From an uncultured Prevotellaceae bacterium (GTDB lineage Bacteria; Bacteroidota; Bacteroidia; Bacteroidales; Bacteroidaceae), in the NCBI GenBank assembly GCA_946184125.1, contig CAMHEL010000003.1:4489-68488 (forward strand): a DNA stretch of 64,000 nucleotides, read 5' to 3'. Every line of letters begins with the position of its first letter. Within the stretch, counting starts at the first letter, position 1. The notes beneath the pieces were generated by a model. It ran no database searches and had not been told where the DNA came from. It saw only the letters and a program-made list of their open reading frames with translations. Positions 1-64,000 of this stretch are shown here, piece after piece. The translations under genes and the position numbers were made by a program.

Positions 1-608
1 TTGAGGGCATAGACCTGCATTTTCGACAGTGTGAGGTCTTCGCTGCTGCCCTCGATGGTTTCTATTTTCTCGAGTGTGGCAAGCAGTTTGTCGTAGTTGT
101 CGGAATGCTGATAGAGCTGCAGGAGGATGGTGAGCACGTCGGTCCGCCCCGGCGAGATGTCGGCAAGCCGCTCGTAAATGTCGGTGGCCCGCTCGTAGTC
201 GTGGGTGCGGATGTAGGCCTTCCCGAGATGCTCCAGGTAGGTGTTGTTGACAGGGCTGAGGTCGGCAGCGCGCTGCATGCATGCGAGCATGGCGCTGTCG
301 ACCTGCATCTCGGCATAATACGACGAGAGGGCGAAATAGGTCTCCGCCGACATCGGGTTGATGCTGAGGCAGTGCCGGAAGAGGTCGTATGCGGCGGCGT
401 AGTTGCCCACCTGCTGCTGTCTGACGGCCTCGAGATAGAAATAGCTGAACCGCCGTGCGTCGTTGGCGCTGAGCTGCGGCACAGCCACGGGCTGCACGGT
501 TTTGTGCTTCGGTTTCTTCTTGGCCGAGACGCCGAGGCAGAGGGTAAGGGCGAGGAGCACGGCAACGAGCCTCCATGCCATCGTGCCGGTGGGTGATACA
601 CTTCTCAT
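1..608 (-). CDS. TPR-repeat protein with N-terminal signal peptide; 3' end cut by the window edge
   Basis: Absent from the ORF track because it runs off the left edge. My manual translation of the minus strand from the ATG at 608..606 gives MRSVSPTGTMAWRLVAVLLALTLCLGVSAKKKPKHK. This is followed by helical-repeat sequence (NYAAAYDLFRHCLSINP, AETYFALSSYY, ERATDIYERLADISP). The listed ORFs 62..601(-) and 105..596(+) are low-complexity off-frame products. Confidence 0.55.
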   Translation of the reverse strand, partial: MRSVSPTGTMAWRLVAVLLALTLCLGVSAKKKPKHKTVQPVAVPQLSANDARRFSYFYLEAVRQQQVGNYAAAYDLFRHCLSINPMSAETYFALSSYYAEMQVDSAMLACMQRAADLSPVNNTYLEHLGKAYIRTHDYERATDIYERLADISPGRTDVLTILLQLYQHSDNYDKLLATLEKIETIEGSSEDLTLSKMQVYAL

Positions 609-610
609 GG

Positions 611-1048
611 TCATTTCACGCCTGTGTGTCCGTATCCTCCTTCTCCTCTCTCGGTGTCGTCGATTTGCTCCACAGGCACCCATCCGACCACCTCATGCCG
701 TGCCACGACGAGCTGCGCGATGCGGTCGCCATCGCTGACGGTGAAGTCGTCGGCCGAGAGGTTGACCAGAATGACAGCCACCTCGCCACGGTAGTCGGCG
801 TCGATGGTGCCGGGACTGTTGAGCACGGTGATGCCATGCTTGATGGCGAGCCCGCTCCTGGGCCTCACCTGCCCCTCGTAGCCTGCCGGGATGGCGACAT
901 GGAGCCCTGTGGGGAAGAGGTGCCGCTCCATGGGCCGCAGTGTGACCGGACTGTCGATATTTGCTCTCAAGTCCATGCCGGCACTGAGCGGGGTGGCATA
1001 TTGCGGCATGGGATGCCGGCTTTTGTTGATGACTTTTATCTCAATCAT
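611..1048 (-). CDS. dut: dUTP diphosphatase
   Basis: 145 aa. Trimeric dUTPase motifs are present: [38 protein letters not shown]. The stop lies 3 nt before the start of the downstream TPR gene. Confidence 0.93.
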
Positions 1049-1227
1049 ATCATCCTATCACTAATTTTGTTCACCTACTTAGGCTTTTTCGGGAATGAAG
1101 TGCAAAATTAGCGTTTTTTGGCCACATTCCGACATTTTCTCGTTTTTTTCAGCCACAAAATGCATGGTTTTTAGTTTATTTTATGGGTTGGAGGGGGATT
1201 TGGAATGGGAATTGAGATTTTTTTACT

Positions 1228-1235
1228 TAATTTTG
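1228..1235 (+). promoter_or_regulatory. Bacteroidota -7 promoter box TAATTTTG (TAnnTTTG)
   Basis: Exact TAnnTTTG match 45 nt upstream of the ATG at 1280. It lies inside the longer ORF (1205), which argues for the 1280 start. Confidence 0.4.
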
Positions 1236-1279
1236 CAGCCAAAAATCACGCAGACCCACCACACACCACATCACCGACC

Positions 1280-2617
1280 ATGGACTGGACCACATTGATT
1301 TCCACCAAGCGCTTAGGGCAGGAGACGCGCCACGCCACCCGCCACGACGACCGCTCCGAGTTCAAGCGCGACAGCGACCGCCTGCTGTTCTCGGCCCCTT
1401 TCCGCCGTCTTCAGAGCAAGACCCAGGTTTTCCCCCTTCCAGGCAGCGTTTTCGTTCATAACCGCTTGACACACAGTCTGGAAGTGTCGAGTGTAGGCAT
1501 GTCGCTGGGCAACGATGTGAGCCATGCGCTCATCGCCCGGCACCCGGCTCTCCGGGGCACGCTGTCCGAGGAAATCGGCTCCATCGTGTCGGCTGCCTGC
1601 CTGGCACACGACATGGGCAATCCGCCCTTCGGCCATTCCGGCGAGCGCGCCATCCAGAGTTTCTTCACCGAGGGCAGCGGCACGCGCCTTCGCGAACACG
1701 TCGGCGAGGCGTTCTGGAGCGACATCACGCATTTCGAGGGCAATGCCAACGCCTTCCGCCTGCTCACCCACCGGTTCAAGGGCCGCCGCGAGGGGGGATT
1801 CGTACTCACCTACTCCACCCTCGCATCCATCGTGAAATACCCCCACTCCTCCACCATGGCAGGCAAGAAGGGGAAGTTCGGCTTCTTCCACACCGAGGAG
1901 CCCATCTTCAGACGCATCGCCCAGGACCTGGGCCTACGATGCATGGAGGAGACGACGTTGGGCATACGCTATGCCCGGCACCCCCTGGTGTATCTCGTCG
2001 AAGCCGCCGACGACATCTGCTATGAGGTGATGGACATCGAGGATGCCCACAAGCTGAAAATCCTCTCCTACGAGGAGACGGCGCAGTTGCTGCTGGGCTT
2101 CTTCAGCGAGGAGGTGCAACAGCGGATGCTGAAGCGCATCAAGGATGAGCAGATAGATGATGTCAACGAGAAAGTGGTCTATATGCGCGCCTCCGTCATC
2201 GGCCTCCTCGAGCATGAGTGCGCTGAGGCGTTCATGGCCCATGAGGAGGAAATCCTTGCCGGCGAGATGAAGGGAAGCCTGATAGACCACGTGAGCGCCC
2301 CGACGCTGAGCGCCTACCGCCGCTGCACCGAGGTGTCGCGCCGCCGCATCTACAACAGCAAGCCCGTGCTCGACGTGGAACTGTCGGGTTACAAGATTAT
2401 CGACACGCTGATGGACCATTTCACCAATGCGGTGATGGCTCCCAACCGCTATTATTCGCAGCAGCTCATCCAGCGGGTGAGCAGCCAGTACGACATCACG
2501 GCGCCCGACCTGGAGACACGCCTGATGGCCGTCATCGACTATATCAGCGGCATGACCGACATCTTCGCCCTCGATGTCTACCAGAAAATCTGCGGCATCT
2601 CGCTGCCCATCGTGTAG
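1280..2617 (+). CDS. dgt: dGTPase-like deoxynucleoside triphosphate triphosphohydrolase (HD domain)
   Basis: HD-domain signature RLTHSLEVSSVG ... AACLAHDMGNPPFGHSGE, plus the C-terminal DYISGMTD block typical of the Dgt family. Start chosen at MDWTTLIS. Confidence 0.88.
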   Translation: MDWTTLISTKRLGQETRHATRHDDRSEFKRDSDRLLFSAPFRRLQSKTQVFPLPGSVFVHNRLTHSLEVSSVGMSLGNDVSHALIARHPALRGTLSEEIGSIVSAACLAHDMGNPPFGHSGERAIQSFFTEGSGTRLREHVGEAFWSDITHFEGNANAFRLLTHRFKGRREGGFVLTYSTLASIVKYPHSSTMAGKKGKFGFFHTEEPIFRRIAQDLGLRCMEETTLGIRYARHPLVYLVEAADDICYEVMDIEDAHKLKILSYEETAQLLLGFFSEEVQQRMLKRIKDEQIDDVNEKVVYMRASVIGLLEHECAEAFMAHEEEILAGEMKGSLIDHVSAPTLSAYRRCTEVSRRRIYNSKPVLDVELSGYKIIDTLMDHFTNAVMAPNRYYSQQLIQRVSSQYDITAPDLETRLMAVIDYISGMTDIFALDVYQKICGISLPIV

Positions 2618-2696
2618 TGCTGGCAGCGAAAGCCGTAAACCACAGGGAAATCCTATAAAAAAATGGCATTTCTTTGCGCATGTCGGCCATAATGAC

Positions 2697-2704
2697 TAAT
2701 TTTG
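2697..2704 (+). promoter_or_regulatory. -7 promoter box TAATTTTG
   Basis: TAnnTTTG match in an intergenic region, 72 nt upstream of the ATG at 2776. Confidence 0.4.
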
Positions 2705-2775
2705 CACGATTTTGCACAGCGGTGCGACAGCCGCCGGGCATCACTTTCACCTAACAAACGAAACGAAAACTATTT

Positions 2776-3411
2776 ATGACCAAAAACTCCGGATTTCATA
2801 TCGCCGCATGCATCATGGCCTTGTTTGCCATGATGGCATGCAACCCATCCGAGAAAGGGACGAGCCGCATCCACGGCGTGGTGGACAACCCCCAGCTCAA
2901 CGGCAAGCAAATCTTCCTCGTGCCCCTGGAGGACAGTTCGGCAGAAGCCGTCGATTCTGTCTACATCAAGGACGGCAAGTTCGAGTTCGCCACCGACACC
3001 TGCCACATGGCGCAAATCATCATGGACTATCACTTCAGAGACGGCGTGCAGCGGCTGCTCATCGTCACCGAGCCGGGCGACATCGACGTGAGTATAGGTG
3101 CGTCAAGCCATTCGTCGGGCACGCCGGGCAACGACTCCCTCGAGGTGTGGAAGAAAGCCACGGAGAAGCACACCCGCGAGGTGAGCTCCTTCAGACTCGC
3201 CGCCAAGGAGATGGCGAAGACCGACAAGGCGAGGGCCGAACAGCTGCTCGCCAGTGCCGACAGCGTGCACCGCGCCTACCAGCAATACACCCGCCAGATG
3301 GCTGCCTCCATCGGCAAGGGGGCTTTGGCCGACTTCCTCGGAGGCCTCTATCCCACGAGTTACCCCAAGCGCAACGCTGACGGCACCATAGACACCGTCT
3401 ACGTGGAATAA
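2776..3411 (+). CDS. Lipoprotein with a DUF4369-like N-terminal domain and no thioredoxin domain
   Basis: Lipobox FAMMAC. The pattern IHGVVDNPQLNGKQIFLVPL..DSVYIKDGKFEF resembles the N-terminal domain of the TlpA-like protein at 26776..27879. No CxxC motif is present. It ends 11 nt before cassette A. Confidence 0.55.
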   Translation: MTKNSGFHIAACIMALFAMMACNPSEKGTSRIHGVVDNPQLNGKQIFLVPLEDSSAEAVDSVYIKDGKFEFATDTCHMAQIIMDYHFRDGVQRLLIVTEPGDIDVSIGASSHSSGTPGNDSLEVWKKATEKHTREVSSFRLAAKEMAKTDKARAEQLLASADSVHRAYQQYTRQMAASIGKGALADFLGGLYPTSYPKRNADGTIDTVYVE

Positions 3412-3422
3412 TAAGGAGAGCC

Positions 3423-5222
3423 ATGAAGCAGGTGGACAACTACTGGAAATGTGGACTGACACTGGTGCTGGGTGTCGCCGTGGCCTTGTTCTGGTCGATA
3501 CTCTACATGCCCGCCCTCTCTTTCCAAGAGCAATATCAGCTGTTCCTTTACGATGCCGACTACTTCTGCGATACGGTGTCGGTGCCGGGAGGGCTGTCGG
3601 CCTACATCGGCGAGTTCCTCACGCAGTTTTATTTCATCCCCGTCCTGGGGGCCTGCATCATCGCCCTGCTCTACATGCTCCTGCAGGTCATGGTGTGGCA
3701 GCTGGCCAGGCGCAATGGCGCGCAAGACGCCTATTACCCCTTCAGTTTCTTCCCCTCGCTGATGCTATGGGCATACATGGGCGACGAGAACGTGCTGCTG
3801 GCCTTCGTCATCGACCTCCTCGCCGCCGTGACACTCATGCTGCTCTATCATGCGGTGAGCCACGACAAGGCCTTCCCCCAGCGCAAATGGCAGAAGGTGG
3901 CGTTCCTCGTGCTCGCCCTGCCCCTGGGCTACGTGCTGACGGGGCCTTGCGTGCTCATGGTGCCCCTCTATGTCATGCTCTATGAGGCCATCCACGGCCG
4001 CCTGCCCGCAGGGGCCCTGGGCGTGGCGGCGATGCTCTACCTCGTGGCGTTCATCCTGATTGGCGCCCAATGGTGGGCCTATCCCCTCCCCAACCTCTTT
4101 TTCGGTATCGCCGACTACCGCTATCCGGTCTTCTCACCCGGCAACGAACTGCTTCTGGAGCTGTGCACCGCCGTTCTCCCCCTGGTGCTGGGCAAGTTGC
4201 CCGTTACGAAACTGTCCATCCCCGCCGAGGCGCTCATCCTCATCGTGCCCCTCTGCTTCCTTCACCGGTCCTACGACCCCCTGAAATACGAACTCATCGC
4301 CTACGACTTCTACATGAGGACCAGCCAGTGGGACAAGGCCATAGCGAAGGCAGAAGCCAAGCAGCCCACCACCCCCTTCGCCGTGGCGTGCGTCAACCTT
4401 TCGCTGGCCATGAAAGGACAGCTGAGCGACCGTCTCTTCGACTTCTACCAGCACGGGGCGGAGGGGTTGTTCCCCTCGTTCTCGCGCGACATGACCTCGC
4501 CGCTGCCCACCTGCGAGGCGTTCTTCCAACTGGGCATGGTCAACGATGCGGAGCGCTATGCCTTCGAGGCCCAGGAAGCCATCCCCAACCACCGCAAGAG
4601 CGGGCGCCTCACCAAAAGGCTCGCGGAGTGCAACATCATCAACGGGCAGTATGAGGTGGCACGCAAATACCTGCGCCTGCTGGGCAAGACCCTCTTCTAC
4701 CGCAAATGGGCCAAGCAGCAGATGCTGCTCATCGACAACCAACAGGTGGACACCCACCCCACCTACGCCCGGGCAAGGGCTTTCAGGCAGAAGAAGCAGG
4801 ACTTCCTCTTCAGCGACACCGAGATGGACCAGATGCTCGGACTGCTCTTCGTGGAGAACTACGACAACCGCATGGCCTATGAGTACCTCATGTGCTACGA
4901 ACTGCTTCAGGGCGACATGGAGCGGTTCAACGAGTATTACCCCCTGGGCAAGTATGCCAAGTTCGACCACATCCCACTGGCCTACCAGCAAGCACTCGTC
5001 ATGCAGTGGACACAGCAGCACGGCAGCTTCGAGGGGATGCCATGGAGCATCTCACCCGCCACATGCCAGTTGCTCACCCAGTTCGTCGGCATCTATATGA
5101 AAGACCACGACGACCCTGCCCTCAAGTCGCCACCCCTGTCCAACACGTTCTGGGCCTATGCCCTCGTGTCGGGCGAAGTGAAGGAGAAGAAAGAGAAACA
5201 ACCCATGCAAGACATTTACTGA
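3423..5222 (+). CDS. Cassette A1: polytopic membrane protein with a helical C-terminal half (resembles proteins annotated DUF6057; unverified)
   Basis: 599 aa. The first ~290 aa are strongly hydrophobic with multiple TM segments. The invariant block FQEQYQLFL follows TM1. The C-terminal half is soluble and helical (RLAECNIINGQYEVARKYLRLLGKTLFYRKWA). Paralogous to 7027..8682 and 11655..13292. Confidence 0.6.
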   Translation: MKQVDNYWKCGLTLVLGVAVALFWSILYMPALSFQEQYQLFLYDADYFCDTVSVPGGLSAYIGEFLTQFYFIPVLGACIIALLYMLLQVMVWQLARRNGAQDAYYPFSFFPSLMLWAYMGDENVLLAFVIDLLAAVTLMLLYHAVSHDKAFPQRKWQKVAFLVLALPLGYVLTGPCVLMVPLYVMLYEAIHGRLPAGALGVAAMLYLVAFILIGAQWWAYPLPNLFFGIADYRYPVFSPGNELLLELCTAVLPLVLGKLPVTKLSIPAEALILIVPLCFLHRSYDPLKYELIAYDFYMRTSQWDKAIAKAEAKQPTTPFAVACVNLSLAMKGQLSDRLFDFYQHGAEGLFPSFSRDMTSPLPTCEAFFQLGMVNDAERYAFEAQEAIPNHRKSGRLTKRLAECNIINGQYEVARKYLRLLGKTLFYRKWAKQQMLLIDNQQVDTHPTYARARAFRQKKQDFLFSDTEMDQMLGLLFVENYDNRMAYEYLMCYELLQGDMERFNEYYPLGKYAKFDHIPLAYQQALVMQWTQQHGSFEGMPWSISPATCQLLTQFVGIYMKDHDDPALKSPPLSNTFWAYALVSGEVKEKKEKQPMQDIY

Positions 5223-5223
5223 T

Positions 5224-6708
5224 ATGGCCTACCGCTGGAATACCACTTTCTGGAACCTATGGGCGATGGTGTGCCTTCTCGCCTGTGCCGCCTGCACCGC
5301 CACGCCCGACCATCCCACCGCCGTCGATGAGTTGCCGCCCATCTATCCCGACTACACCGGGGTGACCATCCCACAGGGGCTGGCACCACTCAACTTCTCG
5401 CTGGCCAACGGCGAGGAGGGGCGCATCGATGTCGTGGTGAAAGGCGCGAAGGGCGGAGAACTGCATGCCAACGGCACCTTCGCCGACTTCGACGTGGACG
5501 ACTGGCACGCCCTGACCCTTCAGAACAAGGGGAGCAAGCTGACATTCACCGTGTGCATCTGCCGCGACGGGCAGTGGCGCCGCTACCGCGACTTCGACGT
5601 GTGGGTGAGCGACGACGACCTCGAGGAATGGGGACTGACCTACCGCCGCATCCCCCCCGGGTATGAGGTGTATGGCAAGATGGGGCTCTACGAGAGAGAC
5701 CTGTCGAACTTCGACGAGCAGCCCATCATCGAGAACACCGCCATCCCCGGCGCGTGCCTCAACTGCCATGTGTCCAACCGCACCGACCCCACGCAGTTCA
5801 CCTTCCACGTCAGGGGCGACCATGGCGCCACCGTCATCCAGCAGCAGGGCGTGATGGAGGTGCTGCAGTCGCGCAACGACAGCATCGGCGGTTCGCTGGT
5901 CTACCCCTACTGGCATCCCACGGGAAAATACGTCGCCTACTCCACCAACCGCACCAACCAGTCGTTCCATGCCGTGGCGGGCGAGCGCATCGAGGTGTTC
6001 GACCATGCCTCCGACGTGCTGGTCTATTGTCCTGCCACACACGAAATACTCAGCGACTCGGCGCTCGCCACCACCGACCATTTCGAGAACTACCCCGTCT
6101 TCTCGCCCGACGGCAAGACACTCTACTACTGCGCGGCAGAGGCGCGGGAAATCCCCGAGGGCTACAAGGACATCCGCTACAACCTCTGCAAGGTGGCCTT
6201 CGACCCGGAGAAAGGGGCGATAGCAGGCATGCCCGACACCCTCTTCAACGCACGGGCGATGGGCAAGAGCGCCAACCACCCAAGGCCTTCCTACGACGGG
6301 CGCTTCCTGCTCTTCACCATGAGCGACTATGGCTGCTTCCCCATCTGGCACAAGGAGGCCGACCAATGGCTGCTCGACCTGCAGACAGGCGAGGCACGGG
6401 CTCTCGACGAGGTGAACAGCACCGACACCGACAGCTACCACAACTGGAGCACCAACTCGAGATGGATGGTCTTCACCTCACGCCGCAGCAATGGCTACTA
6501 CACCCAGCTGTTCCTCACCCATGTCGACAAGAACGGGCGCATGACAAAGCCCTTCCTCCTGCCGCAGCGCAACCCATGGGAATACTACGACGAGACGCTC
6601 TACTCCTTCAACACGCCCGACTTCACCAAGACCCCCGTGGCACTCGACCGCCGCAAGGCCGCCCAGGCCATCTCTGCTGAGAGCCGCGTTGCCACCAAAG
6701 TGAAGTAG
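5224..6708 (+). CDS. Cassette A2: lipoprotein with a CxNCH motif and a TolB/PD40-like beta-propeller
   Basis: Lipobox LLACAAC. Shared blocks PIYPDYTGVTIPQGLAPLNF and LTYRRIPPGYE. CLNCH at 5755..5769. PD40-like blades FSPDGKTLYY, PSYDGRFLLFTMSDYGCFP and WSTNSRWMVFTSRR. The start is 1 nt after the A1 stop. Confidence 0.6.
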   Translation: MAYRWNTTFWNLWAMVCLLACAACTATPDHPTAVDELPPIYPDYTGVTIPQGLAPLNFSLANGEEGRIDVVVKGAKGGELHANGTFADFDVDDWHALTLQNKGSKLTFTVCICRDGQWRRYRDFDVWVSDDDLEEWGLTYRRIPPGYEVYGKMGLYERDLSNFDEQPIIENTAIPGACLNCHVSNRTDPTQFTFHVRGDHGATVIQQQGVMEVLQSRNDSIGGSLVYPYWHPTGKYVAYSTNRTNQSFHAVAGERIEVFDHASDVLVYCPATHEILSDSALATTDHFENYPVFSPDGKTLYYCAAEAREIPEGYKDIRYNLCKVAFDPEKGAIAGMPDTLFNARAMGKSANHPRPSYDGRFLLFTMSDYGCFPIWHKEADQWLLDLQTGEARALDEVNSTDTDSYHNWSTNSRWMVFTSRRSNGYYTQLFLTHVDKNGRMTKPFLLPQRNPWEYYDETLYSFNTPDFTKTPVALDRRKAAQAISAESRVATKVK

Positions 6709-6717
6709 GCGCTAGGC

Positions 6718-6859
6718 TTTAGACCCTAGACTTTAGACCCTAGACTTTAGACCCTAGACTTTAGACCCTAGACTTTAGACATCTGCTCTGTGCTCATATC
6801 ATTTATCAGCCCTAGACTTTAGACTTTAGACCCTAGACTTTAGACCATAGACTTTAGAC
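6718..6859. repeat. Heptamer tandem array (TTTAGAC/CCTAGAC) in two blocks of 9 and 7 units, split by a 30-bp unique spacer
   Basis: Read directly from the sequence. 6718..6780 holds 9 alternating TTTAGAC/CCTAGAC units. 6781..6810 is unique sequence. 6811..6859 holds 7 units, including one CATAGAC variant. Confidence 0.95.
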
Positions 6860-6930
6860 GCTTGGCTTGAGCCACCGTGGGGCGCGCCGTTAGGCCGCCC
6901 GCCATGAGTTTCGTGAACCAACGAACTAAT

Positions 6931-7025
6931 GTCTAAACTCCTAAACTACTAAACTCCTAAACTCCCACAAAAACTCCTAAACTCCTAAACTCAAAAAAAC
7001 TCCTAAACTCCCACAAAAAAACTCC
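6931..7025. repeat. Octamer array (CTCCTAAA / CTAAACTC) interrupted by CCCACAAAAA(A) elements, abutting the start codon of cassette B
   Basis: Read directly from the sequence. It begins with GTCTAAA, the reverse complement of the upstream TTTAGAC unit. Then come about 8 CTCCTAAA-type units and a roughly 47-bp higher-order duplication (AAACTCCTAAACTCCCACAAAAA, twice). It ends 1 nt before the ATG at 7027. Confidence 0.9.
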
Positions 7026-7026
7026 A

Positions 7027-8682
7027 ATGAATACCCATTTGCCTTTGCGATACGGGAGACTGGCAGCGACGGTGCTGCTCGGTGCCGCCATCATGCTCTT
7101 CTGGTGGCTGGCCTTCCCCCATGCCCTCTCCTATCAAGAGCAATACCAGCTGTTTCTCTGGACGCCCGACTACCTGCTTGATGCCCTGTCCATCCCCGGC
7201 GGCTTCTCAGCATGGCTGGGCGAGATGGTCGTGCAGTTCTATGCCATCCCATGGCTGGGCGCCCTGCTGCTGGGCATCTTGTTCGTCGCGCTGCAATGTG
7301 CCGTGGCGGCAGCGATGCCTCACGGTCAAAGCCGCAAATGGTTTCTGATGAGTTTAGTGCCACCAGTCATGGTGCTGGGACTGATGGGCGATGAGAGCAC
7401 ACTCCTCGCCTACCCCGTCGGTCTGACCCTCACCCTGGCGCTGTATGCCGCCATGAAGGGCAGGCCAAAGCAGGAAGCCACGGCGCCGCCATCCATGCTC
7501 CGGCTGTTCGCCGAACTCCCCATGCTTGCCGTGGCCTACTGGGCCGTGGGACCGCTGATATGGCTGTATGTCGTCCTGGGCGTGCAGGAGAAGGGCTGGC
7601 GATGCTTGGCACTGGCAGCGATGCTGGCTCTGGTGCAGTGGCTGGCCTACACGTTCCTGCTGCCCGAATGGACACTGTATGACATGGCTACCGGACGTGT
7701 GTATTACCGCATCCCCTTGATGTTCCCCACACTGATGTGGGTCATCCCACTCGTCGTGGCAGGCATCGTGCTGCTGTCGCGCATGCGCCATGCCTTGTGG
7801 ATGGTGCCCGTTGAGACCGGCATCGTGGCTGCGGCGGCCTTCCTCGCCGTGGGACAGGGATACGACAAGGATAAATACGAGCTGATACGTCAGGACTATC
7901 TCGTACGCAACGAGCGATGGGACGACATCATCAGTCGGGCGAAAGAATACCAGGTGACAACCGCTTTCAGTTCGGTATGTGTCAATCTTGCCCTCTCGCA
8001 GAAGCGCCAGCTCGCCGACCACATGTTCGACTACTTCCAAAGCGGACCCGACGCGCTCCTCATGCCGATGCGCCGCGACCTCACCTCGATGCTGCCCACT
8101 GCAGAGGTGTTCTGGCGACTTGGCATGGTCAACTCGGCGCAGAGATACATGTTCGACACGCAGGAATCCATCCTCAACGGGAAGAAAAGCGGACGGTGCA
8201 CCAAACGCATCGTGGAGTGCATGATGGTGAACGGGCACTACAAGCCGGCAAGGAAGCATATCGACATGCTCAAAGCCACCCTCTTCTACCGACAATGGGC
8301 AAAGGACGCGGAGGAATGCCTCGGCGACGAGGCCAAAATCGACGCACACCCAGTGTGGGGGAAGATGCGACGGCTCAGATACAAGGAGGATTTCCTGTAC
8401 AACTATCCTGAAATGGACAAGATGCTGGGACTGCTCTTTGTCAACAACCCGGAAAACAAGATGGCTCTCGACTACATGATTGGCCAGCAGCTGCTCAATG
8501 GCGACATCGAGGGCTTCTCGCAGTCGATGCCGCTGGCCCAGCAATATGGCGGATACTACCAGATGCCTCTCGTCTACCAGGACGTGGCCAACTGCATCCG
8601 CACCAACGGCCAGCCCGGCCGCTCGCAGTATATGAACTACATGAACAGAATGAGAAGAGAAAACCATGAGAATGAGAAATAG
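7027..8682 (+). CDS. Cassette B1: polytopic membrane protein, paralogue of A1
   Basis: 551 aa. Blocks SYQEQYQLFL, GDESTLLA and RIVECMMVNGHYKPARKHIDMLKATLFYRQWA align with A1 and C1. Confidence 0.6.
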   Translation: MNTHLPLRYGRLAATVLLGAAIMLFWWLAFPHALSYQEQYQLFLWTPDYLLDALSIPGGFSAWLGEMVVQFYAIPWLGALLLGILFVALQCAVAAAMPHGQSRKWFLMSLVPPVMVLGLMGDESTLLAYPVGLTLTLALYAAMKGRPKQEATAPPSMLRLFAELPMLAVAYWAVGPLIWLYVVLGVQEKGWRCLALAAMLALVQWLAYTFLLPEWTLYDMATGRVYYRIPLMFPTLMWVIPLVVAGIVLLSRMRHALWMVPVETGIVAAAAFLAVGQGYDKDKYELIRQDYLVRNERWDDIISRAKEYQVTTAFSSVCVNLALSQKRQLADHMFDYFQSGPDALLMPMRRDLTSMLPTAEVFWRLGMVNSAQRYMFDTQESILNGKKSGRCTKRIVECMMVNGHYKPARKHIDMLKATLFYRQWAKDAEECLGDEAKIDAHPVWGKMRRLRYKEDFLYNYPEMDKMLGLLFVNNPENKMALDYMIGQQLLNGDIEGFSQSMPLAQQYGGYYQMPLVYQDVANCIRTNGQPGRSQYMNYMNRMRRENHENEK

Positions 8683-10132
8683 CCTGATACTCCTGATGCT
8701 CATCCTGCTCACTGCCTGTGGGAAAAAGGTGAAAGACCCGGCACCGGCAGGGAAGCAGCCTGATATCTTCCCCGACTATGTGGGGGTGACCATCCCCGCA
8801 GGCATCGCTCCGCTCAACTTCACCATGGCCGATGGCAGCGACGACTGGATGGACGTCACCGTCAAGGGAGCCAAGGGAGGTGAACTGCACGCCGCCGGCC
8901 GCCATGCCGACTTCGACATCGGGGAGTGGAGACGGCTCACCGAGGCCAATGCCGGCGCCGACCTCACCATAGCGGTGTGCGTGCTGCACGATGGCGCATG
9001 GACGAGCTACGAGCCGTTCACCATCCATGTGAGCGAATTCCCGCTCGACGACTACGGCCTCACCTACCGCCGCATCCCGCCAGGCTATGAGGTGGGAGGC
9101 GACATCGGCATCTACCAGCGCGACCTGCACTCGTTCGACGAGGAGCCCATACTCACCGAGACCACTGTGCCGGGCAGGTGCATGAACTGCCACACCGCCA
9201 ACCGCACCGACCCCAGCCGGCTCACCATGCAGATAAGGGGCGAGAACGGCGGCACACTCATTCAGCAAGACGGTGTGCAGCGATGGATAAACACACGCAC
9301 CGACAGCACCAAGGCAGCAGGAAGCTATGCATACTGGCATCCCTCGGGCGACTATTGCGCCTACGCACTCAATGCCGTACACCAGTCGTTCCATGTGGGC
9401 TCACGGCAGCGCATAGAGGTCTATCACAGCTTTGGCGACGTGATGGTGCTCGACACGCGGAGCGACCAAATGCTCCTCACCCCGCTGCTGATGACCGACG
9501 ACCTGGAAATCTTCCCGGCGTTCTCTCACTCGGGCGACACGCTCTATTACAGTACCTCGAAGCCCTGCAACGTGCCTGCCGAGTATGAGAAGGTGAAGTG
9601 CAGCCTCTGCGCCATCGCGTTCGATGCCGCAAGCGGGCGCTATGGCGACACCGTCGACACGCTGCTCAACGCCAGGCTCACCGACAAGAGCTACACGCTG
9701 GCACGGCCCTCCTACGACGGGCGGTGGCTGATGTACACCGTCGCCGACTGCGGCAACTTCCCCGTCTGCCGGTCTGAGGCCGACCTGTGGCTGATGGACC
9801 TCACCACCCGGGAGACACGGCCGCTGACGGAGGTCAACAGCCACGACACCGAGAGCTGGCACAGCTGGAGCAGCAACAGCCATTGGTTCGTGTTCAGTTC
9901 AAAAAGGGCCGACGGGATGTACACCCAGCTCTTCCTCGCCTGCATCGACGACAGCGGGCGGGTGAGCAAACCTTTCCTCCTCCCCCAGCGCGACCCCAAG
10001 AGATACTATGACAGGATGATGGACGCCTACAACGTGCCCGACTTCACCCGCACACGAGTGCTCTTCGATGCCCGCGAGGCACAACGCCAAGTCTTCGCCA
10101 AAGACAAAAAACAGGTGAAGATAAAAGATTAG
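8666..10132 (+). CDS. Cassette B2: CxNCH beta-propeller lipoprotein, paralogue of A2
   Basis: Lipobox LLTAC. Blocks DIFPDYVGVTIPAGIAPLNF and LTYRRIPPGYE. CMNCH at 9179..9193. PD40-like blades PSYDGRWLMYTVADCGNFP and WSSNSHWFVFSSKR. Overlaps B1 by 17 nt. Confidence 0.6.
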   Translation: MRMRNSLILLMLILLTACGKKVKDPAPAGKQPDIFPDYVGVTIPAGIAPLNFTMADGSDDWMDVTVKGAKGGELHAAGRHADFDIGEWRRLTEANAGADLTIAVCVLHDGAWTSYEPFTIHVSEFPLDDYGLTYRRIPPGYEVGGDIGIYQRDLHSFDEEPILTETTVPGRCMNCHTANRTDPSRLTMQIRGENGGTLIQQDGVQRWINTRTDSTKAAGSYAYWHPSGDYCAYALNAVHQSFHVGSRQRIEVYHSFGDVMVLDTRSDQMLLTPLLMTDDLEIFPAFSHSGDTLYYSTSKPCNVPAEYEKVKCSLCAIAFDAASGRYGDTVDTLLNARLTDKSYTLARPSYDGRWLMYTVADCGNFPVCRSEADLWLMDLTTRETRPLTEVNSHDTESWHSWSSNSHWFVFSSKRADGMYTQLFLACIDDSGRVSKPFLLPQRDPKRYYDRMMDAYNVPDFTRTRVLFDAREAQRQVFAKDKKQVKIKD

Positions 10133-10142
10133 CCCTCCCGGT

Positions 10143-10166
10143 CGGTATGCCGATATCGGCATACCG
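10143..10166. terminator. Perfect 24-bp palindrome; likely bidirectional terminator between convergent cassettes B and C
   Basis: CGGTATGCCGAT|ATCGGCATACCG, followed by AAAAA on the + strand. It sits between the stops at 10132 (+) and 10189 (-). Confidence 0.6.
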
Positions 10167-10188
10167 AAAAACACCGCAAAGAAAAGCC

Positions 10189-11658
10189 TTACTGGAAAGC
10201 GATGGCCTTCTGGCCCATCGCCTGCCTCACGTCGTCGGCTGAGAATGGCAGCCGTCCGCGGCCCAGTTCGGGGACGTTGAACGACTTGAGGTTGAAGTCG
10301 TAGAACTGTGGGTCGCGCTGGGGAAGCACGAAAGGTTTGCTGGCGCGTCCCTGGCGGTCGATGTAGCAGAAATAGGGCTTGCCGTAGAGATGGTCGTCGC
10401 GCTTGGAAGCGAAGACAAGCCAGCGGCTGTTGCTGCTCCAACTGTGGTAGGTGTCGCTCATGTCGCTGTTGACGACGGCCATATCGTCGGTTTCGCCGGT
10501 CTCGAGACGGAGCATCGCCAAGTCACTTTCCTGGTGCCATATCGGAAACGTCCCGTAGTCGGTGACGGTGTAGACAAGCCATTTCCCATCGGGGCTGACA
10601 CGCGGATGCGACACCGACCGCCCATGGCGGTTGGCAGCATAGAGCGTATCGACGCTGTCGCCGAACGCCCCCTTTCCAGCATCGAAGCCGATGCGGCAAA
10701 GGCTGTAGCGCATCTGCTGCAGCTCGCCGGGCAGTTTCACGCTGGGCGCAGAGCAGAAATACACATACTTGCCATCGGGCGAGAAAGCGGGGAAGGTCTC
10801 AAAGGCCGTGCTGTCGCTCAGCAGGGCGCTGCGGATGATGCGGTGTCGCTCCAAATCGGCCACATACACATCGGAAGACTTGTCGAACACCTCGAGGCGC
10901 TTCTCGGGGCGGGCATGGAAGGCCGGTATGATGACATTGGATGAAAAGGCGATGTGGCGGCCGTCGGGGCTGAACCCGTAATAGACACTCCCCGACACCA
11001 TGCCATCGGCTTTGATGTCGAGCTTGCTCAGCTGCCCTTTGCGGTTGAGGATGGCACCGCCGCCCTCACCCCTGACATAGAGCATCGACAGGTCGGACGA
11101 CTGGCTGCCATAGACATGGCAGTTCATGCAGCGGTTGCCCACAAGGCCGTAATCGCAGATGGCCCGCTCGTTGAAATCCTCCACACAGCGCTCATGCAGC
11201 GACAGGTTCTGGTATATCTCATAGTCGGGCTCTATCAGCCGGTAAGTGAGGTAAGGGTCCACCTCGTCGGTGGTCACCTGCCAGGAGAAGGACTTGAACT
11301 GCCGCCATTGGCCTTTCTCGAGCGCCGACACCGTCACGTCCACTTTGCCATCGCCCACCTGCTGGAGGAAGTCCTTCCACTGGCCGACGGGTATGCACAC
11401 CTCATTGCCCCGGGCGTTGACCCGGAGCGTCGCCGCCCCGCTTACGGCCCTCATCTCCACCGCCTCGAAGTCGCCGCGCAGAAGGAAGTTGAGCGGGGCG
11501 ATGTTGCAGGGGATGGTGACATCGGCATAGTCAGGATACATGGGTGGCAGCTCGCCGACCAACTGCGGATTGGAGGGCGTGGGGGTGCATGCAGACAAGC
11601 AAATAATGGCGAGAGCCACAAGCAGATGCTTGACGAGGGGGATGGCAGACTCACTCAT
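10189..11658 (-). CDS. Cassette C2: CxNCH beta-propeller lipoprotein, paralogue of A2 and B2
   Basis: Lipobox CLSAC. Blocks PPMYPDYADVTIPCNIAPLNF and LTYRLIEPDYE. CMNCH encoded at 11116..11130 (-). PD40-like blades FSPDGKYVYF, VSPDGKWLVYTVTDYGTFP and WSSNSRWLVFASKR. A 4-nt ATGA overlap joins it to C1. Confidence 0.6.
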   Translation of the reverse strand: MSESAIPLVKHLLVALAIICLSACTPTPSNPQLVGELPPMYPDYADVTIPCNIAPLNFLLRGDFEAVEMRAVSGAATLRVNARGNEVCIPVGQWKDFLQQVGDGKVDVTVSALEKGQWRQFKSFSWQVTTDEVDPYLTYRLIEPDYEIYQNLSLHERCVEDFNERAICDYGLVGNRCMNCHVYGSQSSDLSMLYVRGEGGGAILNRKGQLSKLDIKADGMVSGSVYYGFSPDGRHIAFSSNVIIPAFHARPEKRLEVFDKSSDVYVADLERHRIIRSALLSDSTAFETFPAFSPDGKYVYFCSAPSVKLPGELQQMRYSLCRIGFDAGKGAFGDSVDTLYAANRHGRSVSHPRVSPDGKWLVYTVTDYGTFPIWHQESDLAMLRLETGETDDMAVVNSDMSDTYHSWSSNSRWLVFASKRDDHLYGKPYFCYIDRQGRASKPFVLPQRDPQFYDFNLKSFNVPELGRGRLPFSADDVRQAMGQKAIAFQ

Positions 11659-13292
11659 GGTTGTGGTGCTTTTGCGGTGTCAAAATAATACCAATAGGTG
11701 TCACTGAACGAGGGGTCGCCACGATGCCGGTTGTAGTCGCTGAAACGCCGCAACTGTTCCTGGTCGTGAATGTATTTTTTCCATTCTTCCTCAGGAGCTT
11801 GCGTTCCAGCGAGGTATATCATCAGCGCCTGTTGGTAAAGCGGTTTCAGGCGCTCGCGGCCCAGGTCAAAACAGTATCGGTCGTAGTCGCGCTTGAAATT
11901 GGCGATATCCTTGAGCAGGAGGGTGCTGCAGAGGATGTAGTCGAGCGCCACCATGTTGTCGGGGTTGGTGTCGAGCAGTTCCATCATCACCATATGCAGG
12001 TTGTCGGTGAGGCGTATGGTGTCGGCACGGTTGACGAACATCTGCTTCTCGAGCAAATACCTGAAGGCTTTGGGCTCCTTTTGTGTCATCCGCTGTGCCC
12101 AGTCGGCATACACCCATGTCTTTTGCAGCAGCCGGAGGTATTTGTTGGCCGCCAAGGTGTCGCCGCTCACGATATTGCACTCCGCCAACCGCTTGACCAT
12201 TCGCACATTACGGTTCTGCGGCGAGAACACATTGGTCATCATGGCGGCGCGCTCGGTGAGCGTCATGTCGCCCAGCGCCCAGTAGAGCTCGTTCATATTG
12301 ATGATGGTGAGCCGCGAACTCTCGGGGCCTATCTTGTAAAACGTGCCCAGCTGGTTGGGAATGAAGCGCAGCAGATGGTCGGGCAACTCTCCCTGCTGGG
12401 CCTTGACGAGGTTGTAGAAGAAGAGCATCTCGTCGGTGGGGGCGGCATCATTCTCCACCATTGCCTCCACTTTGCGCCAGTTGCCGAAATGGTATTCGTT
12501 GTCGGCTGCCAGGTCTTTCTCCAGGATGAAGTCGGGCAGCACCCATTTCCCCATCCCCGGATAGGACAGCGCCTGGGGGGGAGTCAGACAGTAGAGGCGG
12601 GGCGAGAACAAGCCCGCCAATGCCATGATGAGGACTGGTGCGAGTGCCCACAGCCAGCTCCACCGCCATGGCCGTTTCCCTCGCTTGCCGATGGTTTCCA
12701 GCACGAGAAGCGCCTGCAGCACCCACACGCCATAGCCCCACATCCAATAGGTGAGGACGGCTGCCACGACGATGACCAGGGCATTGGTCCATCTGCCCTC
12801 TTTGCAGAGCCAACCGACGATGAGATAGGATGCCAAGCCTCCCCACAGCGCCAGCACCGACGACAGGCGGTAGTCGGCACGGAAACAGAAGACGGCCTCG
12901 AGGGTCATCACCAGGATGGCGGCAAGAAAAGCCCAGTGGATGCCTAAACCACAACGCTGCAACGCACGACGGGCGGCATCGCCCACAGCCAGCAATGCCA
13001 CGGTGAGGATGGCCGGACCGGCATAGAGATAGTAGTAGAACTGGGTGAGGAAATCGCCCGCCAGGCAGGCTGCCCATGCCGGCTTGCTGAAATAGGAGTA
13101 GATGTAGCCGTCGTCGAGAAGAAACAGCTGGTTCTGCTCCTGATAGAAGAAATGGCAGGGGTAGTAAAACAGGAAGAACACCAGGCATGCCGAGGCCCAC
13201 AGCGCGATGGCCACAAGCCATGGCACGGGGACGGGCAGCCATCTGCCCAGCATACCGATAGTGCGGGGGGTGTTTTCTTCAGACTTTGACAT
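11655..13292 (-). CDS. Cassette C1: polytopic membrane protein, paralogue of A1 and B1
   Basis: Blocks FYQEQNQLFL and RLAECNIVSGDTLAANKYLRLLQKTWVYADWA. The ORF extends to 13367. A minus-strand TACCTTTG box (13301..13308) lies inside that extension, so the start is more likely MSKSEEN (13292) or MLGRW (13253). Confidence 0.58.
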   Translation of the reverse strand: MSKSEENTPRTIGMLGRWLPVPVPWLVAIALWASACLVFFLFYYPCHFFYQEQNQLFLLDDGYIYSYFSKPAWAACLAGDFLTQFYYYLYAGPAILTVALLAVGDAARRALQRCGLGIHWAFLAAILVMTLEAVFCFRADYRLSSVLALWGGLASYLIVGWLCKEGRWTNALVIVVAAVLTYWMWGYGVWVLQALLVLETIGKRGKRPWRWSWLWALAPVLIMALAGLFSPRLYCLTPPQALSYPGMGKWVLPDFILEKDLAADNEYHFGNWRKVEAMVENDAAPTDEMLFFYNLVKAQQGELPDHLLRFIPNQLGTFYKIGPESSRLTIINMNELYWALGDMTLTERAAMMTNVFSPQNRNVRMVKRLAECNIVSGDTLAANKYLRLLQKTWVYADWAQRMTQKEPKAFRYLLEKQMFVNRADTIRLTDNLHMVMMELLDTNPDNMVALDYILCSTLLLKDIANFKRDYDRYCFDLGRERLKPLYQQALMIYLAGTQAPEEEWKKYIHDQEQLRRFSDYNRHRGDPSFSDTYWYYFDTAKAPQP

Positions 13293-13499
13293 ACAGGCTG
13301 CAAAGGTAACGCATTTAGGACGAAACAGCACCATTTTTGGAGAAAAAAGTAAGGGTGCCGCCACCAAGACATTTTCTTGCGGTATGTAAACACACCATTG
13401 TTAGGCATGGGAAACAAGTAAAAAAAGAGTCATTTTCTCATTTTTGGAAAAGTATCAATAATGGTCAAAATAGTATTGTATATATAACATTTTTTACTA

Positions 13500-13507
13500 T
13501 ATCTTTG
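13500..13507 (+). promoter_or_regulatory. -7 promoter box TATCTTTG upstream of susC-like gene
   Basis: TAnnTTTG match within an AT-rich intergenic region, about 190 nt upstream of the ATG at 13697. Confidence 0.4.
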
Positions 13508-13696
13508 CAAATTGAAAAAAAGGATAAAAATACCAAATTAAAAACAAGCCTAAAACTTCACTAAATGAAAGACAATACGGGATAATTTTAGACCTATCCC
13601 TTTCTGCGAGAAAGGGTATGCCAGCATGACCTAACATGCGTTAAAATGCAAGAAACAAAGCAAATACTTTAATTTAACCTAGAAAAAAGCTTAAGT

Positions 13697-16600
13697 ATGA
13701 ATTTGAATTTCAGAAAAACAGTGCTGCTCATGGGTGCTTGCATTGGTTTGGGATTTGTTTCCCCAGCTCATGCGACCTCATCGACCGTAACTGCACCTGC
13801 AGTTCAGCAGACGAAAAAAGTCAGTGGTGTCGTCAGAGATGCTGATGGACCGGTCATCGGAGCCACCATCATGGAGAAAGGCACCAACAACGGAACGGTT
13901 ACCGACTTCGACGGTAACTTCTCTCTCGACGTGCAGCCAGGCGCTGTGCTGGTCATCACCTACATCGGTTACACCACACAGGAAATCCCCGTGGGCAACC
14001 AGTCAAACTTCGCCATCAACCTCTCGGAAGACTCCGACATGCTCGATGAAGTCGTGGTCGTGGGTTACGGTGTGCAGAAGAAGAAACTCGTCACCGGTGC
14101 CACTCTCGAAGTGAAGGGTGAGAACATCACCAAGATGAACACCACACAGGTGCTCGGCGCCCTGCAGAGCCAGGCTCCCGGCGTCAACATCCAGGCCAAC
14201 TCCGGTCAGCCGGGCGACGGATTCAAAATCAACATCCGTGGTGCAGGTACCAACAGCAGCACCAATCCTATCTACGTCATCGACGGTGTGGCTGGAGGTG
14301 ACATCAACGCCCTCAACCCTGCCGACATCGAGCGCATCGACGTGCTGAAGGATGCCGCATCGGCTGCCATCTACGGTTCGTCGGCTGCCAATGGTGTCAT
14401 CCTCATCACCACCAAGCAGGGTAAGGAAGGAAAGGTAGAAGTGAGCTACGATGGAAACATCGGATGGCAGAATGTCTACAAAATGCCTGAGACCCTCAAC
14501 GCCAAGCAGTATATGCAAGTCATGGACCTGGTGAGCCACAACTCTGTAGGCGGACTCTACGACTGGTCGAGGTATATCGATGCCGACCTGCTCAAAGCCT
14601 ATAAAGACGGCACCAACAAGGGTACGGACTGGGTGGACTCATTCCGCAACAAGAACTCCATCGTCACCAACCACTCGCTCAACCTCGCCGGAGGTAACGA
14701 AGTGTCGAAATTCTCGACGGGTGTGGGCTACCAATACCAGGACGGTGTGTTCGGAGGACCGGTGAAGTCCGACTTCCGCCGCTTCACCTTCCGTCTCAAC
14801 TCTGAGCATGTCATCTACAAAGTGGGCGACAGGGATGTCGTCAAGATTGGCGAGAACCTGTATTTCCAGCATCGCCAGAGCCAGGGTATCCAGATTGGCA
14901 ACCAGTATGCCAACGACCTTTCAAATATGCTGCGCGCCAACCCGTGCGTACCTATTTATAATAAAAACGGCGACTATTTCATGTGGGAAGACATCGTGTC
15001 GTCGGGTACTGACGGATGGTTCAAATACAACAACTTCACCAGCAACCCCATCGCTGCCGCTGTCTACAACCAAGCCGGCAACAACAAGAGCAAGAGCTTC
15101 AACCTCAGTGCCGTGGCTTATGTCGAGGTGCAGCCCATCAAGAACCTGACCTACCGCGGACAGGTGTCCTACAGGCAGTGGTCGAGCAGCTGGTGGTGCT
15201 ATCTCCCCACCTTCCGCATCCACGACAACTCGGGTGGTTTCCGCAATACCGACCAGACCATCGACAACCTCTCACTGGGATGGAACTGGAACCTCGTCAA
15301 CACGCTGAACTACCGCTTCGACCTGGGCAACAACCACTTCGACATCTTGGGCGGTATGGAGTACTCCAAGTCGCGTCCTCACTATGGTGAATCGGTCAAC
15401 GCCACCGCTTCGGGCAACATCTTCGGCGATGCCACACATGCCTACATGCACAACATGACTGGCCGCACATCGGCTGTCGTCGACGGCTATCCCAGTGGAT
15501 ATGACGCTAAACTCTCGTACTTCGGACGTCTGAACTACGACTTCAACGAGACCTATCTGTTCACCGCCATCATCCGTGCCGACGGTTCCTCGAAGTTCGC
15601 TCCCGGAAACCAGTGGGGCTACTTCCCCTCAGTATCAGCAGGTTGGGTCATCTCAAATGAGAAATTCATGGAGGGCACCAAGAGCTGGCTGTCGTTCCTG
15701 AAACTGCGTGCCGGCTGGGGACAGAACGGTAACGACAATATCGGTTCCGTGCTGTGGAAGTCGAACTTCGACTTCGGCGACTACGGACAGTATTCCTTCG
15801 GCAACACCAAAGATGCCTACACTCAGGGTGCTTATCCTGCCAACATTGAGAATCCTGACCTCAAGTGGGAGACCTCGCAGCAGACCAACGTGGGTCTCGA
15901 CGCACGCTTCCTTGGCGGACGACTCACCACCACGCTGGAATGGTACAACAAAGAGACTAAAGACCTGCTCCTCTGGGTGCCCCTGTGGGGTATCGTCGGA
16001 CAGAACGGCTACACCGCCAATGCCGGCACCGTGAAGAACACCGGTATCGAGGCTGCCGTGGGATGGCAGGACAACATCGGCGACTTCAGCTATGGCATCA
16101 ATGTCAACTTCGCCAAGAACAAGAACGAGGTGACCGAGGTGAAAAACGCCAATCACTTCGTGGAAGGCGGCAACGACCTCATTGCCCAAAACACAGGCAT
16201 CATGGCACGCATGGAGGAAGGACACCCCATCGGCTACTTCTATGGCTACAAGACCGAGGGTGTCATCCAGAACGAAAGCGACCTGCAAGCCTATCTCAGC
16301 AAGAACTGCGGCGGCAAGGCTGCCAACTCCCTCCAAAGCACCTCCATTCAGCCGGGCGACCTGAAGTTCGTCGACACCAATGGCGATGGCATCATCACTC
16401 CCGATGACAAGACCGAAATAGGAAGCCCACACCCCGACTTCACCCTCGGCGCGTCGCTCAACCTGGGCTACAAAGGCTTCGACTTGTCGGTCACCACATT
16501 CGGCTCATTCGGCAACGAGGTGGTGCGCTCATGGCGCAAGAACACCGACTCGCAGTTTGAGAACTACACCACCGAGGTGTATAACTACTGGCATGGCGAG

Positions 16601-17440
16601 GGAACATCCAACAAATACCCCATGCTGAAACCAGGCAACATCGGTGCCAACTGGCAGCAGGTGTCCGACATCTACGTGGAGGACGCTTCCTACTTCCGCA
16701 TCCAGAACGTCACACTGGGCTACGACTTCGCAAAACTGCTCAAGAGCACCAGCCCGTTCAGCCAGCTCCGCGTCTACTTCGCCGCACAGAACCTCCTCAC
16801 CTTCACCAACTACAAAGGTATGGATCCTGAAAACGGTATTGCCATCGGCAATGAGTCTTGGGTCACCGGCGTCGATGTCGGCAACTATCCTCAGCCTCGC
16901 ACCTATATGGTGGGCGTCAACCTCAAGTTCAAGGACAAGAGAGAGAAGAAAGCTGCCGCTCCCATCGTGCAGACCAAGGTGGAGTATGTGACCGACAACA
17001 GCGAAATCGACCGCCTCAATGGCGTCGTCAACCAGCTGCGTGCCGAGAACGACAAACTGAAGAACCAGAAGCCGACGAACACCACCACCGTCATCACCGA
17101 CAAGGAAGTGGTCACCTATCCTTACTTCGTCAACTTCGAAAAGAGCAAGACCGAGGTCGTCAACCGCGAGCGCGTCAACCTGAGCACCATCGCAAAGATG
17201 ATCAAGGAAAACCCAGGCAAGAAATACAGCATCATGGGCTACGCCGACAAGGCCACCGGAACAGCCGAGCGCAACAAGTGGCTGGCCGAGAACCGCGCCA
17301 AGAATGTCTACGACGTACTCATCAAGGAGTATGGCGTGCCTGCAAGCAGCCTCATCCTCGACTCGAAGGGCGGCGTGGAGAACCTGTACTTCAATGATCC
17401 TCAGATGAGCCGCTCAGTATTAATCACAGAGGTGAAATAA
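13697..17440 (+). CDS. SusC/RagA-family TonB-dependent outer-membrane transporter with a C-terminal OmpA-like extension
   Basis: 1247 aa. It has a signal peptide and a CarboxypepD_reg-like N-terminus (VSGVVRDADGPVIGATIMEKGT..TDFDGNFSL). A plug region and a long barrel follow. The barrel ends in the canonical terminal strand VGVNLKF at nt 16930, but the frame stays open for 169 more residues. Confidence 0.85.
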   Translation: MNLNFRKTVLLMGACIGLGFVSPAHATSSTVTAPAVQQTKKVSGVVRDADGPVIGATIMEKGTNNGTVTDFDGNFSLDVQPGAVLVITYIGYTTQEIPVGNQSNFAINLSEDSDMLDEVVVVGYGVQKKKLVTGATLEVKGENITKMNTTQVLGALQSQAPGVNIQANSGQPGDGFKINIRGAGTNSSTNPIYVIDGVAGGDINALNPADIERIDVLKDAASAAIYGSSAANGVILITTKQGKEGKVEVSYDGNIGWQNVYKMPETLNAKQYMQVMDLVSHNSVGGLYDWSRYIDADLLKAYKDGTNKGTDWVDSFRNKNSIVTNHSLNLAGGNEVSKFSTGVGYQYQDGVFGGPVKSDFRRFTFRLNSEHVIYKVGDRDVVKIGENLYFQHRQSQGIQIGNQYANDLSNMLRANPCVPIYNKNGDYFMWEDIVSSGTDGWFKYNNFTSNPIAAAVYNQAGNNKSKSFNLSAVAYVEVQPIKNLTYRGQVSYRQWSSSWWCYLPTFRIHDNSGGFRNTDQTIDNLSLGWNWNLVNTLNYRFDLGNNHFDILGGMEYSKSRPHYGESVNATASGNIFGDATHAYMHNMTGRTSAVVDGYPSGYDAKLSYFGRLNYDFNETYLFTAIIRADGSSKFAPGNQWGYFPSVSAGWVISNEKFMEGTKSWLSFLKLRAGWGQNGNDNIGSVLWKSNFDFGDYGQYSFGNTKDAYTQGAYPANIENPDLKWETSQQTNVGLDARFLGGRLTTTLEWYNKETKDLLLWVPLWGIVGQNGYTANAGTVKNTGIEAAVGWQDNIGDFSYGINVNFAKNKNEVTEVKNANHFVEGGNDLIAQNTGIMARMEEGHPIGYFYGYKTEGVIQNESDLQAYLSKNCGGKAANSLQSTSIQPGDLKFVDTNGDGIITPDDKTEIGSPHPDFTLGASLNLGYKGFDLSVTTFGSFGNEVVRSWRKNTDSQFENYTTEVYNYWHGEGTSNKYPMLKPGNIGANWQQVSDIYVEDASYFRIQNVTLGYDFAKLLKSTSPFSQLRVYFAAQNLLTFTNYKGMDPENGIAIGNESWVTGVDVGNYPQPRTYMVGVNLKFKDKREKKAAAPIVQTKVEYVTDNSEIDRLNGVVNQLRAENDKLKNQKPTNTTTVITDKEVVTYPYFVNFEKSKTEVVNRERVNLSTIAKMIKENPGKKYSIMGYADKATGTAERNKWLAENRAKNVYDVLIKEYGVPASSLILDSKGGVENLYFNDPQMSRSVLITEVK
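16931..17437 (+). other. Domain within the SusC-like CDS: K/E-rich coiled-coil linker plus an OmpA_C-like peptidoglycan-binding domain
   Basis: The linker reads KDKREKKAAAP...IDRLNGVVNQLRAENDKLKNQK. The next stretch, FVNFEKSKTEV..LSTIAKMIKENPGKKYSIMGYADKATGTAERNKWLAENRAKNVYDVLIKEYGV..., matches the OmpA_C pattern (F.F...S.L.....L..IA......I.GH/YxD..G....N..L...RA..V...L). Confidence 0.7.
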
Positions 17441-17485
17441 TCTTGACAGGTTTCAGTATCATTTAATCAATAGCATATAGAAAAC

Positions 17486-19246
17486 ATGAAAAAAATAGCA
17501 TATTTTTTAAGCGCAGCACTCTTCGCAGGCACGCTCGCTTCGTGCGACCTTGACTCGATGAGCATGACTTCGAAGGACACATCCAACTTCCCTGTCAATG
17601 CCGAGGATGCCGCACAGGCTCTGGCCGGTATCTATCAGAACCTCAATGCTGTGAATGCCAACCCACAGGAGACCTGGCATTACTATGCCATGCTGGCCAG
17701 CGACGACCAATTTGGCGGCGGCGGCACCAACGACAAGCTGATGCAGGCCATGGACCTCATACTCAACTACAACACCGACATGACCGGCGATTTCTGGCAG
17801 CAGCGCTACCAGGGCATCAACCGTGCCAACACCCTCCTCGAAGCACTCGAGAAAGTGGAGTTCGACCCCGTGGAGAAAGCCCAGACCAAGGGCGAGGCAC
17901 TCTTCATGAGAGCATTCTTCTACTATGAGCTGGCCTCGATGTACGGAAACGTGCCACTCATCGTCACAGCCAAGAAACCCGAAGAGGTAACACCTCCAAC
18001 AGCAGCCCAACTCTGGGGACAAATCCTCCAAGACCTGCGCGACGCCAGCGACATCATGCCTAAGGTGCGCAAAACCGACGGACACGTCGACAAATATTGC
18101 GCAGAGGCCCTGCTCGGACGCTGCTGGCTCTTCTACACCGGCTTCTATTGCAATGGAGAAAAGATTGCCGACCTCGTGAGCACCAACTACAGCCCGCTCT
18201 CATCGGTACAGCTGCCCGACGGAACCACACTGACCAAAGACCAGGTCATCGCCTACATCGACGACTGCGTCAACAATTCTGGCTACTCGCTGGTGCCCGA
18301 CTTCCGCAACCTCTGGGCTTACACCAACCGCTGCACCGTGGAAGACTATGACTACACCAAGGGACAAGGCTTGAAATGGGTGGAGGACGACAACGGCATC
18401 AACCCCGAGTCGATGTTCGCAGTGAAGTTCAACAAAATGGCTTCATGGTCGACCACCATCGGCTATGCCAACGGCTACTCCCTGCACTTCGGCGTGCGTG
18501 GCGGTCAGGCTTATGCCAACACCTTCCCCTTCGGACAAGGATGGGGCGCTGGACCTGTGGCCACCAATCTCGTGAAAGACTGGAAAAACGCTGAGCCAAG
18601 AGACAAGCGCTTCGATGCCACCATTCTTAATTTCAACGACCTGCCCGGCTACACCAAAGGTGGATGGGAGGACTTCGTACAGGAGACCGACTATTATGGC
18701 AAGAAACTCTCGCCCATCACTTCCAAGAAGGAAGACGGCGACTACTGGTGCACCTTCGAGAACCAGATGTATCCCGGCAACTGGGAAATCTCCGGCGAGG
18801 AGAACTTCCAGCTGGGCAACATCCACGACATGGTGCTCATCCGCTTCGCCGAGGTGCTCCTCATGCAGAGCGAGCTGAAGGGCGACACCGGCGGCATGAA
18901 CAAACTGCGCGCACGTGCCGGACTCGACCCCGTGCCCAACTACAGCCTCGAGGCGCTGCAGAGAGAGCGCCGATGGGAACTGGCCTTCGAGGGACTGCGC
19001 TTCAACGACATCCGACGCTGGCACATCGCTGCCGCTGCATTGGACAAACAGCTCGACCAGGAATGCTACTACTGCGGGCGTCCGTCAACCAACTTCGCCC
19101 ACAACGGTGGCTACTCCACACGCTACAAAGCAACTGCTGGCTTCCAGAAATTCCCCGAAACAGAGATTATCCTCTCAGAGGGTGCATTAAAGCAGAACGA
19201 AGGATGGACTACTTCCGACAGCGAATACATCGACTGGAACAACTAA
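17486..19246 (+). CDS. SusD/RagB-family nutrient-binding outer-membrane lipoprotein
   Basis: Lipobox LASC. It lies immediately downstream of the SusC-like gene. The C-terminal block ERRWELAFEGLRFNDIRRW is typical of SusD-like proteins. Confidence 0.88.
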   Translation: MKKIAYFLSAALFAGTLASCDLDSMSMTSKDTSNFPVNAEDAAQALAGIYQNLNAVNANPQETWHYYAMLASDDQFGGGGTNDKLMQAMDLILNYNTDMTGDFWQQRYQGINRANTLLEALEKVEFDPVEKAQTKGEALFMRAFFYYELASMYGNVPLIVTAKKPEEVTPPTAAQLWGQILQDLRDASDIMPKVRKTDGHVDKYCAEALLGRCWLFYTGFYCNGEKIADLVSTNYSPLSSVQLPDGTTLTKDQVIAYIDDCVNNSGYSLVPDFRNLWAYTNRCTVEDYDYTKGQGLKWVEDDNGINPESMFAVKFNKMASWSTTIGYANGYSLHFGVRGGQAYANTFPFGQGWGAGPVATNLVKDWKNAEPRDKRFDATILNFNDLPGYTKGGWEDFVQETDYYGKKLSPITSKKEDGDYWCTFENQMYPGNWEISGEENFQLGNIHDMVLIRFAEVLLMQSELKGDTGGMNKLRARAGLDPVPNYSLEALQRERRWELAFEGLRFNDIRRWHIAAAALDKQLDQECYYCGRPSTNFAHNGGYSTRYKATAGFQKFPETEIILSEGALKQNEGWTTSDSEYIDWNN

Positions 19247-19275
19247 TGCATCTGCCGTATAAACTATTAAACTGA

Positions 19276-20811
19276 ATGAAAATGAAAAAGATAATATTTG
19301 GACTATTTGCTGCCGTCGGATTGCTTACTGCATGCGATCCTTCTGTTGACAGCATCAGCGCTCCTGCATCAACACTTACCAACCAGTTGGTGGACAATGA
19401 GTTCTCCTTCGAGCAGTATTCATTCAACGAGGATGACGGTACATACACCAAGGCTTCCGATGGAAACTACTTCTTCTTCAAGGTTGGCGCTCCCTACAAG
19501 TCGGTGGTGATTTACAACTTCGACCAAGACGGCAAAGAGAACATCCTTGCCGGAGGTATGAGCGGCAACTTCAAAATCCAGCCCAAACGTGGCAGCAACC
19601 CCAACCAGACGTTCTACGTACGTGCCGTGGACAAGGATGGCACCGTGGTGGAAGTCAAGAAAGACGTCGTGGTCTTTGTACCCACCGAACTGCCCATGGA
19701 AATGAGAAACATCTGCAGCGCCGATGGTGTGAAGACCTGGACATGGGACACCGACTGGCGTGCCGACGGTGCCGTCTGGGGTAACCTCGGCTATGCCCCC
19801 GGCGACGGCGACTCCTTCGTCAACGACGGCAACGGCATCTGGTGGGGATGCTCACCGGCTGACCTGACCGGACAGCTCAAACACTCCGACACCGGCGTGG
19901 CTACCGGCGAGGAGGACCCCAAAGCATACATGACATTCGACGAGGACGGCAACGTGAAGTGCTTCGCTGCCGACGGCGTGCAAATCCGCTCGGGCAAGTT
20001 CCGCATCACCAACTTTGACAAGGGCAAGCGCTCGTTCGCTTCCGTCGATGGCAGCCAGGCCGCTTGGTCGCTCGGAACACTGCACACCGATGCTGGATGC
20101 ATCCTCTTCCCCTTCAAAATCAATGGCGGCGGCGAGAAACCGACCGACTTTGAAATCATGCAGCTCGACGGCAGCAACCTCAAACTCATCTACGCCGCTC
20201 CTGGCACAGGCAGCTGGTCTGAGGCCACATGGTGGGCGTTCAAAACCATTTCCGATGGCGAGGGCGCACTGACCAACTACAGCGAGAAGTCATGGACATG
20301 GGACGGCAACTGGCGCGGCGACGGCGCCGTATGGGGCAACCTCGGCTATGCTCCCGGCGGCGGTGACACCTTCGTCAACGACGGCAACGGCATCTGGTGG
20401 GGATGTCCTCCGGCTGACCTGACAGGACAGCTCGGGCACTCCGACACTGGCGTGGCTACCGGCGAGGAGGATGCCAACGCATACATGACCTTCAACTACG
20501 ACAAGAACACCGTTACCACCTATGATGGCAATGGCAACCAAATCCGCTCGGGTAAGTTCGAAATCACACAGTGGGGCAAGGGCGCACGCACCATTCCATC
20601 TGTCGATGGCAGTCAGGCCGCATGGGCTCAGGGTGTGCTCCACACCGATGCTGGAAGCATCCTCTTCCCCTTCAAGATTAATGGCGGTGGAGAGAAACCG
20701 ACCGACTTCGAGATTATGCAGCTCGACGGCAGCAAGATGAAACTCATCTATGCAGCTCCAGGCACAGGCAGCTGGTCTGAGGCCACATGGTGGGCGTTCA
20801 AGAAGAAGTAA
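19276..20811 (+). CDS. Surface lipoprotein with two tandem ~185-aa repeat domains (candidate surface glycan-binding protein of the locus)
   Basis: Lipobox LLTAC. It occupies the third position after susC/susD. An internal duplication is visible: WTWD.DWR.DGAVWGNLGYAPG.GD.FVNDGNGIWWGC.PADLTGQL.HSDTGVATGEED ... ILFPFKINGGGEKPTDFEIMQLDGS..KLIYAAPGTGSWSEATWWAFK occurs twice. Confidence 0.55.
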   Translation: MKMKKIIFGLFAAVGLLTACDPSVDSISAPASTLTNQLVDNEFSFEQYSFNEDDGTYTKASDGNYFFFKVGAPYKSVVIYNFDQDGKENILAGGMSGNFKIQPKRGSNPNQTFYVRAVDKDGTVVEVKKDVVVFVPTELPMEMRNICSADGVKTWTWDTDWRADGAVWGNLGYAPGDGDSFVNDGNGIWWGCSPADLTGQLKHSDTGVATGEEDPKAYMTFDEDGNVKCFAADGVQIRSGKFRITNFDKGKRSFASVDGSQAAWSLGTLHTDAGCILFPFKINGGGEKPTDFEIMQLDGSNLKLIYAAPGTGSWSEATWWAFKTISDGEGALTNYSEKSWTWDGNWRGDGAVWGNLGYAPGGGDTFVNDGNGIWWGCPPADLTGQLGHSDTGVATGEEDANAYMTFNYDKNTVTTYDGNGNQIRSGKFEITQWGKGARTIPSVDGSQAAWAQGVLHTDAGSILFPFKINGGGEKPTDFEIMQLDGSKMKLIYAAPGTGSWSEATWWAFKKK

Positions 20812-20833
20812 TAACCTCTTCATCAGCATATTT

Positions 20834-20874
20834 AGAGGGTGTGCCAACAACTATGTGGCACGCCCTCTTTTTTT
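20834..20874 (+). terminator. Rho-independent terminator of the susC/susD/lipoprotein operon
   Basis: AGAGGGTGTGCCA-loop-TGGCACGCCCTCT followed by TTTTTTT. Confidence 0.75.
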
Positions 20875-20957
20875 CAAAGCAAAGTTTTTCTGAGAGTGAA
20901 AGGCCAGTCCCTCGGATTTCCGAACTTACCTACTGACCTACTTACGAAAAAGAGACC

Positions 20958-22565
20958 TTAACCTTTTTGCGGAATAGACTTCCATTCCGTGATGTTGCGC
21001 TCCTCGGACGAGAAGGCGATGCCCACTTTGGTGACGGGCCGCCCGTCGAGGCGGTATCTGTCGGCATAGCCGCGCTGCTCTATCTGCCGGAGGGCTGCCT
21101 CGGCGGTGTCGTCGTACTTGATTTCGATGACGTAGATGCCTCCGGGCATTTTCAGGATGATGTCGGCACGCCCCTTGGCGGAAGGCTCCTCGGCGGAGAT
21201 GTCGGCTCCGAAGGCGGTGAGGAGGGTGTAGAGGATGGCGTGGTAATGGCGCTCACCCTTCCCGTTGAGATAATAGGGAATGCCAGAGAAGAATGTCCGC
21301 ATGGCCTCGATGAAGGGCGGCAGGTCGTCGGACTCATAGAAATCATAATAGGCCTCCAAAAGGGCGTTCTTGGTTTTGTCAGCTCCTCTCCAAACGGCTA
21401 TATATTGGTATAGACTGTTGGAGAAGCTCCTCCGCACTTCGGCATTGGGTAAGCCCAACGTATAGGTCCGTCGTAACTTCCGGTAATCCTTGATGGTGAG
21501 GAAACCACTTTGGTAGAGCACGGGCATGGGCTTCGAATAGCTGTTGAACGGCACATCGAAATCCTCGGCAGAGCATGCCACACCGTCGATGTCGGTCAAC
21601 TCAAGTGGCGGCATCTGCGACAGCATATCAATGACGGCACTGGGTGTCGCACTGTCGAACCAGTAGTCGGAAATATCTCCATTGCTGAACGCGTTGAACA
21701 GACTGAAGGGGTTGTAGATGTCGGTCATGCTTTTGCCGAAGTGGTAGCCGTCGTACATCCGCTTCAGTTCGGCGAAGGTCTCGTCGTAGGTCTCCCCCTG
21801 CTTCTTGGCCAGCAATTCGATGTCGGGCTGCAGCAGGGTGGTGAGTTCCTGCTCGGTGATGCCGCAGAGCGCCTCGTAATCCGTTGCCATGGAAATGTTC
21901 TTCAGGTTGTTGAGCGTGCTGAAGATGCCCATCTGCGAGAACTTCGAAATGCCGGTGATGAAGACGAGCTGCAGGTGGTCGTCGAGCGATTTGAGCGGAC
22001 TGAAGAGGGTGGAGAACAGTGTGCGCACGCCATTCTCCACTTCCGTGTCTCCGATGTTGTGGAGCATGAAGGCGTCGTACTCGTCGACGATGACCACTAC
22101 GCGCCGACCCGTCTGGCGGTGGGCTTCCTCAACGACGGCACTGAAACGGATGCCGAAGTCGCTGTATTGCGACGGGATGCTGTATTCGCGTTCATATCGT
22201 GAAAGTATGCTTTCTATCAGTTCACTGAGCACCTCGACGGTGTAATTCTTTGTCTTGCTGAAGTCGAAGCGGAGGACGGGATGCTTCTGCCACTTCCAGT
22301 CTGTGGTGGCGATGAAGAGCTGCGGCTGCTCGATGCCATCCTCGGTGGTGAAGGCCTCGAAAAGTTCGCGGCGCCCCTGGAAGACGGCCTCGAGGGTGGA
22401 GCAAAGCAACGACTTGCCGAACCGCCTGGGGCGGCTCAGGAAATAGGGCTTTCCCTCTGTGATCATCTTGTAGACGAGGGGAGTCTTGTCCACATACAAA
22501 TAGCCATCCATGCGGATGCTCTCAAAGCTCTGGATGCCCACCGGGTATTTTCTCAAAGGTGCCAT
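20958..22565 (-). CDS. AAA-ATPase-like N-terminal domain plus PD-(D/E)XK nuclease-like C-terminal domain protein
   Basis: N-terminus YPVGIQSFESIRMDGYLYVDKTPLVYKM..YFLSRPRRFGKSL. C-terminus GRADIILKMPGGIYVIEIKYD. This architecture is common in Bacteroidales. Confidence 0.75.
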   Translation of the reverse strand: MAPLRKYPVGIQSFESIRMDGYLYVDKTPLVYKMITEGKPYFLSRPRRFGKSLLCSTLEAVFQGRRELFEAFTTEDGIEQPQLFIATTDWKWQKHPVLRFDFSKTKNYTVEVLSELIESILSRYEREYSIPSQYSDFGIRFSAVVEEAHRQTGRRVVVIVDEYDAFMLHNIGDTEVENGVRTLFSTLFSPLKSLDDHLQLVFITGISKFSQMGIFSTLNNLKNISMATDYEALCGITEQELTTLLQPDIELLAKKQGETYDETFAELKRMYDGYHFGKSMTDIYNPFSLFNAFSNGDISDYWFDSATPSAVIDMLSQMPPLELTDIDGVACSAEDFDVPFNSYSKPMPVLYQSGFLTIKDYRKLRRTYTLGLPNAEVRRSFSNSLYQYIAVWRGADKTKNALLEAYYDFYESDDLPPFIEAMRTFFSGIPYYLNGKGERHYHAILYTLLTAFGADISAEEPSAKGRADIILKMPGGIYVIEIKYDDTAEAALRQIEQRGYADRYRLDGRPVTKVGIAFSSEERNITEWKSIPQKG

Positions 22566-22678
22566 GACGAAGGATGTGTTTGTTTTCGGCCGCTAAGTTA
22601 GCATATTATTACGAGATTTCCAAATAAATGTCGAGGAACGAAGATAGAAGTTGGATATGCGGCATTAGAAAATAGTGT

Positions 22679-22712
22679 ACAAAAAAGCAGGCTGAATGAT
22701 TTCAGCCTGCTT
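22679..22712 (-). terminator. Rho-independent terminator (minus strand) after 22736..23257
   Basis: The minus strand reads AAGCAGGCTGAA-ATCA-TTCAGCCTGCTT followed by TTTTTT. Confidence 0.7.
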
Positions 22713-22735
22713 CCAACAATATATTTTCTTGTTTT

Positions 22736-23257
22736 TTACTCGTAATACTCTATGGTGCGCTGCTCTTCCATTTCCTGGCCCATCATGGAAGTCTTGCGGC
22801 TAATCCAGTTGCCCTTGGAATCATACTTGTAGTCGGTGTAGGGAGTTTCCATCTGCTGGCCACCCATGTCCATCACGGTCTTTACAAGAACGCCTTTGTC
22901 ATCGTAGACATTCGTGCTCTGGAACGAACCCATCTGGGTCTCAATGGTCTGGCTCTTCACTTTGCCATTCTCCCATGTGTATTTGAAGGTGAGTTCCATC
23001 TCCATTCCCTGGCCATTGACCTTCATCTTTGCCGACTGGAGATAGCCATCGGCATCATACACAGCATTGGTCATGCCCTCTTGCTGCATCTTGCCATCTT
23101 GAGTGAAAGTGATGGACACGGGGTTGCCCATACGGGAAGATTTAATCGACTTCACCGCACCTTTGGCGTCGTTCGCCTCAACGTCGTGGAACTTGGTTTG
23201 TGCTTGCAATGCAAATGGTACAAGGAAAAGTACCAACATCATTAATGCTTTTTTCAT
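22736..23257 (-). CDS. Small secreted Met/Gln-rich hypothetical protein
   Basis: Start chosen at MKKALMMLVLFLVPFALQAQ (signal peptide, no lipobox Cys). About 13 Met in the ~150-aa mature part. No family recognised. Confidence 0.5.
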   Translation of the reverse strand: MKKALMMLVLFLVPFALQAQTKFHDVEANDAKGAVKSIKSSRMGNPVSITFTQDGKMQQEGMTNAVYDADGYLQSAKMKVNGQGMEMELTFKYTWENGKVKSQTIETQMGSFQSTNVYDDKGVLVKTVMDMGGQQMETPYTDYKYDSKGNWISRKTSMMGQEMEEQRTIEYYE

Positions 23258-23408
23258 CTCTTTTAAAATTTTGATTGGTTGAAATAAAGTTAGTCTTACC
23301 ATACAGCTCCTTCCCTGTCAAGGAAAAAGCGACAAGGTTGATTCTCTATTAAAACGTTTTTTTATCCAAAAGGTTTAATCGTTATTGGCTTTTTTCATTC
23401 ATAAATGC

Positions 23409-23416
23409 TATATTTG
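23409..23416 (+). promoter_or_regulatory. -7 promoter box TATATTTG
   Basis: TAnnTTTG match 19 nt upstream of the ATG at 23435. It lies inside the longer ORF (23405), which favours the 23435 start. Confidence 0.4.
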
Positions 23417-23434
23417 CAGACAAATTGCAGAAGA

Positions 23435-24619
23435 ATGAGAAGAACTATCATCTGGATTGGGGCACTCATCGTTGGTGGTGTGCTAGGAATGCTTGGCATC
23501 GGTTGGCTCGACCAACTGATGAATTTCGTGGCCACTGTCTATACAAGGCTCTTCCAACTGCTGGCAGTGCCTACCATCATACTGGCCGTCGTCACCACTT
23601 TCGCCACCTTCGGCTCCAAAGGATACGGCAAAATCTTCGGGCGCACGCTGACCTACACGCTGCTGACCACGCTGGCTGCCGCTGCAGTGGGCGCCATGCT
23701 CTATATGCTGGTGGCACCGGGCAACTTGCCGCCAGATGCCATCAGCCAAGGCAGCGAAACGATGGAGACGCCACAACTCTCGTATTATGAGCATTTCATC
23801 AGCGTCATTCCCAACAATATCGTCAAGCCCATCCTTGAGGGGAATGTCCTCTCACTGCTCCTGCTGGCCTTCGCCGTCGGCATCGGACTGTCGAAGTTGC
23901 CGGAATCGGAAAACAAAGCGGTCGTGGTGAAGGGACTGCTCGGACTTCAGGAACTGCTCTTCCTGCTCATCCGCGCACTGATATGGACGCTGCCCCTCGG
24001 CATCGTGGCCTTCTCGGCACAACTTTCGGCGCAGGTCTCGGCAGGCGTGATGGCACAATCCATCGGCAAATATGTGCTGGTCATCCTGGGCGGAAACCTC
24101 ATACAGTTCTTCGTCGTACTCCCGCTCTTCCTGTTCGCACGAGGCCTCAATCCCTTCCATGTCATGGGCAGGATGATGCCGGCCGTACTGACGGCCTTCT
24201 TCACCAAGAGCAGCGCCGCCACACTGCCTGTCACCATGGAAACCGCCGAAGAAAGGCTGGGCATCCGCCAAGGCGTGGCACGGTTTGTGCTGCCCCTCTG
24301 CACAACCATCAATATGAACGGATGCGCCGCCTTCATCCTCGTCACCTCGCTCTTCGTCATGCAGAACGGAGGGACGCCCATCACTCTCGCCACCATATTG
24401 CTGTGGATGGTCATCTCCGTCGTCTCTGCCGTCGGCAACGCAGGGGTGCCGATGGGCTGCTATTTCCTCACCCTGTCGCTGATGTCGGGCATCGGGGCAC
24501 CCGTCGCCATCCTGGGCATCATACTGCCCATCTACACCATCATCGACATGATAGAAACGGCCGAAAACGTGTGGTCGGACTCCTGCGTCGCAGCGATGGT
24601 GAACCAAGGGGTGAAGTAA
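23435..24619 (+). CDS. Dicarboxylate/amino acid:cation symporter (DAACS/GltP family)
   Basis: Polytopic protein. Family motifs FFTKSSAATLPV and TTINMNGCA are present. Confidence 0.85.
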   Translation: MRRTIIWIGALIVGGVLGMLGIGWLDQLMNFVATVYTRLFQLLAVPTIILAVVTTFATFGSKGYGKIFGRTLTYTLLTTLAAAAVGAMLYMLVAPGNLPPDAISQGSETMETPQLSYYEHFISVIPNNIVKPILEGNVLSLLLLAFAVGIGLSKLPESENKAVVVKGLLGLQELLFLLIRALIWTLPLGIVAFSAQLSAQVSAGVMAQSIGKYVLVILGGNLIQFFVVLPLFLFARGLNPFHVMGRMMPAVLTAFFTKSSAATLPVTMETAEERLGIRQGVARFVLPLCTTINMNGCAAFILVTSLFVMQNGGTPITLATILLWMVISVVSAVGNAGVPMGCYFLTLSLMSGIGAPVAILGIILPIYTIIDMIETAENVWSDSCVAAMVNQGVK

Positions 24620-24628
24620 ATCCAGGCC

Positions 24629-25414
24629 TCACACCAGTCCGAAGTGGCGCAGGGCGTTCAGGATGCCATCCTCATCGACGGAGGTTGTCGTATGGTCGGC
24701 CTCCTGCTTCAGCGATTCGAGGGCGTTGCCCATTGCTACACCCACTCCCGCCGTCCTTATCATGGAGGTGTCGTTGCCGCCATCGCCAAAGGCCATCGTG
24801 TATTGAGGGTCGATGCCCAGATGTGCCGCCATGGCCAGTATCCCCTCCCCCTTGTCAGCGCCCTTGGCCGTGATGTCGGTGAAGGCAGGATGCCAACGGC
24901 CTGAAGTGCTGTTGGGTATACGGGCCATCAACTCACATTCATAGTCTGCGGTGAAAAAGGTTGTGAGCTGCAGGATGCGCTGCCCGAGGACAAGGTCCAG
25001 CGGTTTTGCCTCGCTGAGATTTTCCACTGCCAGTTCCTGTCGGAAAATGCGGTCCACCTCGCCCTGAGGGTCGAGCACCGCCATGTCCTTTTCGCCGATG
25101 ACGATGACACCATAGTTCTTTTCCTGAGCATCGCTCACCACTAGCCGCACCTCTTCCTGACTGATAGCCTTGCACCTGACCGTCTCGTCGCCGATGAAAC
25201 AAAGTGCCCCATTGATGGTCACATAACCATCGATGAGGTGATGGATGGCCCCAAGGTTGGTAATGATGACCGGCGGTCTCCCCGTGGCGATGAACACACG
25301 GTGCCCATTGGCCTTTGCCTGGGTCAGAGCCAGTATCGTTGACGGGGGTATTTGGTGGGTCTTGAAACTCACCAGCGTCCCATCGATGTCAAAAAACAAT
25401 GCGTATTTCTCCAT
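24629..25414 (-). CDS. Cof-type HAD-IIB family hydrolase
   Basis: Motifs FFDIDGTL, ATGRP and AFGDGGND. Confidence 0.88.
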   Translation of the reverse strand: MEKYALFFDIDGTLVSFKTHQIPPSTILALTQAKANGHRVFIATGRPPVIITNLGAIHHLIDGYVTINGALCFIGDETVRCKAISQEEVRLVVSDAQEKNYGVIVIGEKDMAVLDPQGEVDRIFRQELAVENLSEAKPLDLVLGQRILQLTTFFTADYECELMARIPNSTSGRWHPAFTDITAKGADKGEGILAMAAHLGIDPQYTMAFGDGGNDTSMIRTAGVGVAMGNALESLKQEADHTTTSVDEDGILNALRHFGLV

Positions 25415-25665
25415 TTACTTTTCCCCATGATTACTTGCAGTTGACCAGGCAGTATGTTGCCGGCCTCATGAAAATCACTGCCCATATTTCGGGCAAAATT
25501 AAGAAAAAAAGTCTAACTGCCACAAAGAAACATGAAAAAACGCTCGGTAAGAGTCGCACGGGCTTTCTAATACACCTTGCCTGGTGTCTCTACACAATGG
25601 AGTGTTTGAGGGCATTGCCCATGTTGTTTTTTAGGAATTTATTTTGTCTTCTACTCGATTTGGAT

Positions 25666-25673
25666 TATCTTTG
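25666..25673 (+). promoter_or_regulatory. -7 promoter box TATCTTTG
   Basis: TAnnTTTG match 152 nt upstream of the ATG at 25825. This implies a long leader. Confidence 0.3.
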
Positions 25674-25824
25674 CAGTGTCCTTGCCAGTGGTCCCAACAG
25701 CCAAGGGGAGATGATGCCACCCATGGGATGCATCTGCATTTTTGTCCTAATACCTCGTCTCAAAAACTATTGGAATGCAGAGGATTGAGTGGAAGTATTT
25801 TTTGAACACTAAATATCCAGACGT

Positions 25825-26673
25825 ATGAAAAACTTGAAATTATTGTTTTCGTTAGTGGCCCTTGTGGCCTTGTCATTGGCCGTGGTATGCTGCGGTTCAA
25901 AGAAAGAGAAGGAAGAAGAGAAGAGCTATTTGGTGCTCTACTACTCGCAGACGTCGAACACGAAGACCGTGGCCCAGGAAATCGCCACCCGTCTCAATGC
26001 CGACATGGAGGAAATCGTGCCCGTCAATCCATACGATGGCGACTTCCAGGCTACGATAGAGCGGTGCAACAAGGACCGCGAGGAGGGCGTCACGCCCGAA
26101 ATCAAACCGATAACCTCCGACCTCTCCAAATACGACGTGATTTTCATCGGCTACCCGGTATGGTTCGGCACTTATGCTCCTCCCGTGGCCGCCTTCTTGG
26201 AAAAGGCCGACCTGAGCGGGAAGAAGATAGTGCCCTTCTGCACCTTCGGCAGCGGTGGCCTCGTCTCGAGTGTCAACGACCTGAAGGAGAAAGCCCCTGG
26301 GGCAGAGGTTCTTCCGGGCTATGGCGTCCGTGCCGCCCGCATGTCGGCCGTGCCTGGTGAGGTCGACCAGTTTCTGAAGGCTGGCGGTTTCATCGAGGGT
26401 GAATACACCGAGCCCGAGGCATTCCCCGAGTCGCATCCCGTGACTGCTGAGGAGTCCACCATCTTCGATGCTGCCGTGAAAGACTATCCCATGATTCAGG
26501 CGAAAGCCACCGCCGTGGCTTCACGCACCATCGCCGGGGGTGTGGAGTATCTCTTCACCGCCACCGACCTTCCCCGCAAGGATGGCCAGCAGGCGCCTCC
26601 TCCAGGCGAGATGAAGGTCTACGTCACTGTGGCAGAGGGCGAAGCCCCTGTGTTCACCCAGGTGGTCAGGTAG
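25825..26673 (+). CDS. Flavodoxin-like-domain lipoprotein with an extra C-terminal domain
   Basis: Signal peptide with lipobox AVVCCG. Flavodoxin-like core YLVLYYSQTSNTKTVAQEIA ... VIFIGYPVWFGTYAPP ... PFCTFGSGG. An unrecognised C-terminal domain of about 110 aa follows. Confidence 0.65.
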   Translation: MKNLKLLFSLVALVALSLAVVCCGSKKEKEEEKSYLVLYYSQTSNTKTVAQEIATRLNADMEEIVPVNPYDGDFQATIERCNKDREEGVTPEIKPITSDLSKYDVIFIGYPVWFGTYAPPVAAFLEKADLSGKKIVPFCTFGSGGLVSSVNDLKEKAPGAEVLPGYGVRAARMSAVPGEVDQFLKAGGFIEGEYTEPEAFPESHPVTAEESTIFDAAVKDYPMIQAKATAVASRTIAGGVEYLFTATDLPRKDGQQAPPPGEMKVYVTVAEGEAPVFTQVVR

Positions 26674-26695
26674 TCACCGTATTCCGTACATCCAG

Positions 26696-26733
26696 AAAAA
26701 GGTCGGGGTCCACAGCGTGTCCCCGACCTTTTT
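26696..26733. terminator. Bidirectional rho-independent terminator
   Basis: AAAAA-GGTCGGGG-loop(12)-CCCCGACC-TTTTT, between convergent genes. Confidence 0.75.
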
Positions 26734-26775
26734 CTATATCTGAAAGGAGCATCTCATGCCCCCCCTTTCTTCCGA

Positions 26776-27879
26776 TTACTCTCCGAAGATTTTCCCCAGG
26801 CGCTTATGCAAGGGCTTGCCGCGAAGAGCACGGTCGATAATCTTGCCCTGAGGGTCGATGAGGATGTTGTCGGGGATGGCATCTATCTTATAGGCCGGGG
26901 CGGCGGCGCAACTCCATCCCTTCAGGTCGGAGAGTTGCAGCCACGGCATTTTGATTTGCTCGATGGCTTTCACCCATGCTTCCTTCTTCTGGTCGAAGGA
27001 GATGCCGACCACCTCGAAGCCCTTCTCGTGGTACTTGTTGTAGGCTTCGAGCACATTGGGCATTTCCTGACGGCAGGGACCGCACCATGAAGCCCAGAAG
27101 TCGACGAGCACCCACTTCCCTTCACCTACAAGTTCGCTGATTTTATGCATCTTGCCATCGGGGTCGGCCATTTCCAAGTCGGTGAACTGCTGACCGATGA
27201 AGGCGGCCTTCGGACCATCCTCGGGCTTCATCATCGCAGCCACCTCGTCTCTTGCCTTCTTAAAATAAGGATGAGAGGTAAATGGCAACTGCTTTTTGAC
27301 CAACTCGTCGTATTCTTCCACGCCATTGTCGAAGAAATATAGTTGGGAGAAAGGCAGAGGTATCAGCGAGTTGCTCTCCTCTTTGAATATCTTATTGGCA
27401 AAAGCAATCTGTCCGTCGGTCACTTTGTTTATCTCAGCCATGATTTCTTCGCCATGAGCCTCTATTTCAGCCTCAGACAACTGATCCAGCCTGAGCCTGG
27501 CTCTCAGATCCTTCATAGGCTTCTCTTGCTCGAGATCGTACTTGACAAGACGCTCGTTGAGCGGAGAACCTTTCAGTGTACTGTCGTTGACATTGACCGA
27601 CACAGGCGTGCCGTCGTTGAAGAAGATTGTCGTCCAACGTTCGCTCTCAGCACGGATGCCCATGAGAGCATCCTTTTCGGCCGAGCCATTGAATGAGAAT
27701 TTGCCGTTGGCAACGACAATGCTGTCGATAGCACTTTCTGTCAGTTGGTCTATCAGATAGACTTTCTTTCCTTCTTTGTCATAGGTACCACTGATAGAAT
27801 ACTTCACCTGCTGTGCCATGGAAGACATAGCTGCAGCCATAAAGACTGCAAGAAAAACCATTTTCTTCATATTTTTCAT
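26776..27879 (-). CDS. TlpA/ResA-like thiol:disulfide oxidoreductase with a DUF4369-like N-terminal domain
   Basis: Signal peptide. N-terminal block SGTYDKEGKKVYLIDQL..DSIVVANGKFSF. Thioredoxin active site WASWCGPC. Confidence 0.85.
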   Translation of the reverse strand: MKNMKKMVFLAVFMAAAMSSMAQQVKYSISGTYDKEGKKVYLIDQLTESAIDSIVVANGKFSFNGSAEKDALMGIRAESERWTTIFFNDGTPVSVNVNDSTLKGSPLNERLVKYDLEQEKPMKDLRARLRLDQLSEAEIEAHGEEIMAEINKVTDGQIAFANKIFKEESNSLIPLPFSQLYFFDNGVEEYDELVKKQLPFTSHPYFKKARDEVAAMMKPEDGPKAAFIGQQFTDLEMADPDGKMHKISELVGEGKWVLVDFWASWCGPCRQEMPNVLEAYNKYHEKGFEVVGISFDQKKEAWVKAIEQIKMPWLQLSDLKGWSCAAAPAYKIDAIPDNILIDPQGKIIDRALRGKPLHKRLGKIFGE

Positions 27880-27965
27880 TTGTTCTTAAGATTGATTATT
27901 TGATGATCATACAATAATATTCTGATAGGCGCCGGGCGAGCACTGATGCCGACATTATCCGCCAC

Positions 27966-29216
27966 CTAAAAATCCATATTACAGTTCTCTATCAACTCCT
28001 GTTCATGCTCGCTGAACGAATTGCCAGTGGGTTGCCATGAGGGGTCGGGCATATACCACCATTGCGACTCGAAGAGCTTGCGGAGCTGGGCATCCTTGAA
28101 CACATAGCCCCGGTGTGCATAGGGCAGGTTGCGCCGGATGCGTGCGGAGAAGTCGCTGAGCTGTTTCTTGGTGCCCTTGCCGGGATAGTATTCGTCGTAG
28201 GCATCCCACCATGCGAAGCCAGGACCGCTGTCGTAATAGATGGGCTTGGGCTTGTTGCCCCAATCCACGGCATAGGCGAGGACATCTGCCGACTGTATCG
28301 TCATGTCGTGCTCAGTGCGGAAATTGTTGCGGTGCCATTCCAGCGTGCCATCGCGCAGCACCACCTCCACCACCGACTCATTCCCGTCAAAATTGCTGGT
28401 ATTCAGCACGCGCATCTTCCCCTTCCCTTTGGTCACTTTGAAGGGAGTTCCTTCGAAGGGAGCATTGTAGATGACGAAGTGCTTGGTGCACTTGACCACA
28501 TTAATGCGCAACGTGAAGTCGTCAATCTGATGGTTGGCCCACCGCATGGCCGGCACCAACCAGTAAGGGAGCAGAAACGCTTGACTGACCCCACACGAGA
28601 GACGGTAGCGGTAAGTATGGTGCACGCTGTTCTGACCGCTCTTGAAATTGGCCTTGAAATAGTAGGCATAGGCATAGGCGGCATACTCATCGGTCTGCTT
28701 GTTGTGCAGACGCTCGCTGTTTTCCTCGTCATAATACCAGCGGTCGAAATCGACGGGGATGAAGTGCTGACCCGCCTTGCGTTTCTCCTGCACCTCCTTG
28801 GGAAGATATTCCATGTCACCGCTGCCAAACACCACGCCATTGCTGTAGGTGAGCGCCTCGCCGTTCATCACTACGGAGAAGTCCTCGATATGTGGGTGGA
28901 TGCCCTTGCGGTCGAGCGGGCTCCCATCGTTATAGGGCGCCGTGGCCTCGAAGCCCATCGTCACCCATTTGTCCGGTCCGTTGTTGACGAATGTATAGTC
29001 CACATCGACATTGGCGAAACCATCGTCGCCGATGTTGATGGTCAGGATTTCTTTTTTTACGGAGATGTTGGTCTCCATGACGGGTTCCAGATGGCTGCCG
29101 TTGACGAAAAAGACGGCATCGTTGGCCATCGATGAGAGAGCCATGGCCACTATCGCCACAAGGGTCGCCAGCATTCTGCGCCGGCCGATTGATACCATTT
29201 GTTTCTTTTGCAACAT
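27966..29216 (-). CDS. YARHG-domain-containing exported protein
   Basis: C-terminal block IRRNLPYAHRGYVFKDAQLRKLFESQWWY matches the YARHG motif. There is an N-terminal signal sequence. The true start may be an internal Met. Confidence 0.65.
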   Translation of the reverse strand: MLQKKQMVSIGRRRMLATLVAIVAMALSSMANDAVFFVNGSHLEPVMETNISVKKEILTINIGDDGFANVDVDYTFVNNGPDKWVTMGFEATAPYNDGSPLDRKGIHPHIEDFSVVMNGEALTYSNGVVFGSGDMEYLPKEVQEKRKAGQHFIPVDFDRWYYDEENSERLHNKQTDEYAAYAYAYYFKANFKSGQNSVHHTYRYRLSCGVSQAFLLPYWLVPAMRWANHQIDDFTLRINVVKCTKHFVIYNAPFEGTPFKVTKGKGKMRVLNTSNFDGNESVVEVVLRDGTLEWHRNNFRTEHDMTIQSADVLAYAVDWGNKPKPIYYDSGPGFAWWDAYDEYYPGKGTKKQLSDFSARIRRNLPYAHRGYVFKDAQLRKLFESQWWYMPDPSWQPTGNSFSEHEQELIENCNMDF

Positions 29217-29249
29217 AGTTATTCAAGTTTTGGTTAAGGTTGGGGCACG

Positions 29250-31766
29250 TTATTCCAGTTGTATTGATGGCCACTCCAGGCGGAGGTGGTGTAGCATGGT
29301 GGTCGACTCGCCACAGGAGCCGGTGTGCTGCAGGCAGAAGCCAGAATAAGGCGATGCCGACACGCTGGCGCTGAGCTGTACCTCGGTGTGGAGGTTGGGG
29401 TCGTCGGGGGGTGGGAGCGGCGTGTCAGTACTGACGTATGCTGTGAGTCGTCCTTCCTTGTATGCCAGGCGGATGTGGCATCCTGTGCGGTAGCAGGTGG
29501 CGCTGATGGGTGCTGTGAGGGGCTTCACTTGACCATGGTCGTAGGCGACGAGGAGGAAATCGACGGCCTTGGCGTACTTGGTGGTGCGGACGATGCGCAG
29601 GCCGTAGCCAGTAAGCGTCCGTGTATCGAATTTCAGGCACACGTCCATATACTGCCCTGTGGCGCTTCCGAAGCCTTGTCCGGCGGTCTTGGTGGGGTCG
29701 ACATCGAGCGCCACGGTCATCATGCCCTCATCCTGCACGACGGGGGTGAACATCATGCGTGCCCCGCGCTGTGCCTGCAGCAGTCCGCTACCCACGGCGC
29801 CATTATAACCCTCGCCATACTCCCACATGGGTTTGCTCCTGTCGAATGTCCATGGATAGGCCTCGGTGTCGGCGGGTTTGTAGCCGTCGACGGTCCACCG
29901 GCCTTCTCTCACCTCGGGCTGCCACTGGCAGGGGAAGGAGCTGAAATCGGTCTCCAGCACCGTCGCTGGCCGCACCTGCTTCTTGCCTACGGGTCGTGCC
30001 ATGACCGCCCATTGCCTCTCGCCGGTGCCGCTGCGTGCGTGCCGTGGCTCCACCGCCGCCATCAGCCATTGGCCCACGTCGCCCTGGGTCAGGGGAAGGG
30101 CCGTCAGTGGTTCGCCGTGGCTCTCTGCGATGACGATGGCTTTCTCGGGCGAGGGACTGCCTGCGGCATACCATGTCACGACCGACTGGTCGGCATGCCC
30201 AGCGGGCACGAGTCGGTAGTCGAGCATGGCCGTTCCATCCTTCACCTTGATGCGTGGCGGACGGGCAAGGGTGGGTGCGGGAAGGGGCTTCCCACTGAGA
30301 TGCACCAGCATGGCTCCCACGAGTCCATCGGTGGTGGTGGCGGTGACGGTGATATCCATTGGTGTGTCTTCATCGTAGTCCGAGGAGAGGGACACGGTCT
30401 CGCCTTCGTGCTCCAACTTTAAATATTTTTCAAAACCTTGCTGCACCTGCCACTCCATCTTTGGAGGCAAATCGCTCAACAGATAGCCACCATGCCTGCG
30501 CAGTTGCATCCCGATGAGTTGTGGGCGCTCGCCGCCCCTCATTTCCATCTCGGCTGGTGAGAGTCGCAGCGAGGTGGGTCCGGGGGTGGCGGCAGGCAGC
30601 GTCTGCGGGGCGGGGCACCAGCCATCGTCGCCGGCAAGCAGTCCGTTGATGTTATAGCCAGCATTGTTTTTATAGGTCTGTAACAGGGGTTTACCATCGA
30701 GGCACACCGATGTTTCGGGATGCTCGCTTTCCACCACAATGGGTGAGCCATTGAGCGTGACATGACTGTAGTAGCACCGCAGCCAGGGAGCCGGATAGGC
30801 CGTCCAGCCCACATAGACGGGCTGCGGCGAGTGGAAACGGCAGTCGATGAGCGTCAGCGGACCGGAGGCTTTGCAGAAATACACACGGGTGTTGTCGCTC
30901 TTCACATGGAAGTCGCAATCGAGCATCACCGCTCCTGTTCCCGATGTGGTATAGAAGGGCTTTTGTCCGTAAAAATCAAAATCGCAATGCAGGTATACAC
31001 CATTGCCTGTGAGCGCATCGTCGGTGCATTCGAAATGGCAGTTGTCGAAGAGGATGCGCCGAGCCCCATTGAGGGGATTGAGGTTGAGCCGGCTGATGAA
31101 ACGCACGTTTCTTGCCACCACCTTGTCGCCATGGCAATAGGCCACATGTGCCTGGGTGATGGCAGAATGTCTCTTTTTCCGTCCAAGGGTGGGCTTGAGG
31201 GGGAAGTCGAGGTCTACGTTGCAGAAATTCCCCATGGTGAGCTGGCTGACCTCGAGTCCGTCGCCATGGAAGTCGAACATGGTGAAGTTGCCCACCGCGC
31301 CCTGTGTCTGCCCCCGTTGTGCCGCGAGCACCACATTGCGTGGGTCGTGGCTAAGGCCCACGAGGTGCAGGTACTGGCACTGCACCGTCATGCCGAAGGG
31401 TTCACGTCCACCCTTCCCCACCCTCACTTCAGGGTCGTCGGGGTCGTCTATCCAATAGACGCCCGGTGCCACATAGACCACCATGGGCTGCTCGGGGGTG
31501 CCGTCGTTCAGACGCGCCGCCGCTTCCTGGAATGTCGTGAAGAGGTAAGGACAGGATGCCGCTGCCACACTGTCGAGCGTGGCATCGACAAGGTAATGAT
31601 GATTGTCGAGCTGACAGTCCTTCCCGTCGTAGGTGAAGTGGTCGCCCAAGACCACGACGGGATGGGCTGGGTCGAGGGGAGGGCCTGCCACAGCAACGCC
31701 GGCCCAGAGAAGTACTGGGAATGCCATGCCCACGAGAGCACACAGCAGCCGGCACACGATGCTCAT
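29250..31766 (-). CDS. Secreted right-handed beta-helix (pectin-lyase-fold, pectinesterase-like) protein with a C-terminal jelly-roll-like region
   Basis: 838 aa with a signal peptide. Repetitive segments NVRFISRLNLNP.., FDNCHFECTDDALTGNGVYLHCDFDFYG and MLDCDFH resemble parallel beta-helix coils. The family assignment is not verified. Confidence 0.45.
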   Translation of the reverse strand: MSIVCRLLCALVGMAFPVLLWAGVAVAGPPLDPAHPVVVLGDHFTYDGKDCQLDNHHYLVDATLDSVAAASCPYLFTTFQEAAARLNDGTPEQPMVVYVAPGVYWIDDPDDPEVRVGKGGREPFGMTVQCQYLHLVGLSHDPRNVVLAAQRGQTQGAVGNFTMFDFHGDGLEVSQLTMGNFCNVDLDFPLKPTLGRKKRHSAITQAHVAYCHGDKVVARNVRFISRLNLNPLNGARRILFDNCHFECTDDALTGNGVYLHCDFDFYGQKPFYTTSGTGAVMLDCDFHVKSDNTRVYFCKASGPLTLIDCRFHSPQPVYVGWTAYPAPWLRCYYSHVTLNGSPIVVESEHPETSVCLDGKPLLQTYKNNAGYNINGLLAGDDGWCPAPQTLPAATPGPTSLRLSPAEMEMRGGERPQLIGMQLRRHGGYLLSDLPPKMEWQVQQGFEKYLKLEHEGETVSLSSDYDEDTPMDITVTATTTDGLVGAMLVHLSGKPLPAPTLARPPRIKVKDGTAMLDYRLVPAGHADQSVVTWYAAGSPSPEKAIVIAESHGEPLTALPLTQGDVGQWLMAAVEPRHARSGTGERQWAVMARPVGKKQVRPATVLETDFSSFPCQWQPEVREGRWTVDGYKPADTEAYPWTFDRSKPMWEYGEGYNGAVGSGLLQAQRGARMMFTPVVQDEGMMTVALDVDPTKTAGQGFGSATGQYMDVCLKFDTRTLTGYGLRIVRTTKYAKAVDFLLVAYDHGQVKPLTAPISATCYRTGCHIRLAYKEGRLTAYVSTDTPLPPPDDPNLHTEVQLSASVSASPYSGFCLQHTGSCGESTTMLHHLRLEWPSIQLE

Positions 31767-32770
31767 TGGCCATTGCCTTTGTTGAGTTCCTGTGAGAGGA
31801 TTTTCCCCACGTCGCCGGAGGGAAGTTTGATGGCCTCGGGATGCTCCCGGATATAAGAGTCGATGTGGCGAACGCGCTTGTTTTCAAGTATCTCGTCGAC
31901 GGCGATGAGAATGCCTGTTTCCTCGACATCGCCGAACCCATCGTTGATGGCGGTACCGAACATCCTCATGGTGGGACTGAGCCCCATGTATGCATTGACG
32001 AGTGGCGGAATGTTGATGCCCAGTTTTCTGATTTCGGTGTTGAGGATGCGGTAGTCTTCCCTGAGGTCGTCCTTGCATAGGATGCTGGCGAGCATCTCCG
32101 GGTCGTTCTCGACAAGCAGCGGCTTCATGGGGATGATGAGTTTGTCTTTGTCGCCGAAGTGCTTGTTGAGGAAGAACAGGATGAGGTCGCGCCCGAGTCT
32201 GTTGTACGAAGGATACATGGTCATCTTCCCGAAGAAGTACTTGACGTCGGGCATGATGACGGTGAGTGCTCCGAGCCCATCCCACAGATTGTCGAGGGCA
32301 TAGAGGCTCTTCGAGCCCATCCGGCTGCTCTGGTAGGGTATGGTGACATAAGAGCGTGCCAGTTCGATGGTCTTGGGCAGGAAGTCCTTGATGAAGCGGT
32401 CGGAGAAATGGAAGAGATGGCTCGTGGCGAGTATGGGCTGCCCTTTTTCGTCGAAGTCCACCTTATTGCCCAGCTTGTAGCGGTACCCTCCGATGATTTC
32501 CTCCTCTTCCGGGTTCCACACGATGAGCTGTTTGTAACAGTTGTCCATGACGTCGAATTCGTCGAGGTCGAGCTCCTTGCCGGTGCCTCCCCCCGCCTCG
32601 CGGAAGACTTCCTCCCGCTGCCGCCCGATTTCCCTGACGACATTAGGCGAGTCATGATAATCGACGATGAAGATTTGGTTGTGGCTCTTGTTGGTCATTC
32701 TGAGCCTCTTGTCGGGGGTCAGTTCAGCCTTGATGAGCGCTTTTTCTACGGGGGGTATGATTTGTTGCAT
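31763..32770 (-). CDS. GNAT-family N-acyltransferase, OlsB/GlsB-like (amino-acid lipid synthesis)
   Basis: 335 aa. The block REIGRQREEVFREAGGGTGKELDLDEFD..YKQLIVWNPEEEEIIGGYRY is typical of OlsB-like 'hemolysin' acyltransferases. It is adjacent to a PlsC-like gene. Confidence 0.7.
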   Translation of the reverse strand: MQQIIPPVEKALIKAELTPDKRLRMTNKSHNQIFIVDYHDSPNVVREIGRQREEVFREAGGGTGKELDLDEFDVMDNCYKQLIVWNPEEEEIIGGYRYKLGNKVDFDEKGQPILATSHLFHFSDRFIKDFLPKTIELARSYVTIPYQSSRMGSKSLYALDNLWDGLGALTVIMPDVKYFFGKMTMYPSYNRLGRDLILFFLNKHFGDKDKLIIPMKPLLVENDPEMLASILCKDDLREDYRILNTEIRKLGINIPPLVNAYMGLSPTMRMFGTAINDGFGDVEETGILIAVDEILENKRVRHIDSYIREHPEAIKLPSGDVGKILSQELNKGNGQ

Positions 32771-32785
32771 GGTATGGGGGATTTC

Positions 32786-33613
32786 TTAAAGTTCGTAAAC
32801 CTTCCTCTGCACCTCCTGTGCCCACTGCAGTGGTGTCTTCGACTTGTCGAAGGTCTGCCAGGGAATAGGCTTTCCGATGGCGACACGGAATGTCTTGTGC
32901 ACGTTTTTGTACATCTCATCGACAAGGAAGAGCATGGCGACATTGACTTTCAGCTTCAGCATCTTGCAGATGTTGGCGATGCGGTAGAAACGGTCGGAGT
33001 TGCGGCCGCTGAAATGGATGGGCACCACATCGCGCTGGGTCTGTATGCTTTTTGAGACAAACGTCTTGGTCCATGGCAAGTCGTGTATCTCGCCTTTGAT
33101 TTTCCTTGAGCAGAGTCCTGCGGGGAACATGAGCATGTGGTAATCGCTGCTGAAACCGGCATTGACCATGGCGGGGAAATTACGGCTCTGGCTGCCTGTC
33201 TTGTTGATGGGGATGCATAGGGGGGCCAGGCCGGGGAGGTTCATCAGCAGGTCATTGACGAGATATTTGAAGTGCCCGTCGTAGTGACGCCCGATGACGG
33301 CACCCAGTGCCACGCCATCCTGACCGCCGAGGGGGTGGTTGCTCACGAAGGTGTAGCGCCGTCCGTCGTCCTTGCTGGGAAGGTTCTCGGCTCCCTCCAC
33401 CTGAAGGGTCATGTCGAGATAGCGCACGCACTCCTCAAGCCAGTCCACACCCACCTTGTCGCGGCTCTCCCAGAGAAACCGGTTCACCTCGTCCTGATGG
33501 AGTATCTTTCTCAGCCAGTTGCGGGCAAAAGAAGGCACCCTGCCCGCCTTGCTGCCCATCTTGTCGGCAAGTATCTTGTCGATATCTATGGTTTTCTCCG
33601 TTATTTCTGTCAT
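32786..33613 (-). CDS. Lysophospholipid/1-acyl-glycerol-3-phosphate-type O-acyltransferase, OlsA/GlsA-like
   Basis: 275 aa. PlsC-type catalytic block FVSNHPLGGQDG (H-x4-D-like) and MFPAG.CSR. Confidence 0.7.
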   Translation of the reverse strand: MTEITEKTIDIDKILADKMGSKAGRVPSFARNWLRKILHQDEVNRFLWESRDKVGVDWLEECVRYLDMTLQVEGAENLPSKDDGRRYTFVSNHPLGGQDGVALGAVIGRHYDGHFKYLVNDLLMNLPGLAPLCIPINKTGSQSRNFPAMVNAGFSSDYHMLMFPAGLCSRKIKGEIHDLPWTKTFVSKSIQTQRDVVPIHFSGRNSDRFYRIANICKMLKLKVNVAMLFLVDEMYKNVHKTFRVAIGKPIPWQTFDKSKTPLQWAQEVQRKVYEL

Positions 33614-33866
33614 GGTGTAAAGACGTATGCGGTTTTTTGCTTACAACTTGCAAAAATAATCCTTCTTTTTCAAAAAATGAGTTTTTTTTCAGGAAAATGC
33701 ATGATAACTTACATTTTTCCTTTTTTCCTCGCTTTTTTTGTAAGATTTCCACCTTTTGGCGACTCTTTTTTTTAAGAGAAATCATATCCTCACAAGCCGA
33801 ATAGGCACCCCAAATTTTTTTTCGAAAAAAAGTGGGGAGAAATGGTGGAAAGTGGGGGAAAATGTG

Positions 33867-33874
33867 TAATTTTG
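33867..33874 (+). promoter_or_regulatory. -7 promoter box TAATTTTG of the dcw operon
   Basis: TAnnTTTG match 30 nt upstream of the mraZ ATG at 33904. Confidence 0.45.
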
Positions 33875-33903
33875 AAGCCGATTTGAAAAAATGGTCACAC
33901 AAC

Positions 33904-34368
33904 ATGCGACTTTTAGGCAACATAGAGGCACGTACAGACGAGAAGGGACGGGTGTTTCTTCCCGCTTCCTTCCGCAAGACTCTTCAGAGTATGGGCACCG
34001 ACACGCTCATGCTCCGCAAGGATGTCTATCAGCCCTGCCTGACGCTTTACCCCGAATCGTCGTGGGATGAGATGATGGCTGTGCTGCGCAGCCGTGTCAA
34101 CCGCTGGAACCCGCGCCACCAACTGCTGCTCCGTCAGTTCCTGAGCGACGTGGAGATGGTGAACCTCGACAGCAGCGGGCGCATCCTCATCCCGAAGCGC
34201 CTTCTTGAGTGGGCCGGCATCAGCGACACCGTCCGCTTCATTGGCATGGGCGACTGCATCGAGATGTGGAACTGTGCCTCCACCGCCGAGCCGTTCATCA
34301 CCCCCGATGACTTCCGGCGTGAGCTGGAGGAGCTCATGTGTTCTCCAGGAGAGGAGGTAGCACCATGA
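33904..34368 (+). CDS. mraZ: Transcriptional regulator MraZ
   Basis: Sequence MRLLGNIEARTDEKGRVFLPASFRK and a second SpoVT/AbrB-like half (DSSGRILIPKRL). It is the first gene of the dcw cluster. Confidence 0.9.
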   Translation: MRLLGNIEARTDEKGRVFLPASFRKTLQSMGTDTLMLRKDVYQPCLTLYPESSWDEMMAVLRSRVNRWNPRHQLLLRQFLSDVEMVNLDSSGRILIPKRLLEWAGISDTVRFIGMGDCIEMWNCASTAEPFITPDDFRRELEELMCSPGEEVAP

Positions 34369-35282
34369 GCGACATGACGCTTCCCTACCACACTCCCGTC
34401 CTCCTTCACGAGAGCGTCGATGGCCTTGCCATCCGTCCCGACGGGGTGTATGTCGATGTCACCTTTGGCGGTGGCGGGCACAGCAGGGAGATACTCAGCC
34501 GCCTGGGGCCCGCGGGGCGCCTCTTCGGGTTCGATCAGGATGGCGACAGCGAGCGCAACATCCCCGCCGACGAGCCACGCTTCACCTTCGTCAGGAGCAA
34601 TTTCAGGTACCTCTCCAACTGGATGCGCTACCATGGCATCGATGCGGTCGACGGCGTGCTGGCCGACCTCGGAGTGTCGGGGCATCATTTCGACGACGAG
34701 AGCCGCGGCTTCTCGTTCCGGTTCGATGCACCACTCGACATGAGGATGAACCAGAAGGCACGCCTCAGTGCAGACGATGTGGTGAATGGGTACAGCGAGG
34801 AGCGACTTGCCGACATCCTTCACCTCTACGGAGAACTGCACAACGCGCGGAGGGTGGCGGCAGCCATCGCGGCAGCAAGGTCGAAGGCACATATCGCCAC
34901 AACCGCCCAACTGGTGGATGCCGTGGCGAAGCTCTTCCCACGCGAGCGCGAGAAGAAGGAGGTGACGAAAGTGTTCCAGGCACTGCGCATCGAGGTCAAC
35001 CACGAGATGAGCGCACTCGCCGAAATGCTGACAGCTGCCACCGAACTGCTGTGCAGCGGAGGAAGGTTGGTGGTCATCACCTACCACAGCCTCGAAGACC
35101 GCATCGTGAAGAACGTGATGCGCTCGGGCAACAGCGAGGGCCGTGTGGAGCAGGACTTCTTCGGTCGTACCCACGCACCGCTGCGGCCCCTGAGCAACAA
35201 GGTGGTGACACCAAGCGCAGAAGAGCTGGAGGCCAACCCAAGGAGCAGAAGCGCGAAACTACGCATCGCCGAGAAGGCATGA
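34365..35282 (+). CDS. rsmH: 16S rRNA (cytosine1402-N4)-methyltransferase
   Basis: Blocks YHTPVLLHESVDGL..DGVYVDVTFGGGGHS and ITYHSLEDRIVK. A 4-nt ATGA overlap joins it to mraZ. Confidence 0.93.
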   Translation: MSDMTLPYHTPVLLHESVDGLAIRPDGVYVDVTFGGGGHSREILSRLGPAGRLFGFDQDGDSERNIPADEPRFTFVRSNFRYLSNWMRYHGIDAVDGVLADLGVSGHHFDDESRGFSFRFDAPLDMRMNQKARLSADDVVNGYSEERLADILHLYGELHNARRVAAAIAAARSKAHIATTAQLVDAVAKLFPREREKKEVTKVFQALRIEVNHEMSALAEMLTAATELLCSGGRLVVITYHSLEDRIVKNVMRSGNSEGRVEQDFFGRTHAPLRPLSNKVVTPSAEELEANPRSRSAKLRIAEKA

Positions 35283-35354
35283 CAAGACCAGACAAGACAA
35301 ACGAGACAGAAGGGCACAGCCCATAAGACGAAGAAAAGAAAGAACAACCAAGGA

Positions 35355-35909
35355 TTGGAAATGAGAACCGAAGAAAACATCGCCCAAGAAGCTATTGCCG
35401 CAACAGGACAAGCGGCTGACAGCACTCCCAGTGGGGAGGAAGATGAGATGACGGCGGAAGGCGTGATGGCCTCCGACGACGACACAGAAGAAGAGACAGA
35501 AGAAGAAGAGGGCGAGGAGCACCCTGCGCACCCCACCCTGAAAGAAGTCATAGAAGAGAACGCGCGCGAGGACGAGAAACCTTTCTCGGCATCGCTCACA
35601 CTGAGGTCCATCCTCGGTGGCGACATTCTCAACACACAGGGCATCAGGCGACAGGTATGGCTCATCCTGCTCATCACCTTCTTTGCCATACTCTACGTGT
35701 CGAACCGTTACTACTGCCAGAAGCAGCAAATCAAGATAGAGAACCTCACGACAGAGCTGAAGAAGTCGAAATACAAGACGCTGTCGCTCTCGAGCGAGCT
35801 TACTGAGAGGTGCAGGGAGAGCCACGTGGTGGAAATGCTGCGCGCCAACAACGACAGCACCATTCACCCCGCCGACCAGCCGCCATACATCATCATCGTC
35901 CCCAACTAA
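35355..35909 (+). CDS. FtsL-like cell-division protein with an acidic N-terminal extension
   Basis: Single TM segment (VWLILLITFFAILYV) followed by a coiled-coil segment. It sits between rsmH and ftsI. Confidence 0.7.
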   Translation: MEMRTEENIAQEAIAATGQAADSTPSGEEDEMTAEGVMASDDDTEEETEEEEGEEHPAHPTLKEVIEENAREDEKPFSASLTLRSILGGDILNTQGIRRQVWLILLITFFAILYVSNRYYCQKQQIKIENLTTELKKSKYKTLSLSSELTERCRESHVVEMLRANNDSTIHPADQPPYIIIVPN

Positions 35910-35922
35910 GCCTACGCACATC

Positions 35923-38076
35923 ATGAGCAAGTTCAACAATAAAAAGGTCATACCACGCTACAGCTACATCGCCGCCTTGATGACCATCTTAGGCATCTTG
36001 GTAGTCGTCAAGGCCATTTACATCATGACCGTGAGACACGACTACTGGATGGAGGTGGCAAAACAGAAGAAATTCGACTCGCTGACGGTTAGCCCCAACC
36101 GAGGCAACATCCTCAGCGATGATGGCGAACTGATGGCAAGCTCACTACCCGAATACAAAATGTACTTTGACTTCAAGGTGGGCGGCGAGAAAAAAGACTC
36201 GCTGTGGAGAGTCAAGGTCGACAGCATCTGCATGGGCCTGCACGACATCTTCCCTGAGAAATCGGCCGAGGATTTCAAGCGCGACCTGGAGGAGGGACAT
36301 GCCAAGATGAGCCCACACTGGTCCATCTGGCCCAAGCGCGTCGACTACAACACTTTCCAGCGGGTGAAGAAACTCCCCGTCTTCAATCTCCCCAAGCTCA
36401 AGGGTGGGTTCCACTACGAGGAGAACAACGCACGCCGCAGACCTTTCGGCACCCTGGCTTACCGCACCGTTGGCGACATGTATGGTGCGAAAGACAGCGC
36501 ACGATTCGGCCTCGAACTGTCGTACGACAGCATACTACGCGGCAAGCAAGGACGCATCCACAAGCGCAAGGTGATGGACAAGTTCGTCAGCTTCGTCGAT
36601 GAGGCACCTACCGACGGATACGACATCCAGACCACCATCAACGTGCAGATGCAGGACATCGCCGAGAAAGCCGTGGAGGAAGAGCTCAAACTCATCAACG
36701 GTGATGTCGGCGTGGCCATCGTCATGGAGGTCGCCACGGGCGACGTCAAGGCCATCGTCAACCTCGAGAAGGGCAGCGACGGGCAATACCGCGAGATGCG
36801 CAACCATGCCGTCGCCGACCTGCTGGAACCCGGCTCGGTGTTCAAGACAGCATCGGTGATGGTGGCTCTCGACGACGGCGTGGCCGACACCTCGCGCATC
36901 GTCGACACCGGGAACGGACAGTACAAGATGTACACCGCACAGATGAACGACCACAACCGTGCATCGGGAGGCTACGGCCGCATCACACTCAGCCGGGCAC
37001 TGCAGGTGAGTTCCAACATCGGCATCAGCCGTGTCATCGACGAGAGTTACCGCTCCAACCCCGAGCGCTTCGTCGAGGGACTGCACAGGGTGGGCATCGC
37101 CGCCGACCTGCAGATACCCATCACCGGAGCCACCACGCCGAGGGTGAGGATGCCGAAGCGCAACTCACGCGGACAGTTCACCAACTGGAGCCGCACGACG
37201 CTGCCATGGATGAGCATCGGCTATGAGACACAGATACCACCCATATCCACACTCGCTTTCTACAACGCCATCGCCAACGGAGGACGGATGATGAAGCCGC
37301 GCTTCGTCAAACGAGTGCTCTGCGAGGGCGAGGTGGTGAGCGAATACCAGCCTGAAGTGCTCAAAGAGAGAATATGCAGCCCCACGACCCTCGCCAAGGT
37401 GCAGGACATGCTGCGAAAAGTGGTCACACAGGGCACGGGAAAGAAGGCACGCTCGGAGTCTTTCGCCGTCGCAGGAAAAACCGGAACGGCGCAAATCTCG
37501 AAAGGACACGGAGGCTACAAGAGCGGCGTCATGCACTACCTCGTCAGCTTCGTCGGGTACTTCCCCGCCGACGAGCCGCGCTACAGCTGCATCGTCTGCC
37601 TGCAGAAGCCCGGACTGCCCGCATCGGGAGGAACCATGAGCGGATGGGTCTTCCACAACATCTCGGAGGGCATCATGGCTCACAACCTCAACATGGACAT
37701 CGAGCACGCACGCGACAGCGTGAAGTCGAGAACACCATGGGTGATGAACGGCAACCTCGGCTCGGCAAGCGTCGTCCTCGAGCACCTCGGATACCGCACA
37801 CGCAACAAATGGGCAACCTCAAACGGCATTTACCCCTTCTGGGGACATGCCACACACTCGGGAAATGAGTACACGCTGACGCAGACACTGCAGGAGGGCG
37901 ACAACGTGATGCCAAGAGTGGTGGGCATGGGCGCACGCGACGCTGTATATGTGCTCGAGCACTTAGGACTGCACACACAACTCAAAGGCAGGGGAAAGGT
38001 CATCGCACAGAGCATACACCCTGGCGTGAAGGTGCAGAGCGGTTCGCTATGCATGCTCCAACTGGAATACGATTAA
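35923..38076 (+). CDS. ftsI: Peptidoglycan D,D-transpeptidase FtsI (class B PBP) with a C-terminal PASTA-like domain
   Basis: Transpeptidase motifs SVFK (SxxK), SSN (SxN) and KTGT. It occupies the expected dcw position. Confidence 0.9.
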   Translation: MSKFNNKKVIPRYSYIAALMTILGILVVVKAIYIMTVRHDYWMEVAKQKKFDSLTVSPNRGNILSDDGELMASSLPEYKMYFDFKVGGEKKDSLWRVKVDSICMGLHDIFPEKSAEDFKRDLEEGHAKMSPHWSIWPKRVDYNTFQRVKKLPVFNLPKLKGGFHYEENNARRRPFGTLAYRTVGDMYGAKDSARFGLELSYDSILRGKQGRIHKRKVMDKFVSFVDEAPTDGYDIQTTINVQMQDIAEKAVEEELKLINGDVGVAIVMEVATGDVKAIVNLEKGSDGQYREMRNHAVADLLEPGSVFKTASVMVALDDGVADTSRIVDTGNGQYKMYTAQMNDHNRASGGYGRITLSRALQVSSNIGISRVIDESYRSNPERFVEGLHRVGIAADLQIPITGATTPRVRMPKRNSRGQFTNWSRTTLPWMSIGYETQIPPISTLAFYNAIANGGRMMKPRFVKRVLCEGEVVSEYQPEVLKERICSPTTLAKVQDMLRKVVTQGTGKKARSESFAVAGKTGTAQISKGHGGYKSGVMHYLVSFVGYFPADEPRYSCIVCLQKPGLPASGGTMSGWVFHNISEGIMAHNLNMDIEHARDSVKSRTPWVMNGNLGSASVVLEHLGYRTRNKWATSNGIYPFWGHATHSGNEYTLTQTLQEGDNVMPRVVGMGARDAVYVLEHLGLHTQLKGRGKVIAQSIHPGVKVQSGSLCMLQLEYD

Positions 38077-38102
38077 AATACGCTATATAAACAGAAAACA
38101 TC

Positions 38103-39569
38103 ATGATACTGAGTCAGTTACTCAACAACATCAAGCCTACCGCCATCGTAGGAGATACCGGCATCGACGTGAGCGGCGTATGCATCGACTCACGCCAGGT
38201 AAAGCCAGGCTTCCTCTTCATCGCCGTCAGAGGCACACAGACCGACGGGCACCAGTATATCGGGAAAGCCGTGGAACTGGGCGCCACCGCCATCGTCTGT
38301 GAGACAATCCCCGATGAGACCGCCGAGGGTGTCACCTACGTCGCGGTGACATCGACCGAAGCAAACACAGGCATCATCGCCACCACCTTCTACGGGAACC
38401 CCTCCACACGACTGCATCTCGTGGGGGTGACAGGCACCAATGGCAAAACCACCATCGCCACCTTATTATATAATATGATGCGGGCCATGGGGCACAAGTG
38501 CGGACTCCTCTCCACGGTGTGCAACTACATCGACGGCGAGGCTGTGCCTGCCACACACACCACACCCGACCCCATCCAGCTCAACCAGCTGCTGGCACGC
38601 ATGGCCGACGCCGGATGCGAGTACGTGTTCATGGAGTGCAGCAGCCACGCCATACACCAGCATCGCATCGGGGGGCTGCGCTTCGAGGGAGGCATCTTCA
38701 CCAACCTCACACGCGACCACCTCGACTACCACGGCACGTTCGAGAACTACCGCGATGCCAAGAAGGCGTTCTTCGACAGCCTCCCAAAAGGCTCCTTCGC
38801 CATCATCAACGCCGACGACAAGAACGGCATGGTGATGGTGCAGAACACGAAGGCCACGGTGAAGACCTACTCCACACAGCGCATGGCCGACTTCAGGGCC
38901 CGCCTGCTCGAATGCCATTTCGAAGGCATGTACCTGGAAATCGACGGACGGGAGGTAGGCGTCCAGTTCATCGGGAAGTTCAACGTGAGCAACCTGCTCG
39001 CCGTCTATGCCACGGCACGGATGCTGGGCAAGCAGCCCGAGGAAATACTCGTCGTGCTCAGCACGCTGCACAGCGTGAGCGGGCGGCTACAGCCCGTACA
39101 CTCACCCGAGGGATTCACCGCCATCGTCGATTACGCACACACGCCCGATGCGCTCGACAACGTGCTCAGAGCCATCCACGAGGTGCTCAACGGCAAGGGC
39201 AAGGTCATCACGGTGTGCGGAGCAGGAGGCAACCGCGACAAGGGCAAACGGCCACTCATGGCACGCGAGGCGGTGAGACAAAGCGACAAGGTAATCATCA
39301 CCAGCGACAATCCTCGCTTCGAGGAGCCGCAAGCCATCATCGACGACATGCTCGCCGGACTCACCCCCCAGCAGGCACGAAAGGTGCTCACCATCGTCGA
39401 CCGACGCGAGGCCATCCGCGCAGCATGCATGATGGCACAGCGTGGCGACGTGGTGCTCGTGGCGGGAAAAGGACACGAGGACTACCAGGAAATACGCGGC
39501 GTAAAGCATCATTTCGACGACAGGGAGGAACTCCAGAAAATCTTCGGCATAACGGCCGACGGAGAGTGA
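38103..39569 (+). CDS. murE: UDP-N-acetylmuramoyl-L-alanyl-D-glutamate--2,6-diaminopimelate ligase
   Basis: Mur ligase P-loop [10 protein letters not shown]. The DNPR motif (SDNPRFE) is present. Confidence 0.93.
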
Positions 39570-39616
39570 GCCTACCAGTCAACCACTAAGATTAGAATCA
39601 CAAAAACCCAACAACA

Positions 39617-40888
39617 ATGCTATACTACATCTTCAGATTTCTTGAGCAGTTCGACATCCCTGGCGCACACATATGGCACTACATCTCGTTCAGAGCGTTG
39701 GCGGCTCTCATCCTCTCGCTCATCATCTCAGCATGGTTCGGCGAGAAATTCATCGTCTACATGAAGCGCAAGAACTACTGCGAAGTGCAGCGCGACAGGT
39801 CGATAGACCCCTTCGGCATTCAGAAAAAAGGAGTGCCCTCAATGGGAGGCATCATCATCATCGTCTCCATCCTCTTGCCCATCCTCTTGTTCGGGCGCAT
39901 GCGCAACATCTACCTCATCCTCATGATTGTCACCACGGCATGGCTGGGTCTCATCGGCTTCATCGATGACTACATCAAGAACTTCAAGAAAGACAAGGAC
40001 GGCTTGAAACCAAGGTACAAGCTCATCGGACAGGTGGTGCTCGGCCTGGTGGTGGGACTCACACTGTGGGCCAGCCCCGATGCGACAATCAACCAGACCA
40101 CCATTGTGGAGAAGACCGATGGCAACAGCCTCGTCACACACAAGTCGGAGCCAGAGAAATCGACCATCACCACCATCCCATTTGTCAAGAACCATAACCT
40201 CGACTACTCGAAGCCCTTCGAGTTCCTCGGCAACTACAAGCATGCTGCCGGATGGGTGCTCTTCGTCATCATCACCATCCTCGTGGTGACTGCAGTGAGC
40301 AATGGTGCCAACCTCAACGACGGCATGGACGGCATGCTCGCGGGCAACTCCGCCATCATAGGAACGGCGCTCGGCGTCTTCGCCTACGTCAGCAGCCATA
40401 TTGAATTCGCATCTTACCTCAACATCATGTACATCCCTGGGTCGCAGGAACTGGTGGTCTTCTTCTTCGCCTTCATCGGCGCCATGATTGGCTTCCTGTG
40501 GTACAACTCATACCCCGCGCAAGTGTTTATGGGCGACACAGGATCTCTTATGATTGGAGGCATTATCGGCGTGGGAGCCATCATCATCCACAAGGAACTG
40601 CTGCTGCCCATCCTCTGCGGCATCTTCTTCGTCGAGAGCCTCAGCGTGCTCATGCAGCAAGGCTACTTCAAACTCATGAAGCGAAAGGGAAAGCGCGTGC
40701 GCATCTTCCGTGCAGCACCCATACACGACAACTTCAGAAAACTCGACAGCCAGCTCGACGAGAACAGCCACTACATCCTCAGGAATTGGCCAAAACGGCA
40801 GTTCCACGAGACGAAAATCACCGTGCGGTTCTGGATTACCTCCATCATCCTGGCTGCCATCACCATCATCACGCTCAAGATACGCTGA
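39617..40888 (+). CDS. mraY: Phospho-N-acetylmuramoyl-pentapeptide transferase
   Basis: Polytopic protein. Motifs GFIDDY, NLNDGMDG and MGDTGS. Confidence 0.93.
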   Translation: MLYYIFRFLEQFDIPGAHIWHYISFRALAALILSLIISAWFGEKFIVYMKRKNYCEVQRDRSIDPFGIQKKGVPSMGGIIIIVSILLPILLFGRMRNIYLILMIVTTAWLGLIGFIDDYIKNFKKDKDGLKPRYKLIGQVVLGLVVGLTLWASPDATINQTTIVEKTDGNSLVTHKSEPEKSTITTIPFVKNHNLDYSKPFEFLGNYKHAAGWVLFVIITILVVTAVSNGANLNDGMDGMLAGNSAIIGTALGVFAYVSSHIEFASYLNIMYIPGSQELVVFFFAFIGAMIGFLWYNSYPAQVFMGDTGSLMIGGIIGVGAIIIHKELLLPILCGIFFVESLSVLMQQGYFKLMKRKGKRVRIFRAAPIHDNFRKLDSQLDENSHYILRNWPKRQFHETKITVRFWITSIILAAITIITLKIR

Positions 40889-41024
40889 GCGGTCTGAACC
40901 ACCGGGTTGTGAAACCCCACGCCCCAAAAAGGCTTTCCCTATAAGGGACAATTGATTGGAATACACTTACGACAACACACATTAGCAAGAATAATATTAT
41001 TAATTGATTGATTGACAATAGAAT

Positions 41025-42362
41025 ATGGAAAAGAAGAAAATAGCCATACTGGGTGCCGGTGAGAGTGGAGCCGGCGCCGCTGTCCTGGCCAAGCAGAAAG
41101 GGTTCGACGTGTTTGTATCCGACATGTCGGCCATAAAAGACAGATACAAGACCCTGCTCGACAACCACGGCATAGAGTGGGAGGAGGGGCATCACACCGA
41201 GGAACGCATCCTCGACGCCAACGAAATCATCAAAAGCCCCGGCATCCCCGACACGGCACCCGTCGTGGCCAAAGCCATCGCAAAGGGCATACACATCATC
41301 AGCGAGATAGAGTTCGCAGGACGGTACACCGACTCCAAGATGATTTGCATCACCGGAAGCAACGGAAAGACCACCACCACGTCGCTCATCTACCATATCT
41401 TCAAGTCGGCCGGATACGACGCCGGCCTTGCCGGAAACATCGGCCGCAGCCTGGCACTCCAGGTGGCGGAGGACCCGCACGAGTACTACATCATCGAACT
41501 GAGTTCCTTCCAGCTCGACAACATGTATGACTTCCGCGCCAACATCGCCATCCTGCTCAACATCACCCCCGACCATCTCGACCGCTACGACAACTGCATG
41601 CAGAATTACGTCGACGCGAAGATGCGCATCATCCAGAACCAGACGAGCGACGACAGCTTCATCTACTGGAACGACGACCCCATCATCCGACGGGAACTGG
41701 AGAAATACGACATCAAGGCCATACAGTACCCCTTCTCCGCACTGAAGGAGCATGGCTCCATCGGATACATCGAGGAAGGCAAGTACTGCATCGAGCGGCC
41801 AACGCCCTTCAACATGGAGCAGGAGGAGCTCAGCCTCACCGGAAAGCACAACATCTACAACTCACTTGCCGCCGGCATCGCCTCCAACATCGCCGGGGTA
41901 CGCAAGGAGTATATCCGCAAGAGCCTCAGCGACTTCCCCGGTGTGGAGCACCGGCTGGAGCGTGTCGCCACCGTTCGCGGCGTGCTCTACGTCAACGACT
42001 CGAAAGCCACCAACGTGGATGCCTGCTGGTATGCCCTCGAAAGCATGACCACGCCCACCGTGCTCATCGTCGGAGGAAAGGACAAGGGCAACGACTACAG
42101 CGTCATTTTCGACCTGGTGCGCCAGAAATGCCGCGCCGTGGTCTTCCTCGGTGCCGACAACACGAAGCTCCATGACAACTTCGACAACCTCGGCGTCACC
42201 ATACGCGACACACACAGCATGGCCGACTGCGTGGCAGCATGCTACGAACTCGCACAGCCTGGCGACACCGTACTTCTCAGCCCGTGCTGCGCAAGCTTCG
42301 ACCTCTTCAAAAACATGGAGGACAGAGGCGAGCAGTTCAAATCACTCGTAAGAGCACTCTAA
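41025..42362 (+). CDS. murD: UDP-N-acetylmuramoylalanine--D-glutamate ligase
   Basis: Motifs ILGAGESG and ITGSNGKTTT. It occupies the expected dcw position. Confidence 0.93.
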   Translation: MEKKKIAILGAGESGAGAAVLAKQKGFDVFVSDMSAIKDRYKTLLDNHGIEWEEGHHTEERILDANEIIKSPGIPDTAPVVAKAIAKGIHIISEIEFAGRYTDSKMICITGSNGKTTTTSLIYHIFKSAGYDAGLAGNIGRSLALQVAEDPHEYYIIELSSFQLDNMYDFRANIAILLNITPDHLDRYDNCMQNYVDAKMRIIQNQTSDDSFIYWNDDPIIRRELEKYDIKAIQYPFSALKEHGSIGYIEEGKYCIERPTPFNMEQEELSLTGKHNIYNSLAAGIASNIAGVRKEYIRKSLSDFPGVEHRLERVATVRGVLYVNDSKATNVDACWYALESMTTPTVLIVGGKDKGNDYSVIFDLVRQKCRAVVFLGADNTKLHDNFDNLGVTIRDTHSMADCVAACYELAQPGDTVLLSPCCASFDLFKNMEDRGEQFKSLVRAL

Positions 42363-42381
42363 CAAGCACAAACACCACAAC

Positions 42382-43650
42382 ATGAAGTTTTCCATCAGCA
42401 ACATTTTCAAGGGCGACAAAGTCGTGTGGATGATTTTCCTCTTCCTATGCGTCATCAGCCTCATCGAAGTGTTCAGTTCGAGCAGCACCCTCACCTACGA
42501 CAAGACCAACTACTGGGCTCCGCTCACCAAGCATGGTGTCATCCTCGCCGCAGGGGTGGTGCTCATGGTGGTGGTGCAGAACATCGACTGCAAATACTTC
42601 AAAGTATGCACCATCTTCCTGCTCATCATTTCGCTCATCACCCTGCTATGGGTGCTCGTGGCGGGGCAGGTCACCAATGGCGCACAGCGGTGGATGTCGA
42701 TACTCGGAATTCAGTTCCAGCCGTCGGAGATAGCCAAAGGAACCATCGTGCTCGCCGTGGCACAAATCCTCAGCGCCATGCAGACCGACGAGGGAGCAGA
42801 GGAAAAAGCATTCAGCTATGTCCTCACCATCGCATGCCCGCTCATGTTCCTCATCATGCTCGAGAACCTCTCCACAGCAGCCCTCATCGGCATGGTGGTG
42901 GTGTGCATGATGTTCTACGCACATGTGTCGCTGAGGAAAATCGGCAAGCTCATAGGCATCGTGGCTTTGTTCGGCGCTTTCGGACTGGCATTCATCCTTC
43001 TCGTGGGAAAGACGCAAGAGGCACCCGACGGGAAGAACAGCCTCACGGAGCAGACAACGGCGGCAGCGGCGAAAAACGAGAGCTCACTGGAGAAAATCTT
43101 CCACCGCACTGGCACATGGAAAGGACGTATCCTGAAGTTCCTCAGCAGCAACGACGTGCCACCCGAGGAGTTCGACCTCGACAAGGACGCACAGGTGGGC
43201 TATTCCAACATCGCCATCGCCTCGTCGGAGGGCGTGGGGAAAGGGCCAGGCAACTCAGAGATGCGCGACCTGCTCCCACAGGCATTCTCCGACTTCATCT
43301 ACGCCATCATCATCGAGGAACTGGGACTGGCAGGGGGCATCTTCGTCATGTTCCTCTACATCTTCCTCCTCTGGCGCGCAGGACGCATCGCCGACCGATG
43401 CGCCAACAACTTCCCCGCCTTCCTGGTGATGGGGCTCGCATTGCTCCTCGTCTTCCAGGCCATGTTCAACATGATGGTCGCCGTGGGACTCGCACCCGTC
43501 ACAGGCCAGCCGCTGCCACTCATCAGCAAGGGAGGCACGTCCACCATCATCAACTGTATCTACATCGGGGTCATTCTCAGCGTCAGCATCTCGGCTAAGA
43601 AAAAAGATGTCAGAACAACCTCCGACAGTGCAGCCCCTGCCACAGTGTAA
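42382..43650 (+). CDS. ftsW: SEDS-family peptidoglycan glycosyltransferase FtsW
   Basis: Polytopic protein. Blocks QPSEIAK, DFIYAIIIEELG and PLPLISKGGTS. Confidence 0.9.
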   Translation: MKFSISNIFKGDKVVWMIFLFLCVISLIEVFSSSSTLTYDKTNYWAPLTKHGVILAAGVVLMVVVQNIDCKYFKVCTIFLLIISLITLLWVLVAGQVTNGAQRWMSILGIQFQPSEIAKGTIVLAVAQILSAMQTDEGAEEKAFSYVLTIACPLMFLIMLENLSTAALIGMVVVCMMFYAHVSLRKIGKLIGIVALFGAFGLAFILLVGKTQEAPDGKNSLTEQTTAAAAKNESSLEKIFHRTGTWKGRILKFLSSNDVPPEEFDLDKDAQVGYSNIAIASSEGVGKGPGNSEMRDLLPQAFSDFIYAIIIEELGLAGGIFVMFLYIFLLWRAGRIADRCANNFPAFLVMGLALLLVFQAMFNMMVAVGLAPVTGQPLPLISKGGTSTIINCIYIGVILSVSISAKKKDVRTTSDSAAPATV

Positions 43651-43712
43651 CCAATAGAAGAAAAGGGCGTCAAAAAACACCTGAAAAATTACGGTAAGAG
43701 AAAAAAAAACGC

Positions 43713-43720
43713 TAATTTTG
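43713..43720 (+). promoter_or_regulatory. -7 promoter box TAATTTTG inside the dcw cluster, upstream of murG
   Basis: TAnnTTTG match in the 87-bp ftsW-murG gap, 18 nt upstream of the ATG at 43738. Confidence 0.35.
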
Positions 43721-43737
43721 CAGTTTAAAACAAGAAT

Positions 43738-44865
43738 ATGAGCCAACCACTAAGATTCATCATCAGCGGAGGCGGCACGGGAGGCCACATCTTCCCTGCC
43801 ATATCCATTGCAAATGCCATAAAAGCACTTGAGCCCGATGCAAAAATACTTTTCGTGGGAGCAGAGGGAAGGATGGAAATGCAGCGCGTGCCTGCTGCCG
43901 GATATGAGATCAAAGGCCTTCCGGTGAGCGGATTCGACCGCAAGCACCTGCTACGAAACATCGCCGTGCTGTGGCGACTGTGGAAGAGCCAGCGCATGGC
44001 GCGGCGCATCATCCGCGACTTCGCACCACATGCAGCAGTGGGTGTGGGAGGATACGCCAGCGGACCCACGCTCAACCAGTGCGCAGGCATGGGAATACCG
44101 TGCCTCATCCAGGAGCAGAACTCCTTTGCCGGAGTGACGAACAAACTGCTCTCCAAGAAAGTGCAGCGCATCTGCGTGGCATACGACGGCATGGAGCGAT
44201 TCTTCCCCGCCGATAAAATCGAGAACCTGGGCAACCCCGTGCGCCAGGCTCTGCTCAATTACGACAAGACACACGACGAGGCAGCAACGGGACTGGGACT
44301 CAACCCCGCCAAACCCATCATACTCATCGTCGGAGGAAGCCTCGGAGCAAGGACACTCAACGAGAGCGTCCTGCAGCACCTCGAGAAAGTAAGGCAGAGC
44401 GACGTGGAAATACTGTGGCAGACCGGAAAATACTACCACGACGAAATCAAGGCACGGCTCGCAAAGGAAGCACCGGTGCCCAACCTCCATGTCACCGACT
44501 TCATCAGCGACATGGGTGCAGCATACAAGGCGGCCGACCTCGTGGTGAGCCGTGCAGGAGCAGGAAGCATTTCCGAATTCTGCCTCCTCGCCAAGCCCGT
44601 CATCCTCGTCCCCTCGCCCAATGTGGCTGAGAACCACCAGTACCACAACGCCATGGCACTGGTGAAGAAAGACGCAGCCATATACGTTCCCGACGCCGAT
44701 GCATGCAACATACTCCTCGACACCGCACTGCAAACCGTCGCCGACAAGGAGAAGCTCAGCAGCCTGAGCCAAAACATCCTGCAACTGGCCAAGCACCGCT
44801 CGGCAGAGGAAATCGCCGTCAGAGTGATAGAAATGGCAAAGAAACAAGCTCAAAAGGGTAAATGA
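43738..44865 (+). CDS. murG: Undecaprenyldiphospho-muramoylpentapeptide beta-N-acetylglucosaminyltransferase
   Basis: Motif SGGGTGGHIFPA and the C-terminal block SRAGAGSISE. Confidence 0.93.
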   Translation: MSQPLRFIISGGGTGGHIFPAISIANAIKALEPDAKILFVGAEGRMEMQRVPAAGYEIKGLPVSGFDRKHLLRNIAVLWRLWKSQRMARRIIRDFAPHAAVGVGGYASGPTLNQCAGMGIPCLIQEQNSFAGVTNKLLSKKVQRICVAYDGMERFFPADKIENLGNPVRQALLNYDKTHDEAATGLGLNPAKPIILIVGGSLGARTLNESVLQHLEKVRQSDVEILWQTGKYYHDEIKARLAKEAPVPNLHVTDFISDMGAAYKAADLVVSRAGAGSISEFCLLAKPVILVPSPNVAENHQYHNAMALVKKDAAIYVPDADACNILLDTALQTVADKEKLSSLSQNILQLAKHRSAEEIAVRVIEMAKKQAQKGK

Positions 44866-46238
44866 TGGAAGCAAAAAATATCAAGTCAGTCTATTTCATT
44901 GGTGCCGGCGGCATCGGCATGAGTGCCATCGCACGGTACTTCCTCCACCAAGGTCTCACCGTGGCAGGCTACGACAAGACACCGTCGGCACTCACCACAC
45001 GGCTCGAGGAGGAAGGCATGCTGCTGCATTACGACGACAGCACCGACCTCATCCCCGAAGCATGCCTCCAGCGCGAGAGCACACTCGTGGTGTACACACC
45101 CGCCGTCCCCAACGACCACAGCGAGCTGACCTATTTCCGCGAGCACGGTTTCGAAATCCAGAAGCGTGCCCAGGTGCTCGGCACACTGACCAACACGCAC
45201 AAGGGGCTCTGCGTGGCTGGAACACACGGCAAGACCACCACCTCGTCGATGTGCGCACACATCATGCACCAGAGCCATCTCGACTGCAACGCCTTCCTCG
45301 GAGGCATCGTCAAGAACTATGGCACCAACCATATCCTCTCGTCGAGCGACTACGTGGTCATCGAGGCCGACGAATACGACCGCTCATTCCACTGGCTCCG
45401 GCCATGGATGACCGTCATCACCGCCACCGACCCCGACCACCTCGACATCTACGGTACGAAGGAGGCCTATCTCGAAGGTTTCCGCCACTACACCACCCTC
45501 ATCCAGCCCGGCGGGGCACTCATCATCCACACCGGACTCGAGATGCAGCCAGCAGTGGCCGACGGCGTGGCGACATACACCTACAGCCGCGACGAGGGTG
45601 ACTTCCATGCCCAGAACATCGTCATTGCCGACGGAGAAATATCATTCGACCTGGCATCGCCCATCGAGACCGTCGAAGGCATCCAGCTCGGGCAGCCCGT
45701 GCCCATCAACATCGAGAATGCCGTAGCCGCCATGGCCATGGCACAGCTCTGCGGATGCACTGCCGACGAACTTCGCAGCGCTATGGCGACCTACGAAGGC
45801 GTGGAGCGCCGCTTCGACTTCAAGGTGCGCGACAAGCGCCATGTGGTGCTCAGCGACTACGCACATCACCCCACGGAAATCATGCAGAGCGCCAAGAGCC
45901 TTCGCGAACTCTACCCACACCGCAAGCTCACCACGCTCTTCCAGCCACACCTATACACACGCACACGCGACTTCTACCTCGAGTTCGCCGACAGCCTCAG
46001 CCTCCTCGACGAGGTGGTGCTCTGCGACATCTACCCCGCACGCGAGGAACCCATCGAGGGCGTTACATCAAAACTCATCTACGACCACCTCAAGCCTGGC
46101 GTGGAGAGACACCTCATCAAGAAGGCCGACGTGCTCGACTACGTCGCATCACGCGACTTCGACGTGCTCATCATACTCGGGGCAGGCGACCTCGACAACT
46201 ACACCGACCAGATAGCCGACATCATCAAGACCAAGTAA
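44862..46238 (+). CDS. murC: UDP-N-acetylmuramate--L-alanine ligase
   Basis: Motifs FIGAGGIGMSA and AGTHGKTTTS. Overlaps the murG stop. Confidence 0.93.
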   Translation: MMEAKNIKSVYFIGAGGIGMSAIARYFLHQGLTVAGYDKTPSALTTRLEEEGMLLHYDDSTDLIPEACLQRESTLVVYTPAVPNDHSELTYFREHGFEIQKRAQVLGTLTNTHKGLCVAGTHGKTTTSSMCAHIMHQSHLDCNAFLGGIVKNYGTNHILSSSDYVVIEADEYDRSFHWLRPWMTVITATDPDHLDIYGTKEAYLEGFRHYTTLIQPGGALIIHTGLEMQPAVADGVATYTYSRDEGDFHAQNIVIADGEISFDLASPIETVEGIQLGQPVPINIENAVAAMAMAQLCGCTADELRSAMATYEGVERRFDFKVRDKRHVVLSDYAHHPTEIMQSAKSLRELYPHRKLTTLFQPHLYTRTRDFYLEFADSLSLLDEVVLCDIYPAREEPIEGVTSKLIYDHLKPGVERHLIKKADVLDYVASRDFDVLIILGAGDLDNYTDQIADIIKTK

Positions 46239-47063
46239 ATGTACATCAACTGGAAAAAGACAGTCTTTGTGGCGCTCGACATCGTCCTGGCAGCCTACAT
46301 CGTCCTGGCGGTGACTTCGTTCAACCGGCCCGACAGGTCGGGCATCAACTGCACACGCGTGCAAATCACCATTGCCGACAAGGACTCCAGCGGTTTCCTC
46401 AGCGCACTCGAGGTGAAAAGACTCCTCACAGAGAAAGGACTATACCCAAAAGGCAAGAAACTCGACGACATCAACCTCAGAGCCATCGAGAACACCCTCA
46501 AGGCCAACACCTTCATCGACAACGTGCAATGCTACAAGACAGAGGACGGCAACGTGGGCATCACCGTCACACAGCGCCTACCGCTACTCAGGGTGAAGAC
46601 CGACAGCGAGGACTACTATCTCGACACCGAATGCAACATCATCGAGAACGGGCGATACACCTCCGACCTCATCATCGCCACAGGCAACATCAGCAAATGG
46701 TATGCACAGAACTATGTCGCACCGGCAAGCAAGCACATCATGGAAAGTGAACTGTGGAAAAACCAGGTGGAGCAAATCAACATCCTCCCCGACAAGAACA
46801 TGGAGCTTGTCACACGCATCGGACAGCACATCGTGTGCCTGGGACGCTTGCCCGAGAACAACGACAAGACACGCCGCGAGAGAGCCATCAAGCGATTCAT
46901 CGACTTCAAACTCGCAAGGCTCGACAAGTTCTACCAATATGGCCTCAACCAAGTGGGCTGGAACAAATACGACTACATCGACATGGAGTTCGACAACCAA
47001 GTCATCTGCAGGAAAAGCAAGCACAAGCACAACGAAGCAGCAGAACAAGAAGAAGAACTCTGA
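46239..47063 (+). CDS. ftsQ: Cell-division protein FtsQ
   Basis: N-terminal TM segment plus a POTRA-like region. It lies between murC and ftsA and starts directly after the murC stop. Confidence 0.8.
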   Translation: MYINWKKTVFVALDIVLAAYIVLAVTSFNRPDRSGINCTRVQITIADKDSSGFLSALEVKRLLTEKGLYPKGKKLDDINLRAIENTLKANTFIDNVQCYKTEDGNVGITVTQRLPLLRVKTDSEDYYLDTECNIIENGRYTSDLIIATGNISKWYAQNYVAPASKHIMESELWKNQVEQINILPDKNMELVTRIGQHIVCLGRLPENNDKTRRERAIKRFIDFKLARLDKFYQYGLNQVGWNKYDYIDMEFDNQVICRKSKHKHNEAAEQEEEL

Positions 47064-47117
47064 AACCCTCACAACAACTACAAACCCATCGTAAAAACAA
47101 CATAGCATATCAGCAAT

Positions 47118-48575
47118 ATGGCAGGAAAAGAATTCATCGTAGCTATTGAATTGGGCTCTTCGAAAATCACCGGCATCGCCGGAAAGAAGAGCATGGACGG
47201 GAGCATACAAGTGCTCGCCGTCGTCAGGGAGGACGCCACGTCATGCATCCGAAAAGGCGTGGTCTACAACATCGACAAGACATGTGTTTGTCTGACAAAC
47301 ATCATCAAGAAACTCAAACAGCTCCTCAAGTCGGAAATCTCGCAGGTCTATGTGGGAGTGGGAGGACAGTCCATCCGCTGCATAAGAAACAACAGTGTGA
47401 AGGAACTTCCCGAAGACACCATCATCTCTCAGGACATCATCAACGAGCTGATGGACAACAACCGAAGCACCGCATATCCCGACCTTGAAATCCTCGATGC
47501 AGCAACACAAGAGTACAAAGTCGGCACACAGTTCCAAATCGACCCCGTCGGCATCCAGAGCAACAAGATTGAGGGCAATTTCCTCAACATCGTCTGCAGA
47601 AAGTCTTTCTACCGCAACCTCAACAAATGCTTTGAGAAAGCCAACATCTCCATCGCCGAGATGTATCTCGCACCTATCGCCCTGGCACACAGCGTGCTCA
47701 CCGAGGCCGAGAAACGCAGCGGATGCCTTCTCGTAGACCTCGGAGCCGACACCACCACCGTATCGGTTTATACCAAGAACATCCTACGACACCTCTCCGT
47801 CATCCCACTCGGAGGCAACAACATCACCAAAGACATCGCATCGCTGCAGATGGAGGAGAGCGAGGCTGAGAAGCTCAAAATCGAGCACGCATCGGCTTAC
47901 ACCGACGTGGCAAACATTGAGTCGGGAAAGACCATCGCCCTCGACAACGAGAGAAGCGTCGACCTCCTCACCTTCGTCAACATCGTCGAAGCACGTGTCA
48001 ACGAAATCATCGAGAACGTCTGGTACCAAGTGCCGCAGGAGTACAGCGACAAACTCCTTGGAGGTATCATCCTCACCGGAGGTGGCTCCAACATGCCCGA
48101 AATCAAGAAGGCTTTCACCATCTGCACCGGAAGCCAGAAAATACGCATCGCAGGAAGCGTGCAGCAGACCGTCACCTCGTCCGACCCAAGCATCACCGCA
48201 CGCAACGGCATGATGAACACCGCACTCGGACTGCTCGCCAAAGGCGACATGAACTGCGCCGGCTCCATCATCACACCGAAGACCGACCTCTTCGACGTGC
48301 CCGGAAGCGACATCCCCACCACGAAAATTCCCAAGCCCAATGACACCGGAGTGGTCATGACACCGGCTGAGAAAAAACGCATCGAGGATGAGCGACGCCG
48401 CAAGGCCGACGAGGACGCACAGGCAGCTCAGCGCGAACGCGAGGAACGCGCAAGGGCCGAGCAAGAGGCTGCTGAGCGCAACAAAGGCGGACTCTTCTCA
48501 CGCATCAAGAAATCGAGCAGCGAATTCATCAAAAAACTCATCTCGGAAGAAGCCGAGGACGACAACAGAGGCTAA
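47118..48575 (+). CDS. ftsA: Cell-division protein FtsA (actin-like ATPase) with a K/E-rich C-terminal tail
   Basis: Blocks VAIELGSSKITGIAG, LVDLGADTTTVSVY and ILTGGGSNMP. Confidence 0.92.
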   Translation: MAGKEFIVAIELGSSKITGIAGKKSMDGSIQVLAVVREDATSCIRKGVVYNIDKTCVCLTNIIKKLKQLLKSEISQVYVGVGGQSIRCIRNNSVKELPEDTIISQDIINELMDNNRSTAYPDLEILDAATQEYKVGTQFQIDPVGIQSNKIEGNFLNIVCRKSFYRNLNKCFEKANISIAEMYLAPIALAHSVLTEAEKRSGCLLVDLGADTTTVSVYTKNILRHLSVIPLGGNNITKDIASLQMEESEAEKLKIEHASAYTDVANIESGKTIALDNERSVDLLTFVNIVEARVNEIIENVWYQVPQEYSDKLLGGIILTGGGSNMPEIKKAFTICTGSQKIRIAGSVQQTVTSSDPSITARNGMMNTALGLLAKGDMNCAGSIITPKTDLFDVPGSDIPTTKIPKPNDTGVVMTPAEKKRIEDERRRKADEDAQAAQREREERARAEQEAAERNKGGLFSRIKKSSSEFIKKLISEEAEDDNRG

Positions 48576-48617
48576 AAGTATCACATCAACACTTCAAACA
48601 TAAAATCAGAAACATCT

Positions 48618-49940
48618 ATGTCAGACAAAGATAAACCCAAAGGCCTTGACTTCGAGGACCTGCCAAAAGAGAACTGCATCATCAAAGTCATCGGTGTGGG
48701 CGGTGGCGGCGGAAATGCCGTCAACCACATGTACCGCGAGGGCATACACGATGTCACATTCGTCCTCTGCAACACCGACCGTCAGGCGCTCAACGACTCA
48801 CCAGTGCCCGTACACATCCAGCTGGGTAAAGAGGGACTCGGAGCCGGTAACCGTCCCGAGAAAGCACGCAAGGCTGCCGAGGAAAGCGAGAGCGACATCC
48901 GACGCATGCTCAACGACGGCACCAAGATGTCGTTCATCACTGCCGGAATGGGCGGAGGTACCGGAACCGGAGCAGCACCCGTCATCGCACGGGTGTCGAA
49001 GGAGCTCGGCATCCTCACCGTAGGTATCGTCACCATACCCTTCAAATTCGAGGGCCCGAACAAGATCGACCAGGCTCTCGACGGCGTGGAGGAGATGGCA
49101 AAGCATGTCGACGCCCTGCTCGTCATCAACAACGAGCGCCTGCGCGAGATTTATCCCGACTACTCCGTGATGAATGCCTTCGGAAAAGCCGATGACACAC
49201 TGAGCATCGCAGCCAAGAGCATCGCCGAAATCATCACCGTCCACGGACTCATCAACCTCGACTTCAACGATGTGCGCACCGTGCTGAAGGATGGCGGAGT
49301 GGCCATCATGAGTACAGGATACGGCGAGGGCGAGGGCCGTGTGAAGCGTGCCATCGAGGATGCACTCCACTCACCTTTGCTCAACGACAACGATGTGTTC
49401 AACTCGAAGAAAATCCTGCTCAGCATCACCTTCTGCGAGGACAAGGAGATTGGTGGACTGATGATGGAGGAGATGAACGACGTCAACGACTTCATGGCGA
49501 AATTCGGCGACGACTTCGAAATCAAATGGGGACTCGCCGTAGACCCCGAGATGGGAAAGAAAGTCAAGGTGACCATCCTTGCCACAGGTTTCGGCATCGA
49601 GCATGTCGACGGCATGGCAGGACACACCAAGAAACCCATCGACCCATCGAAAATCGCTGCCGATGCCGAGGACCGCGACAAACGCGACCTCCGGCGCCAG
49701 CGCTACTACAACGACGAGAACAACACCTCCATCCACAAGCGCCGCCCCCTCATCTTCTTCTTCAAGCAGGAAGACCTCGACAACGAGGATGTCATCCTCG
49801 CCGTGGAGAGCACGCCGACATACCGCCGCAACCGCAAAACCCTCGAGGACATCTTGCGCATCTCATCGGGCGGCAACAACGGCGGCGAGACACCAGAGCC
49901 TACCGACACTGGCTCATCAAGCACTAAAATAGTATTCTGA
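48618..49940 (+). CDS. ftsZ: Cell-division GTPase FtsZ
   Basis: Motif GVGGGGGNAVNHM and the tubulin signature GMGGGTGTGAAPVIA. Confidence 0.96.
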   Translation: MSDKDKPKGLDFEDLPKENCIIKVIGVGGGGGNAVNHMYREGIHDVTFVLCNTDRQALNDSPVPVHIQLGKEGLGAGNRPEKARKAAEESESDIRRMLNDGTKMSFITAGMGGGTGTGAAPVIARVSKELGILTVGIVTIPFKFEGPNKIDQALDGVEEMAKHVDALLVINNERLREIYPDYSVMNAFGKADDTLSIAAKSIAEIITVHGLINLDFNDVRTVLKDGGVAIMSTGYGEGEGRVKRAIEDALHSPLLNDNDVFNSKKILLSITFCEDKEIGGLMMEEMNDVNDFMAKFGDDFEIKWGLAVDPEMGKKVKVTILATGFGIEHVDGMAGHTKKPIDPSKIAADAEDRDKRDLRRQRYYNDENNTSIHKRRPLIFFFKQEDLDNEDVILAVESTPTYRRNRKTLEDILRISSGGNNGGETPEPTDTGSSSTKIVF

Positions 49941-49941
49941 C

Positions 49942-50391
49942 ATGACACTCTACGACCAAATCAGCGAAGACATCAAGGCTGCCATGAAGGCACGCGACAA
50001 AGTGAGGCTCGAGACCCTTCGCAACATCAAGAAGGTGTTCATCGAAGCCAAGACCGCTCCCGGAGCCAACGACACGCTGGCCGACGCCGACGCCATAAAA
50101 ATCATTCAGAAACTGGCCAAGCAGGGCCGCGAGGCGGCTGCCATCTTCACACAGAAGGGCCGCCAGGACCTGGCCGACGGCGAACTGGCACAAGTGGCAG
50201 TCATCGAGAGCTACCTGCCACCACAGCTCGGAGAGGCCGAGATAGAAGCCGCCGTGCGCGAAGCCATCGCACAGACCGGGGCAACCGGAATGAAGGACAT
50301 GGGACGCGTCATGGGCATCGTCAGCAAACAACTTGCCGGGCAGGCCGACGGACGCACCATCTCGGCAGTGGTCAAGCGACTGCTGGCTTAA
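49942..50391 (+). CDS. GatB/YqeY-domain protein
   Basis: 149 aa. Sequence DIKAAMKARDKVRLETLRNIK ... VIESYLPPQL ... MKDMGRVMG. Confidence 0.85.
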   Translation: MTLYDQISEDIKAAMKARDKVRLETLRNIKKVFIEAKTAPGANDTLADADAIKIIQKLAKQGREAAAIFTQKGRQDLADGELAQVAVIESYLPPQLGEAEIEAAVREAIAQTGATGMKDMGRVMGIVSKQLAGQADGRTISAVVKRLLA

Positions 50392-51113
50392 TCGAATAGC
50401 TGCCTGAGCACATCAAGCGACTTCAGCGCCGGGAAACCTGGCACATGAAGCCGGTAATACTCCAAAATCACCTCTGTGCAACGGTTGCGCTCCTCGCGCG
50501 ACATCGCACAGAGGTGCATCGTTTGATAACTCAGACGAAGCAGCATCCCTATTTTCGATGCCTCGGCAGGAGCAAGGAAATGGCCGTGAGGGGGCACCGA
50601 CGAGGTGAAGCAGGCATTGAGCAAATCAAAATAACGACCCTCGCGCTCGTCGGTATTGGGGAAAAAGCCCACAAAGCGCGACAGGCGCATCATAAATACA
50701 AGGTGGAAATTGGCAAAGCCACGCTCCACACCATCGAGCCACTGCAGGCTGAACGACACAAACTGGAAGAGCGGCTCATTGAGATGCTCGTCGCGCGTGG
50801 CGTGGCACAGAAACTCCGCCATGAAGAGCGAGATGGAGATTTTCACCGGGTCCATGCCCAGTGACGGCAGGGGCTGTGATATGCGGATGTCGCGGATGCG
50901 CTGAAGCGACGAGCGCTGACGGTAGTCGAAATCGACCTCCACCAGCGTGAGGGGCATGAAGAACTGACGCCTCATCTTCCCATGCGACGACTTGGTGACC
51001 TTCACCATAAAAGACACTCTGCCCTGCTGCTCGGTGAGCATATCCACCACCAGCGCACCCTCGCCATACTTCACCGAGCGAAGCACCACAGCCTTTGTCC
51101 GAACCATCAACAT
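50388..51113 (-). CDS. recO: DNA repair protein RecO
   Basis: N-terminal OB-fold pattern TKAVVLRSVKYGEGALVVDMLTEQQGRVSFMVK. 241 aa. Confidence 0.85.
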   Translation of the reverse strand: MLMVRTKAVVLRSVKYGEGALVVDMLTEQQGRVSFMVKVTKSSHGKMRRQFFMPLTLVEVDFDYRQRSSLQRIRDIRISQPLPSLGMDPVKISISLFMAEFLCHATRDEHLNEPLFQFVSFSLQWLDGVERGFANFHLVFMMRLSRFVGFFPNTDEREGRYFDLLNACFTSSVPPHGHFLAPAEASKIGMLLRLSYQTMHLCAMSREERNRCTEVILEYYRLHVPGFPALKSLDVLRQLFD

Positions 51114-51230
51114 GGGTGTAAAGGTACACCAAAATGCGAAAAAAGCAAAGATTCTGCCCTCAAAAATTACAAAAACAGATAATATTTGAAAAAATTCATC
51201 TTAAAATTTGGAGGATTACTCAAAAAGCAG

Positions 51231-51238
51231 TACCTTTG
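51231..51238 (+). promoter_or_regulatory. -7 promoter box TACCTTTG upstream of tRNA-Glu
   Basis: TAnnTTTG match 21 nt upstream of the tRNA 5' end. Confidence 0.45.
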
Positions 51239-51258
51239 CATCCGCAATTTAAGTCAAC

Positions 51259-51330
51259 GGTCCATTCGTCTATCGGTTAGGACGAGAGATTTTCATTCTC
51301 TAAAGAGCAGTTCGACTCTGCTATGGACTG
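51259..51330 (+). tRNA. tRNA-Glu (anticodon UUC)
   Basis: Folded by hand. Acceptor stem GGTCCAT/ATGGACT (G1-U72 wobble). D-arm GTCT-ATCGGTTA-GGAC. Anticodon arm AGAGA-TTTTCAT-TCTCT. T-arm AGCAG-TTCGACT-CTGCT. No encoded CCA. Confidence 0.8.
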
Positions 51331-51360
51331 CAAAAACATAAAAAAAAAGGAAACAAAACG

Positions 51361-51615
51361 ATGGCAAACCACAAATCATCCCTCAAAAGAATCCGCCAGG
51401 ACAAGAAGCGCCAGCTTCACAACAAGTATTACGCCAAGACAATGCGCAACGCGGTGCGCAAACTTCGTGCCATGACCAATAAGGAAGAAGCTGCGAAGCT
51501 CTATCCCACCGTGCAGAAAATGCTCGACAAATTGGCCAAGACAAATATCATCCACCGCAACAAGGCTGCCAACCTGAAGGCCAGCCTCTCGCGCCAAATC
51601 AACAGCATGGCGTAA
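51361..51615 (+). CDS. rpsT: 30S ribosomal protein S20
   Basis: 84 aa. Sequence [24 protein letters not shown]. Confidence 0.95.
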
Positions 51616-51637
51616 GTCTTTTGAGCCACGAATACCG

Positions 51638-51668
51638 AAGGCCACATCCTCTGGATGTGGCCTTTGCT
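51638..51668 (+). terminator. Terminator hairpin after rpsT
   Basis: AAGGCCACATCC-loop-GGATGTGGCCTT followed by a T-containing tail. Confidence 0.6.
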
Positions 51669-51816
51669 TATATGCACCACCACTATCATTATAACCGGAA
51701 AACTTGCAGGTTTGCTTTTTTTTCCTTAACTTAGCGGCCTGAAAGGGTGCCAACAGCCCCACCCCACTTCCTGCATCAGCCTACCAGCATCTGCTTTTAC
51801 CTCACATGCCTCCACC

Positions 51817-53694
51817 ATGACAAAAGAAGAGAAAATACTCCATAACCAATGCGAGATTGTGGCCCAAGGTATCGCCCAACTCTCGGCTACCTACACCGAT
51901 AACCTCGCTTCATGCCCCGGCATCATCCATCAGTTGCACAAAGCCGAAAACCGCTCGATGGAATATCTCAACGGCACCTTCATCGTCATCGTCGTCGGAC
52001 CAGTCAAGTCGGGAAAATCCACACTCGTCAACCTCATTGCTGGAGCATACGTCAGCCCCACCCATTTCCTGGAATGCACCGTCAGGCCATCCATCATCTC
52101 GCAGAAGAAGGATGGCAGCGAATGCTCCATCTCGGTCTATACGAGCGAACAGCCCGCCAACCGTGTGGAGCAAATCGACGCCATCATCGACTGCATAAGG
52201 GGCATAGAGCAAGAGAGCAACCTCAGCGGCATCACCAAAGCCATCTACCCCCTGACACCCGAGAACATCAAGGACAAAGTGGAGCTCGACCTCAAGTCAA
52301 GCCTGATCTCCGACACCCTGGTCACCTCCATCACCACACCCGGCGGCATCCTGATGAAGGAAGACGTCTTCATCGTCGACATGCCCGGCTTCGACGGTGA
52401 ATACGCCAACATCGACGACCCCGTCTATGATGCCATCGCCCAGCGGGCCGACCTCATCATCTTCGTCCAAAGCTCCAACTCAGCCATCTCCAAGGTGTCG
52501 GAGCAGTTTCTACGCAAACTGTCGGACAACAACAAAGACGTACCCGTCTGCCTGATACACAATGTGTTCGACTCTGCCCACTGGCGCAGCAGCGAGGTGC
52601 GGCAGACCGTCATCGACGACCAGAAGCAGTTCGCCCTCCGAGAAATCAAGCGCCTGGGCTTCAACATCAGCGAGAACCAGTGCTTCAGCCTCAACCTCGG
52701 CAAGGTGGAGGATGCACGCCATGCTGCCTATGCCGACCTCAGCGACCTGCAGGCGGAGGCACAGCACTTCGACGACACCGAGGCCATCCTGCACGAGCGC
52801 GTCATCAACCACCGCGACTTCATGCGCCTGAGCGCCTGCGCAAGCCGCACACAGCAGCAGTTGGGCAAACTGATTGATGCCATCGACCAGGAACTGGCAC
52901 AACGGCAGCTGCTCCTCAGCCGTTACGCCCTTGTGCAGCAGAAGTTCGAGCCGCTGCGCAAGCCCACCGCCCTTGCCGAATACGACTGTCAGGTCACCGC
53001 CGACTTCAGCACCATCAAGCAAGTCATCGTCCAGATGCGCAACATAAAGCGCGACTTCGTGCTCAACGAGCACTACCATAGGAGCGACAGCGAAGCACGT
53101 GCCAGCATCGAGAAATTCATCGCCGAGTGCGAGACGCAGGTCAGCGCATCGCTGCGCAGCAGCCTCTCACTCAGCAAGAAAGAGAGCGAGCTCTTCCTCC
53201 TCTACAAGGAGCAGACAGGGAAAGTGCGCGAGGCAGTGGCCGCCTGCATGGCCGTACCACTCGACGACGACAACACACGCCTGGAACTCGCCGACCTCCC
53301 CTCTGTCTCGTTGCTTCCCAGCATCGACCTCGACCTGCTCATCAGCCATAAGTTCAAACTGCCGTTGTTCAACGTCCTTGGCCACACCTCACGCGACCTC
53401 ATCAGTTACCTCAACGCCATCACCCACCACTTCGTGGGCGACGACGACGAGGGCACCACGGGCTACATCGAGACCGAAGGCGGGCCCATCAAGCCACTAC
53501 TCGCACACGTCAGGGAAGCCATCGCCGACATCACCAAGAAATATGCCAAGCGCTATACGCAATACCTCAACGACAATGAGCGTGCCATCCTGACCAGCAT
53601 CATCCCCGACAAAGAAACCTTCGACCTGACGACAGCCACACTCGAGCGCCTCAAAGCCGACATCAACGACAGCCACCTCATCACTGCCTCATAA
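51817..53694 (+). CDS. Dynamin-family (bacterial dynamin-like) GTPase
   Basis: G1 motif VGPVKSGKSTLVNLI, G3 motif VDMPGFDG and a G4-like IHNVFD. A ~350-aa helical region follows. Confidence 0.65.
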   Translation: MTKEEKILHNQCEIVAQGIAQLSATYTDNLASCPGIIHQLHKAENRSMEYLNGTFIVIVVGPVKSGKSTLVNLIAGAYVSPTHFLECTVRPSIISQKKDGSECSISVYTSEQPANRVEQIDAIIDCIRGIEQESNLSGITKAIYPLTPENIKDKVELDLKSSLISDTLVTSITTPGGILMKEDVFIVDMPGFDGEYANIDDPVYDAIAQRADLIIFVQSSNSAISKVSEQFLRKLSDNNKDVPVCLIHNVFDSAHWRSSEVRQTVIDDQKQFALREIKRLGFNISENQCFSLNLGKVEDARHAAYADLSDLQAEAQHFDDTEAILHERVINHRDFMRLSACASRTQQQLGKLIDAIDQELAQRQLLLSRYALVQQKFEPLRKPTALAEYDCQVTADFSTIKQVIVQMRNIKRDFVLNEHYHRSDSEARASIEKFIAECETQVSASLRSSLSLSKKESELFLLYKEQTGKVREAVAACMAVPLDDDNTRLELADLPSVSLLPSIDLDLLISHKFKLPLFNVLGHTSRDLISYLNAITHHFVGDDDEGTTGYIETEGGPIKPLLAHVREAIADITKKYAKRYTQYLNDNERAILTSIIPDKETFDLTTATLERLKADINDSHLITAS

Positions 53695-53751
53695 ATATAA
53701 ATGGCTAAATGAGAATTCAAGATGAGCGAATCGCAAATCTTGAATTCCTGC

Positions 53752-55395
53752 TTATTTGCCTTTGCGGTCACGGTCATAGTCCACGCATCCAAGCACGACA
53801 CGATGGTGAGCCTTGTCGTAGAGCGGACTGGCCACACTCCTCTTCGGATTGAGATAGCCACCATCGATACCGGCCATATCAAGAAGGAGGTGCGGCACGT
53901 CGTCGATGGAGACCGGCAGATGAACCGCCTCCATCACACGGGCAGACTTCTCGGGGCGACGCTCACGGTAGGTAGGCGACATCCACACCAGCAGGGGGAC
54001 ACGCAGCTGATAATCCCTTTTGCATGTCAGCGACGCATTGCCATGACCGACGAAGTCGCGGTAGTCGTACACCTCCTCGCCATGGTCGGAGAAATATACG
54101 ACACAACAGTCGCCGTCGCCGAATTTGCGGATAATCCCATCAATCACATAATCATTGTACAGCGTGGCATTGTCGTATTGGGCAACGGCGAGGCGCTCCT
54201 CCATCGAGCCATACTTCGCATAGGCCTTGTCATCGGCCGTGAAGCGAGCAAAGGACTCGGGATAACGCTCACGGTAGTCATAGTGCTGCCCATTGAGATG
54301 GATGACATAAAGTGATGGCGACGGCATCTTATCCATCGCAGCCACCATGTCCATGTCGTAGTCATATTTCACATCATTGCGCACGTTGTACATGAGGTCC
54401 GACAACTTCTTGTCGGAAATGAACAAAGTGCCCTTCCCCGCGAAATACTGGTTGTCGTAGAATGCCGTGGCATACCCCGCACGCCGAAAGCACATCGGGA
54501 AAAGCGGCTCCGAGCCGAAGTTTGCCGACAGAGAGTCGAGTGAGAAGACCGACATCATGGCTCGGTTGGTGAAATCGGCGGGCGACACCACATCATCGAA
54601 AACCGCCAGGTCACCCTCAGCAGCCCTTTTCGACATGAAGACAGAGGTGGGGAGTTCATAGCCATAGAGAGAGGTATGATAGACGCTATGCGACTCACCT
54701 ATCACGACGACCACATCGGGCAAGTTGCCCTCGGTAGCGATGGGGCCCATCTCAGAGCATACGCGACAGAGTTGGGCCGTCTTCTTCAGATTTTGCCTGA
54801 GCACATTGAGCGAGTTGGCCACACGGGTCACCGCATGACACTGGGGAATATCCAGCCCCTTATGATAAACCACAAAACTCCACACCATCAGTGCCCATAC
54901 CGCCATCCCCGCAAAGGCACAGAGGACAGAGAGCGGCTGGTGCTTCTTGCCCGACAGCCAACGTGCTATTTTCTCCAACAAGACATTGAGTGCCACCAAC
55001 AATGCAGCAAAGGTGATGAGCAGCCAAGGGTGCAAATAAGTGACGGCAAACCCCCATGCCTCACTGGTATTGGTGGCCGCCAGAATGTCGATGACATCCT
55101 GATTGACGATGGTCTGGAACTGGAAAATGAGGAACGCATCGACCAGCGACAGCACCTCATGCACTGCGACCATCATGCCAAAGCAAACGTTGGAGAGCCA
55201 GCGTGGTCGCACCACCAGGCACACACACGATTCGAGATAGGCGGCGGCGAAAGACAAAAGGATGATGAACAGTAAAGAAGCTGCATTATGATAGACATAC
55301 GCAGCCATGCCATTTGACAGCAGATTGAGCAACAAGAGAAAAACAAATCTCATGCCACATGCTGGTTGCAACAACAAATGCAACAATCGGACCAT
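53752..55395 (-). CDS. Sulfatase-family membrane transferase (phosphoethanolamine-transferase/EptA-like)
   Basis: N-terminal multi-TM region followed by a sulfatase-fold domain (VVVVIGESHS, YFSDHGEE). The ORF extends to 55545, but an internal start (MVRLL at 55395 or MRFVF at 55353) is more plausible. Confidence 0.75.
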   Translation of the reverse strand: MVRLLHLLLQPACGMRFVFLLLLNLLSNGMAAYVYHNAASLLFIILLSFAAAYLESCVCLVVRPRWLSNVCFGMMVAVHEVLSLVDAFLIFQFQTIVNQDVIDILAATNTSEAWGFAVTYLHPWLLITFAALLVALNVLLEKIARWLSGKKHQPLSVLCAFAGMAVWALMVWSFVVYHKGLDIPQCHAVTRVANSLNVLRQNLKKTAQLCRVCSEMGPIATEGNLPDVVVVIGESHSVYHTSLYGYELPTSVFMSKRAAEGDLAVFDDVVSPADFTNRAMMSVFSLDSLSANFGSEPLFPMCFRRAGYATAFYDNQYFAGKGTLFISDKKLSDLMYNVRNDVKYDYDMDMVAAMDKMPSPSLYVIHLNGQHYDYRERYPESFARFTADDKAYAKYGSMEERLAVAQYDNATLYNDYVIDGIIRKFGDGDCCVVYFSDHGEEVYDYRDFVGHGNASLTCKRDYQLRVPLLVWMSPTYRERRPEKSARVMEAVHLPVSIDDVPHLLLDMAGIDGGYLNPKRSVASPLYDKAHHRVVLGCVDYDRDRKGK

Positions 55396-55610
55396 GATTA
55401 TCAAGATAAAGTTTAATCTTTGGTTATGTATATCATATAAAAACACAAAAACTGTCGTTTTATTGTTTTCTTTTCCCCAAAAAACAGCCCGAAATTGTAA
55501 ATCAATGGTTTTTACTGTATGCTGGACGCAAAGAAGGCTGAGCAAAGTTACTGTTTGCGGAAAATGTTGTTAAAATAAGAAAAACATCCAACTATTTGGC
55601 GATAAATGCA

Positions 55611-55618
55611 TATTTTTG
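55611..55618 (+). promoter_or_regulatory. -7 promoter box TATTTTTG
   Basis: TAnnTTTG match 38 nt upstream of the ATG at 55657. Confidence 0.4.
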
Positions 55619-55656
55619 CATTTTGTGAAGAATTCCTTTTTAAGAAATCTTGAGAT

Positions 55657-56742
55657 ATGAAAAGAAACCTTTTTATCATCGCCGGCATCTTCCTGCTCAT
55701 CATCGGCCTGATGGTAACAGGCAACATCATCATCGTAGGCGAGAAAATCGCCCACCTCACCCACCTCTGGTGGACGGAGTATGCCTTCTACGGCCTATTG
55801 CTGCTGCTTGCCGGCTATTTTCTGCTTCTTCCGATGTGGCGCATCCACACCGCACCACCCTTCCCCGTTCTGGCTGTCGCCGATGGCGGCACCTGCGAGG
55901 AGCTCCAGTCTTTCGGCGACAAACTGGCGGCACACTGCGACTACATCCCCGACACCGAACTGCGCCAGAAGCACCGCGCCGAACTGAAACGTCAACTGTT
56001 AGATGCTTCGGGCGACCGCCATCAACTGTCGGATGTCGTCCGTGCCGAGCTCGACCTACGCTTCAGCGGCGACAAGCAATTGGGCGTACTGGGCATCAAC
56101 ACCCGCATCAAGGAATGGGCGAAAACCGTCTTCATGATTTCCGCCATATCCCAAAACAGCCGTTTCGACACCATCAGCGTGATGTACATGAACTACCGTC
56201 TCATCGAGGATTTGATTGTCTCCACGGGCTTCCGCCCCAGCTATCGGCAACTGTGGCGGATGTATGCCAGCATACTGACCACCGCGCTCATCACCTACGC
56301 CATGTCGGAGGCACTTGCCGGTACGGGCAGTGTAGCCCCCTTCGACTTCGGCGACATGGGCGATGCTGCAGCCGATACCATGGACGTCGATAACATCGAC
56401 CCCGATGATGCGGCCCTCGACATGCAGGGTGACGACACACAGGGACTGACCATTTATTCCATCCTCCGCCGTCTGAAGATTCCAGGCTTTGTGGTGAGCT
56501 CCACCATCGACGGAGCCGTGAACGCCATGATGACCCTCCGTATCGGCTATGTCACCCGTGCCTACCTCCAGCGAGGAGCCAAGGGGCTGAGCGGGGTGAA
56601 AAACAAACGGGCAGTGAAGATACAGGCCATGAAAGACGCATTGCTCGACATGCCCGCCATCGTCGCATCAGGAAGCACCATCGTGGGAGAAAAAACCACA
56701 AAATTCATACTCAAACATTTAAAATTGAAAATTGAAGATTGA
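55657..56742 (+). CDS. Membrane protein resembling YcjF/DUF697 (UPF0283)
   Basis: Two N-terminal TM segments, a helical region and then a hydrophobic core (TVFMISAISQNSRFDTISVMYMNYRLIEDL ... TIDGAVNAMMTLRIGYVTRAYL). The core has an arrangement like E. coli YcjF. The similarity was judged by eye only. Confidence 0.4.
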   Translation: MKRNLFIIAGIFLLIIGLMVTGNIIIVGEKIAHLTHLWWTEYAFYGLLLLLAGYFLLLPMWRIHTAPPFPVLAVADGGTCEELQSFGDKLAAHCDYIPDTELRQKHRAELKRQLLDASGDRHQLSDVVRAELDLRFSGDKQLGVLGINTRIKEWAKTVFMISAISQNSRFDTISVMYMNYRLIEDLIVSTGFRPSYRQLWRMYASILTTALITYAMSEALAGTGSVAPFDFGDMGDAAADTMDVDNIDPDDAALDMQGDDTQGLTIYSILRRLKIPGFVVSSTIDGAVNAMMTLRIGYVTRAYLQRGAKGLSGVKNKRAVKIQAMKDALLDMPAIVASGSTIVGEKTTKFILKHLKLKIED

Positions 56743-56770
56743 AGATTTAAAATTGAAAATTGAAGATTGA
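56718..56770 (+). repeat. Direct tandem duplication (25-nt copies, 28-nt period) spanning the stop codon of 55657..56742
   Basis: TTTAAAATTGAAAATTGAAGATTGA occurs at 56718..56742 and again at 56746..56770. Confidence 0.9.
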
Positions 56771-56892
56771 GCCCACTTTAAAAAGTCCGAGTTTTTAGCA
56801 GAGAGCCGTTAGGCACTCCCTCCCCTTAAAGAAGAGAGGTGTAAGCAAGGCAATTTTTAAGCCAAAGATTTCCTTCTTTCCCTTTTTTTTTG

Positions 56893-56900
56893 TACTTTTG
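56893..56900 (+). promoter_or_regulatory. -7 promoter box TACTTTTG upstream of gyrB
   Basis: TAnnTTTG match 140 nt upstream of the ATG at 57040. Confidence 0.35.
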
Positions 56901-57039
56901 CAGTCTAATAGCCAAAGGAGTTGTTGCAGCACTCCAACGACATAAAAACAGCGTAGCGTAAGCAATGCGTTTCTCCTTTGCAAACAACCAACAACCCAAG
57001 AACAATAAGAAATTCTATTAGCAAAAAGAAAAGACAGAA

Positions 57040-59010
57040 ATGACTGACATAGAGAATCCAGAGAGCAATTACTCTGCGAAAAACATCCAGGTGCTTGAGG
57101 GTCTTGAGGCCGTCCGCAAGCGCCCTGCCATGTATATAGGCGACATCAGCGAGAAAGGACTCCACCACTTGGTGAACGAGACGGTGGACAACTCCATCGA
57201 CGAGGCAATGGCAGGCTACTGTACTCACATCGAGGTGACCATCAACGAGGACAACTCCATCACCGTTCAGGACAACGGTCGTGGCATCCCCGTCGATGAG
57301 CATAAGAAACTGCACAAGTCGGCACTCGAAGTGGTCATGACAGTGCTCCACGCCGGTGGCAAGTTCGACAAGGGCTCCTACAAGGTGAGCGGTGGACTGC
57401 ACGGCGTCGGCGTGAGCTGCGTCAACGCACTCTCCTCACACATGATGTCGCAAGTGTTCCGCGACGGAAAGATTTACCAGCAGGAATACGAGAAAGGCAA
57501 GCCTCTCTATCCCGTGAAAGTGGTGGGAGAGACCGACCGCCAGGGCACCCGCCAACAGTTCTGGCCCGACCCCACCATCTTCACCAGCACCGTCTATCAG
57601 TACGACATCATCGCACGCCGCATGCGCGAGCTCGCCTATCTCAATGCAGGCATCACCATCACGCTGACCGACCTCCGTCCCGACGAGAGTGGGGCAACAC
57701 GCCAGGAGGTCTATCATGCCCGTGAGGGACTCAAGGAGTTCGTCAGGTTCATCGACCGCCACCGCAGCCACCTCTTCAACGATGTCATCTACCTGAAGAC
57801 CGAGAAGCAGGGCGTGCCTATCGAAGTGGCCATCATGTACAACACCGACTATACGGAGAACATCCACTCTTATGTCAACAACATCAACACGATAGAGGGC
57901 GGCACACACCTTCAGGGCTTCCGCATGGCCCTCACGCGCACGCTGAAGAAATATGCCGACAACGACCCCGCCATCTCGAAGCAGATAGAGAAGGCGAAGA
58001 TAGAGATTGCCGGCGAGGACTTCCGCGAGGGACTGACGGCAGTCATCTCCATCAAGGTGGCCGAACCGCAGTTCGAAGGCCAGACGAAGACCAAACTGGG
58101 CAACAGCGAGGTGTCGGGAGCCGTGCAGCAAGCCGTCAGCGAGGCACTCAACAACTACCTTGAGGAGCATCCCAAAGAGGCAAAACTCATCTGCGAGAAA
58201 GTGGTGCTCGCAGCCACCGCACGTATCGCAGCACGCAAGGCACGCGAGAGCGTGCAGCGCAAGAGCGTCATGTCGGGAGGCGGACTGCCCGGCAAACTCG
58301 CCGACTGTTCCAACAAAGACCCCAAGGAGTGCGAGATTTTCCTCGTCGAGGGCGACTCTGCAGGTGGCTCCGCCAAGCAGGGCCGCGACCGCTACACACA
58401 GGCCATCCTTCCCCTGAGAGGAAAAATCCTCAATGTGGAGAAAGTGCAGTGGCACCGCGTCTTCGAAGCAGAGTCGGTGATGAACATCATCCAGAGCATC
58501 GGCGTGAGATTCGGCGTCGAGGGAGAGGGCGACCGTGAGGCCAACATCGACAAGCTACGCTACGACAAAATCATCATCATGACCGATGCCGATGTCGATG
58601 GCTCACACATCGACACGCTCATCATGACCCTCTTCTACCGCTTCATGCCCAAGGTCATCCAGGAGGGGCACCTCTACATCGCCACGCCACCACTCTACAA
58701 ATGCTCTTACAAGAAGGTGGAGCGCTACTGCTACACCGAGCAGCAGCGCCAGGCCTTCATCGATGAGTTCGTGGCAGGCAACGGCGACGACAAGGCCCTC
58801 CACACCCAGCGATACAAAGGTCTCGGCGAGATGAACCCCGAGCAGCTCTGGGAGACCACCATGGACCCGAAGAACCGACTGCTCAAGCAGGTGACCATCG
58901 AGAATGCCGCCGAAGCCGACGAAATCTTCTCGATGCTCATGGGCGACGACGTGGAGCCCCGACGCGAGTTCATCGAGTCAAACGCCACCTACGCCACCAT
59001 CGACGCTTAG
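57040..59010 (+). CDS. gyrB: DNA gyrase subunit B
   Basis: GHKL ATPase block GLHHLVNETVDNSIDEA plus GGLHGVGVSCVNALS. Toprim motif EGDSAGGSAKQGRDR. C-terminal block QRYKGLGEMNPEQLWETTM. Confidence 0.97.
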   Translation: MTDIENPESNYSAKNIQVLEGLEAVRKRPAMYIGDISEKGLHHLVNETVDNSIDEAMAGYCTHIEVTINEDNSITVQDNGRGIPVDEHKKLHKSALEVVMTVLHAGGKFDKGSYKVSGGLHGVGVSCVNALSSHMMSQVFRDGKIYQQEYEKGKPLYPVKVVGETDRQGTRQQFWPDPTIFTSTVYQYDIIARRMRELAYLNAGITITLTDLRPDESGATRQEVYHAREGLKEFVRFIDRHRSHLFNDVIYLKTEKQGVPIEVAIMYNTDYTENIHSYVNNINTIEGGTHLQGFRMALTRTLKKYADNDPAISKQIEKAKIEIAGEDFREGLTAVISIKVAEPQFEGQTKTKLGNSEVSGAVQQAVSEALNNYLEEHPKEAKLICEKVVLAATARIAARKARESVQRKSVMSGGGLPGKLADCSNKDPKECEIFLVEGDSAGGSAKQGRDRYTQAILPLRGKILNVEKVQWHRVFEAESVMNIIQSIGVRFGVEGEGDREANIDKLRYDKIIIMTDADVDGSHIDTLIMTLFYRFMPKVIQEGHLYIATPPLYKCSYKKVERYCYTEQQRQAFIDEFVAGNGDDKALHTQRYKGLGEMNPEQLWETTMDPKNRLLKQVTIENAAEADEIFSMLMGDDVEPRREFIESNATYATIDA

Positions 59011-59052
59011 CGCCATACAACAGGAATACGCGGCAGGAAGCGCACCAACGAC

Positions 59053-59126
59053 CTGCCAGGAGTGAAGTTAACGGCATCGAGACAATCCCACGGGACTTAT
59101 GCCGTTAACTTCTTCACTTCCTGCCA
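59053..59126. repeat. Long imperfect inverted repeat (about 24-bp stem, about 21-nt loop) between gyrB and the GH95 gene
   Basis: CAGGAGTGAAGTTAACGGCAT ... ATGCCGTTAACTTCTTCACTTCCTG. The GTTAACGGCAT/ATGCCGTTAAC core is a perfect 11-bp match. Confidence 0.7.
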
Positions 59127-59169
59127 AGGTGGGGGCCATCCATCAATCACCTTAAAGACACCGAAAAAC

Positions 59170-61566
59170 ATGAAAAAGCCTCATTTCTTCCTCCTGTTCA
59201 CCCTTCTCTCAGCGTGTCTCACCAGCTTTGCCGCAGAACCCCTTCCCATGCGACTGTGGTATGACCGCCCCGCCACCTACTTCGAGGAGTCGCTGCCCAT
59301 CGGCAACGGGAAACTCGGTGCACTGGTGTATGGCGGCGTCGACGACAACCTCATCTACCTCAACGACATCACCCTCTGGACGGGCAAACCCGTCGACCCC
59401 AACCTCGACGCTGGTGCCCACCGCTGGCTGCCCGACATCCGGCGGGCCCTCTTCGCCGAAGACTATGCCCTCGCCGACAGTCTCCAACTGCACGTGCAAG
59501 GCCCCAACTCACAGTTCTACCAACCCCTCGGCACACTCCACATCCTCGACGACAACACCGGCGAGGCCACAGGCTACACCCGCGAGCTCAGCCTCGACAG
59601 CGCACTGTGCCGCGACCGCTACCGCCAGGGAGGCCTCACCTTCGAGCGCGAATACTTCGCATCCTACCCCGACAAGGTGGTGGCCATGCGCATCGTCAGC
59701 AGCGGCAAGGGCATCAACTGCCGCATCACCCTCTCCGCACAGGTGCCCCACAAGGTGAAAGCTTCAGGAGGAAAGGAGGGCAGCGCACAGCTCACCATGA
59801 CAGGCCATGCCACGGGCGACGCGAGCGAGAGCACACACTTCTGCTGCATGACAGCCGCCCGTGCCACCGACGGCGAACTGTCGGTCTCCGACTCCACCAT
59901 CACCGTCCGCGGTGCCTCATCCCTCATCCTCTATGTAGTCAACGAGACGAGCTTCGACGGAGCATCCCGTCATCCCGTGTCGGAGGGAGCACCCTACATC
60001 GAGCGTGCCACCGACGACCTGTGGCATCTCGCCAACTACAGCTACGGGGCACTTCGCCAGCGCCATATCGACGACTACCGCCCCTACTTCACACGCATGA
60101 CGCTCAACCTTGGCGACGACAGCCGCCAGCGCAGCGACTACCGCACCATGACCACCGACTCACTGCTGAAGGCATACACCGACAATAGCGGCAACAACCG
60201 CTGCCTCGAGGCGCTCTATTTCCAGTATGGCCGTTACCTGCTCATCGCCTGCTCGCGCACGCCTAACGTGCCAGCCAATCTCCAGGGACTTTGGACTCCA
60301 CGTCTCTACTCCCCCTGGCGCGGCAACTATACCGTGAACATCAATTTGGAGGAGAACTACTGGCCTGCCGAGGTGGCCAACCTGAGTGAGATGGCCATGC
60401 CTCTTTGGGGCTTCATGCAGTCGCTGGCCGACAACGGGCGCCATGTGGCACGAAACTACTATGGCATAGGGCGCGGCTGGTGCTCCAGCCACAACAGCGA
60501 CATCTGGGCGATGGCTAACCCAGTGGGCGAGAAGCGCGAGAGCCCGGAATGGAGCAACTGGAACCTCGGTGGCGCATGGCTCACCCAGGCCCTCTGGGAA
60601 CATTACCGCTTCACCGGCGACCGTGAATGGCTTGCCTCCACCGCCTATCCCCTGATGCGCGGCGCCACGGAGTTCTGTCTCGACTGGCTCATCGACAACC
60701 CGAAACGGCAGGGTGAGCTGATCACCGCGCCAAGCACCTCGCCCGAGAATGAGTACAAGACGCAGGAAGGCTATCACGGCACGACCTGCTATGGTGGCAC
60801 CGCCGACCTGGCCATCATCCGTGAATTGCTGGGCAACACCCTCAGTGCCGGTCGCCTCGTGGGCGACGACAAAGCCTTCCTTGCCGACGTGGAGAGCCAC
60901 CTCCGACGCCTGCACCCCTACACCATAGGGCACGATGGCGACATCAACGAGTGGTACTACGACTGGGACGACTGGGACCCGCAGCACCGCCACCAGTCAC
61001 ACCTCATCGGCCTCTACCCGGGGCACCAAATCACCGTCGATGGCACGCCCGACTTGGCCCGGGCTGCACGCCGCAGCCTTGAGATCAAAGGCGACAAGAC
61101 CACCGGCTGGAGCACCGGCTGGCGCATCTGCCTGTGGGCACGCCTTCGCGATGGCGCCCAGGCCTACCACATCTTCCAGAAATTGCTCACCTACGTCTCA
61201 CCCGACAACTACAAGGGTCCCGACCGCCGACGGTCGGGAGGCACCTACCCCAACCTGTTCGACGCACATCCGCCCTTCCAAATCGACGGCAACTTCGGCG
61301 GCACGGCGGGTGTGTGCGAAATGCTGCTGCAGAGCGGCGACGACACCCTGCTGCTCCTTCCAGCACTACCCGAGCCATGGGGTGAGGGTAGCGTCAGCGG
61401 ACTGCGCGCCCGTGGAAACCGCACCGTCGACCTCGTATGGAGCGATGGGGGCACACACGTGAAAGCCACCATCCATGCAGCATCGAAAGGAAAAGTGAGC
61501 CTGACATTCAAGGGAAAAACCCGCAAGGTGAACCTCAAAAAGGGGAAAAACGAGGTGGCTTTCTAA
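59170..61566 (+). CDS. Glycoside hydrolase family 95 (alpha-L-fucosidase-like)
   Basis: Start chosen at [15 protein letters not shown] (signal peptide). The N-terminal block [23 protein letters not shown] and later blocks ([45 protein letters not shown]) are characteristic of GH95. Confidence 0.85.
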
Positions 61567-61636
61567 GCCAAACTACCCCTACATTCTTTTTTCCAGGAGT
61601 TGAGAAATGCTTTTTTCCTTGAGGGAACAAAACACA

Positions 61637-61668
61637 AAAGGTGGGCTCATCACCCACCTTTCTATTTT
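61637..61668. terminator. Hairpin between convergent GH95 and sigma-factor genes
   Basis: AAAGGTGGG-loop-CCCACCTTT followed by CTATTTT. Confidence 0.5.
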
Positions 61669-61685
61669 CTCTCTTTCATAACTTG

Positions 61686-62519
61686 TCAAGAAGCCACCAT
61701 CATCTCACTCATTCTTTTCTTCATCATTCTCAACACCTTTATTTTCCTACTTTTCACACTATCTCCATTCTTATATCCTATTCTCTTCGCTATCTCATTC
61801 ATCATACATCCATCCAAATAAAAACTCTCCAATATCATCCTATCTACATCACTTATTCCATCCCATAACTTCTTCAACATCTCATACTTTTCTTCAATCC
61901 TCATCTTATCTTCAATCACTTCTATCACATCCTCCAATGCATATCTAACTTCATATTTTCTATCATTTCTCTCCACCAACTCATCATAACTCACTTCTTC
62001 ATCCTTCACTTTTCTCAAATAATGCATCCCTATATTCCAGCAAATCTTTTTCAGAAAACTATCCAGCGAATCCTCTTTTAACTGATAATTATCATCTATC
62101 ATCTTATTCCACAACACCAAACAACCATCACTATACACCTCTTCCAAATCATAATAACTCAATCTCCTAAATTTACATATCAAAAACATCATCACCCCTT
62201 CTCTTTCTTCTTCCATCACCTTCTCAAAATAGTGCTTTTTTACATCTATCAGTTTCCTTACTTGCTGCTGGGGGCTCTCAATCTTAATTACAGTTTTACT
62301 TATCAACTTCCCTACTTTCTTTCTTAAATTCTTTCTCTCTTTCTCTTTCTTCTTTCTCTCCTTCTCTTTCTCTCTCCTTTTTCTCTCCTTCTCCTTTTCC
62401 TTTTCCTTCTCTTTCTTCTTTCTCTCTTTCTCCTTCTCTCTCCTTTTTCTCTCCTCCTCCTTTCTTTTTTCCTCCTTCACATTTTTCATTTCAATTTTCC
62501 CCATTTCTTTCTTTTCCAT
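61686..62519 (-). CDS. ECF-type sigma-70 family RNA polymerase sigma factor with a ~95-aa K/E/R-rich N-terminal extension
   Basis: Region-2-like block EVYSDGCLVLWNKM..DSFLKKICWNIGMHYLRKVK. Region-4-like HTH block DVDRMILESFYLDGCMMNEIAKRIGYKNGDSVKSRKIKVLRMMKKRM. The N-terminus reads KEEKRKEEERKRREKEKERKKKEKEKEKEKERKRREKEKERKKKEKERK. Confidence 0.65.
   Translation of the reverse strand: MEKKEMGKIEMKNVKEEKRKEEERKRREKEKERKKKEKEKEKEKERKRREKEKERKKKEKERKNLRKKVGKLISKTVIKIESPQQQVRKLIDVKKHYFEKVMEEEREGVMMFLICKFRRLSYYDLEEVYSDGCLVLWNKMIDDNYQLKEDSLDSFLKKICWNIGMHYLRKVKDEEVSYDELVERNDRKYEVRYALEDVIEVIEDKMRIEEKYEMLKKLWDGISDVDRMILESFYLDGCMMNEIAKRIGYKNGDSVKSRKIKVLRMMKKRMSEMMVAS
62331..62478. repeat. Uninterrupted 148-bp homopyrimidine (+ strand) / homopurine tract containing a 66-bp tandem duplication
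   Basis: Read directly from the sequence: only C and T on the + strand from 62331 to 62478. The motif CTCTTTCTTCTTTCTCTC..TTCTCTCTCCTTTTTCTCTCCT recurs with a 66-nt period (about 62344 and about 62410). Confidence 0.9.
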
Positions 62520-62622
62520 ACCTTCTTATTTTATCTTGTGTAATTTTAACGAGAGAAAAACCATTGAAAGCCTATCACAAATATTAGATTTTTTTGAAAA
62601 AAAGTCATTCACAGGCCTTCAT

Positions 62623-62658
62623 GCGACAAAAATCTCGTTGATTCGGTGTTTTTGTCGC
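62623..62658. repeat. 10-bp perfect inverted repeat (GCGACAAAAA / TTTTTGTCGC, 16-nt spacer) in the divergent intergenic region
   Basis: Read directly from the sequence. It lies between the sigma-factor start (62519) and the OMP gene (62854). Function unknown. Confidence 0.5.
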
Positions 62659-62731
62659 AAAAATGGGCGGCTGTCATATCAAACAAGTTCGAAATTGAGG
62701 GTGTTTCTTGGAGTGAGAGGATTATTTTTCC

Positions 62732-62739
62732 TATCTTTG
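62732..62739 (+). promoter_or_regulatory. -7 promoter box TATCTTTG upstream of the OM beta-barrel gene
   Basis: TAnnTTTG match 115 nt upstream of the ATG at 62854. Confidence 0.35.
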
Positions 62740-62853
62740 CATCGTCGAAAGGGGAATACGAGCAGAAACGACCCAATAGGAGTTTTCCCATTCCTCTACA
62801 CTTTTTGAATAATAATTAATCGATAATAAAAAAATAATAAAAGAAAAAGAATT

Positions 62854-63456
62854 ATGAAAAAGTACATTGCATTGGTCGTAGTCGCCATAATGACTTCAGT
62901 GAGTATGAATGCTCAGCAACAGGGAGAATTAAACTACAAGGTTCGTCTGGGTGCAGCCATGTCGACTATCACCAATAACGACGATGCCAAGATGGAACCC
63001 AACCTCCAATATGCTGTTGGTTTGGACTATATGCTGACCAACAAGTTTGCGGTAGGTTTGGAAGTACAGGGCAACAATCTGGGAGCGAAGAGCAAGGCAT
63101 TTGACAAGCGGATGACACTTTCGTATACCAGTATTCCACTGCTGGCCAAATATTATGTAACACCATGGTTGGCTCTGCAGGCTGGTCCACAAGTCAGCTT
63201 CCTGGGAAAGGCGACGATGGATGGCGAGACTTCTTTCATGGGCAATAAGGTAAAAGACAAACTGAAGAAGGTAGAACTGGCTATTCCCCTCGGCTTCTCT
63301 TTTGAGCCGAAGATTGGCAAGAATGGTGATGCGCTGCTCGTAGACCTTCGCTACCATCTGGGTGTGACACCTATGAATAAGAAGATTGATAACGAAGCCA
63401 AGTCATCTTACAACAGCGCCATCTGCCTCACCGTGGGCTATCGCACGAATTTCTGA
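62854..63456 (+). CDS. Small outer-membrane beta-barrel (porin-family / OMP_b-brl-type) protein
   Basis: Signal peptide MKKYIALVVVAIMTSVSMNAQ. Alternating amphipathic strands are visible. The C-terminus ends ..VGYRTNF. Confidence 0.7.
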   Translation: MKKYIALVVVAIMTSVSMNAQQQGELNYKVRLGAAMSTITNNDDAKMEPNLQYAVGLDYMLTNKFAVGLEVQGNNLGAKSKAFDKRMTLSYTSIPLLAKYYVTPWLALQAGPQVSFLGKATMDGETSFMGNKVKDKLKKVELAIPLGFSFEPKIGKNGDALLVDLRYHLGVTPMNKKIDNEAKSSYNSAICLTVGYRTNF

Positions 63457-63495
63457 GATAAAAGTCATTGTGCGGAGTGAGACGAGCATACAAGA

Positions 63496-63532
63496 AGCGG
63501 TGGATTGTTTGCCAGGCAAACAATCCACCGCT
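63496..63532. terminator. Bidirectional terminator hairpin
   Basis: Near-perfect palindrome AGCGGTGGATTGTTTGCC-A-GGCAAACAATCCACCGCT between convergent genes. Confidence 0.65.
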
Positions 63533-63566
63533 CGCTTATGATGGGTTCTATTCATTCCCACCTTAA

Positions 63567-64000
63567 TTATTCCTCAAACTCGAGGAAGAGCTGCCGGTCG
63601 CCAAGGAGGTTGAAGGAACGGCGGTGATAGGGTGAAATGCCATGAAGGCGTATGGCATCACGGTGTTTGCGGGTGGGGTAACCTTTATTGCTGAGCCAGT
63701 CGTACTGGGGGTATTCGGCGGCAAGGGCATTCATATAGTCATCGCGGAAGGTTTTGGCGAGGATGCTCGCCGCGGCGATGGAGAGATATTTCCCATCGCC
63801 TTTGACGATGGTGGTGTACGGCAACTGGTTGTAGGGTTTGAAGCGGTTTCCGTCGACGATGATGGCCTCGGGGCGCACAGCGAGCTTGTCGAGTGCACGG
63901 TGCATGGCGAGGATGGAAGCGTTGAGGATGTTGATTTTGTCAATCTCGGCAGGACTCACCTCGCCCACGGCCCATGCCACGGCATCGTGCATGATGACTT
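63567..64000 (-). CDS. rnhB: Ribonuclease HII; 5' end outside the window
   Basis: Blocks INILNASILAMHRALDKL, VDGN and AAASILAKTFRDDYM are typical of RNase HII. The reading frame is still open at the window edge. Confidence 0.85.
   Translation of the reverse strand, partial: VIMHDAVAWAVGEVSPAEIDKINILNASILAMHRALDKLAVRPEAIIVDGNRFKPYNQLPYTTIVKGDGKYLSIAAASILAKTFRDDYMNALAAEYPQYDWLSNKGYPTRKHRDAIRLHGISPYHRRSFNLLGDRQLFLEFEE

Follow-up and report, generated by a model that had tools for sequence, protein, structure and literature searches.

Paired DUF6057 membrane proteins and beta-propeller lipoproteins in SusC/SusD-type loci of gut and rumen Bacteroidales

Introduction

The closest described gene neighbourhoods to the one reported here are the beta-mannan loci of Bacteroides, namely B. 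cellulosilyticus PUL32 and the B. fragilis BF0771-0774 type, which encodes a GH26, a GH130, a symporter and an epimerase. BF0771 and BF0772 have been cited as characterised GH26 and GH130 enzymes (PMC5877837). The gene table described for PUL32 has no DUF6057, TolB or PD40 entry. Polysaccharide utilisation loci may also encode hybrid two-component sensors, inner-membrane systems with a periplasmic propeller. Further points of comparison are TolB, a periplasmic PD40-type propeller whose Tol-Pal gene cluster includes the TPR protein CpoB; the exported cytochromes cd1 NirS and NirN, which have CXXCH and a beta-propeller, and the lipoprotein cytochrome ActE; and TMTC1-4 and TMEM260, O-mannosyltransferases in which a polytopic domain is followed by a TPR-like domain.

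Here we analyse a 64,000-nucleotide stretch of DNA from an uncultured Prevotellaceae bacterium (the window), in which three gene pairs each encode a polytopic membrane protein (M) and a propeller lipoprotein (P). The M proteins are full-length members of Pfam DUF6057. An earlier sequence-only reading knew of no characterised function for the pairing, and our literature search likewise found no paper naming DUF6057. What is new here for this family is its obligatory P partner and its SusC/SusD and beta-mannan context.

Results

Three paralogous gene pairs

The three pairs described in the sequence-only reading have exactly the coordinates and junctions that it gave: start and stop codons of the partners abut or overlap, with a 1-nt gap (TGA-T-ATG) between A1 and A2 and overlaps in the B and C pairs (Table 1). 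C1 has an alternative upstream start, a TTG at 13367. By BLASTP, paralogy is far beyond chance both among the M proteins (A1/B1 38% identity, E 1e-113; A1/C1 27%, E 9e-20; B1/C1 23%, E 1e-14) and among the P proteins (A2/B2 49%, E 5e-167; A2/C2 39%, E 4e-128; B2/C2 35%, E 3e-109). The shared motifs that had been listed were recovered, including KR(L/I)(A/V)EC...G in the C-terminal half of M and the lipoboxes, P.(Y/F)PDY..VTIP..IAPLNF, LTYR.I.P.YE and C.NCH of P, with one correction: the block given as invariant YQEQ(Y/N)QLFL in M is (F/Y)QEQ(Y/N)QLFL, since A1 has FQEQ.

Table 1. Features of the M-P locus in the window
Feature	Position	Strand	Evidence and remarks
DUF4369 lipoprotein, first gene of plus-strand operon	2776..3411	+	PF14289 E 7e-9; 11 nt before A1
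A1 (M protein, DUF6057)	3423..5222	+	PF19529 E 5e-171; AF2 pLDDT 84.5, pTM 0.80
A2 (P protein, lipoprotein: Ig-like domain and PD40 beta-propeller)	5224..6708	+	PD40 E 1e-11; AF2 pLDDT 86.1, pTM 0.86
A2-B1 spacer, short tandem repeats	6712..7019		7/14-nt TAGACTT-type units and 8-46-nt CTAAACTC-type units
B1 (M protein, DUF6057 paralogue)	7027..8682	+	PF19529 E 2e-133
B2 (P protein, propeller lipoprotein paralogue, CMNCH)	8666..10132	+	17-nt overlap with B1
C2 (P protein, propeller lipoprotein paralogue, CMNCH)	10189..11658	-	PD40 E 2e-22; 3 PD40 repeats detected
C1 (M protein, DUF6057, most divergent paralogue)	11655..13292	-	PF19529 E 2e-127; ATGA overlap with C2
SusC/RagA-type TonB-dependent transporter with extra C-terminal OmpA/Pal-like domain	13697..17440	+	TIGR04056 893 bits; OmpA E 3e-13
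SusD-family lipoprotein	17486..19246	+	PF14322, PF07980; syntenic in other loci
Lipoprotein with internal 172-aa duplication (80% identity)	19276..20811	+	Pfam: no match

The M and P proteins

DUF6057 (PF19529), which the sequence-only reading had named as a family to look for, is matched by A1, B1 and C1 with scores of 427-571 bits (cut-off 29.8; E 1e-127 to 1e-171), and searches of Pfam, NCBIfam and PDB sequences returned nothing else for M. The AF2 model of A1 has nine TM helices (residues ~10-283) and a helical-repeat domain of ~300 aa (286-581), which we assign to the periplasm. Alternate loops are net positive and net negative across 50 homologues, in keeping with an N-in/C-out topology, and the cytoplasmic loops are all short. 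Conservation peaks in the periplasmic domain and periplasmic loops, the helical-repeat domain holds most invariant residues of the family, and a conserved polar belt (E36, Q37, Q39, E64, Q68, E122, N123) lies at the periplasmic membrane face, with few conserved polar residues inside the membrane. No transporter-type internal repeats were found in M, nor, in the family conservation analysis, a WWD motif or conserved His, Cys or Met that could hold cofactors. Foldseek of the A1 model against 350,542 PDB chains gave nothing at E<=0.001 and no recognisable catalytic fold; the 50 best matches are mostly TPR or other helical-repeat proteins, with a few noise-level membrane transporters.

The P proteins are, as had been proposed, PD40 propeller lipoproteins: Pfam and the AF2 model of A2 give an Ig-like domain followed by a PD40-type beta-propeller, and Foldseek matches the model to propellers of S9 peptidases and tricorn (E 1e-9). 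Exactly one C-x-N-C-H motif occurs in each of 140 of 140 homologues, among paralogues only 35-49% identical. In A2 it is CLNCH at residues 178-182, in a predicted beta-strand of the propeller, and model confidence is lowest around it (pLDDT 65, residues 171-180). The invariant residues of P are C178, N180, C181, H182, R141, E148, R158, R197, E257, W408 and W414, H406 is 99% conserved, and a D-T-[IL] sequon is conserved in 139/143 homologues. That CxNCH might be a haem-c site had not been drawn out before; the sequence-only reading listed cytochrome c only as a check.

Conservation of the pair

We surveyed 80 loci of other genomes, scoring M followed by P within 600 nt on the same strand. P follows M for 140 of 146 M genes, M precedes P for 139 of 143 P genes, and the subtypes of paired partners agree (A with A, B with B, C with C) in all 140 pairs. 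M identity correlates with partner-P identity (r 0.73 overall; 0.64 within A, 0.75 within B and 0.89 within C), although partner assignment for these values was partly imprecise. Loci carry one to three diverged pairs, and the A, B and C subtypes occur across families. The dedicated two-component envelope module postulated from the window is thus borne out by adjacency in other genomes. Its supposed threefold amplification at one locus needs qualifying: because subtypes always match in M-P pairs and are old, cross-family lineages, the triplication reflects ancient co-divergence and no recent local amplification. By sequence comparison, A, B and C are long-diverged paralogous versions of one conserved two-gene module in which M precedes P. 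One locus has an M gene without a P gene; downstream of it come a 510-aa ORF, by eye glycoside hydrolase-like, and then a GH3.

The SusC/SusD and beta-mannan setting

The pairs are set in a SusC/SusD locus, made up in the window of the genes at 13697-20811 and the DUF4369 gene at 2776-3411, a setting that the sequence-only reading had missed. In other genomes, M-P genes have SusC orthologues upstream of them; a SusC, SusD or lipoprotein gene occurs in the flank of 49/80 loci, and a DUF4369 homologue directly precedes an M gene in 43/80. In 46 loci a homologue of the lipoprotein with the internal duplication separates SusD from the M-P genes. The gene for this lipoprotein occupies the place usually taken in SusC/SusD loci by one for a surface glycan-binding lipoprotein. 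The conserved operon order is SusC, SusD, lipoprotein, DUF4369 and then n repeats of M followed by P, and across gut and rumen Bacteroidales M-P pairs recur very widely as an accessory of SusC/SusD loci for sugar uptake. Only the window and its closest relative have the OmpA fusion on SusC; of the remaining SusC orthologues, the 20 with a recovered C-terminal part end at residues 1078-1108. Some C-type pairs adjoin not SusC/SusD but arginine-biosynthesis genes and a cytoplasmic FkbO/RidA-like gene, and the synteny of M-P with SusC/SusD may be partly historical.

In Bacteroides, Phocaeicola, Parabacteroides and some Prevotella, beta-mannan genes are interspersed with those of the operon: GH26, GH130, GH5 mannanase, GH2 beta-mannosidase, CE7, alpha-galactosidase, an MFS transporter and an epimerase. 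In six loci from Bacteroides and Parabacteroides, GH26, GH130 and MFS_2 follow immediately, in that order and on the same strand, and five of these loci extend to a GlcNAc_2-epimerase-family gene. One locus reads GH3, GH26, GH130. A GH2 beta-mannosidase lies between M and P in three loci and after M in a truncated one, and a GH5 gene lies between pairs in two. Contig look-ups, made independently, extended this picture. L083 reads AraC, CE7, GH5_mannosidase, SusC, SusD, lipoprotein, M, P, GH26, GH130, MFS, epimerase, GDSL; in L087, GH26, CE7 and a melibiase-family alpha-galactosidase adjoin SusC, SusD, lipoprotein, M, P and GH5_mannosidase; and three more loci are similar. The set around M-P (SusC, SusD, lipoprotein, GH26, GH130, MFS_2, epimerase, CE7, GH5 mannanase) matches that of the known Bacteroides beta-mannan loci, and by gene content this kind of locus is, in relatives, one that degrades plant beta-mannan. 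The window has SusC, SusD and the lipoprotein but, like most Prevotellaceae loci, no adjacent glycoside hydrolase, so that the evidence for a beta-mannan link comes from part of the family only.

Discussion

The gene anatomy, family membership, predicted folds, charge-bias topology, strict pairing with co-divergence, and embedding among SusC/SusD and beta-mannan genes are shown directly. The reading we tentatively favour, at slightly less than an even chance, is that M and P are accessory to a SusC/SusD-type polysaccharide utilisation locus and form a 1:1 complex between inner membrane and periplasm whose role is to handle oligosaccharides after import; P may carry a covalent haem. Each M would bind its own P through the helical-repeat domain, placing P, presumably periplasmic, at the periplasmic face of the inner membrane. 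The complex may bind or chemically process oligosaccharides imported by SusC/SusD, before their hydrolysis or cytoplasmic uptake, and the A, B and C subtypes may serve different oligosaccharide variants. Counting against this reading are the lack of an adjacent glycoside hydrolase in the window and most Prevotellaceae loci, the invariant CxNCH, for which simple sugar binding offers no obvious use, an M protein without transporter-like internal repeats or a recognisable catalytic fold, the locus with M and no P, and the C-type pairs beside arginine-biosynthesis genes.

The CxNCH motif is central to the likeliest of four unlikely alternatives, that P is a mono-haem c-type cytochrome, with H182 as proximal and H406 as possible distal ligand, and that M-P is a periplasmic redox enzyme for which a cofactor-less M provides a quinone-facing membrane anchor. 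Haem c is marked by a His immediately following the second Cys, as in CxNCH; the invariance of the motif across diverged paralogues, the Sec export of P as a lipoprotein, the low model confidence near the motif and the conserved Glu/Gln of M at the periplasmic membrane face are all consistent with covalent haem. Like NirS and NirN, P is exported and has CXXCH with a beta-propeller, and it has a lipid anchor, as ActE does. nrfAH occurs in Bacteroides, Porphyromonas and Prevotella, and in B. thetaiotaomicron ccsA/ccsB lie beside it (PMC10434189), so the order is capable of haem-c maturation; one source labels a homologue 'cytochrome c-binding protein'. However, Pfam, the AF2 model and Foldseek detected no cytochrome domain or fold in P (the NirN match 6rtd, E 0.6, is not significant), the putative haem site lies inside the propeller and not in a separate cytochrome c domain, no ccs gene occurs within the 64-kb window, and M has neither WWD nor conserved candidate ligands. 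The motif could instead be a metal site, or a disulphide with a catalytic His. We know of no redox step in beta-mannan use. Improbable to a greater degree is the idea, from the sequence-only reading, that M is a GT-C-type transferase; such an enzyme would use a lipid-linked donor and an acidic first-loop periplasmic active site to glycosylate or lipid-modify P or a target it presents. The architecture is compatible with ArnT/PMT and with TMTC and TMEM260: after TM1 comes a net-acidic periplasmic loop of 45 residues, which contains short helices and an almost invariant E36, and the polytopic half is followed by a TPR-like periplasmic domain. However, no GT-C family was matched in Pfam (even at E<=10 with the isolated TM half), NCBIfam or PDB sequences by profile, or among the 50 best Foldseek matches of A1. 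The Asp proposed as conserved after TM1 (YDADY/TPDY/DDGY) varies across the family, in which E36, Q37, Q39 and Y47 are conserved instead. P does carry a conserved D-T-[IL] sequon, but this is the O-glycosylation motif found generally in Bacteroidetes, which a general system serves, and hence no pointer to M; moreover, a biosynthetic transferase would be out of place in catabolic loci, and M occurs without P.

M-P could also be a binding-protein-dependent importer in which P captures periplasmic oligosaccharides and M translocates them. This would suit the one to three diverged pairs per locus, as different substrate specificities, and the many Prevotellaceae loci, including the window, in which M is the sole inner-membrane protein encoded beside SusC/SusD. 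We consider it less probable than a haem protein, though ahead of a GT-C enzyme, since Bacteroides M-P loci also encode an MFS_2 symporter, conservation in M is concentrated in its periplasmic domain with few conserved intramembrane polar residues and no internal repeat, and the Foldseek transporter matches (LeuT, ClC, probability ~0.1) are noise-level. Least probable is a Tol-Pal-like tether, in which the P propeller, held by the TPR-like domain of M, would dock onto the OmpA/Pal-like domain of the SusC fusion and so tie the inner membrane to peptidoglycan and outer membrane. It draws on that fusion, on the TPR protein of the Tol-Pal cluster and on weak TolB-model matches of P, yet the fusion is absent from the 20 other SusC orthologues with a recovered C-terminal part, and P scores 21-39 bits against an NCBIfam TolB equivalog cut-off of 343. 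P also differs from TolB in its lipid anchor, Ig-like N-terminal domain and CxNCH.

An oligosaccharide-handling M-P complex would resemble the hybrid two-component sensors of polysaccharide utilisation loci: in both cases the locus encodes an inner-membrane system that has a propeller in the periplasm. M, however, with its short cytoplasmic loops, has no kinase or DNA-binding output. In one locus the M-P pair lies 11 nt after a hybrid two-component regulator gene.

An ordered and co-diverging gene pair

The window holds three pairs of genes, named A, B and C, each encoding a membrane protein (M: A1, B1 and C1) and a propeller lipoprotein (P: A2, B2 and C2); residue numbers for M and P are those of A1 and A2. 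Our ORF list and translations reproduce the six genes at the coordinates given by the sequence-only reading of this DNA, as well as the junctions that it described, namely TGA-T-ATG between A1 and A2, a B2 start 17 nt within B1, and a C2 ATG that overlaps the C1 TGA (ATGA). The pairs are paralogous, with BLASTP similarity among the copies far above chance: identity is 38% for A1/B1 (E 1e-113), 27% for A1/C1 (E 9e-20) and 23% for B1/C1 (E 1e-14) among the membrane proteins, and 49% for A2/B2 (E 5e-167), 39% for A2/C2 (E 4e-128) and 35% for B2/C2 (E 3e-109) among the lipoproteins. The motifs quoted in the earlier reading are found in the translations, except that A1 has FQEQ and not YQEQ, and the 'conserved Asp' that it placed after TM1 is not kept by the family, which at this place conserves E36, Q37, Q39 and Y47.

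Features of the window discussed in the text
Feature	Coordinates	Strand	Remarks
DUF4369 lipoprotein gene	2776-3411	+	heads the plus-strand operon, 11 nt before A1
A1 (M)	3423-5222	+	PF19529, 571 bits, E 5e-171
A2 (P)	5224-6708	+	
A2-B1 spacer (318 nt)	6712-7019		second repeat array at 6813-6859
B1 (M)	7027-8682	+	PF19529, 447 bits, E 2e-133
B2 (P)	8666-10132	+	
C2 (P)	10189-11658	-	
C1 (M)	11655-13292	-	PF19529, 427 bits, E 2e-127
SusC-type transporter gene	13697-17440		beyond C1
SusD-family gene	17486-19246		beyond C1
511-aa lipoprotein gene	19276-20811		beyond C1
Second DUF4369 protein	26776-27879	-	fused to thioredoxin/AhpC-TSA domain
YARHG-domain protein	27966-29216	-	adjoins 838-aa ORF
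838-aa ORF	29250-31766	-	no match in Pfam or NCBIfam
Cell-division/cell-wall cluster	34338-49940		mraW, PBP, murE, mraY, murD, ftsW, murG, murC, ftsA, ftsZ
GH95 gene	59062-61566		nearest CAZyme to the array

The spacer between A2 and B1 is nearly all short tandem repeats, among them a 14-nt unit, CTAGACTTTAGACC, present 4.9 times, and CTAAACTC-type units of 8-46 nt that fill positions 6933-7019. Promoter and terminator scans gave no signal above shuffled expectation.

Relatives were scanned with one genome per species, and the best 80 loci of 322 confirmed were used. Carriers come from Prevotella/Segatella/Hallella/Xylanibacter, Bacteroides, Phocaeicola, Parabacteroides and Tannerella. In the 80 loci, a same-strand P gene lies within 600 nt downstream of 140 of the 146 M genes for which the flanking sequence is long enough, and M precedes P for 139/143 P genes. 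The closest window paralogue is concordant in all pairs (A1 with A2 in 72, B1 with B2 in 25, C1 with C2 in 43; mixed pairs, 0). Identities between M pairs and between P pairs correlate, with r of 0.73 overall and 0.64, 0.75 and 0.89 within types, the assignment of partners being partly imprecise. The M and P genes come in strict order, abut translationally and have diverged together, and the proposal of a dedicated two-protein envelope module holds, with ordered, subtype-matched pairing across the 80 best loci.

One M gene is found in 28 of these 80 loci, two in 33 and three in 19. A recent amplification of the pair at one locus did not survive the comparison, in which different families retain subtypes A, B and C, each with its matching partner. 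This concordance and family-wide spread indicate that the three copies are old lineages that co-diverged with their partners, which favours a specific relationship between M and P over recent local amplification. One locus (L075, 6064-9442) reads SusC, SusD, M without P, a 510-aa ORF that is glycoside-hydrolase-like by eye, and GH3.

The membrane protein is a member of DUF6057

A1, B1 and C1 are full-length members of Pfam DUF6057 (PF19529; gathering score 29.8), a family catalogued in Pfam yet uncharacterised; we found no mention of it in the literature searched, and no NCBIfam model matched the M proteins. At 50% clustering, a whole-library profile search with the transmembrane (TM) domain (E<=0.001) finds at least 2,648 representatives, and M and P each form thousands of 90%-identity clusters. 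The 150 matches listed from the profile search all lie at E<=2e-41, mostly with lengths of 450-615 residues, in keeping with DUF6057 relatives, and no remote link beyond such relatives appears among the matches listed. Pfam at E<=10 on the separate halves of M and on the N-terminal region of P returned DUF6057 alone. No internal repeat was detected when the TM domain was aligned to itself with hhalign, and the halves of M showed no relation to a SusD alignment by the same method.

The AlphaFold2 model of A1, built from 50 homologues, is confident (pLDDT 84.5, pTM 0.80) and has nine long hydrophobic helices to residue 283, followed by an all-helical domain of ~300 residues. In the 50 homologues, net positive charge is found at the N-terminus and in loops 2, 4, 6 and 8, and net negative charge in loops 1 and 3. 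These charges fit an N-in, C-out topology, which places the helical-repeat domain and the conserved residues E36, Q37, Q39, E64, Q68, E122 and N123 in the periplasm. Most of the invariant or near-invariant residues in 147 members belong to the periplasmic domain (N325, E365, R395, R399, K415, W429, N482 and Y488), and E36 in the first periplasmic loop is kept in 144/147; the conserved surface of M faces the periplasm. The 147 sequences share no conserved His, Cys or Met.

The partner is an Ig-like and propeller lipoprotein

P is a lipoprotein made of an Ig-like domain and a propeller. Pfam finds the anticipated PD40 repeats and nothing else, and the precomputed matches of P homologues to PF26549 and PF26550 are to faint Tricorn propeller models. 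A2 was modelled with confidence (pLDDT 86.1, pTM 0.86), with an N-terminal Ig-like beta-sandwich (~30-130) and then a beta-propeller. Foldseek matches it, at fold level only and with E between 1e-9 and 1e-6, to propellers from S9 peptidases, tricorn, an oligogalacturonate lyase and other proteins. No meaningful match came from PDB sequence and profile searches with A1, C2 or the two family alignments. A TolB identity, which the sequence-only reading had raised, fails on score (21-39 bits for P against a TIGR02800 equivalog cut-off of 343) and on architecture, since TolB has its own N-terminal domain, absent from P, where an Ig-like beta-sandwich stands.

A lipoprotein signal and lipobox are present in 109/140 automatic translations of P homologues and in all three window P proteins. 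The residues after the lipid Cys are CTATPD, CGKKVK and CTPTPS, which we take to be unlike the acidic signal that directs Bacteroidetes lipoproteins to the cell surface, and P is for this reason probably periplasmic. All 140 homologues from other genomes have exactly one C-x-N-C-H; C178, N180, C181 and H182 are invariant, as are R141, E148, R158, R197, E257, W408 and W414, and H406 is kept in 142/143. D-T-[IL] is a Bacteroidetes O-glycosylation sequon, and at A2 residues 338-340 (and 219-221) P homologues have D-T-[IL] in 139/143 and D-S-I in 98/143.

M-P belongs to polysaccharide utilisation loci

An adjacent susC-like/susD-like pair is present in the window (13697-19246), and in other genomes the genes run on the same strand in the order SusC, SusD, lipoprotein, DUF4369 and then one or more M-P pairs. 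SusC, SusD or the lipoprotein is found in the flank of 49/80 best loci, and DUF4369 in 43/80. No glycoside hydrolase gene adjoins the array in the window, as in most Prevotellaceae loci, and CAZyme genes (GH26, GH130, GH5, GH2, CE7, alpha-galactosidase) are present in 14/80 best loci and in 5/8 contigs that were looked up separately.

In Bacteroides/Parabacteroides, six loci (L060, L069, L070, L072, L074 and L079) run on into GH26, GH130 and MFS_2, and five of these extend to a gene of the GlcNAc_2-epimerase family; in L068, the array is followed by GH3, GH26 and GH130. Three Prevotella loci, L019 (7911-10478), L035 and L066, have a GH2 beta-mannosidase gene between M and P in the same orientation, the incomplete L027 has one directly 3' of M, also in the same orientation, and a GH5 gene lies between pairs in two loci. 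Among the looked-up contigs, L083 carries AraC, CE7, GH5_mannosidase, SusC, SusD, lipoprotein, M, P, GH26, GH130, MFS, epimerase and GDSL esterase, and L084 and L085 are similar. L087 has GH26, CE7 and a melibiase-family alpha-galactosidase adjoining SusC, SusD, lipoprotein, M, P and GH5_mannosidase; L088, from Phocaeicola, has GH5_mannosidase, SusC, SusD, lipoprotein, M, P, GH26, GH130, MFS, epimerase and GH2; and in L089, a hybrid two-component sensor gene is followed after 11 nt by M-P in a locus with GH2, GH43 and GH20/84.

The SusC/SusD synteny and the beta-mannan genes in relatives place M-P among the components of polysaccharide utilisation loci, with beta-mannan the most frequent type. 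We take the GH26, GH130, MFS_2 and epimerase set around M-P to correspond to the beta-mannan pathway genes BF0771-0774 of B. fragilis. PMC5877837 cites BF0771 and BF0772 as characterised enzymes. The described B. cellulosilyticus mannan locus differs in being without M and P genes, and the mannan-locus papers searched make no mention of them. The obligatory CxNCH-propeller partner of DUF6057 and its embedding in utilisation loci are apparently new, and to our knowledge neither has been described anywhere.

Some C-type pairs adjoin arginine-biosynthesis genes and a cytoplasmic FkbO/RidA-like gene. The encoded protein, of 340-380 aa, is FkbO_Hyg5-like in its N-terminal part and RidA/L-PSP in its C-terminal part, has no evident signal peptide, and occurs in 23/80 best loci as well as in L085 (8253-9374) and L088 (13223-14353). 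It precedes DUF4369, M and P in several loci, adjoins M-P in further ones and is often near arginine-biosynthesis genes; it may be a mere neighbour of M-P.

The lipoprotein encoded beyond SusD in the window has no Pfam match and shows a recent internal duplication (172 aa at 80% identity), while single-domain versions of 273-278 aa stand at the equivalent position in other genomes. A peptide search of the CBM112 paper's supplement with the duplicated domain gave no match, and a literature search on DUF4369 found nothing relevant.

Possible functions of the pair

We tentatively propose, at slightly under an even chance, that M and P would assemble 1:1 on the periplasmic side of the inner membrane, that this complex would bind or process oligosaccharides imported by SusC/SusD, and that subtypes A, B and C would differ in the oligosaccharide variants they serve. 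That M-P is instead a binding-protein-dependent importer seems quite unlikely to us. A Tol-Pal-like tether is hardly probable at all: the window SusC does end in an additional OmpA/Pal-like peptidoglycan-binding domain (residues ~1147-1236), but only the window and its closest relative, L001, have the fusion, which undermines the idea, and the 20 other SusC orthologues with a recovered C-terminal part end at 1078-1108. The sequence-only reading suggested a GT-C-type transferase for M, and the acidic first periplasmic loop with its conserved Glu would suit one; TMTC and TMEM260 also have a helical-repeat domain alongside a polytopic part, like the periplasmic domain of M. An acidic first loop is by itself not diagnostic of GT-C, however, and the searches argue against this assignment, which we now consider highly improbable. 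Pfam gives DUF6057 and no GT-C family, also when the TM half is searched alone at E<=10, NCBIfam gives no GT-C match for M, and single-sequence and family-profile searches of the PDB return noise and no GT-C enzyme (PMT, PMT_2, STT3, ArnT-like). The whole-chain A1 model had 0 Foldseek matches at E<=0.001 against 350,542 PDB chains; the best 50 include no GT-C enzyme and are mostly TPR and other helical-repeat proteins, led by APC3 and the OGT TPR domain (E ~0.02, TM-scores <0.3), with transporters (LeuT, ClC-3) at noise level.

A quinone-linked haem-propeller redox enzyme is another reading, which we regard as unlikely. In a Sec-exported protein, a His that comes right after the second Cys and stays invariant over such divergence is what marks covalent haem c, and Bacteroidales are able to make c-type cytochromes. 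B. thetaiotaomicron, P. gingivalis and P. intermedia are reported to have nrfAH and all reduce nitrite, and in B. thetaiotaomicron nrfAH adjoins ccsA/ccsB (PMC10434189). P is exported with a CXXCH-type motif that occurs once in each of 140/140 homologues, and may carry covalent haem. However, P has no cytochrome match in Pfam or NCBIfam, its model is all-beta around CxNCH, with the motif in a predicted propeller strand at a local dip in model confidence, and Foldseek gives generic propellers and no cytochrome fold; no ccs genes were found within the 64-kb window, and M is without conserved cofactor ligands in 147 sequences. A metal site, or a disulphide plus His, are alternatives to haem at CxNCH. 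The fuller proposal, in which lipid-anchored P with covalent haem (CxNCH, bis-His with H406) would dock on cofactor-less, nine-helix M to make a quinone-linked redox enzyme of the periplasm, with imported beta-mannan-type oligosaccharides as its substrates, is very unlikely in our estimation. If true, a haem-propeller M-P would add a redox step to anaerobic glycan catabolism, and we know of no described counterpart.

Two other roles for M were considered. That of a dedicated cytochrome c synthase (CcsA, CcmF, CcmC) was rejected, since M has neither a conserved His nor a WWD motif; it has no Pfam match to these either. A general O-oligosaccharyltransferase is unlikely because M is multi-copy, lineage-restricted and P-linked; none was described for Bacteroidota in the literature searched.

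M-P is an unexplained inner-membrane/periplasm module of polysaccharide utilisation loci. Its carriers, Prevotella/Segatella, Bacteroides, Phocaeicola and Parabacteroides, are dominant fibre degraders in the human gut and rumen, and the presence of two conserved, stoichiometrically coupled genes amid beta-mannan operons implies that current models of how this dietary fibre is used by Bacteroidales miss a component at the inner-membrane/periplasm stage. The loci that run straight into GH26-GH130 offer a genetic handle, and haem on P is a cheap biochemical question.

Other features of the window

Unlike the second DUF4369 protein of the window, the one beside A1 is without a thioredoxin/AhpC-TSA domain. 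The window is chromosomal, as its cell-division/cell-wall cluster indicates. GC content is 0.50-0.62 over most of its length and drops to 0.44 at 62001-64000.

Follow-up and report, generated by a model that had tools for sequence, protein, structure and literature searches.

A clade of Prevotellaceae sigma factor genes written almost without cytosine

ECF (group 4) sigma factors, such as E. coli sigmaE, M. tuberculosis SigH and SigL, and P. aeruginosa AlgU, combine a sigma2 with a sigma4 domain, an architecture shared by the clade described here, one member of which is encoded in the window (the whole 64-kb stretch of Prevotellaceae DNA that was analysed). Unlike these sigma factors, the clade has no adjacent anti-sigma gene, and its promoter resembles the housekeeping Bacteroidota type with palindromic putative operators, not an autoregulated ECF promoter; the window sigma, moreover, has no match to the Pfam Sigma70_r2/r4 models. 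A near-C-free coding sequence, as seen throughout the clade, is a property of no described sigma group. Extreme skews of a single base are familiar from the mutational strand asymmetry caused by deamination during replication or transcription, for example in vertebrate mitochondrial L-strand genes with their very low G; these skews, however, extend over entire replicons or transcription units and go with a surplus of the product of deamination, whereas the skew of the clade ends at the ORF and shows no excess of T. Similar in their possible logic are the ACA-less and GCU-less mRNAs that withstand MazF and MqsR, and engineered single-protein production, where a message free of the target escapes attack and its product is selectively made. 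There, what is missing is a 3-nt motif, absent from short genes by chance or removed by engineering; in the clade a single base is gone from a gene of 660-830 nt, clade-wide, and the protein is reshaped along with it.

A further set of related systems is suggested by the genomic surroundings. As in DarT1-NADAR, ScARP/Scabin-SCO5665 NADAR, and RhsP2-bacterial PARG, the clade has NADAR-like, ARH, PARG, and Nudix neighbours in most loci. These systems target G and C (PMC11543638, PMC12945103), the two bases with an extreme strand distribution in the clade; NADARs remove guanine-ADPr and cytidine-ADPr from ssDNA and ssRNA (PMC11543638, PMC12945103), and RNA 2'-O-ADPr is reversed by bacterial PARG (PMC11833690). 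Unlike in these systems, no transferase gene was identified in the islands of the clade, which also gave no PADLOC defence match, and the assignment of their DUF6939 protein to NADAR is below threshold; conversely, none of these systems is known to have a sigma factor or a base-depleted gene, and the window copy lies outside such an island. Searches of the literature yielded no earlier account of cytosine-free genes or of a C-avoiding Prevotella sigma, no natural gene of 700 nt that keeps to 3% C across ~50% protein divergence, and no prior description of the island proteins DUF6939, DUF1810, or DUF6717. The C-free sigma clade appears to be a new phenomenon.

By exact count, the + strand of 61686..62519 consists of T358 C267 A188 G21 (834 nt), the very number of G that the original prediction had estimated by hand; its figure of about 2.5% C for the coding (-) strand was equally accurate, the composition being 2.5% C, 32% G, 43% A, and 22.5% T. 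This is the stretch poorest in G, at such length, within the 64 kb (over all 834-nt windows the minimum is 19, at 61694, and the mean 219). The GC skew in 200-nt windows is -0.97 to -1.00 inside the ORF and about 0 outside; the GC content of the ORF is 34.5%, against 56% for the window, and among the ~55 long ORFs it is the only one with less than 21% C on the sense strand. Re-encoding the same protein with the codon usage of the window yields 150.6 +/- 6.6 C, against 21 observed (z = -19.6) and a theoretical floor of 12; with normal C in the neighbouring genes, this agrees with the earlier view that the asymmetry is confined to the gene and beyond ordinary codon bias. The protein is also, as had been noticed, built from C-free codons: Ala, Pro, Thr, Gln, and His together make up 4% of it, against 24% in the host. 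The gene uses the rarest codons of the host; G takes up 45% of its third positions and C 3%, and it is thus a single base that is avoided, with no AT bias. Eleven of the 21 G on the + strand fall within 62232..62293, the SPQQQ..L..H region. The gene is also present, likewise with 21 C, on an independent metagenome contig (L044; 97.5% identity over 2 kb), which rules out an assembly artefact.

The features of the gene are collected in Table 1. Its product had been read as an ECF sigma factor from recognisable regions 2 and 4, and this reading held. At the sequence level the assignment is marginal, as the Pfam Sigma70_r2/r4 models gave no match at E <= 1; the family was settled by NCBIfam and by a fold search, after Pfam had given nothing. 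TIGR02937 matches residues 116-268 with 44.9 bits, above its cut-off of 42.9, and the best 50 PDB matches of the AF2 model (pLDDT 77) are all sigma factors, with ECF sigmas at the top (5zx2_F, E = 9e-4; 1or7; 6in7), SigH, sigmaE, and AlgU among them. The TM-scores of these matches are low, 0.2-0.45, owing to the N-terminal helix and to domain orientation. The model has the sigma2 and sigma4 helical domains of the ECF fold and neither sigma3 nor sigma1.1; all 36 invariant columns of the family alignment, in which the motifs of regions 2.1-2.4 and 4.2 are recognisable, are kept in the window sigma. No anti-sigma-like neighbour, usual for ECF sigmas if not obligatory, is found in the window or in related loci. 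A look-up of the exact protein returned no record, and PADLOC gave no match for the sigma and, for the island proteins, none except a weak one for the Nudix protein. The window sigma evolves under purifying selection, and dN/dS is 0.12-0.42. Profile match, alignment, and structural model together show the ORF as a predicted intact and functional ECF-type sigma factor.

Table 1. Features of the C-poor sigma gene and its flanks in the window
Feature	Coordinates	Strand	Basis
Predicted ECF-type sigma-70 family ORF, 277 aa, 21 sense C in 834 nt	61686..62519	-	TIGR02937, AF2 fold, alignment
Sigma region 2, ~residues 100-170	62010..62222	-	family alignment; TIGR02937 match residues 116-268
Invariant His166 codon CAT, among the few C's kept	62022..62024	-	CAT or CAC in 31/31 genes
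Sigma region 4 helix-turn-helix, ~residues 208-268	61716..61898	-	TIGR02937, family alignment
Invariant Ala244 codon	61788..61790	-	GCN in 31/31 genes
Residual C cluster, codons 82-100, S-P-Q-Q-Q..L..H, 11 of the 21 C's	62222..62276	-	G positions, codon map, folds
Lineage-specific Lys/Glu/Arg-rich insertion after start codon, ~65-80 codons, 1 C	62277..62516	-	alignment
66-nt tandem repeat x2.2 inside the Lys/Glu/Arg-rich insertion	62329..62473	-	sequence
5' leader, homologous to family leader; -7 box and palindrome degenerate	62520..62570	-	alignment, palindrome scan
Palindrome remnant GTGTAATTTTAACG	62538..62551	+	palindrome scan
Terminator-like hairpin, 11 pairs, then T-run; 24 nt past stop codon	61636..61662	-	sequence

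The original prediction named widespread homologues of ordinary composition as what would count against it, and the opposite is the case: close homologues are widespread and all share the C avoidance. Ala, Pro, Thr, Gln, and His together come to ~4% in all of the best 120 homologues, and 29 of 30 genome loci have a sense strand with 2.3-5.6% C, irrespective of the GC content of the host (41-59%). The clade is delimited by a sense-strand C of at most ~6% together with C avoidance at synonymous sites, and the window gene, with 2.5%, falls within it. Its hosts are mostly rumen and gut Prevotellaceae; one protein (P0002) sits on a 980-bp contig, from which no neighbourhood can be read. The depletion is limited to the clade, at an identity of at least ~34%; more distant sigmas are normal, and the closest sigmas of normal composition are at most 31% identical. 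Within the clade, the trait is stable across ~50% protein divergence. The C-poor zone coincides with the extent of the ORF in the family loci, where neighbouring genes, including co-transcribed ones, have 15-32% C, all normal; the additional C-poor 200-nt windows found in two loci (L004 and L029) are intergenic and contain no further C-free genes.

The pooled codons of the family show how the base is avoided: GAT is used 460 times and GAC 27 times, AAT 293 and AAC 17, TAT 256 and TAC 10, AGR 489 and CGN 18. In summary, Arg is written only as AGR (the 18 pooled CGN codons apart), Leu mostly as TTR, and Ser as AGT, and Ala, Pro, Thr, Gln, and His are nearly absent from the proteins. Since NNC and NNT codons are read by the same tRNAs, choices of the type GAT over GAC are unexplained by tRNA supply, and the idea of a restricted tRNA set was dropped for this reason; since the avoidance extends to synonymous sites, it cannot stem from a requirement at the protein level. 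C avoidance acts at synonymous sites and has also reshaped the protein. The C's that remain are conserved by position across the family: they are retained at the invariant His and Ala positions, in an A..LPxAA tail at the C-terminus, and, in the main family, in a single small hairpin of the mRNA; C's are likewise present in the 5' leader (4-6 in number) and in the last ~10 codons, hairpin and C-terminal tail together accounting for ~12 more. C has persisted only where function requires it. The coding sequences of the clade are under strong, long-lasting selection against sense-strand cytosine, which is to say against template-strand guanine, and this C-free writing speaks for selection that acts on DNA or RNA as such.

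The family leader carries a -7 box, TAnnTTTG, and a 15-bp palindrome, GCGTAA-N3-TTACGC; no ECF-type autoregulated promoter is seen in the family. Palindromes of this kind, as putative operators around a housekeeping-type (Bacteroidota) promoter, are common to the sigma gene and its island neighbours. No exact TAnnTTTG occurs upstream of the window sigma on the - strand, and an Rfam scan of 61000..64000 gave no match. The mRNA is 32-36% G and 22-30% U. In the main family it forms exactly one stable hairpin, built with the few retained C's, and Leu retains synonymous CTN codons at positions that pair within it; this lone hairpin suggests that RNA structure itself is selected. It is evident only on explicit test, the RNAalifold consensus over the leader and the first 150 nt making only a weak call (-0.05 kcal/mol). 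The residual C cluster of the window gene lies at the same position as the hairpin yet is unfolded: its homologous segment reaches -1.5 kcal/mol, where typical members of the family have -17 to -18, and the cluster has no significant fold (z = +1.15).

At least one ADP-ribose-type neighbour is found at 25 of 30 family loci other than the window. The island proteins are DUF6939, ARH or PARG, Nudix-wHTH, DUF1810, and DUF6717, and the main flanking genes in most loci are a divergent NADAR-like DUF6939, an ARH or a bacterial-type PARG, and a Nudix-wHTH protein of the NrtR/AraR family, which matches BtAraR (5bs6; 5e-49) and whose Nudix box is intact. The assignment of DUF6939 to NADAR is uncertain: 15 of 16 members match the Pfam NADAR-DarT1 model (PF22397) at E = 1e-4 to 0.1, below the gathering score; an hhalign comparison with E. 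coli YbiA aligns the FSNF and SEHYFQAQKF motifs, weakly (E = 0.14); a PDB sequence and profile search gave no meaningful match; and the AF2 model is poor (pLDDT 51) and thus unusable for a fold search. None of the island proteins is found in the 64-kb window by tblastn. The window copy is an orphan member of the clade in the core chromosome, without island, operators, or hairpin, which has kept the C-free design; it shares this state of C depletion without an island with 5 other loci.

The reading we prefer, to which we assign a probability of about 0.35, is that the sigma factor is a regulator hardened against base-specific nucleic-acid damage, the mechanism being a proposal. Each C (or template G) would be costly to the cell, the cost being that of a target of base-specific nucleic-acid attack, most likely ADP-ribosylation, either of cytidine (in RNA or ssDNA) or of guanine (in the DNA template). 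Bases so modified would block ribosomes or RNA polymerase, and a gene without the target base could still be transcribed and translated while others are blocked; expressible during the attack, it could serve as a hardened first responder. The reading derives from the genomic context, namely the erasers and handlers of ADP-ribose that flank the gene in most family loci. Somewhat more doubtful is its wider form, a principle of base-hardened genes by which the clade was purged of one nucleotide so that template and message would escape a base-specific weapon (candidates being C or G ADP-ribosylation, a chain-terminating C analogue, or a nuclease specific for C), and the regulator, selectively expressed during the attack, would induce erasers and repair. 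The retained C's, in the 5' hairpin and in the degron-like C-terminal tail, might then act as built-in sensors.

Several observations on the clade run counter to hardening. No ADP-ribosyltransferase (toxin) gene was identified in the islands, and we know of no toxin specific for C alone or for template G in Bacteroidota; the known cytidine-modifying enzymes ScARP and Scabin also attack G, of which the mRNA has its 32-36%. The NADAR assignment of DUF6939 is weak. The window copy and the 5 loci without an island keep the trait, and C's stand in the leader and the last ~10 codons. The genes presumed to be the targets of the sigma are normal in composition, and a further reason, for instance that the sigma serves as a sensor, is therefore required if it alone is hardened.

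Other forms of selection could act on the message instead. Its physical properties might be what is selected, through absence of Rho (rut) loading, and hence of premature termination when translation is impaired, through scarcity of structure, or through very stable RNA:DNA hybrids. Rho prefers C-rich, G-poor RNA; the folding energy of the window mRNA is -0.093 kcal/mol/nt, whereas the adjacent genes have -0.27 to -0.37, and the one stable hairpin of the main family uses the few retained C's. Escape from Rho, however, would be reached with a mere skew of C below G and requires neither 3% C nor a rebuilt set of amino acids; U is kept at 22-30%, so that A-U and G-U pairing are still possible; and the ADP-ribose context is left unexplained. 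This account is unlikely. Quite unlikely, too, is CTP independence, in which a G-free template needs almost no CTP and the sigma, made under CTP depletion or in the presence of chain-terminating or toxic CTP analogues, switches on a response. Such sparing has precedents in the sparing of elements in assimilatory enzymes, in CTP sensing at pyrG, and in the G-less cassettes used in vitro; a cost per base would account for near-total removal of C, even by way of amino-acid changes, and the limitation to the ORF, with co-transcribed genes normal, fits a need to finish this one product. Against it, no family neighbourhood contains pyrimidine-metabolism genes, nothing links the ADP-ribose genes to CTP, and the 4-6 C's of the leader with the ~12 of hairpin and tail would still make RNA polymerase stall when CTP is very scarce. 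The same compositional evidence would suit a message without sites for an endoribonuclease whose recognition includes C (MazF- or MqsR-like toxins of the ACA, GCU, or UAC type, or a C-specific RNase), which would survive its activation as ACA-less and GCU-less messages do that of MazF and MqsR. This is improbable: the operonic transcript runs on into genes of normal C and its leader has C's, so that a cut would still break the message or make it unstable; no toxin-antitoxin or RNase gene is found repeatedly beside the family genes; and the loss of a motif does not need the loss of every C.

Strand-specific C-to-T deamination, one of the origins considered in the original prediction, would take the form of gene- and strand-specific hypermutation of the non-template strand, by heavy transcription or R-loops or by a deaminase toxin, without selection for the loss of C. 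C's are left mainly at constrained positions; Val, Ile, Met, Tyr, and Phe, which arise by C-to-T change in codons for Ala, Thr, His, Ser, and Leu, are abundant; and a strongly positive GC skew favours R-loops. T, however, shows no special enrichment, the lost C having gone to G, A, and T in rough proportion: at the four-fold sites of Val and Gly, where C drops from 29-38% to 1-2%, the increase in T is proportional or smaller, and G or A gain most (Val sites are 61% G; at Gly sites T is 35%, against 42% expected from proportional redistribution). Nor is the skew that of a transcription unit. The next ORF overlaps the sigma stop codon in one locus (L035) and begins 20 nt past it in another (L008), and these downstream ORFs have normal C (C3 = 0.32-0.35). 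With the trait steady over ~50% protein divergence and in hosts of 41-59% GC, and CTN Leu codons kept where they pair in the hairpin, a purely mutational origin is decidedly improbable. Foreign AT-rich origin, as it had been proposed, fares no better: the GC contents of gene and window, 34.5% and 56%, and the use of the host's rarest codons would suit a recent arrival or regulation through tRNA supply, and a need of the protein for a Lys/Glu/Arg/Met-rich sequence is a third ordinary cause to consider; but a G3 of 45% with a C3 of 3% is no AT bias, the trait is the same in hosts of 41% GC, where NNT codons are not rare, and both shared tRNAs and synonymous avoidance speak against the other two. 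No sigma homologue was found in the viral contigs searched, for which reason a phage origin was dropped. Such ordinary causes are already contradicted and stand as most improbable. Selection on the nucleic acid is the class of explanation that survives among the candidates of the original prediction.

If the C-free design is adaptive, as hardening would have it, selection on one nucleotide overrides codon and amino-acid choice across a gene family, and base composition alone could flag genes needed during attack on nucleic acids; if the connection with ADP-ribose is true, a widespread, uncharacterised island of rumen and gut Prevotellaceae is tied to the biology of DNA and RNA ADP-ribosylation. 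Even with a physical cause (Rho escape, unstructured RNA) or a metabolic one (CTP sparing), a conserved gene of 3% C is one for which no precedent was found. Native and synonymously recoded alleles offer a testable handle, and cultured carriers exist in Xylanibacter ruminicola KHT3 and Prevotella sp. P5-92.

Apart from the C-free design, the window sigma differs from its relatives at the N-terminus, where codons 1-81 contain a single C. The Lys/Glu/Arg-rich insertion is modelled by AF2 as a single long helix, and it is 9 codons shorter in the sister contig L044.

The depletion of C from the coding strand of the ECF-type sigma-70 gene at 61686..62519 (-) is real and, in statistical terms, overwhelming; biologically it is unexplained. 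An exact count of the + strand gives T358, C267, A188 and G21, and C makes up 2.5% of the coding strand. The original prediction had counted about 21 G by hand, with about half of them clustered; the number is exact, and 11 of the 21 fall within 62232..62293. Among all 834-nt windows of the 64 kb the mean G count is 219 and the lowest 19, at 61694. The claim that the asymmetry is confined to the gene likewise holds, as GC skew (200-nt windows) is -0.97 to -1.00 within this ORF and ~0 on either side; among the ~55 long ORFs of the window, it is the only one with sense-strand C below 21%. The same gene, again with 21 C, is present on another, independent metagenome contig (L044; 97.5% identity over 2 kb). 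Since a G-free strand permits only TAA stops, 61600..61868 (+) shows long antisense ORFs, of 73 and 75 aa and with abundant Ser, Leu, Phe, His, Ile and Thr; they are spurious and should not enter an annotation.

The skew goes beyond ordinary codon bias, in line with what had been supposed from the sequence: the same protein written with the codon usage of the window is expected to contain 150.6 +/- 6.6 C, against 21 observed (z = -19.6), the minimum possible being 12. Codons containing C, which serve the host for 81% of Asp, 80% of Asn, 89% of Phe, 78% of Ile and 83% of Arg residues, are absent (0/17, 0/8, 0/5, 0/17 and 0/25, respectively), and Ala, Pro, Thr, Gln and His, which cannot be encoded without C, form 4.0% of the protein vs 23.9% in the host. 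The same choices recur in the family of C-depleted homologues, where usage pooled over 31 genes is GAT 460 vs GAC 27 for Asp, AAT 293 vs AAC 17 for Asn, TAT 256 vs TAC 10 for Tyr, AGR 489 vs CGN 18, and AGT 263 vs 63 for all other Ser codons. Because these codons are GA-rich, family ORFs contain many perfect internal Shine-Dalgarno-like AGGAGG/GGAGG strings (62290..62500 (-) in the window copy). Such strings would stall ribosomes in most bacteria; Bacteroidota ribosomes reportedly sequester the anti-SD, which may make them tolerable.

A protein search returned 1,686 homologues; in all of the best 120 (50-60% identical), Ala+Pro+Thr+Gln+His amounts to 1.9-6.8%, vs a normal 12-26% in sigmas more distant than the family. 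An exhaustive representative search shows that the depletion is limited to one clade, down to an identity of roughly 34%; viral contigs yielded no homologue. Across 30 genome loci, from rumen Prevotellaceae MAGs and the isolates Xylanibacter ruminicola KHT3 and Prevotella sp. P5-92, sense-strand C is 2.3-5.6% in 29, irrespective of flanking GC (41-59%). The C-poor zone comprises the ORF and its AT-rich leader in every locus, and neighbouring genes have 15-32% C in every case. The exception (L019:1970-2641, from a Porphyromonadaceae MAG of 59% GC) has 12% C, with third codon positions richest at 20%; here C avoidance is relaxed, yet DUF6939, promoter, operator and hairpin (see below) are all kept. 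This locus could be used as a natural control for the cause of the constraint.

The ORF is a real gene, and its predicted identity as a sigma factor stands: the 277-aa product scores above the cut-off of NCBIfam TIGR02937 (sigma-70/ECF; 44.9 vs 42.9 bits), with no match to the Pfam r2/r4 models, and the best PDB matches of its AlphaFold2 model (20 homologues, pLDDT 77) are the ECF sigmas SigH, SigL, sigmaE and AlgU. The gene retains each of the 36 columns that are invariant in the family alignment, close family pairs have dN/dS of 0.12-0.42, and homology to the family covers the start codon and ~45 nt of leader. The sigma represents a new clade within a known kind. In the window lineage ~65 Lys/Glu/Arg codons have been inserted after the start codon (62277..62516 (-)); they are predicted to form one long helix, the N-terminal region that includes them has 1 C in 81 codons, and in the near-identical strain L044 (L044:904-1716) the insertion is 9 codons shorter, in frame. 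The coding sequence of the insertion is a nearly pure polypurine/polypyrimidine tract, and K-rich N-termini resembling it occur in a few other members (P0002, P0019).

The residual C's are conserved by position in the family codon map: they lie in the CAT codon of invariant His166, in invariant Ala244 of the region 4 helix-turn-helix, in a C-terminal A..L-P-x-A-A tail of most members, and in a 5' cluster. The C-termini mostly read ..A(D/E)xxxLP(L/A)(A/V)A (alignment A1, columns 280-293; ..SEMMVAS in the window copy); the ssrA-like tail costs about 8-10 C's, is maintained despite C avoidance and may be a proteolysis tag. In the 5' cluster CTN is used at four Leu columns, with TTR at all other Leu positions, and in the main family this segment folds into a stem of 11 bp capped by an 11-nt purine loop, often AAGGAGGAAA (L008:6040-6083 in strain KHT3, with 44 homologous nt at each of 30 further loci in alignment A6), placing all four local C's, the sole ones of the gene's 5' third, in G-C pairs. 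Pairing cells reach 88.6% over 31 sequences vs 49-62% with the 3' arm slid, six pairs show compensatory changes, the observed values are reached by 0/500 shuffles, and the folding energy of typical members is -17 to -18 kcal/mol (z about -5). The compensatory changes alter both encoded residues (ACT..AGT vs TCT..AGA). The frequent G.U pairs speak for a structure in the sense RNA and not for a palindrome in the DNA. In the window copy this position also bears C's (Pro, three Gln, Leu, His), but no hairpin forms (-1.5 kcal/mol, z = +1.15).

In Prevotellaceae the family gene lies within a recurrent island (30 loci, 25 with at least one ADP-ribose-type neighbour), composed of divergently transcribed DUF6939 (18/30), downstream ARH (9 of 30) or alternatively a bacterial-type PARG, a Nudix-wHTH protein (16 of 30), DUF1810 paralogues (14 of 30), DUF6717/VWA proteins (13 of 30) and sometimes a LytTR protein; none of these genes occurs in the 64-kb window. 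DUF6939 shows a weak, consistent match to Pfam NADAR-DarT1 (15/16 members, best E = 1e-4, under cut-off), and hhalign pairs its FSPF and VEGIWQGLKVF with FSNF and SEHYFQAQKF of E. coli YbiA, also weakly (E = 0.14). The nearest relative of the Nudix-wHTH protein is B. thetaiotaomicron AraR of the NrtR family (5bs6, 5e-49), which lacks an intact Nudix box (PMC4666351); the island protein, unlike AraR and most NrtR regulators, has a perfect one (GX5EX7REUXEEXGU; L035:3295-3987, L041:9593-10285, L008:6684-7376), and may be an ADP-ribose-type hydrolase and a repressor at once. Its start lies 20-50 nt past the sigma stop codon in several loci. The family leader carries a Bacteroidota housekeeping-type -7 box (TAnnTTTG) and, 3' of it and 25-36 nt before the sigma ATG, the 15-bp palindrome GCGTAA-N3-TTACGC, with a second copy ~60 nt upstream facing DUF6939; the same palindrome precedes the VWA/DUF6717 gene in two loci (L013, L034). 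It looks like an operator for a dimeric repressor, for which the Nudix-wHTH protein is the obvious candidate. The window leader has box and palindrome in degenerate form only. A second palindrome, GGCAWTATATWTGCC, lies immediately upstream of DUF6939.

Selection takes sense-strand C (that is, template-strand G) out of the sigma ORF; message G and template C are not avoided. At four-fold Val/Gly sites C is 1-2% in the family vs 29-38% in neighbouring genes, the deficit being filled by G in Val (37% to 61%) and by A in Gly (22% to 44%), while T does not exceed its proportional share. In L035 the following ORF overlaps the stop codon of the sigma gene and in L008 it starts 20 nt beyond; both are C-normal (C3 0.32-0.35). 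Of the causes originally offered, C-to-T deamination is disfavoured by the missing T excess and by these operonic ORFs, which also exclude any transcription-unit-wide mutational process; mutation specific to the gene is improbable. Foreign AT-rich origin falls together with AT bias, because third positions in the family are 45% G and 3% C, and a restricted-tRNA set cannot be the explanation, since the same tRNAs read both NNC and NNT codons; ordinary causes as a whole are barely credible.

The reading we favour, at a probability of roughly 0.35, is that the regulator has been hardened against nucleic-acid ADP-ribosylation. Every C/G would carry a per-site cost, which fits a base-specific elongation block better than a bulk property; taken with the known chemistry, in which NADARs undo the ADP-ribosylation of guanine and cytidine in ssDNA and ssRNA (PMC11543638, PMC12945103) and bacterial PARG reverses RNA 2'-O-ADP-ribosylation (PMC11833690), this cost is the reason for the preference. 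A template without G would present no G adducts able to stop RNA polymerase or, alternatively, a message without C no C adducts able to stop ribosomes, and the sigma would continue to be made during attack. Counting against hardening, no ADP-ribosyl transferase was found in family loci, the DUF6939-NADAR link is weak, the presumed target genes are not hardened, and orphan copies such as the window's retain the depletion; moreover, known C-modifying enzymes also hit G. Escape from Rho, or a need for unstructured RNA, is unlikely. The window message is nearly unstructured (-0.093 kcal/mol/nt vs -0.27 to -0.37 in neighbouring genes), as a C-free RNA should be. CTP-independent transcription or resistance to an analogue is slightly less likely again, and escape from a C-requiring RNase has a low probability, just above that of gene-specific mutation. 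What remains goes to something not yet thought of.

Searches across 8 million papers and preprints turned up no description of this gene family or its C-free composition, and nothing on DUF6939, DUF1810 or DUF6717 in such a context; to our knowledge, the conserved removal of a single nucleotide from one ORF, and from that ORF only, has not been reported. It is directly testable with recoded alleles, as cultured carriers exist.

Features of the window and of family loci, with their positions
Feature	Position	Strand	Remark
dcw cell-division cluster	~33.8-50 kb		named by eye from ORF translations
GyrB-like ORF	57040..59010		named by eye from ORF translation
Likely GH95 glycosidase	59170..61566		named by eye from ORF translation
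SusC/D-like genes	in window		named by eye from ORF translations
Terminator-like hairpin and T-run	61662..61636	-	3' of sigma stop codon
66-nt tandem repeat, x2.2	62329..62473	-	part of Lys/Glu/Arg-rich insertion
Palindrome and -7 box region	L008:5890-5975 and equivalents		between DUF6939 and sigma gene
Palindrome copies	L013:4168 and 4254; L034:2306, 3833, 3863		

The window is otherwise ordinary core chromosome of a Bacteroidales-type organism (GC ~56%). Within the dcw cluster, a T-poor (<=6%), A/G/C-rich stretch at 35169..35416 (+) spans the end of an rsmH-like gene and the leader and acidic N-terminus of an ftsL-like gene; it has the look of unremarkable low-complexity sequence.
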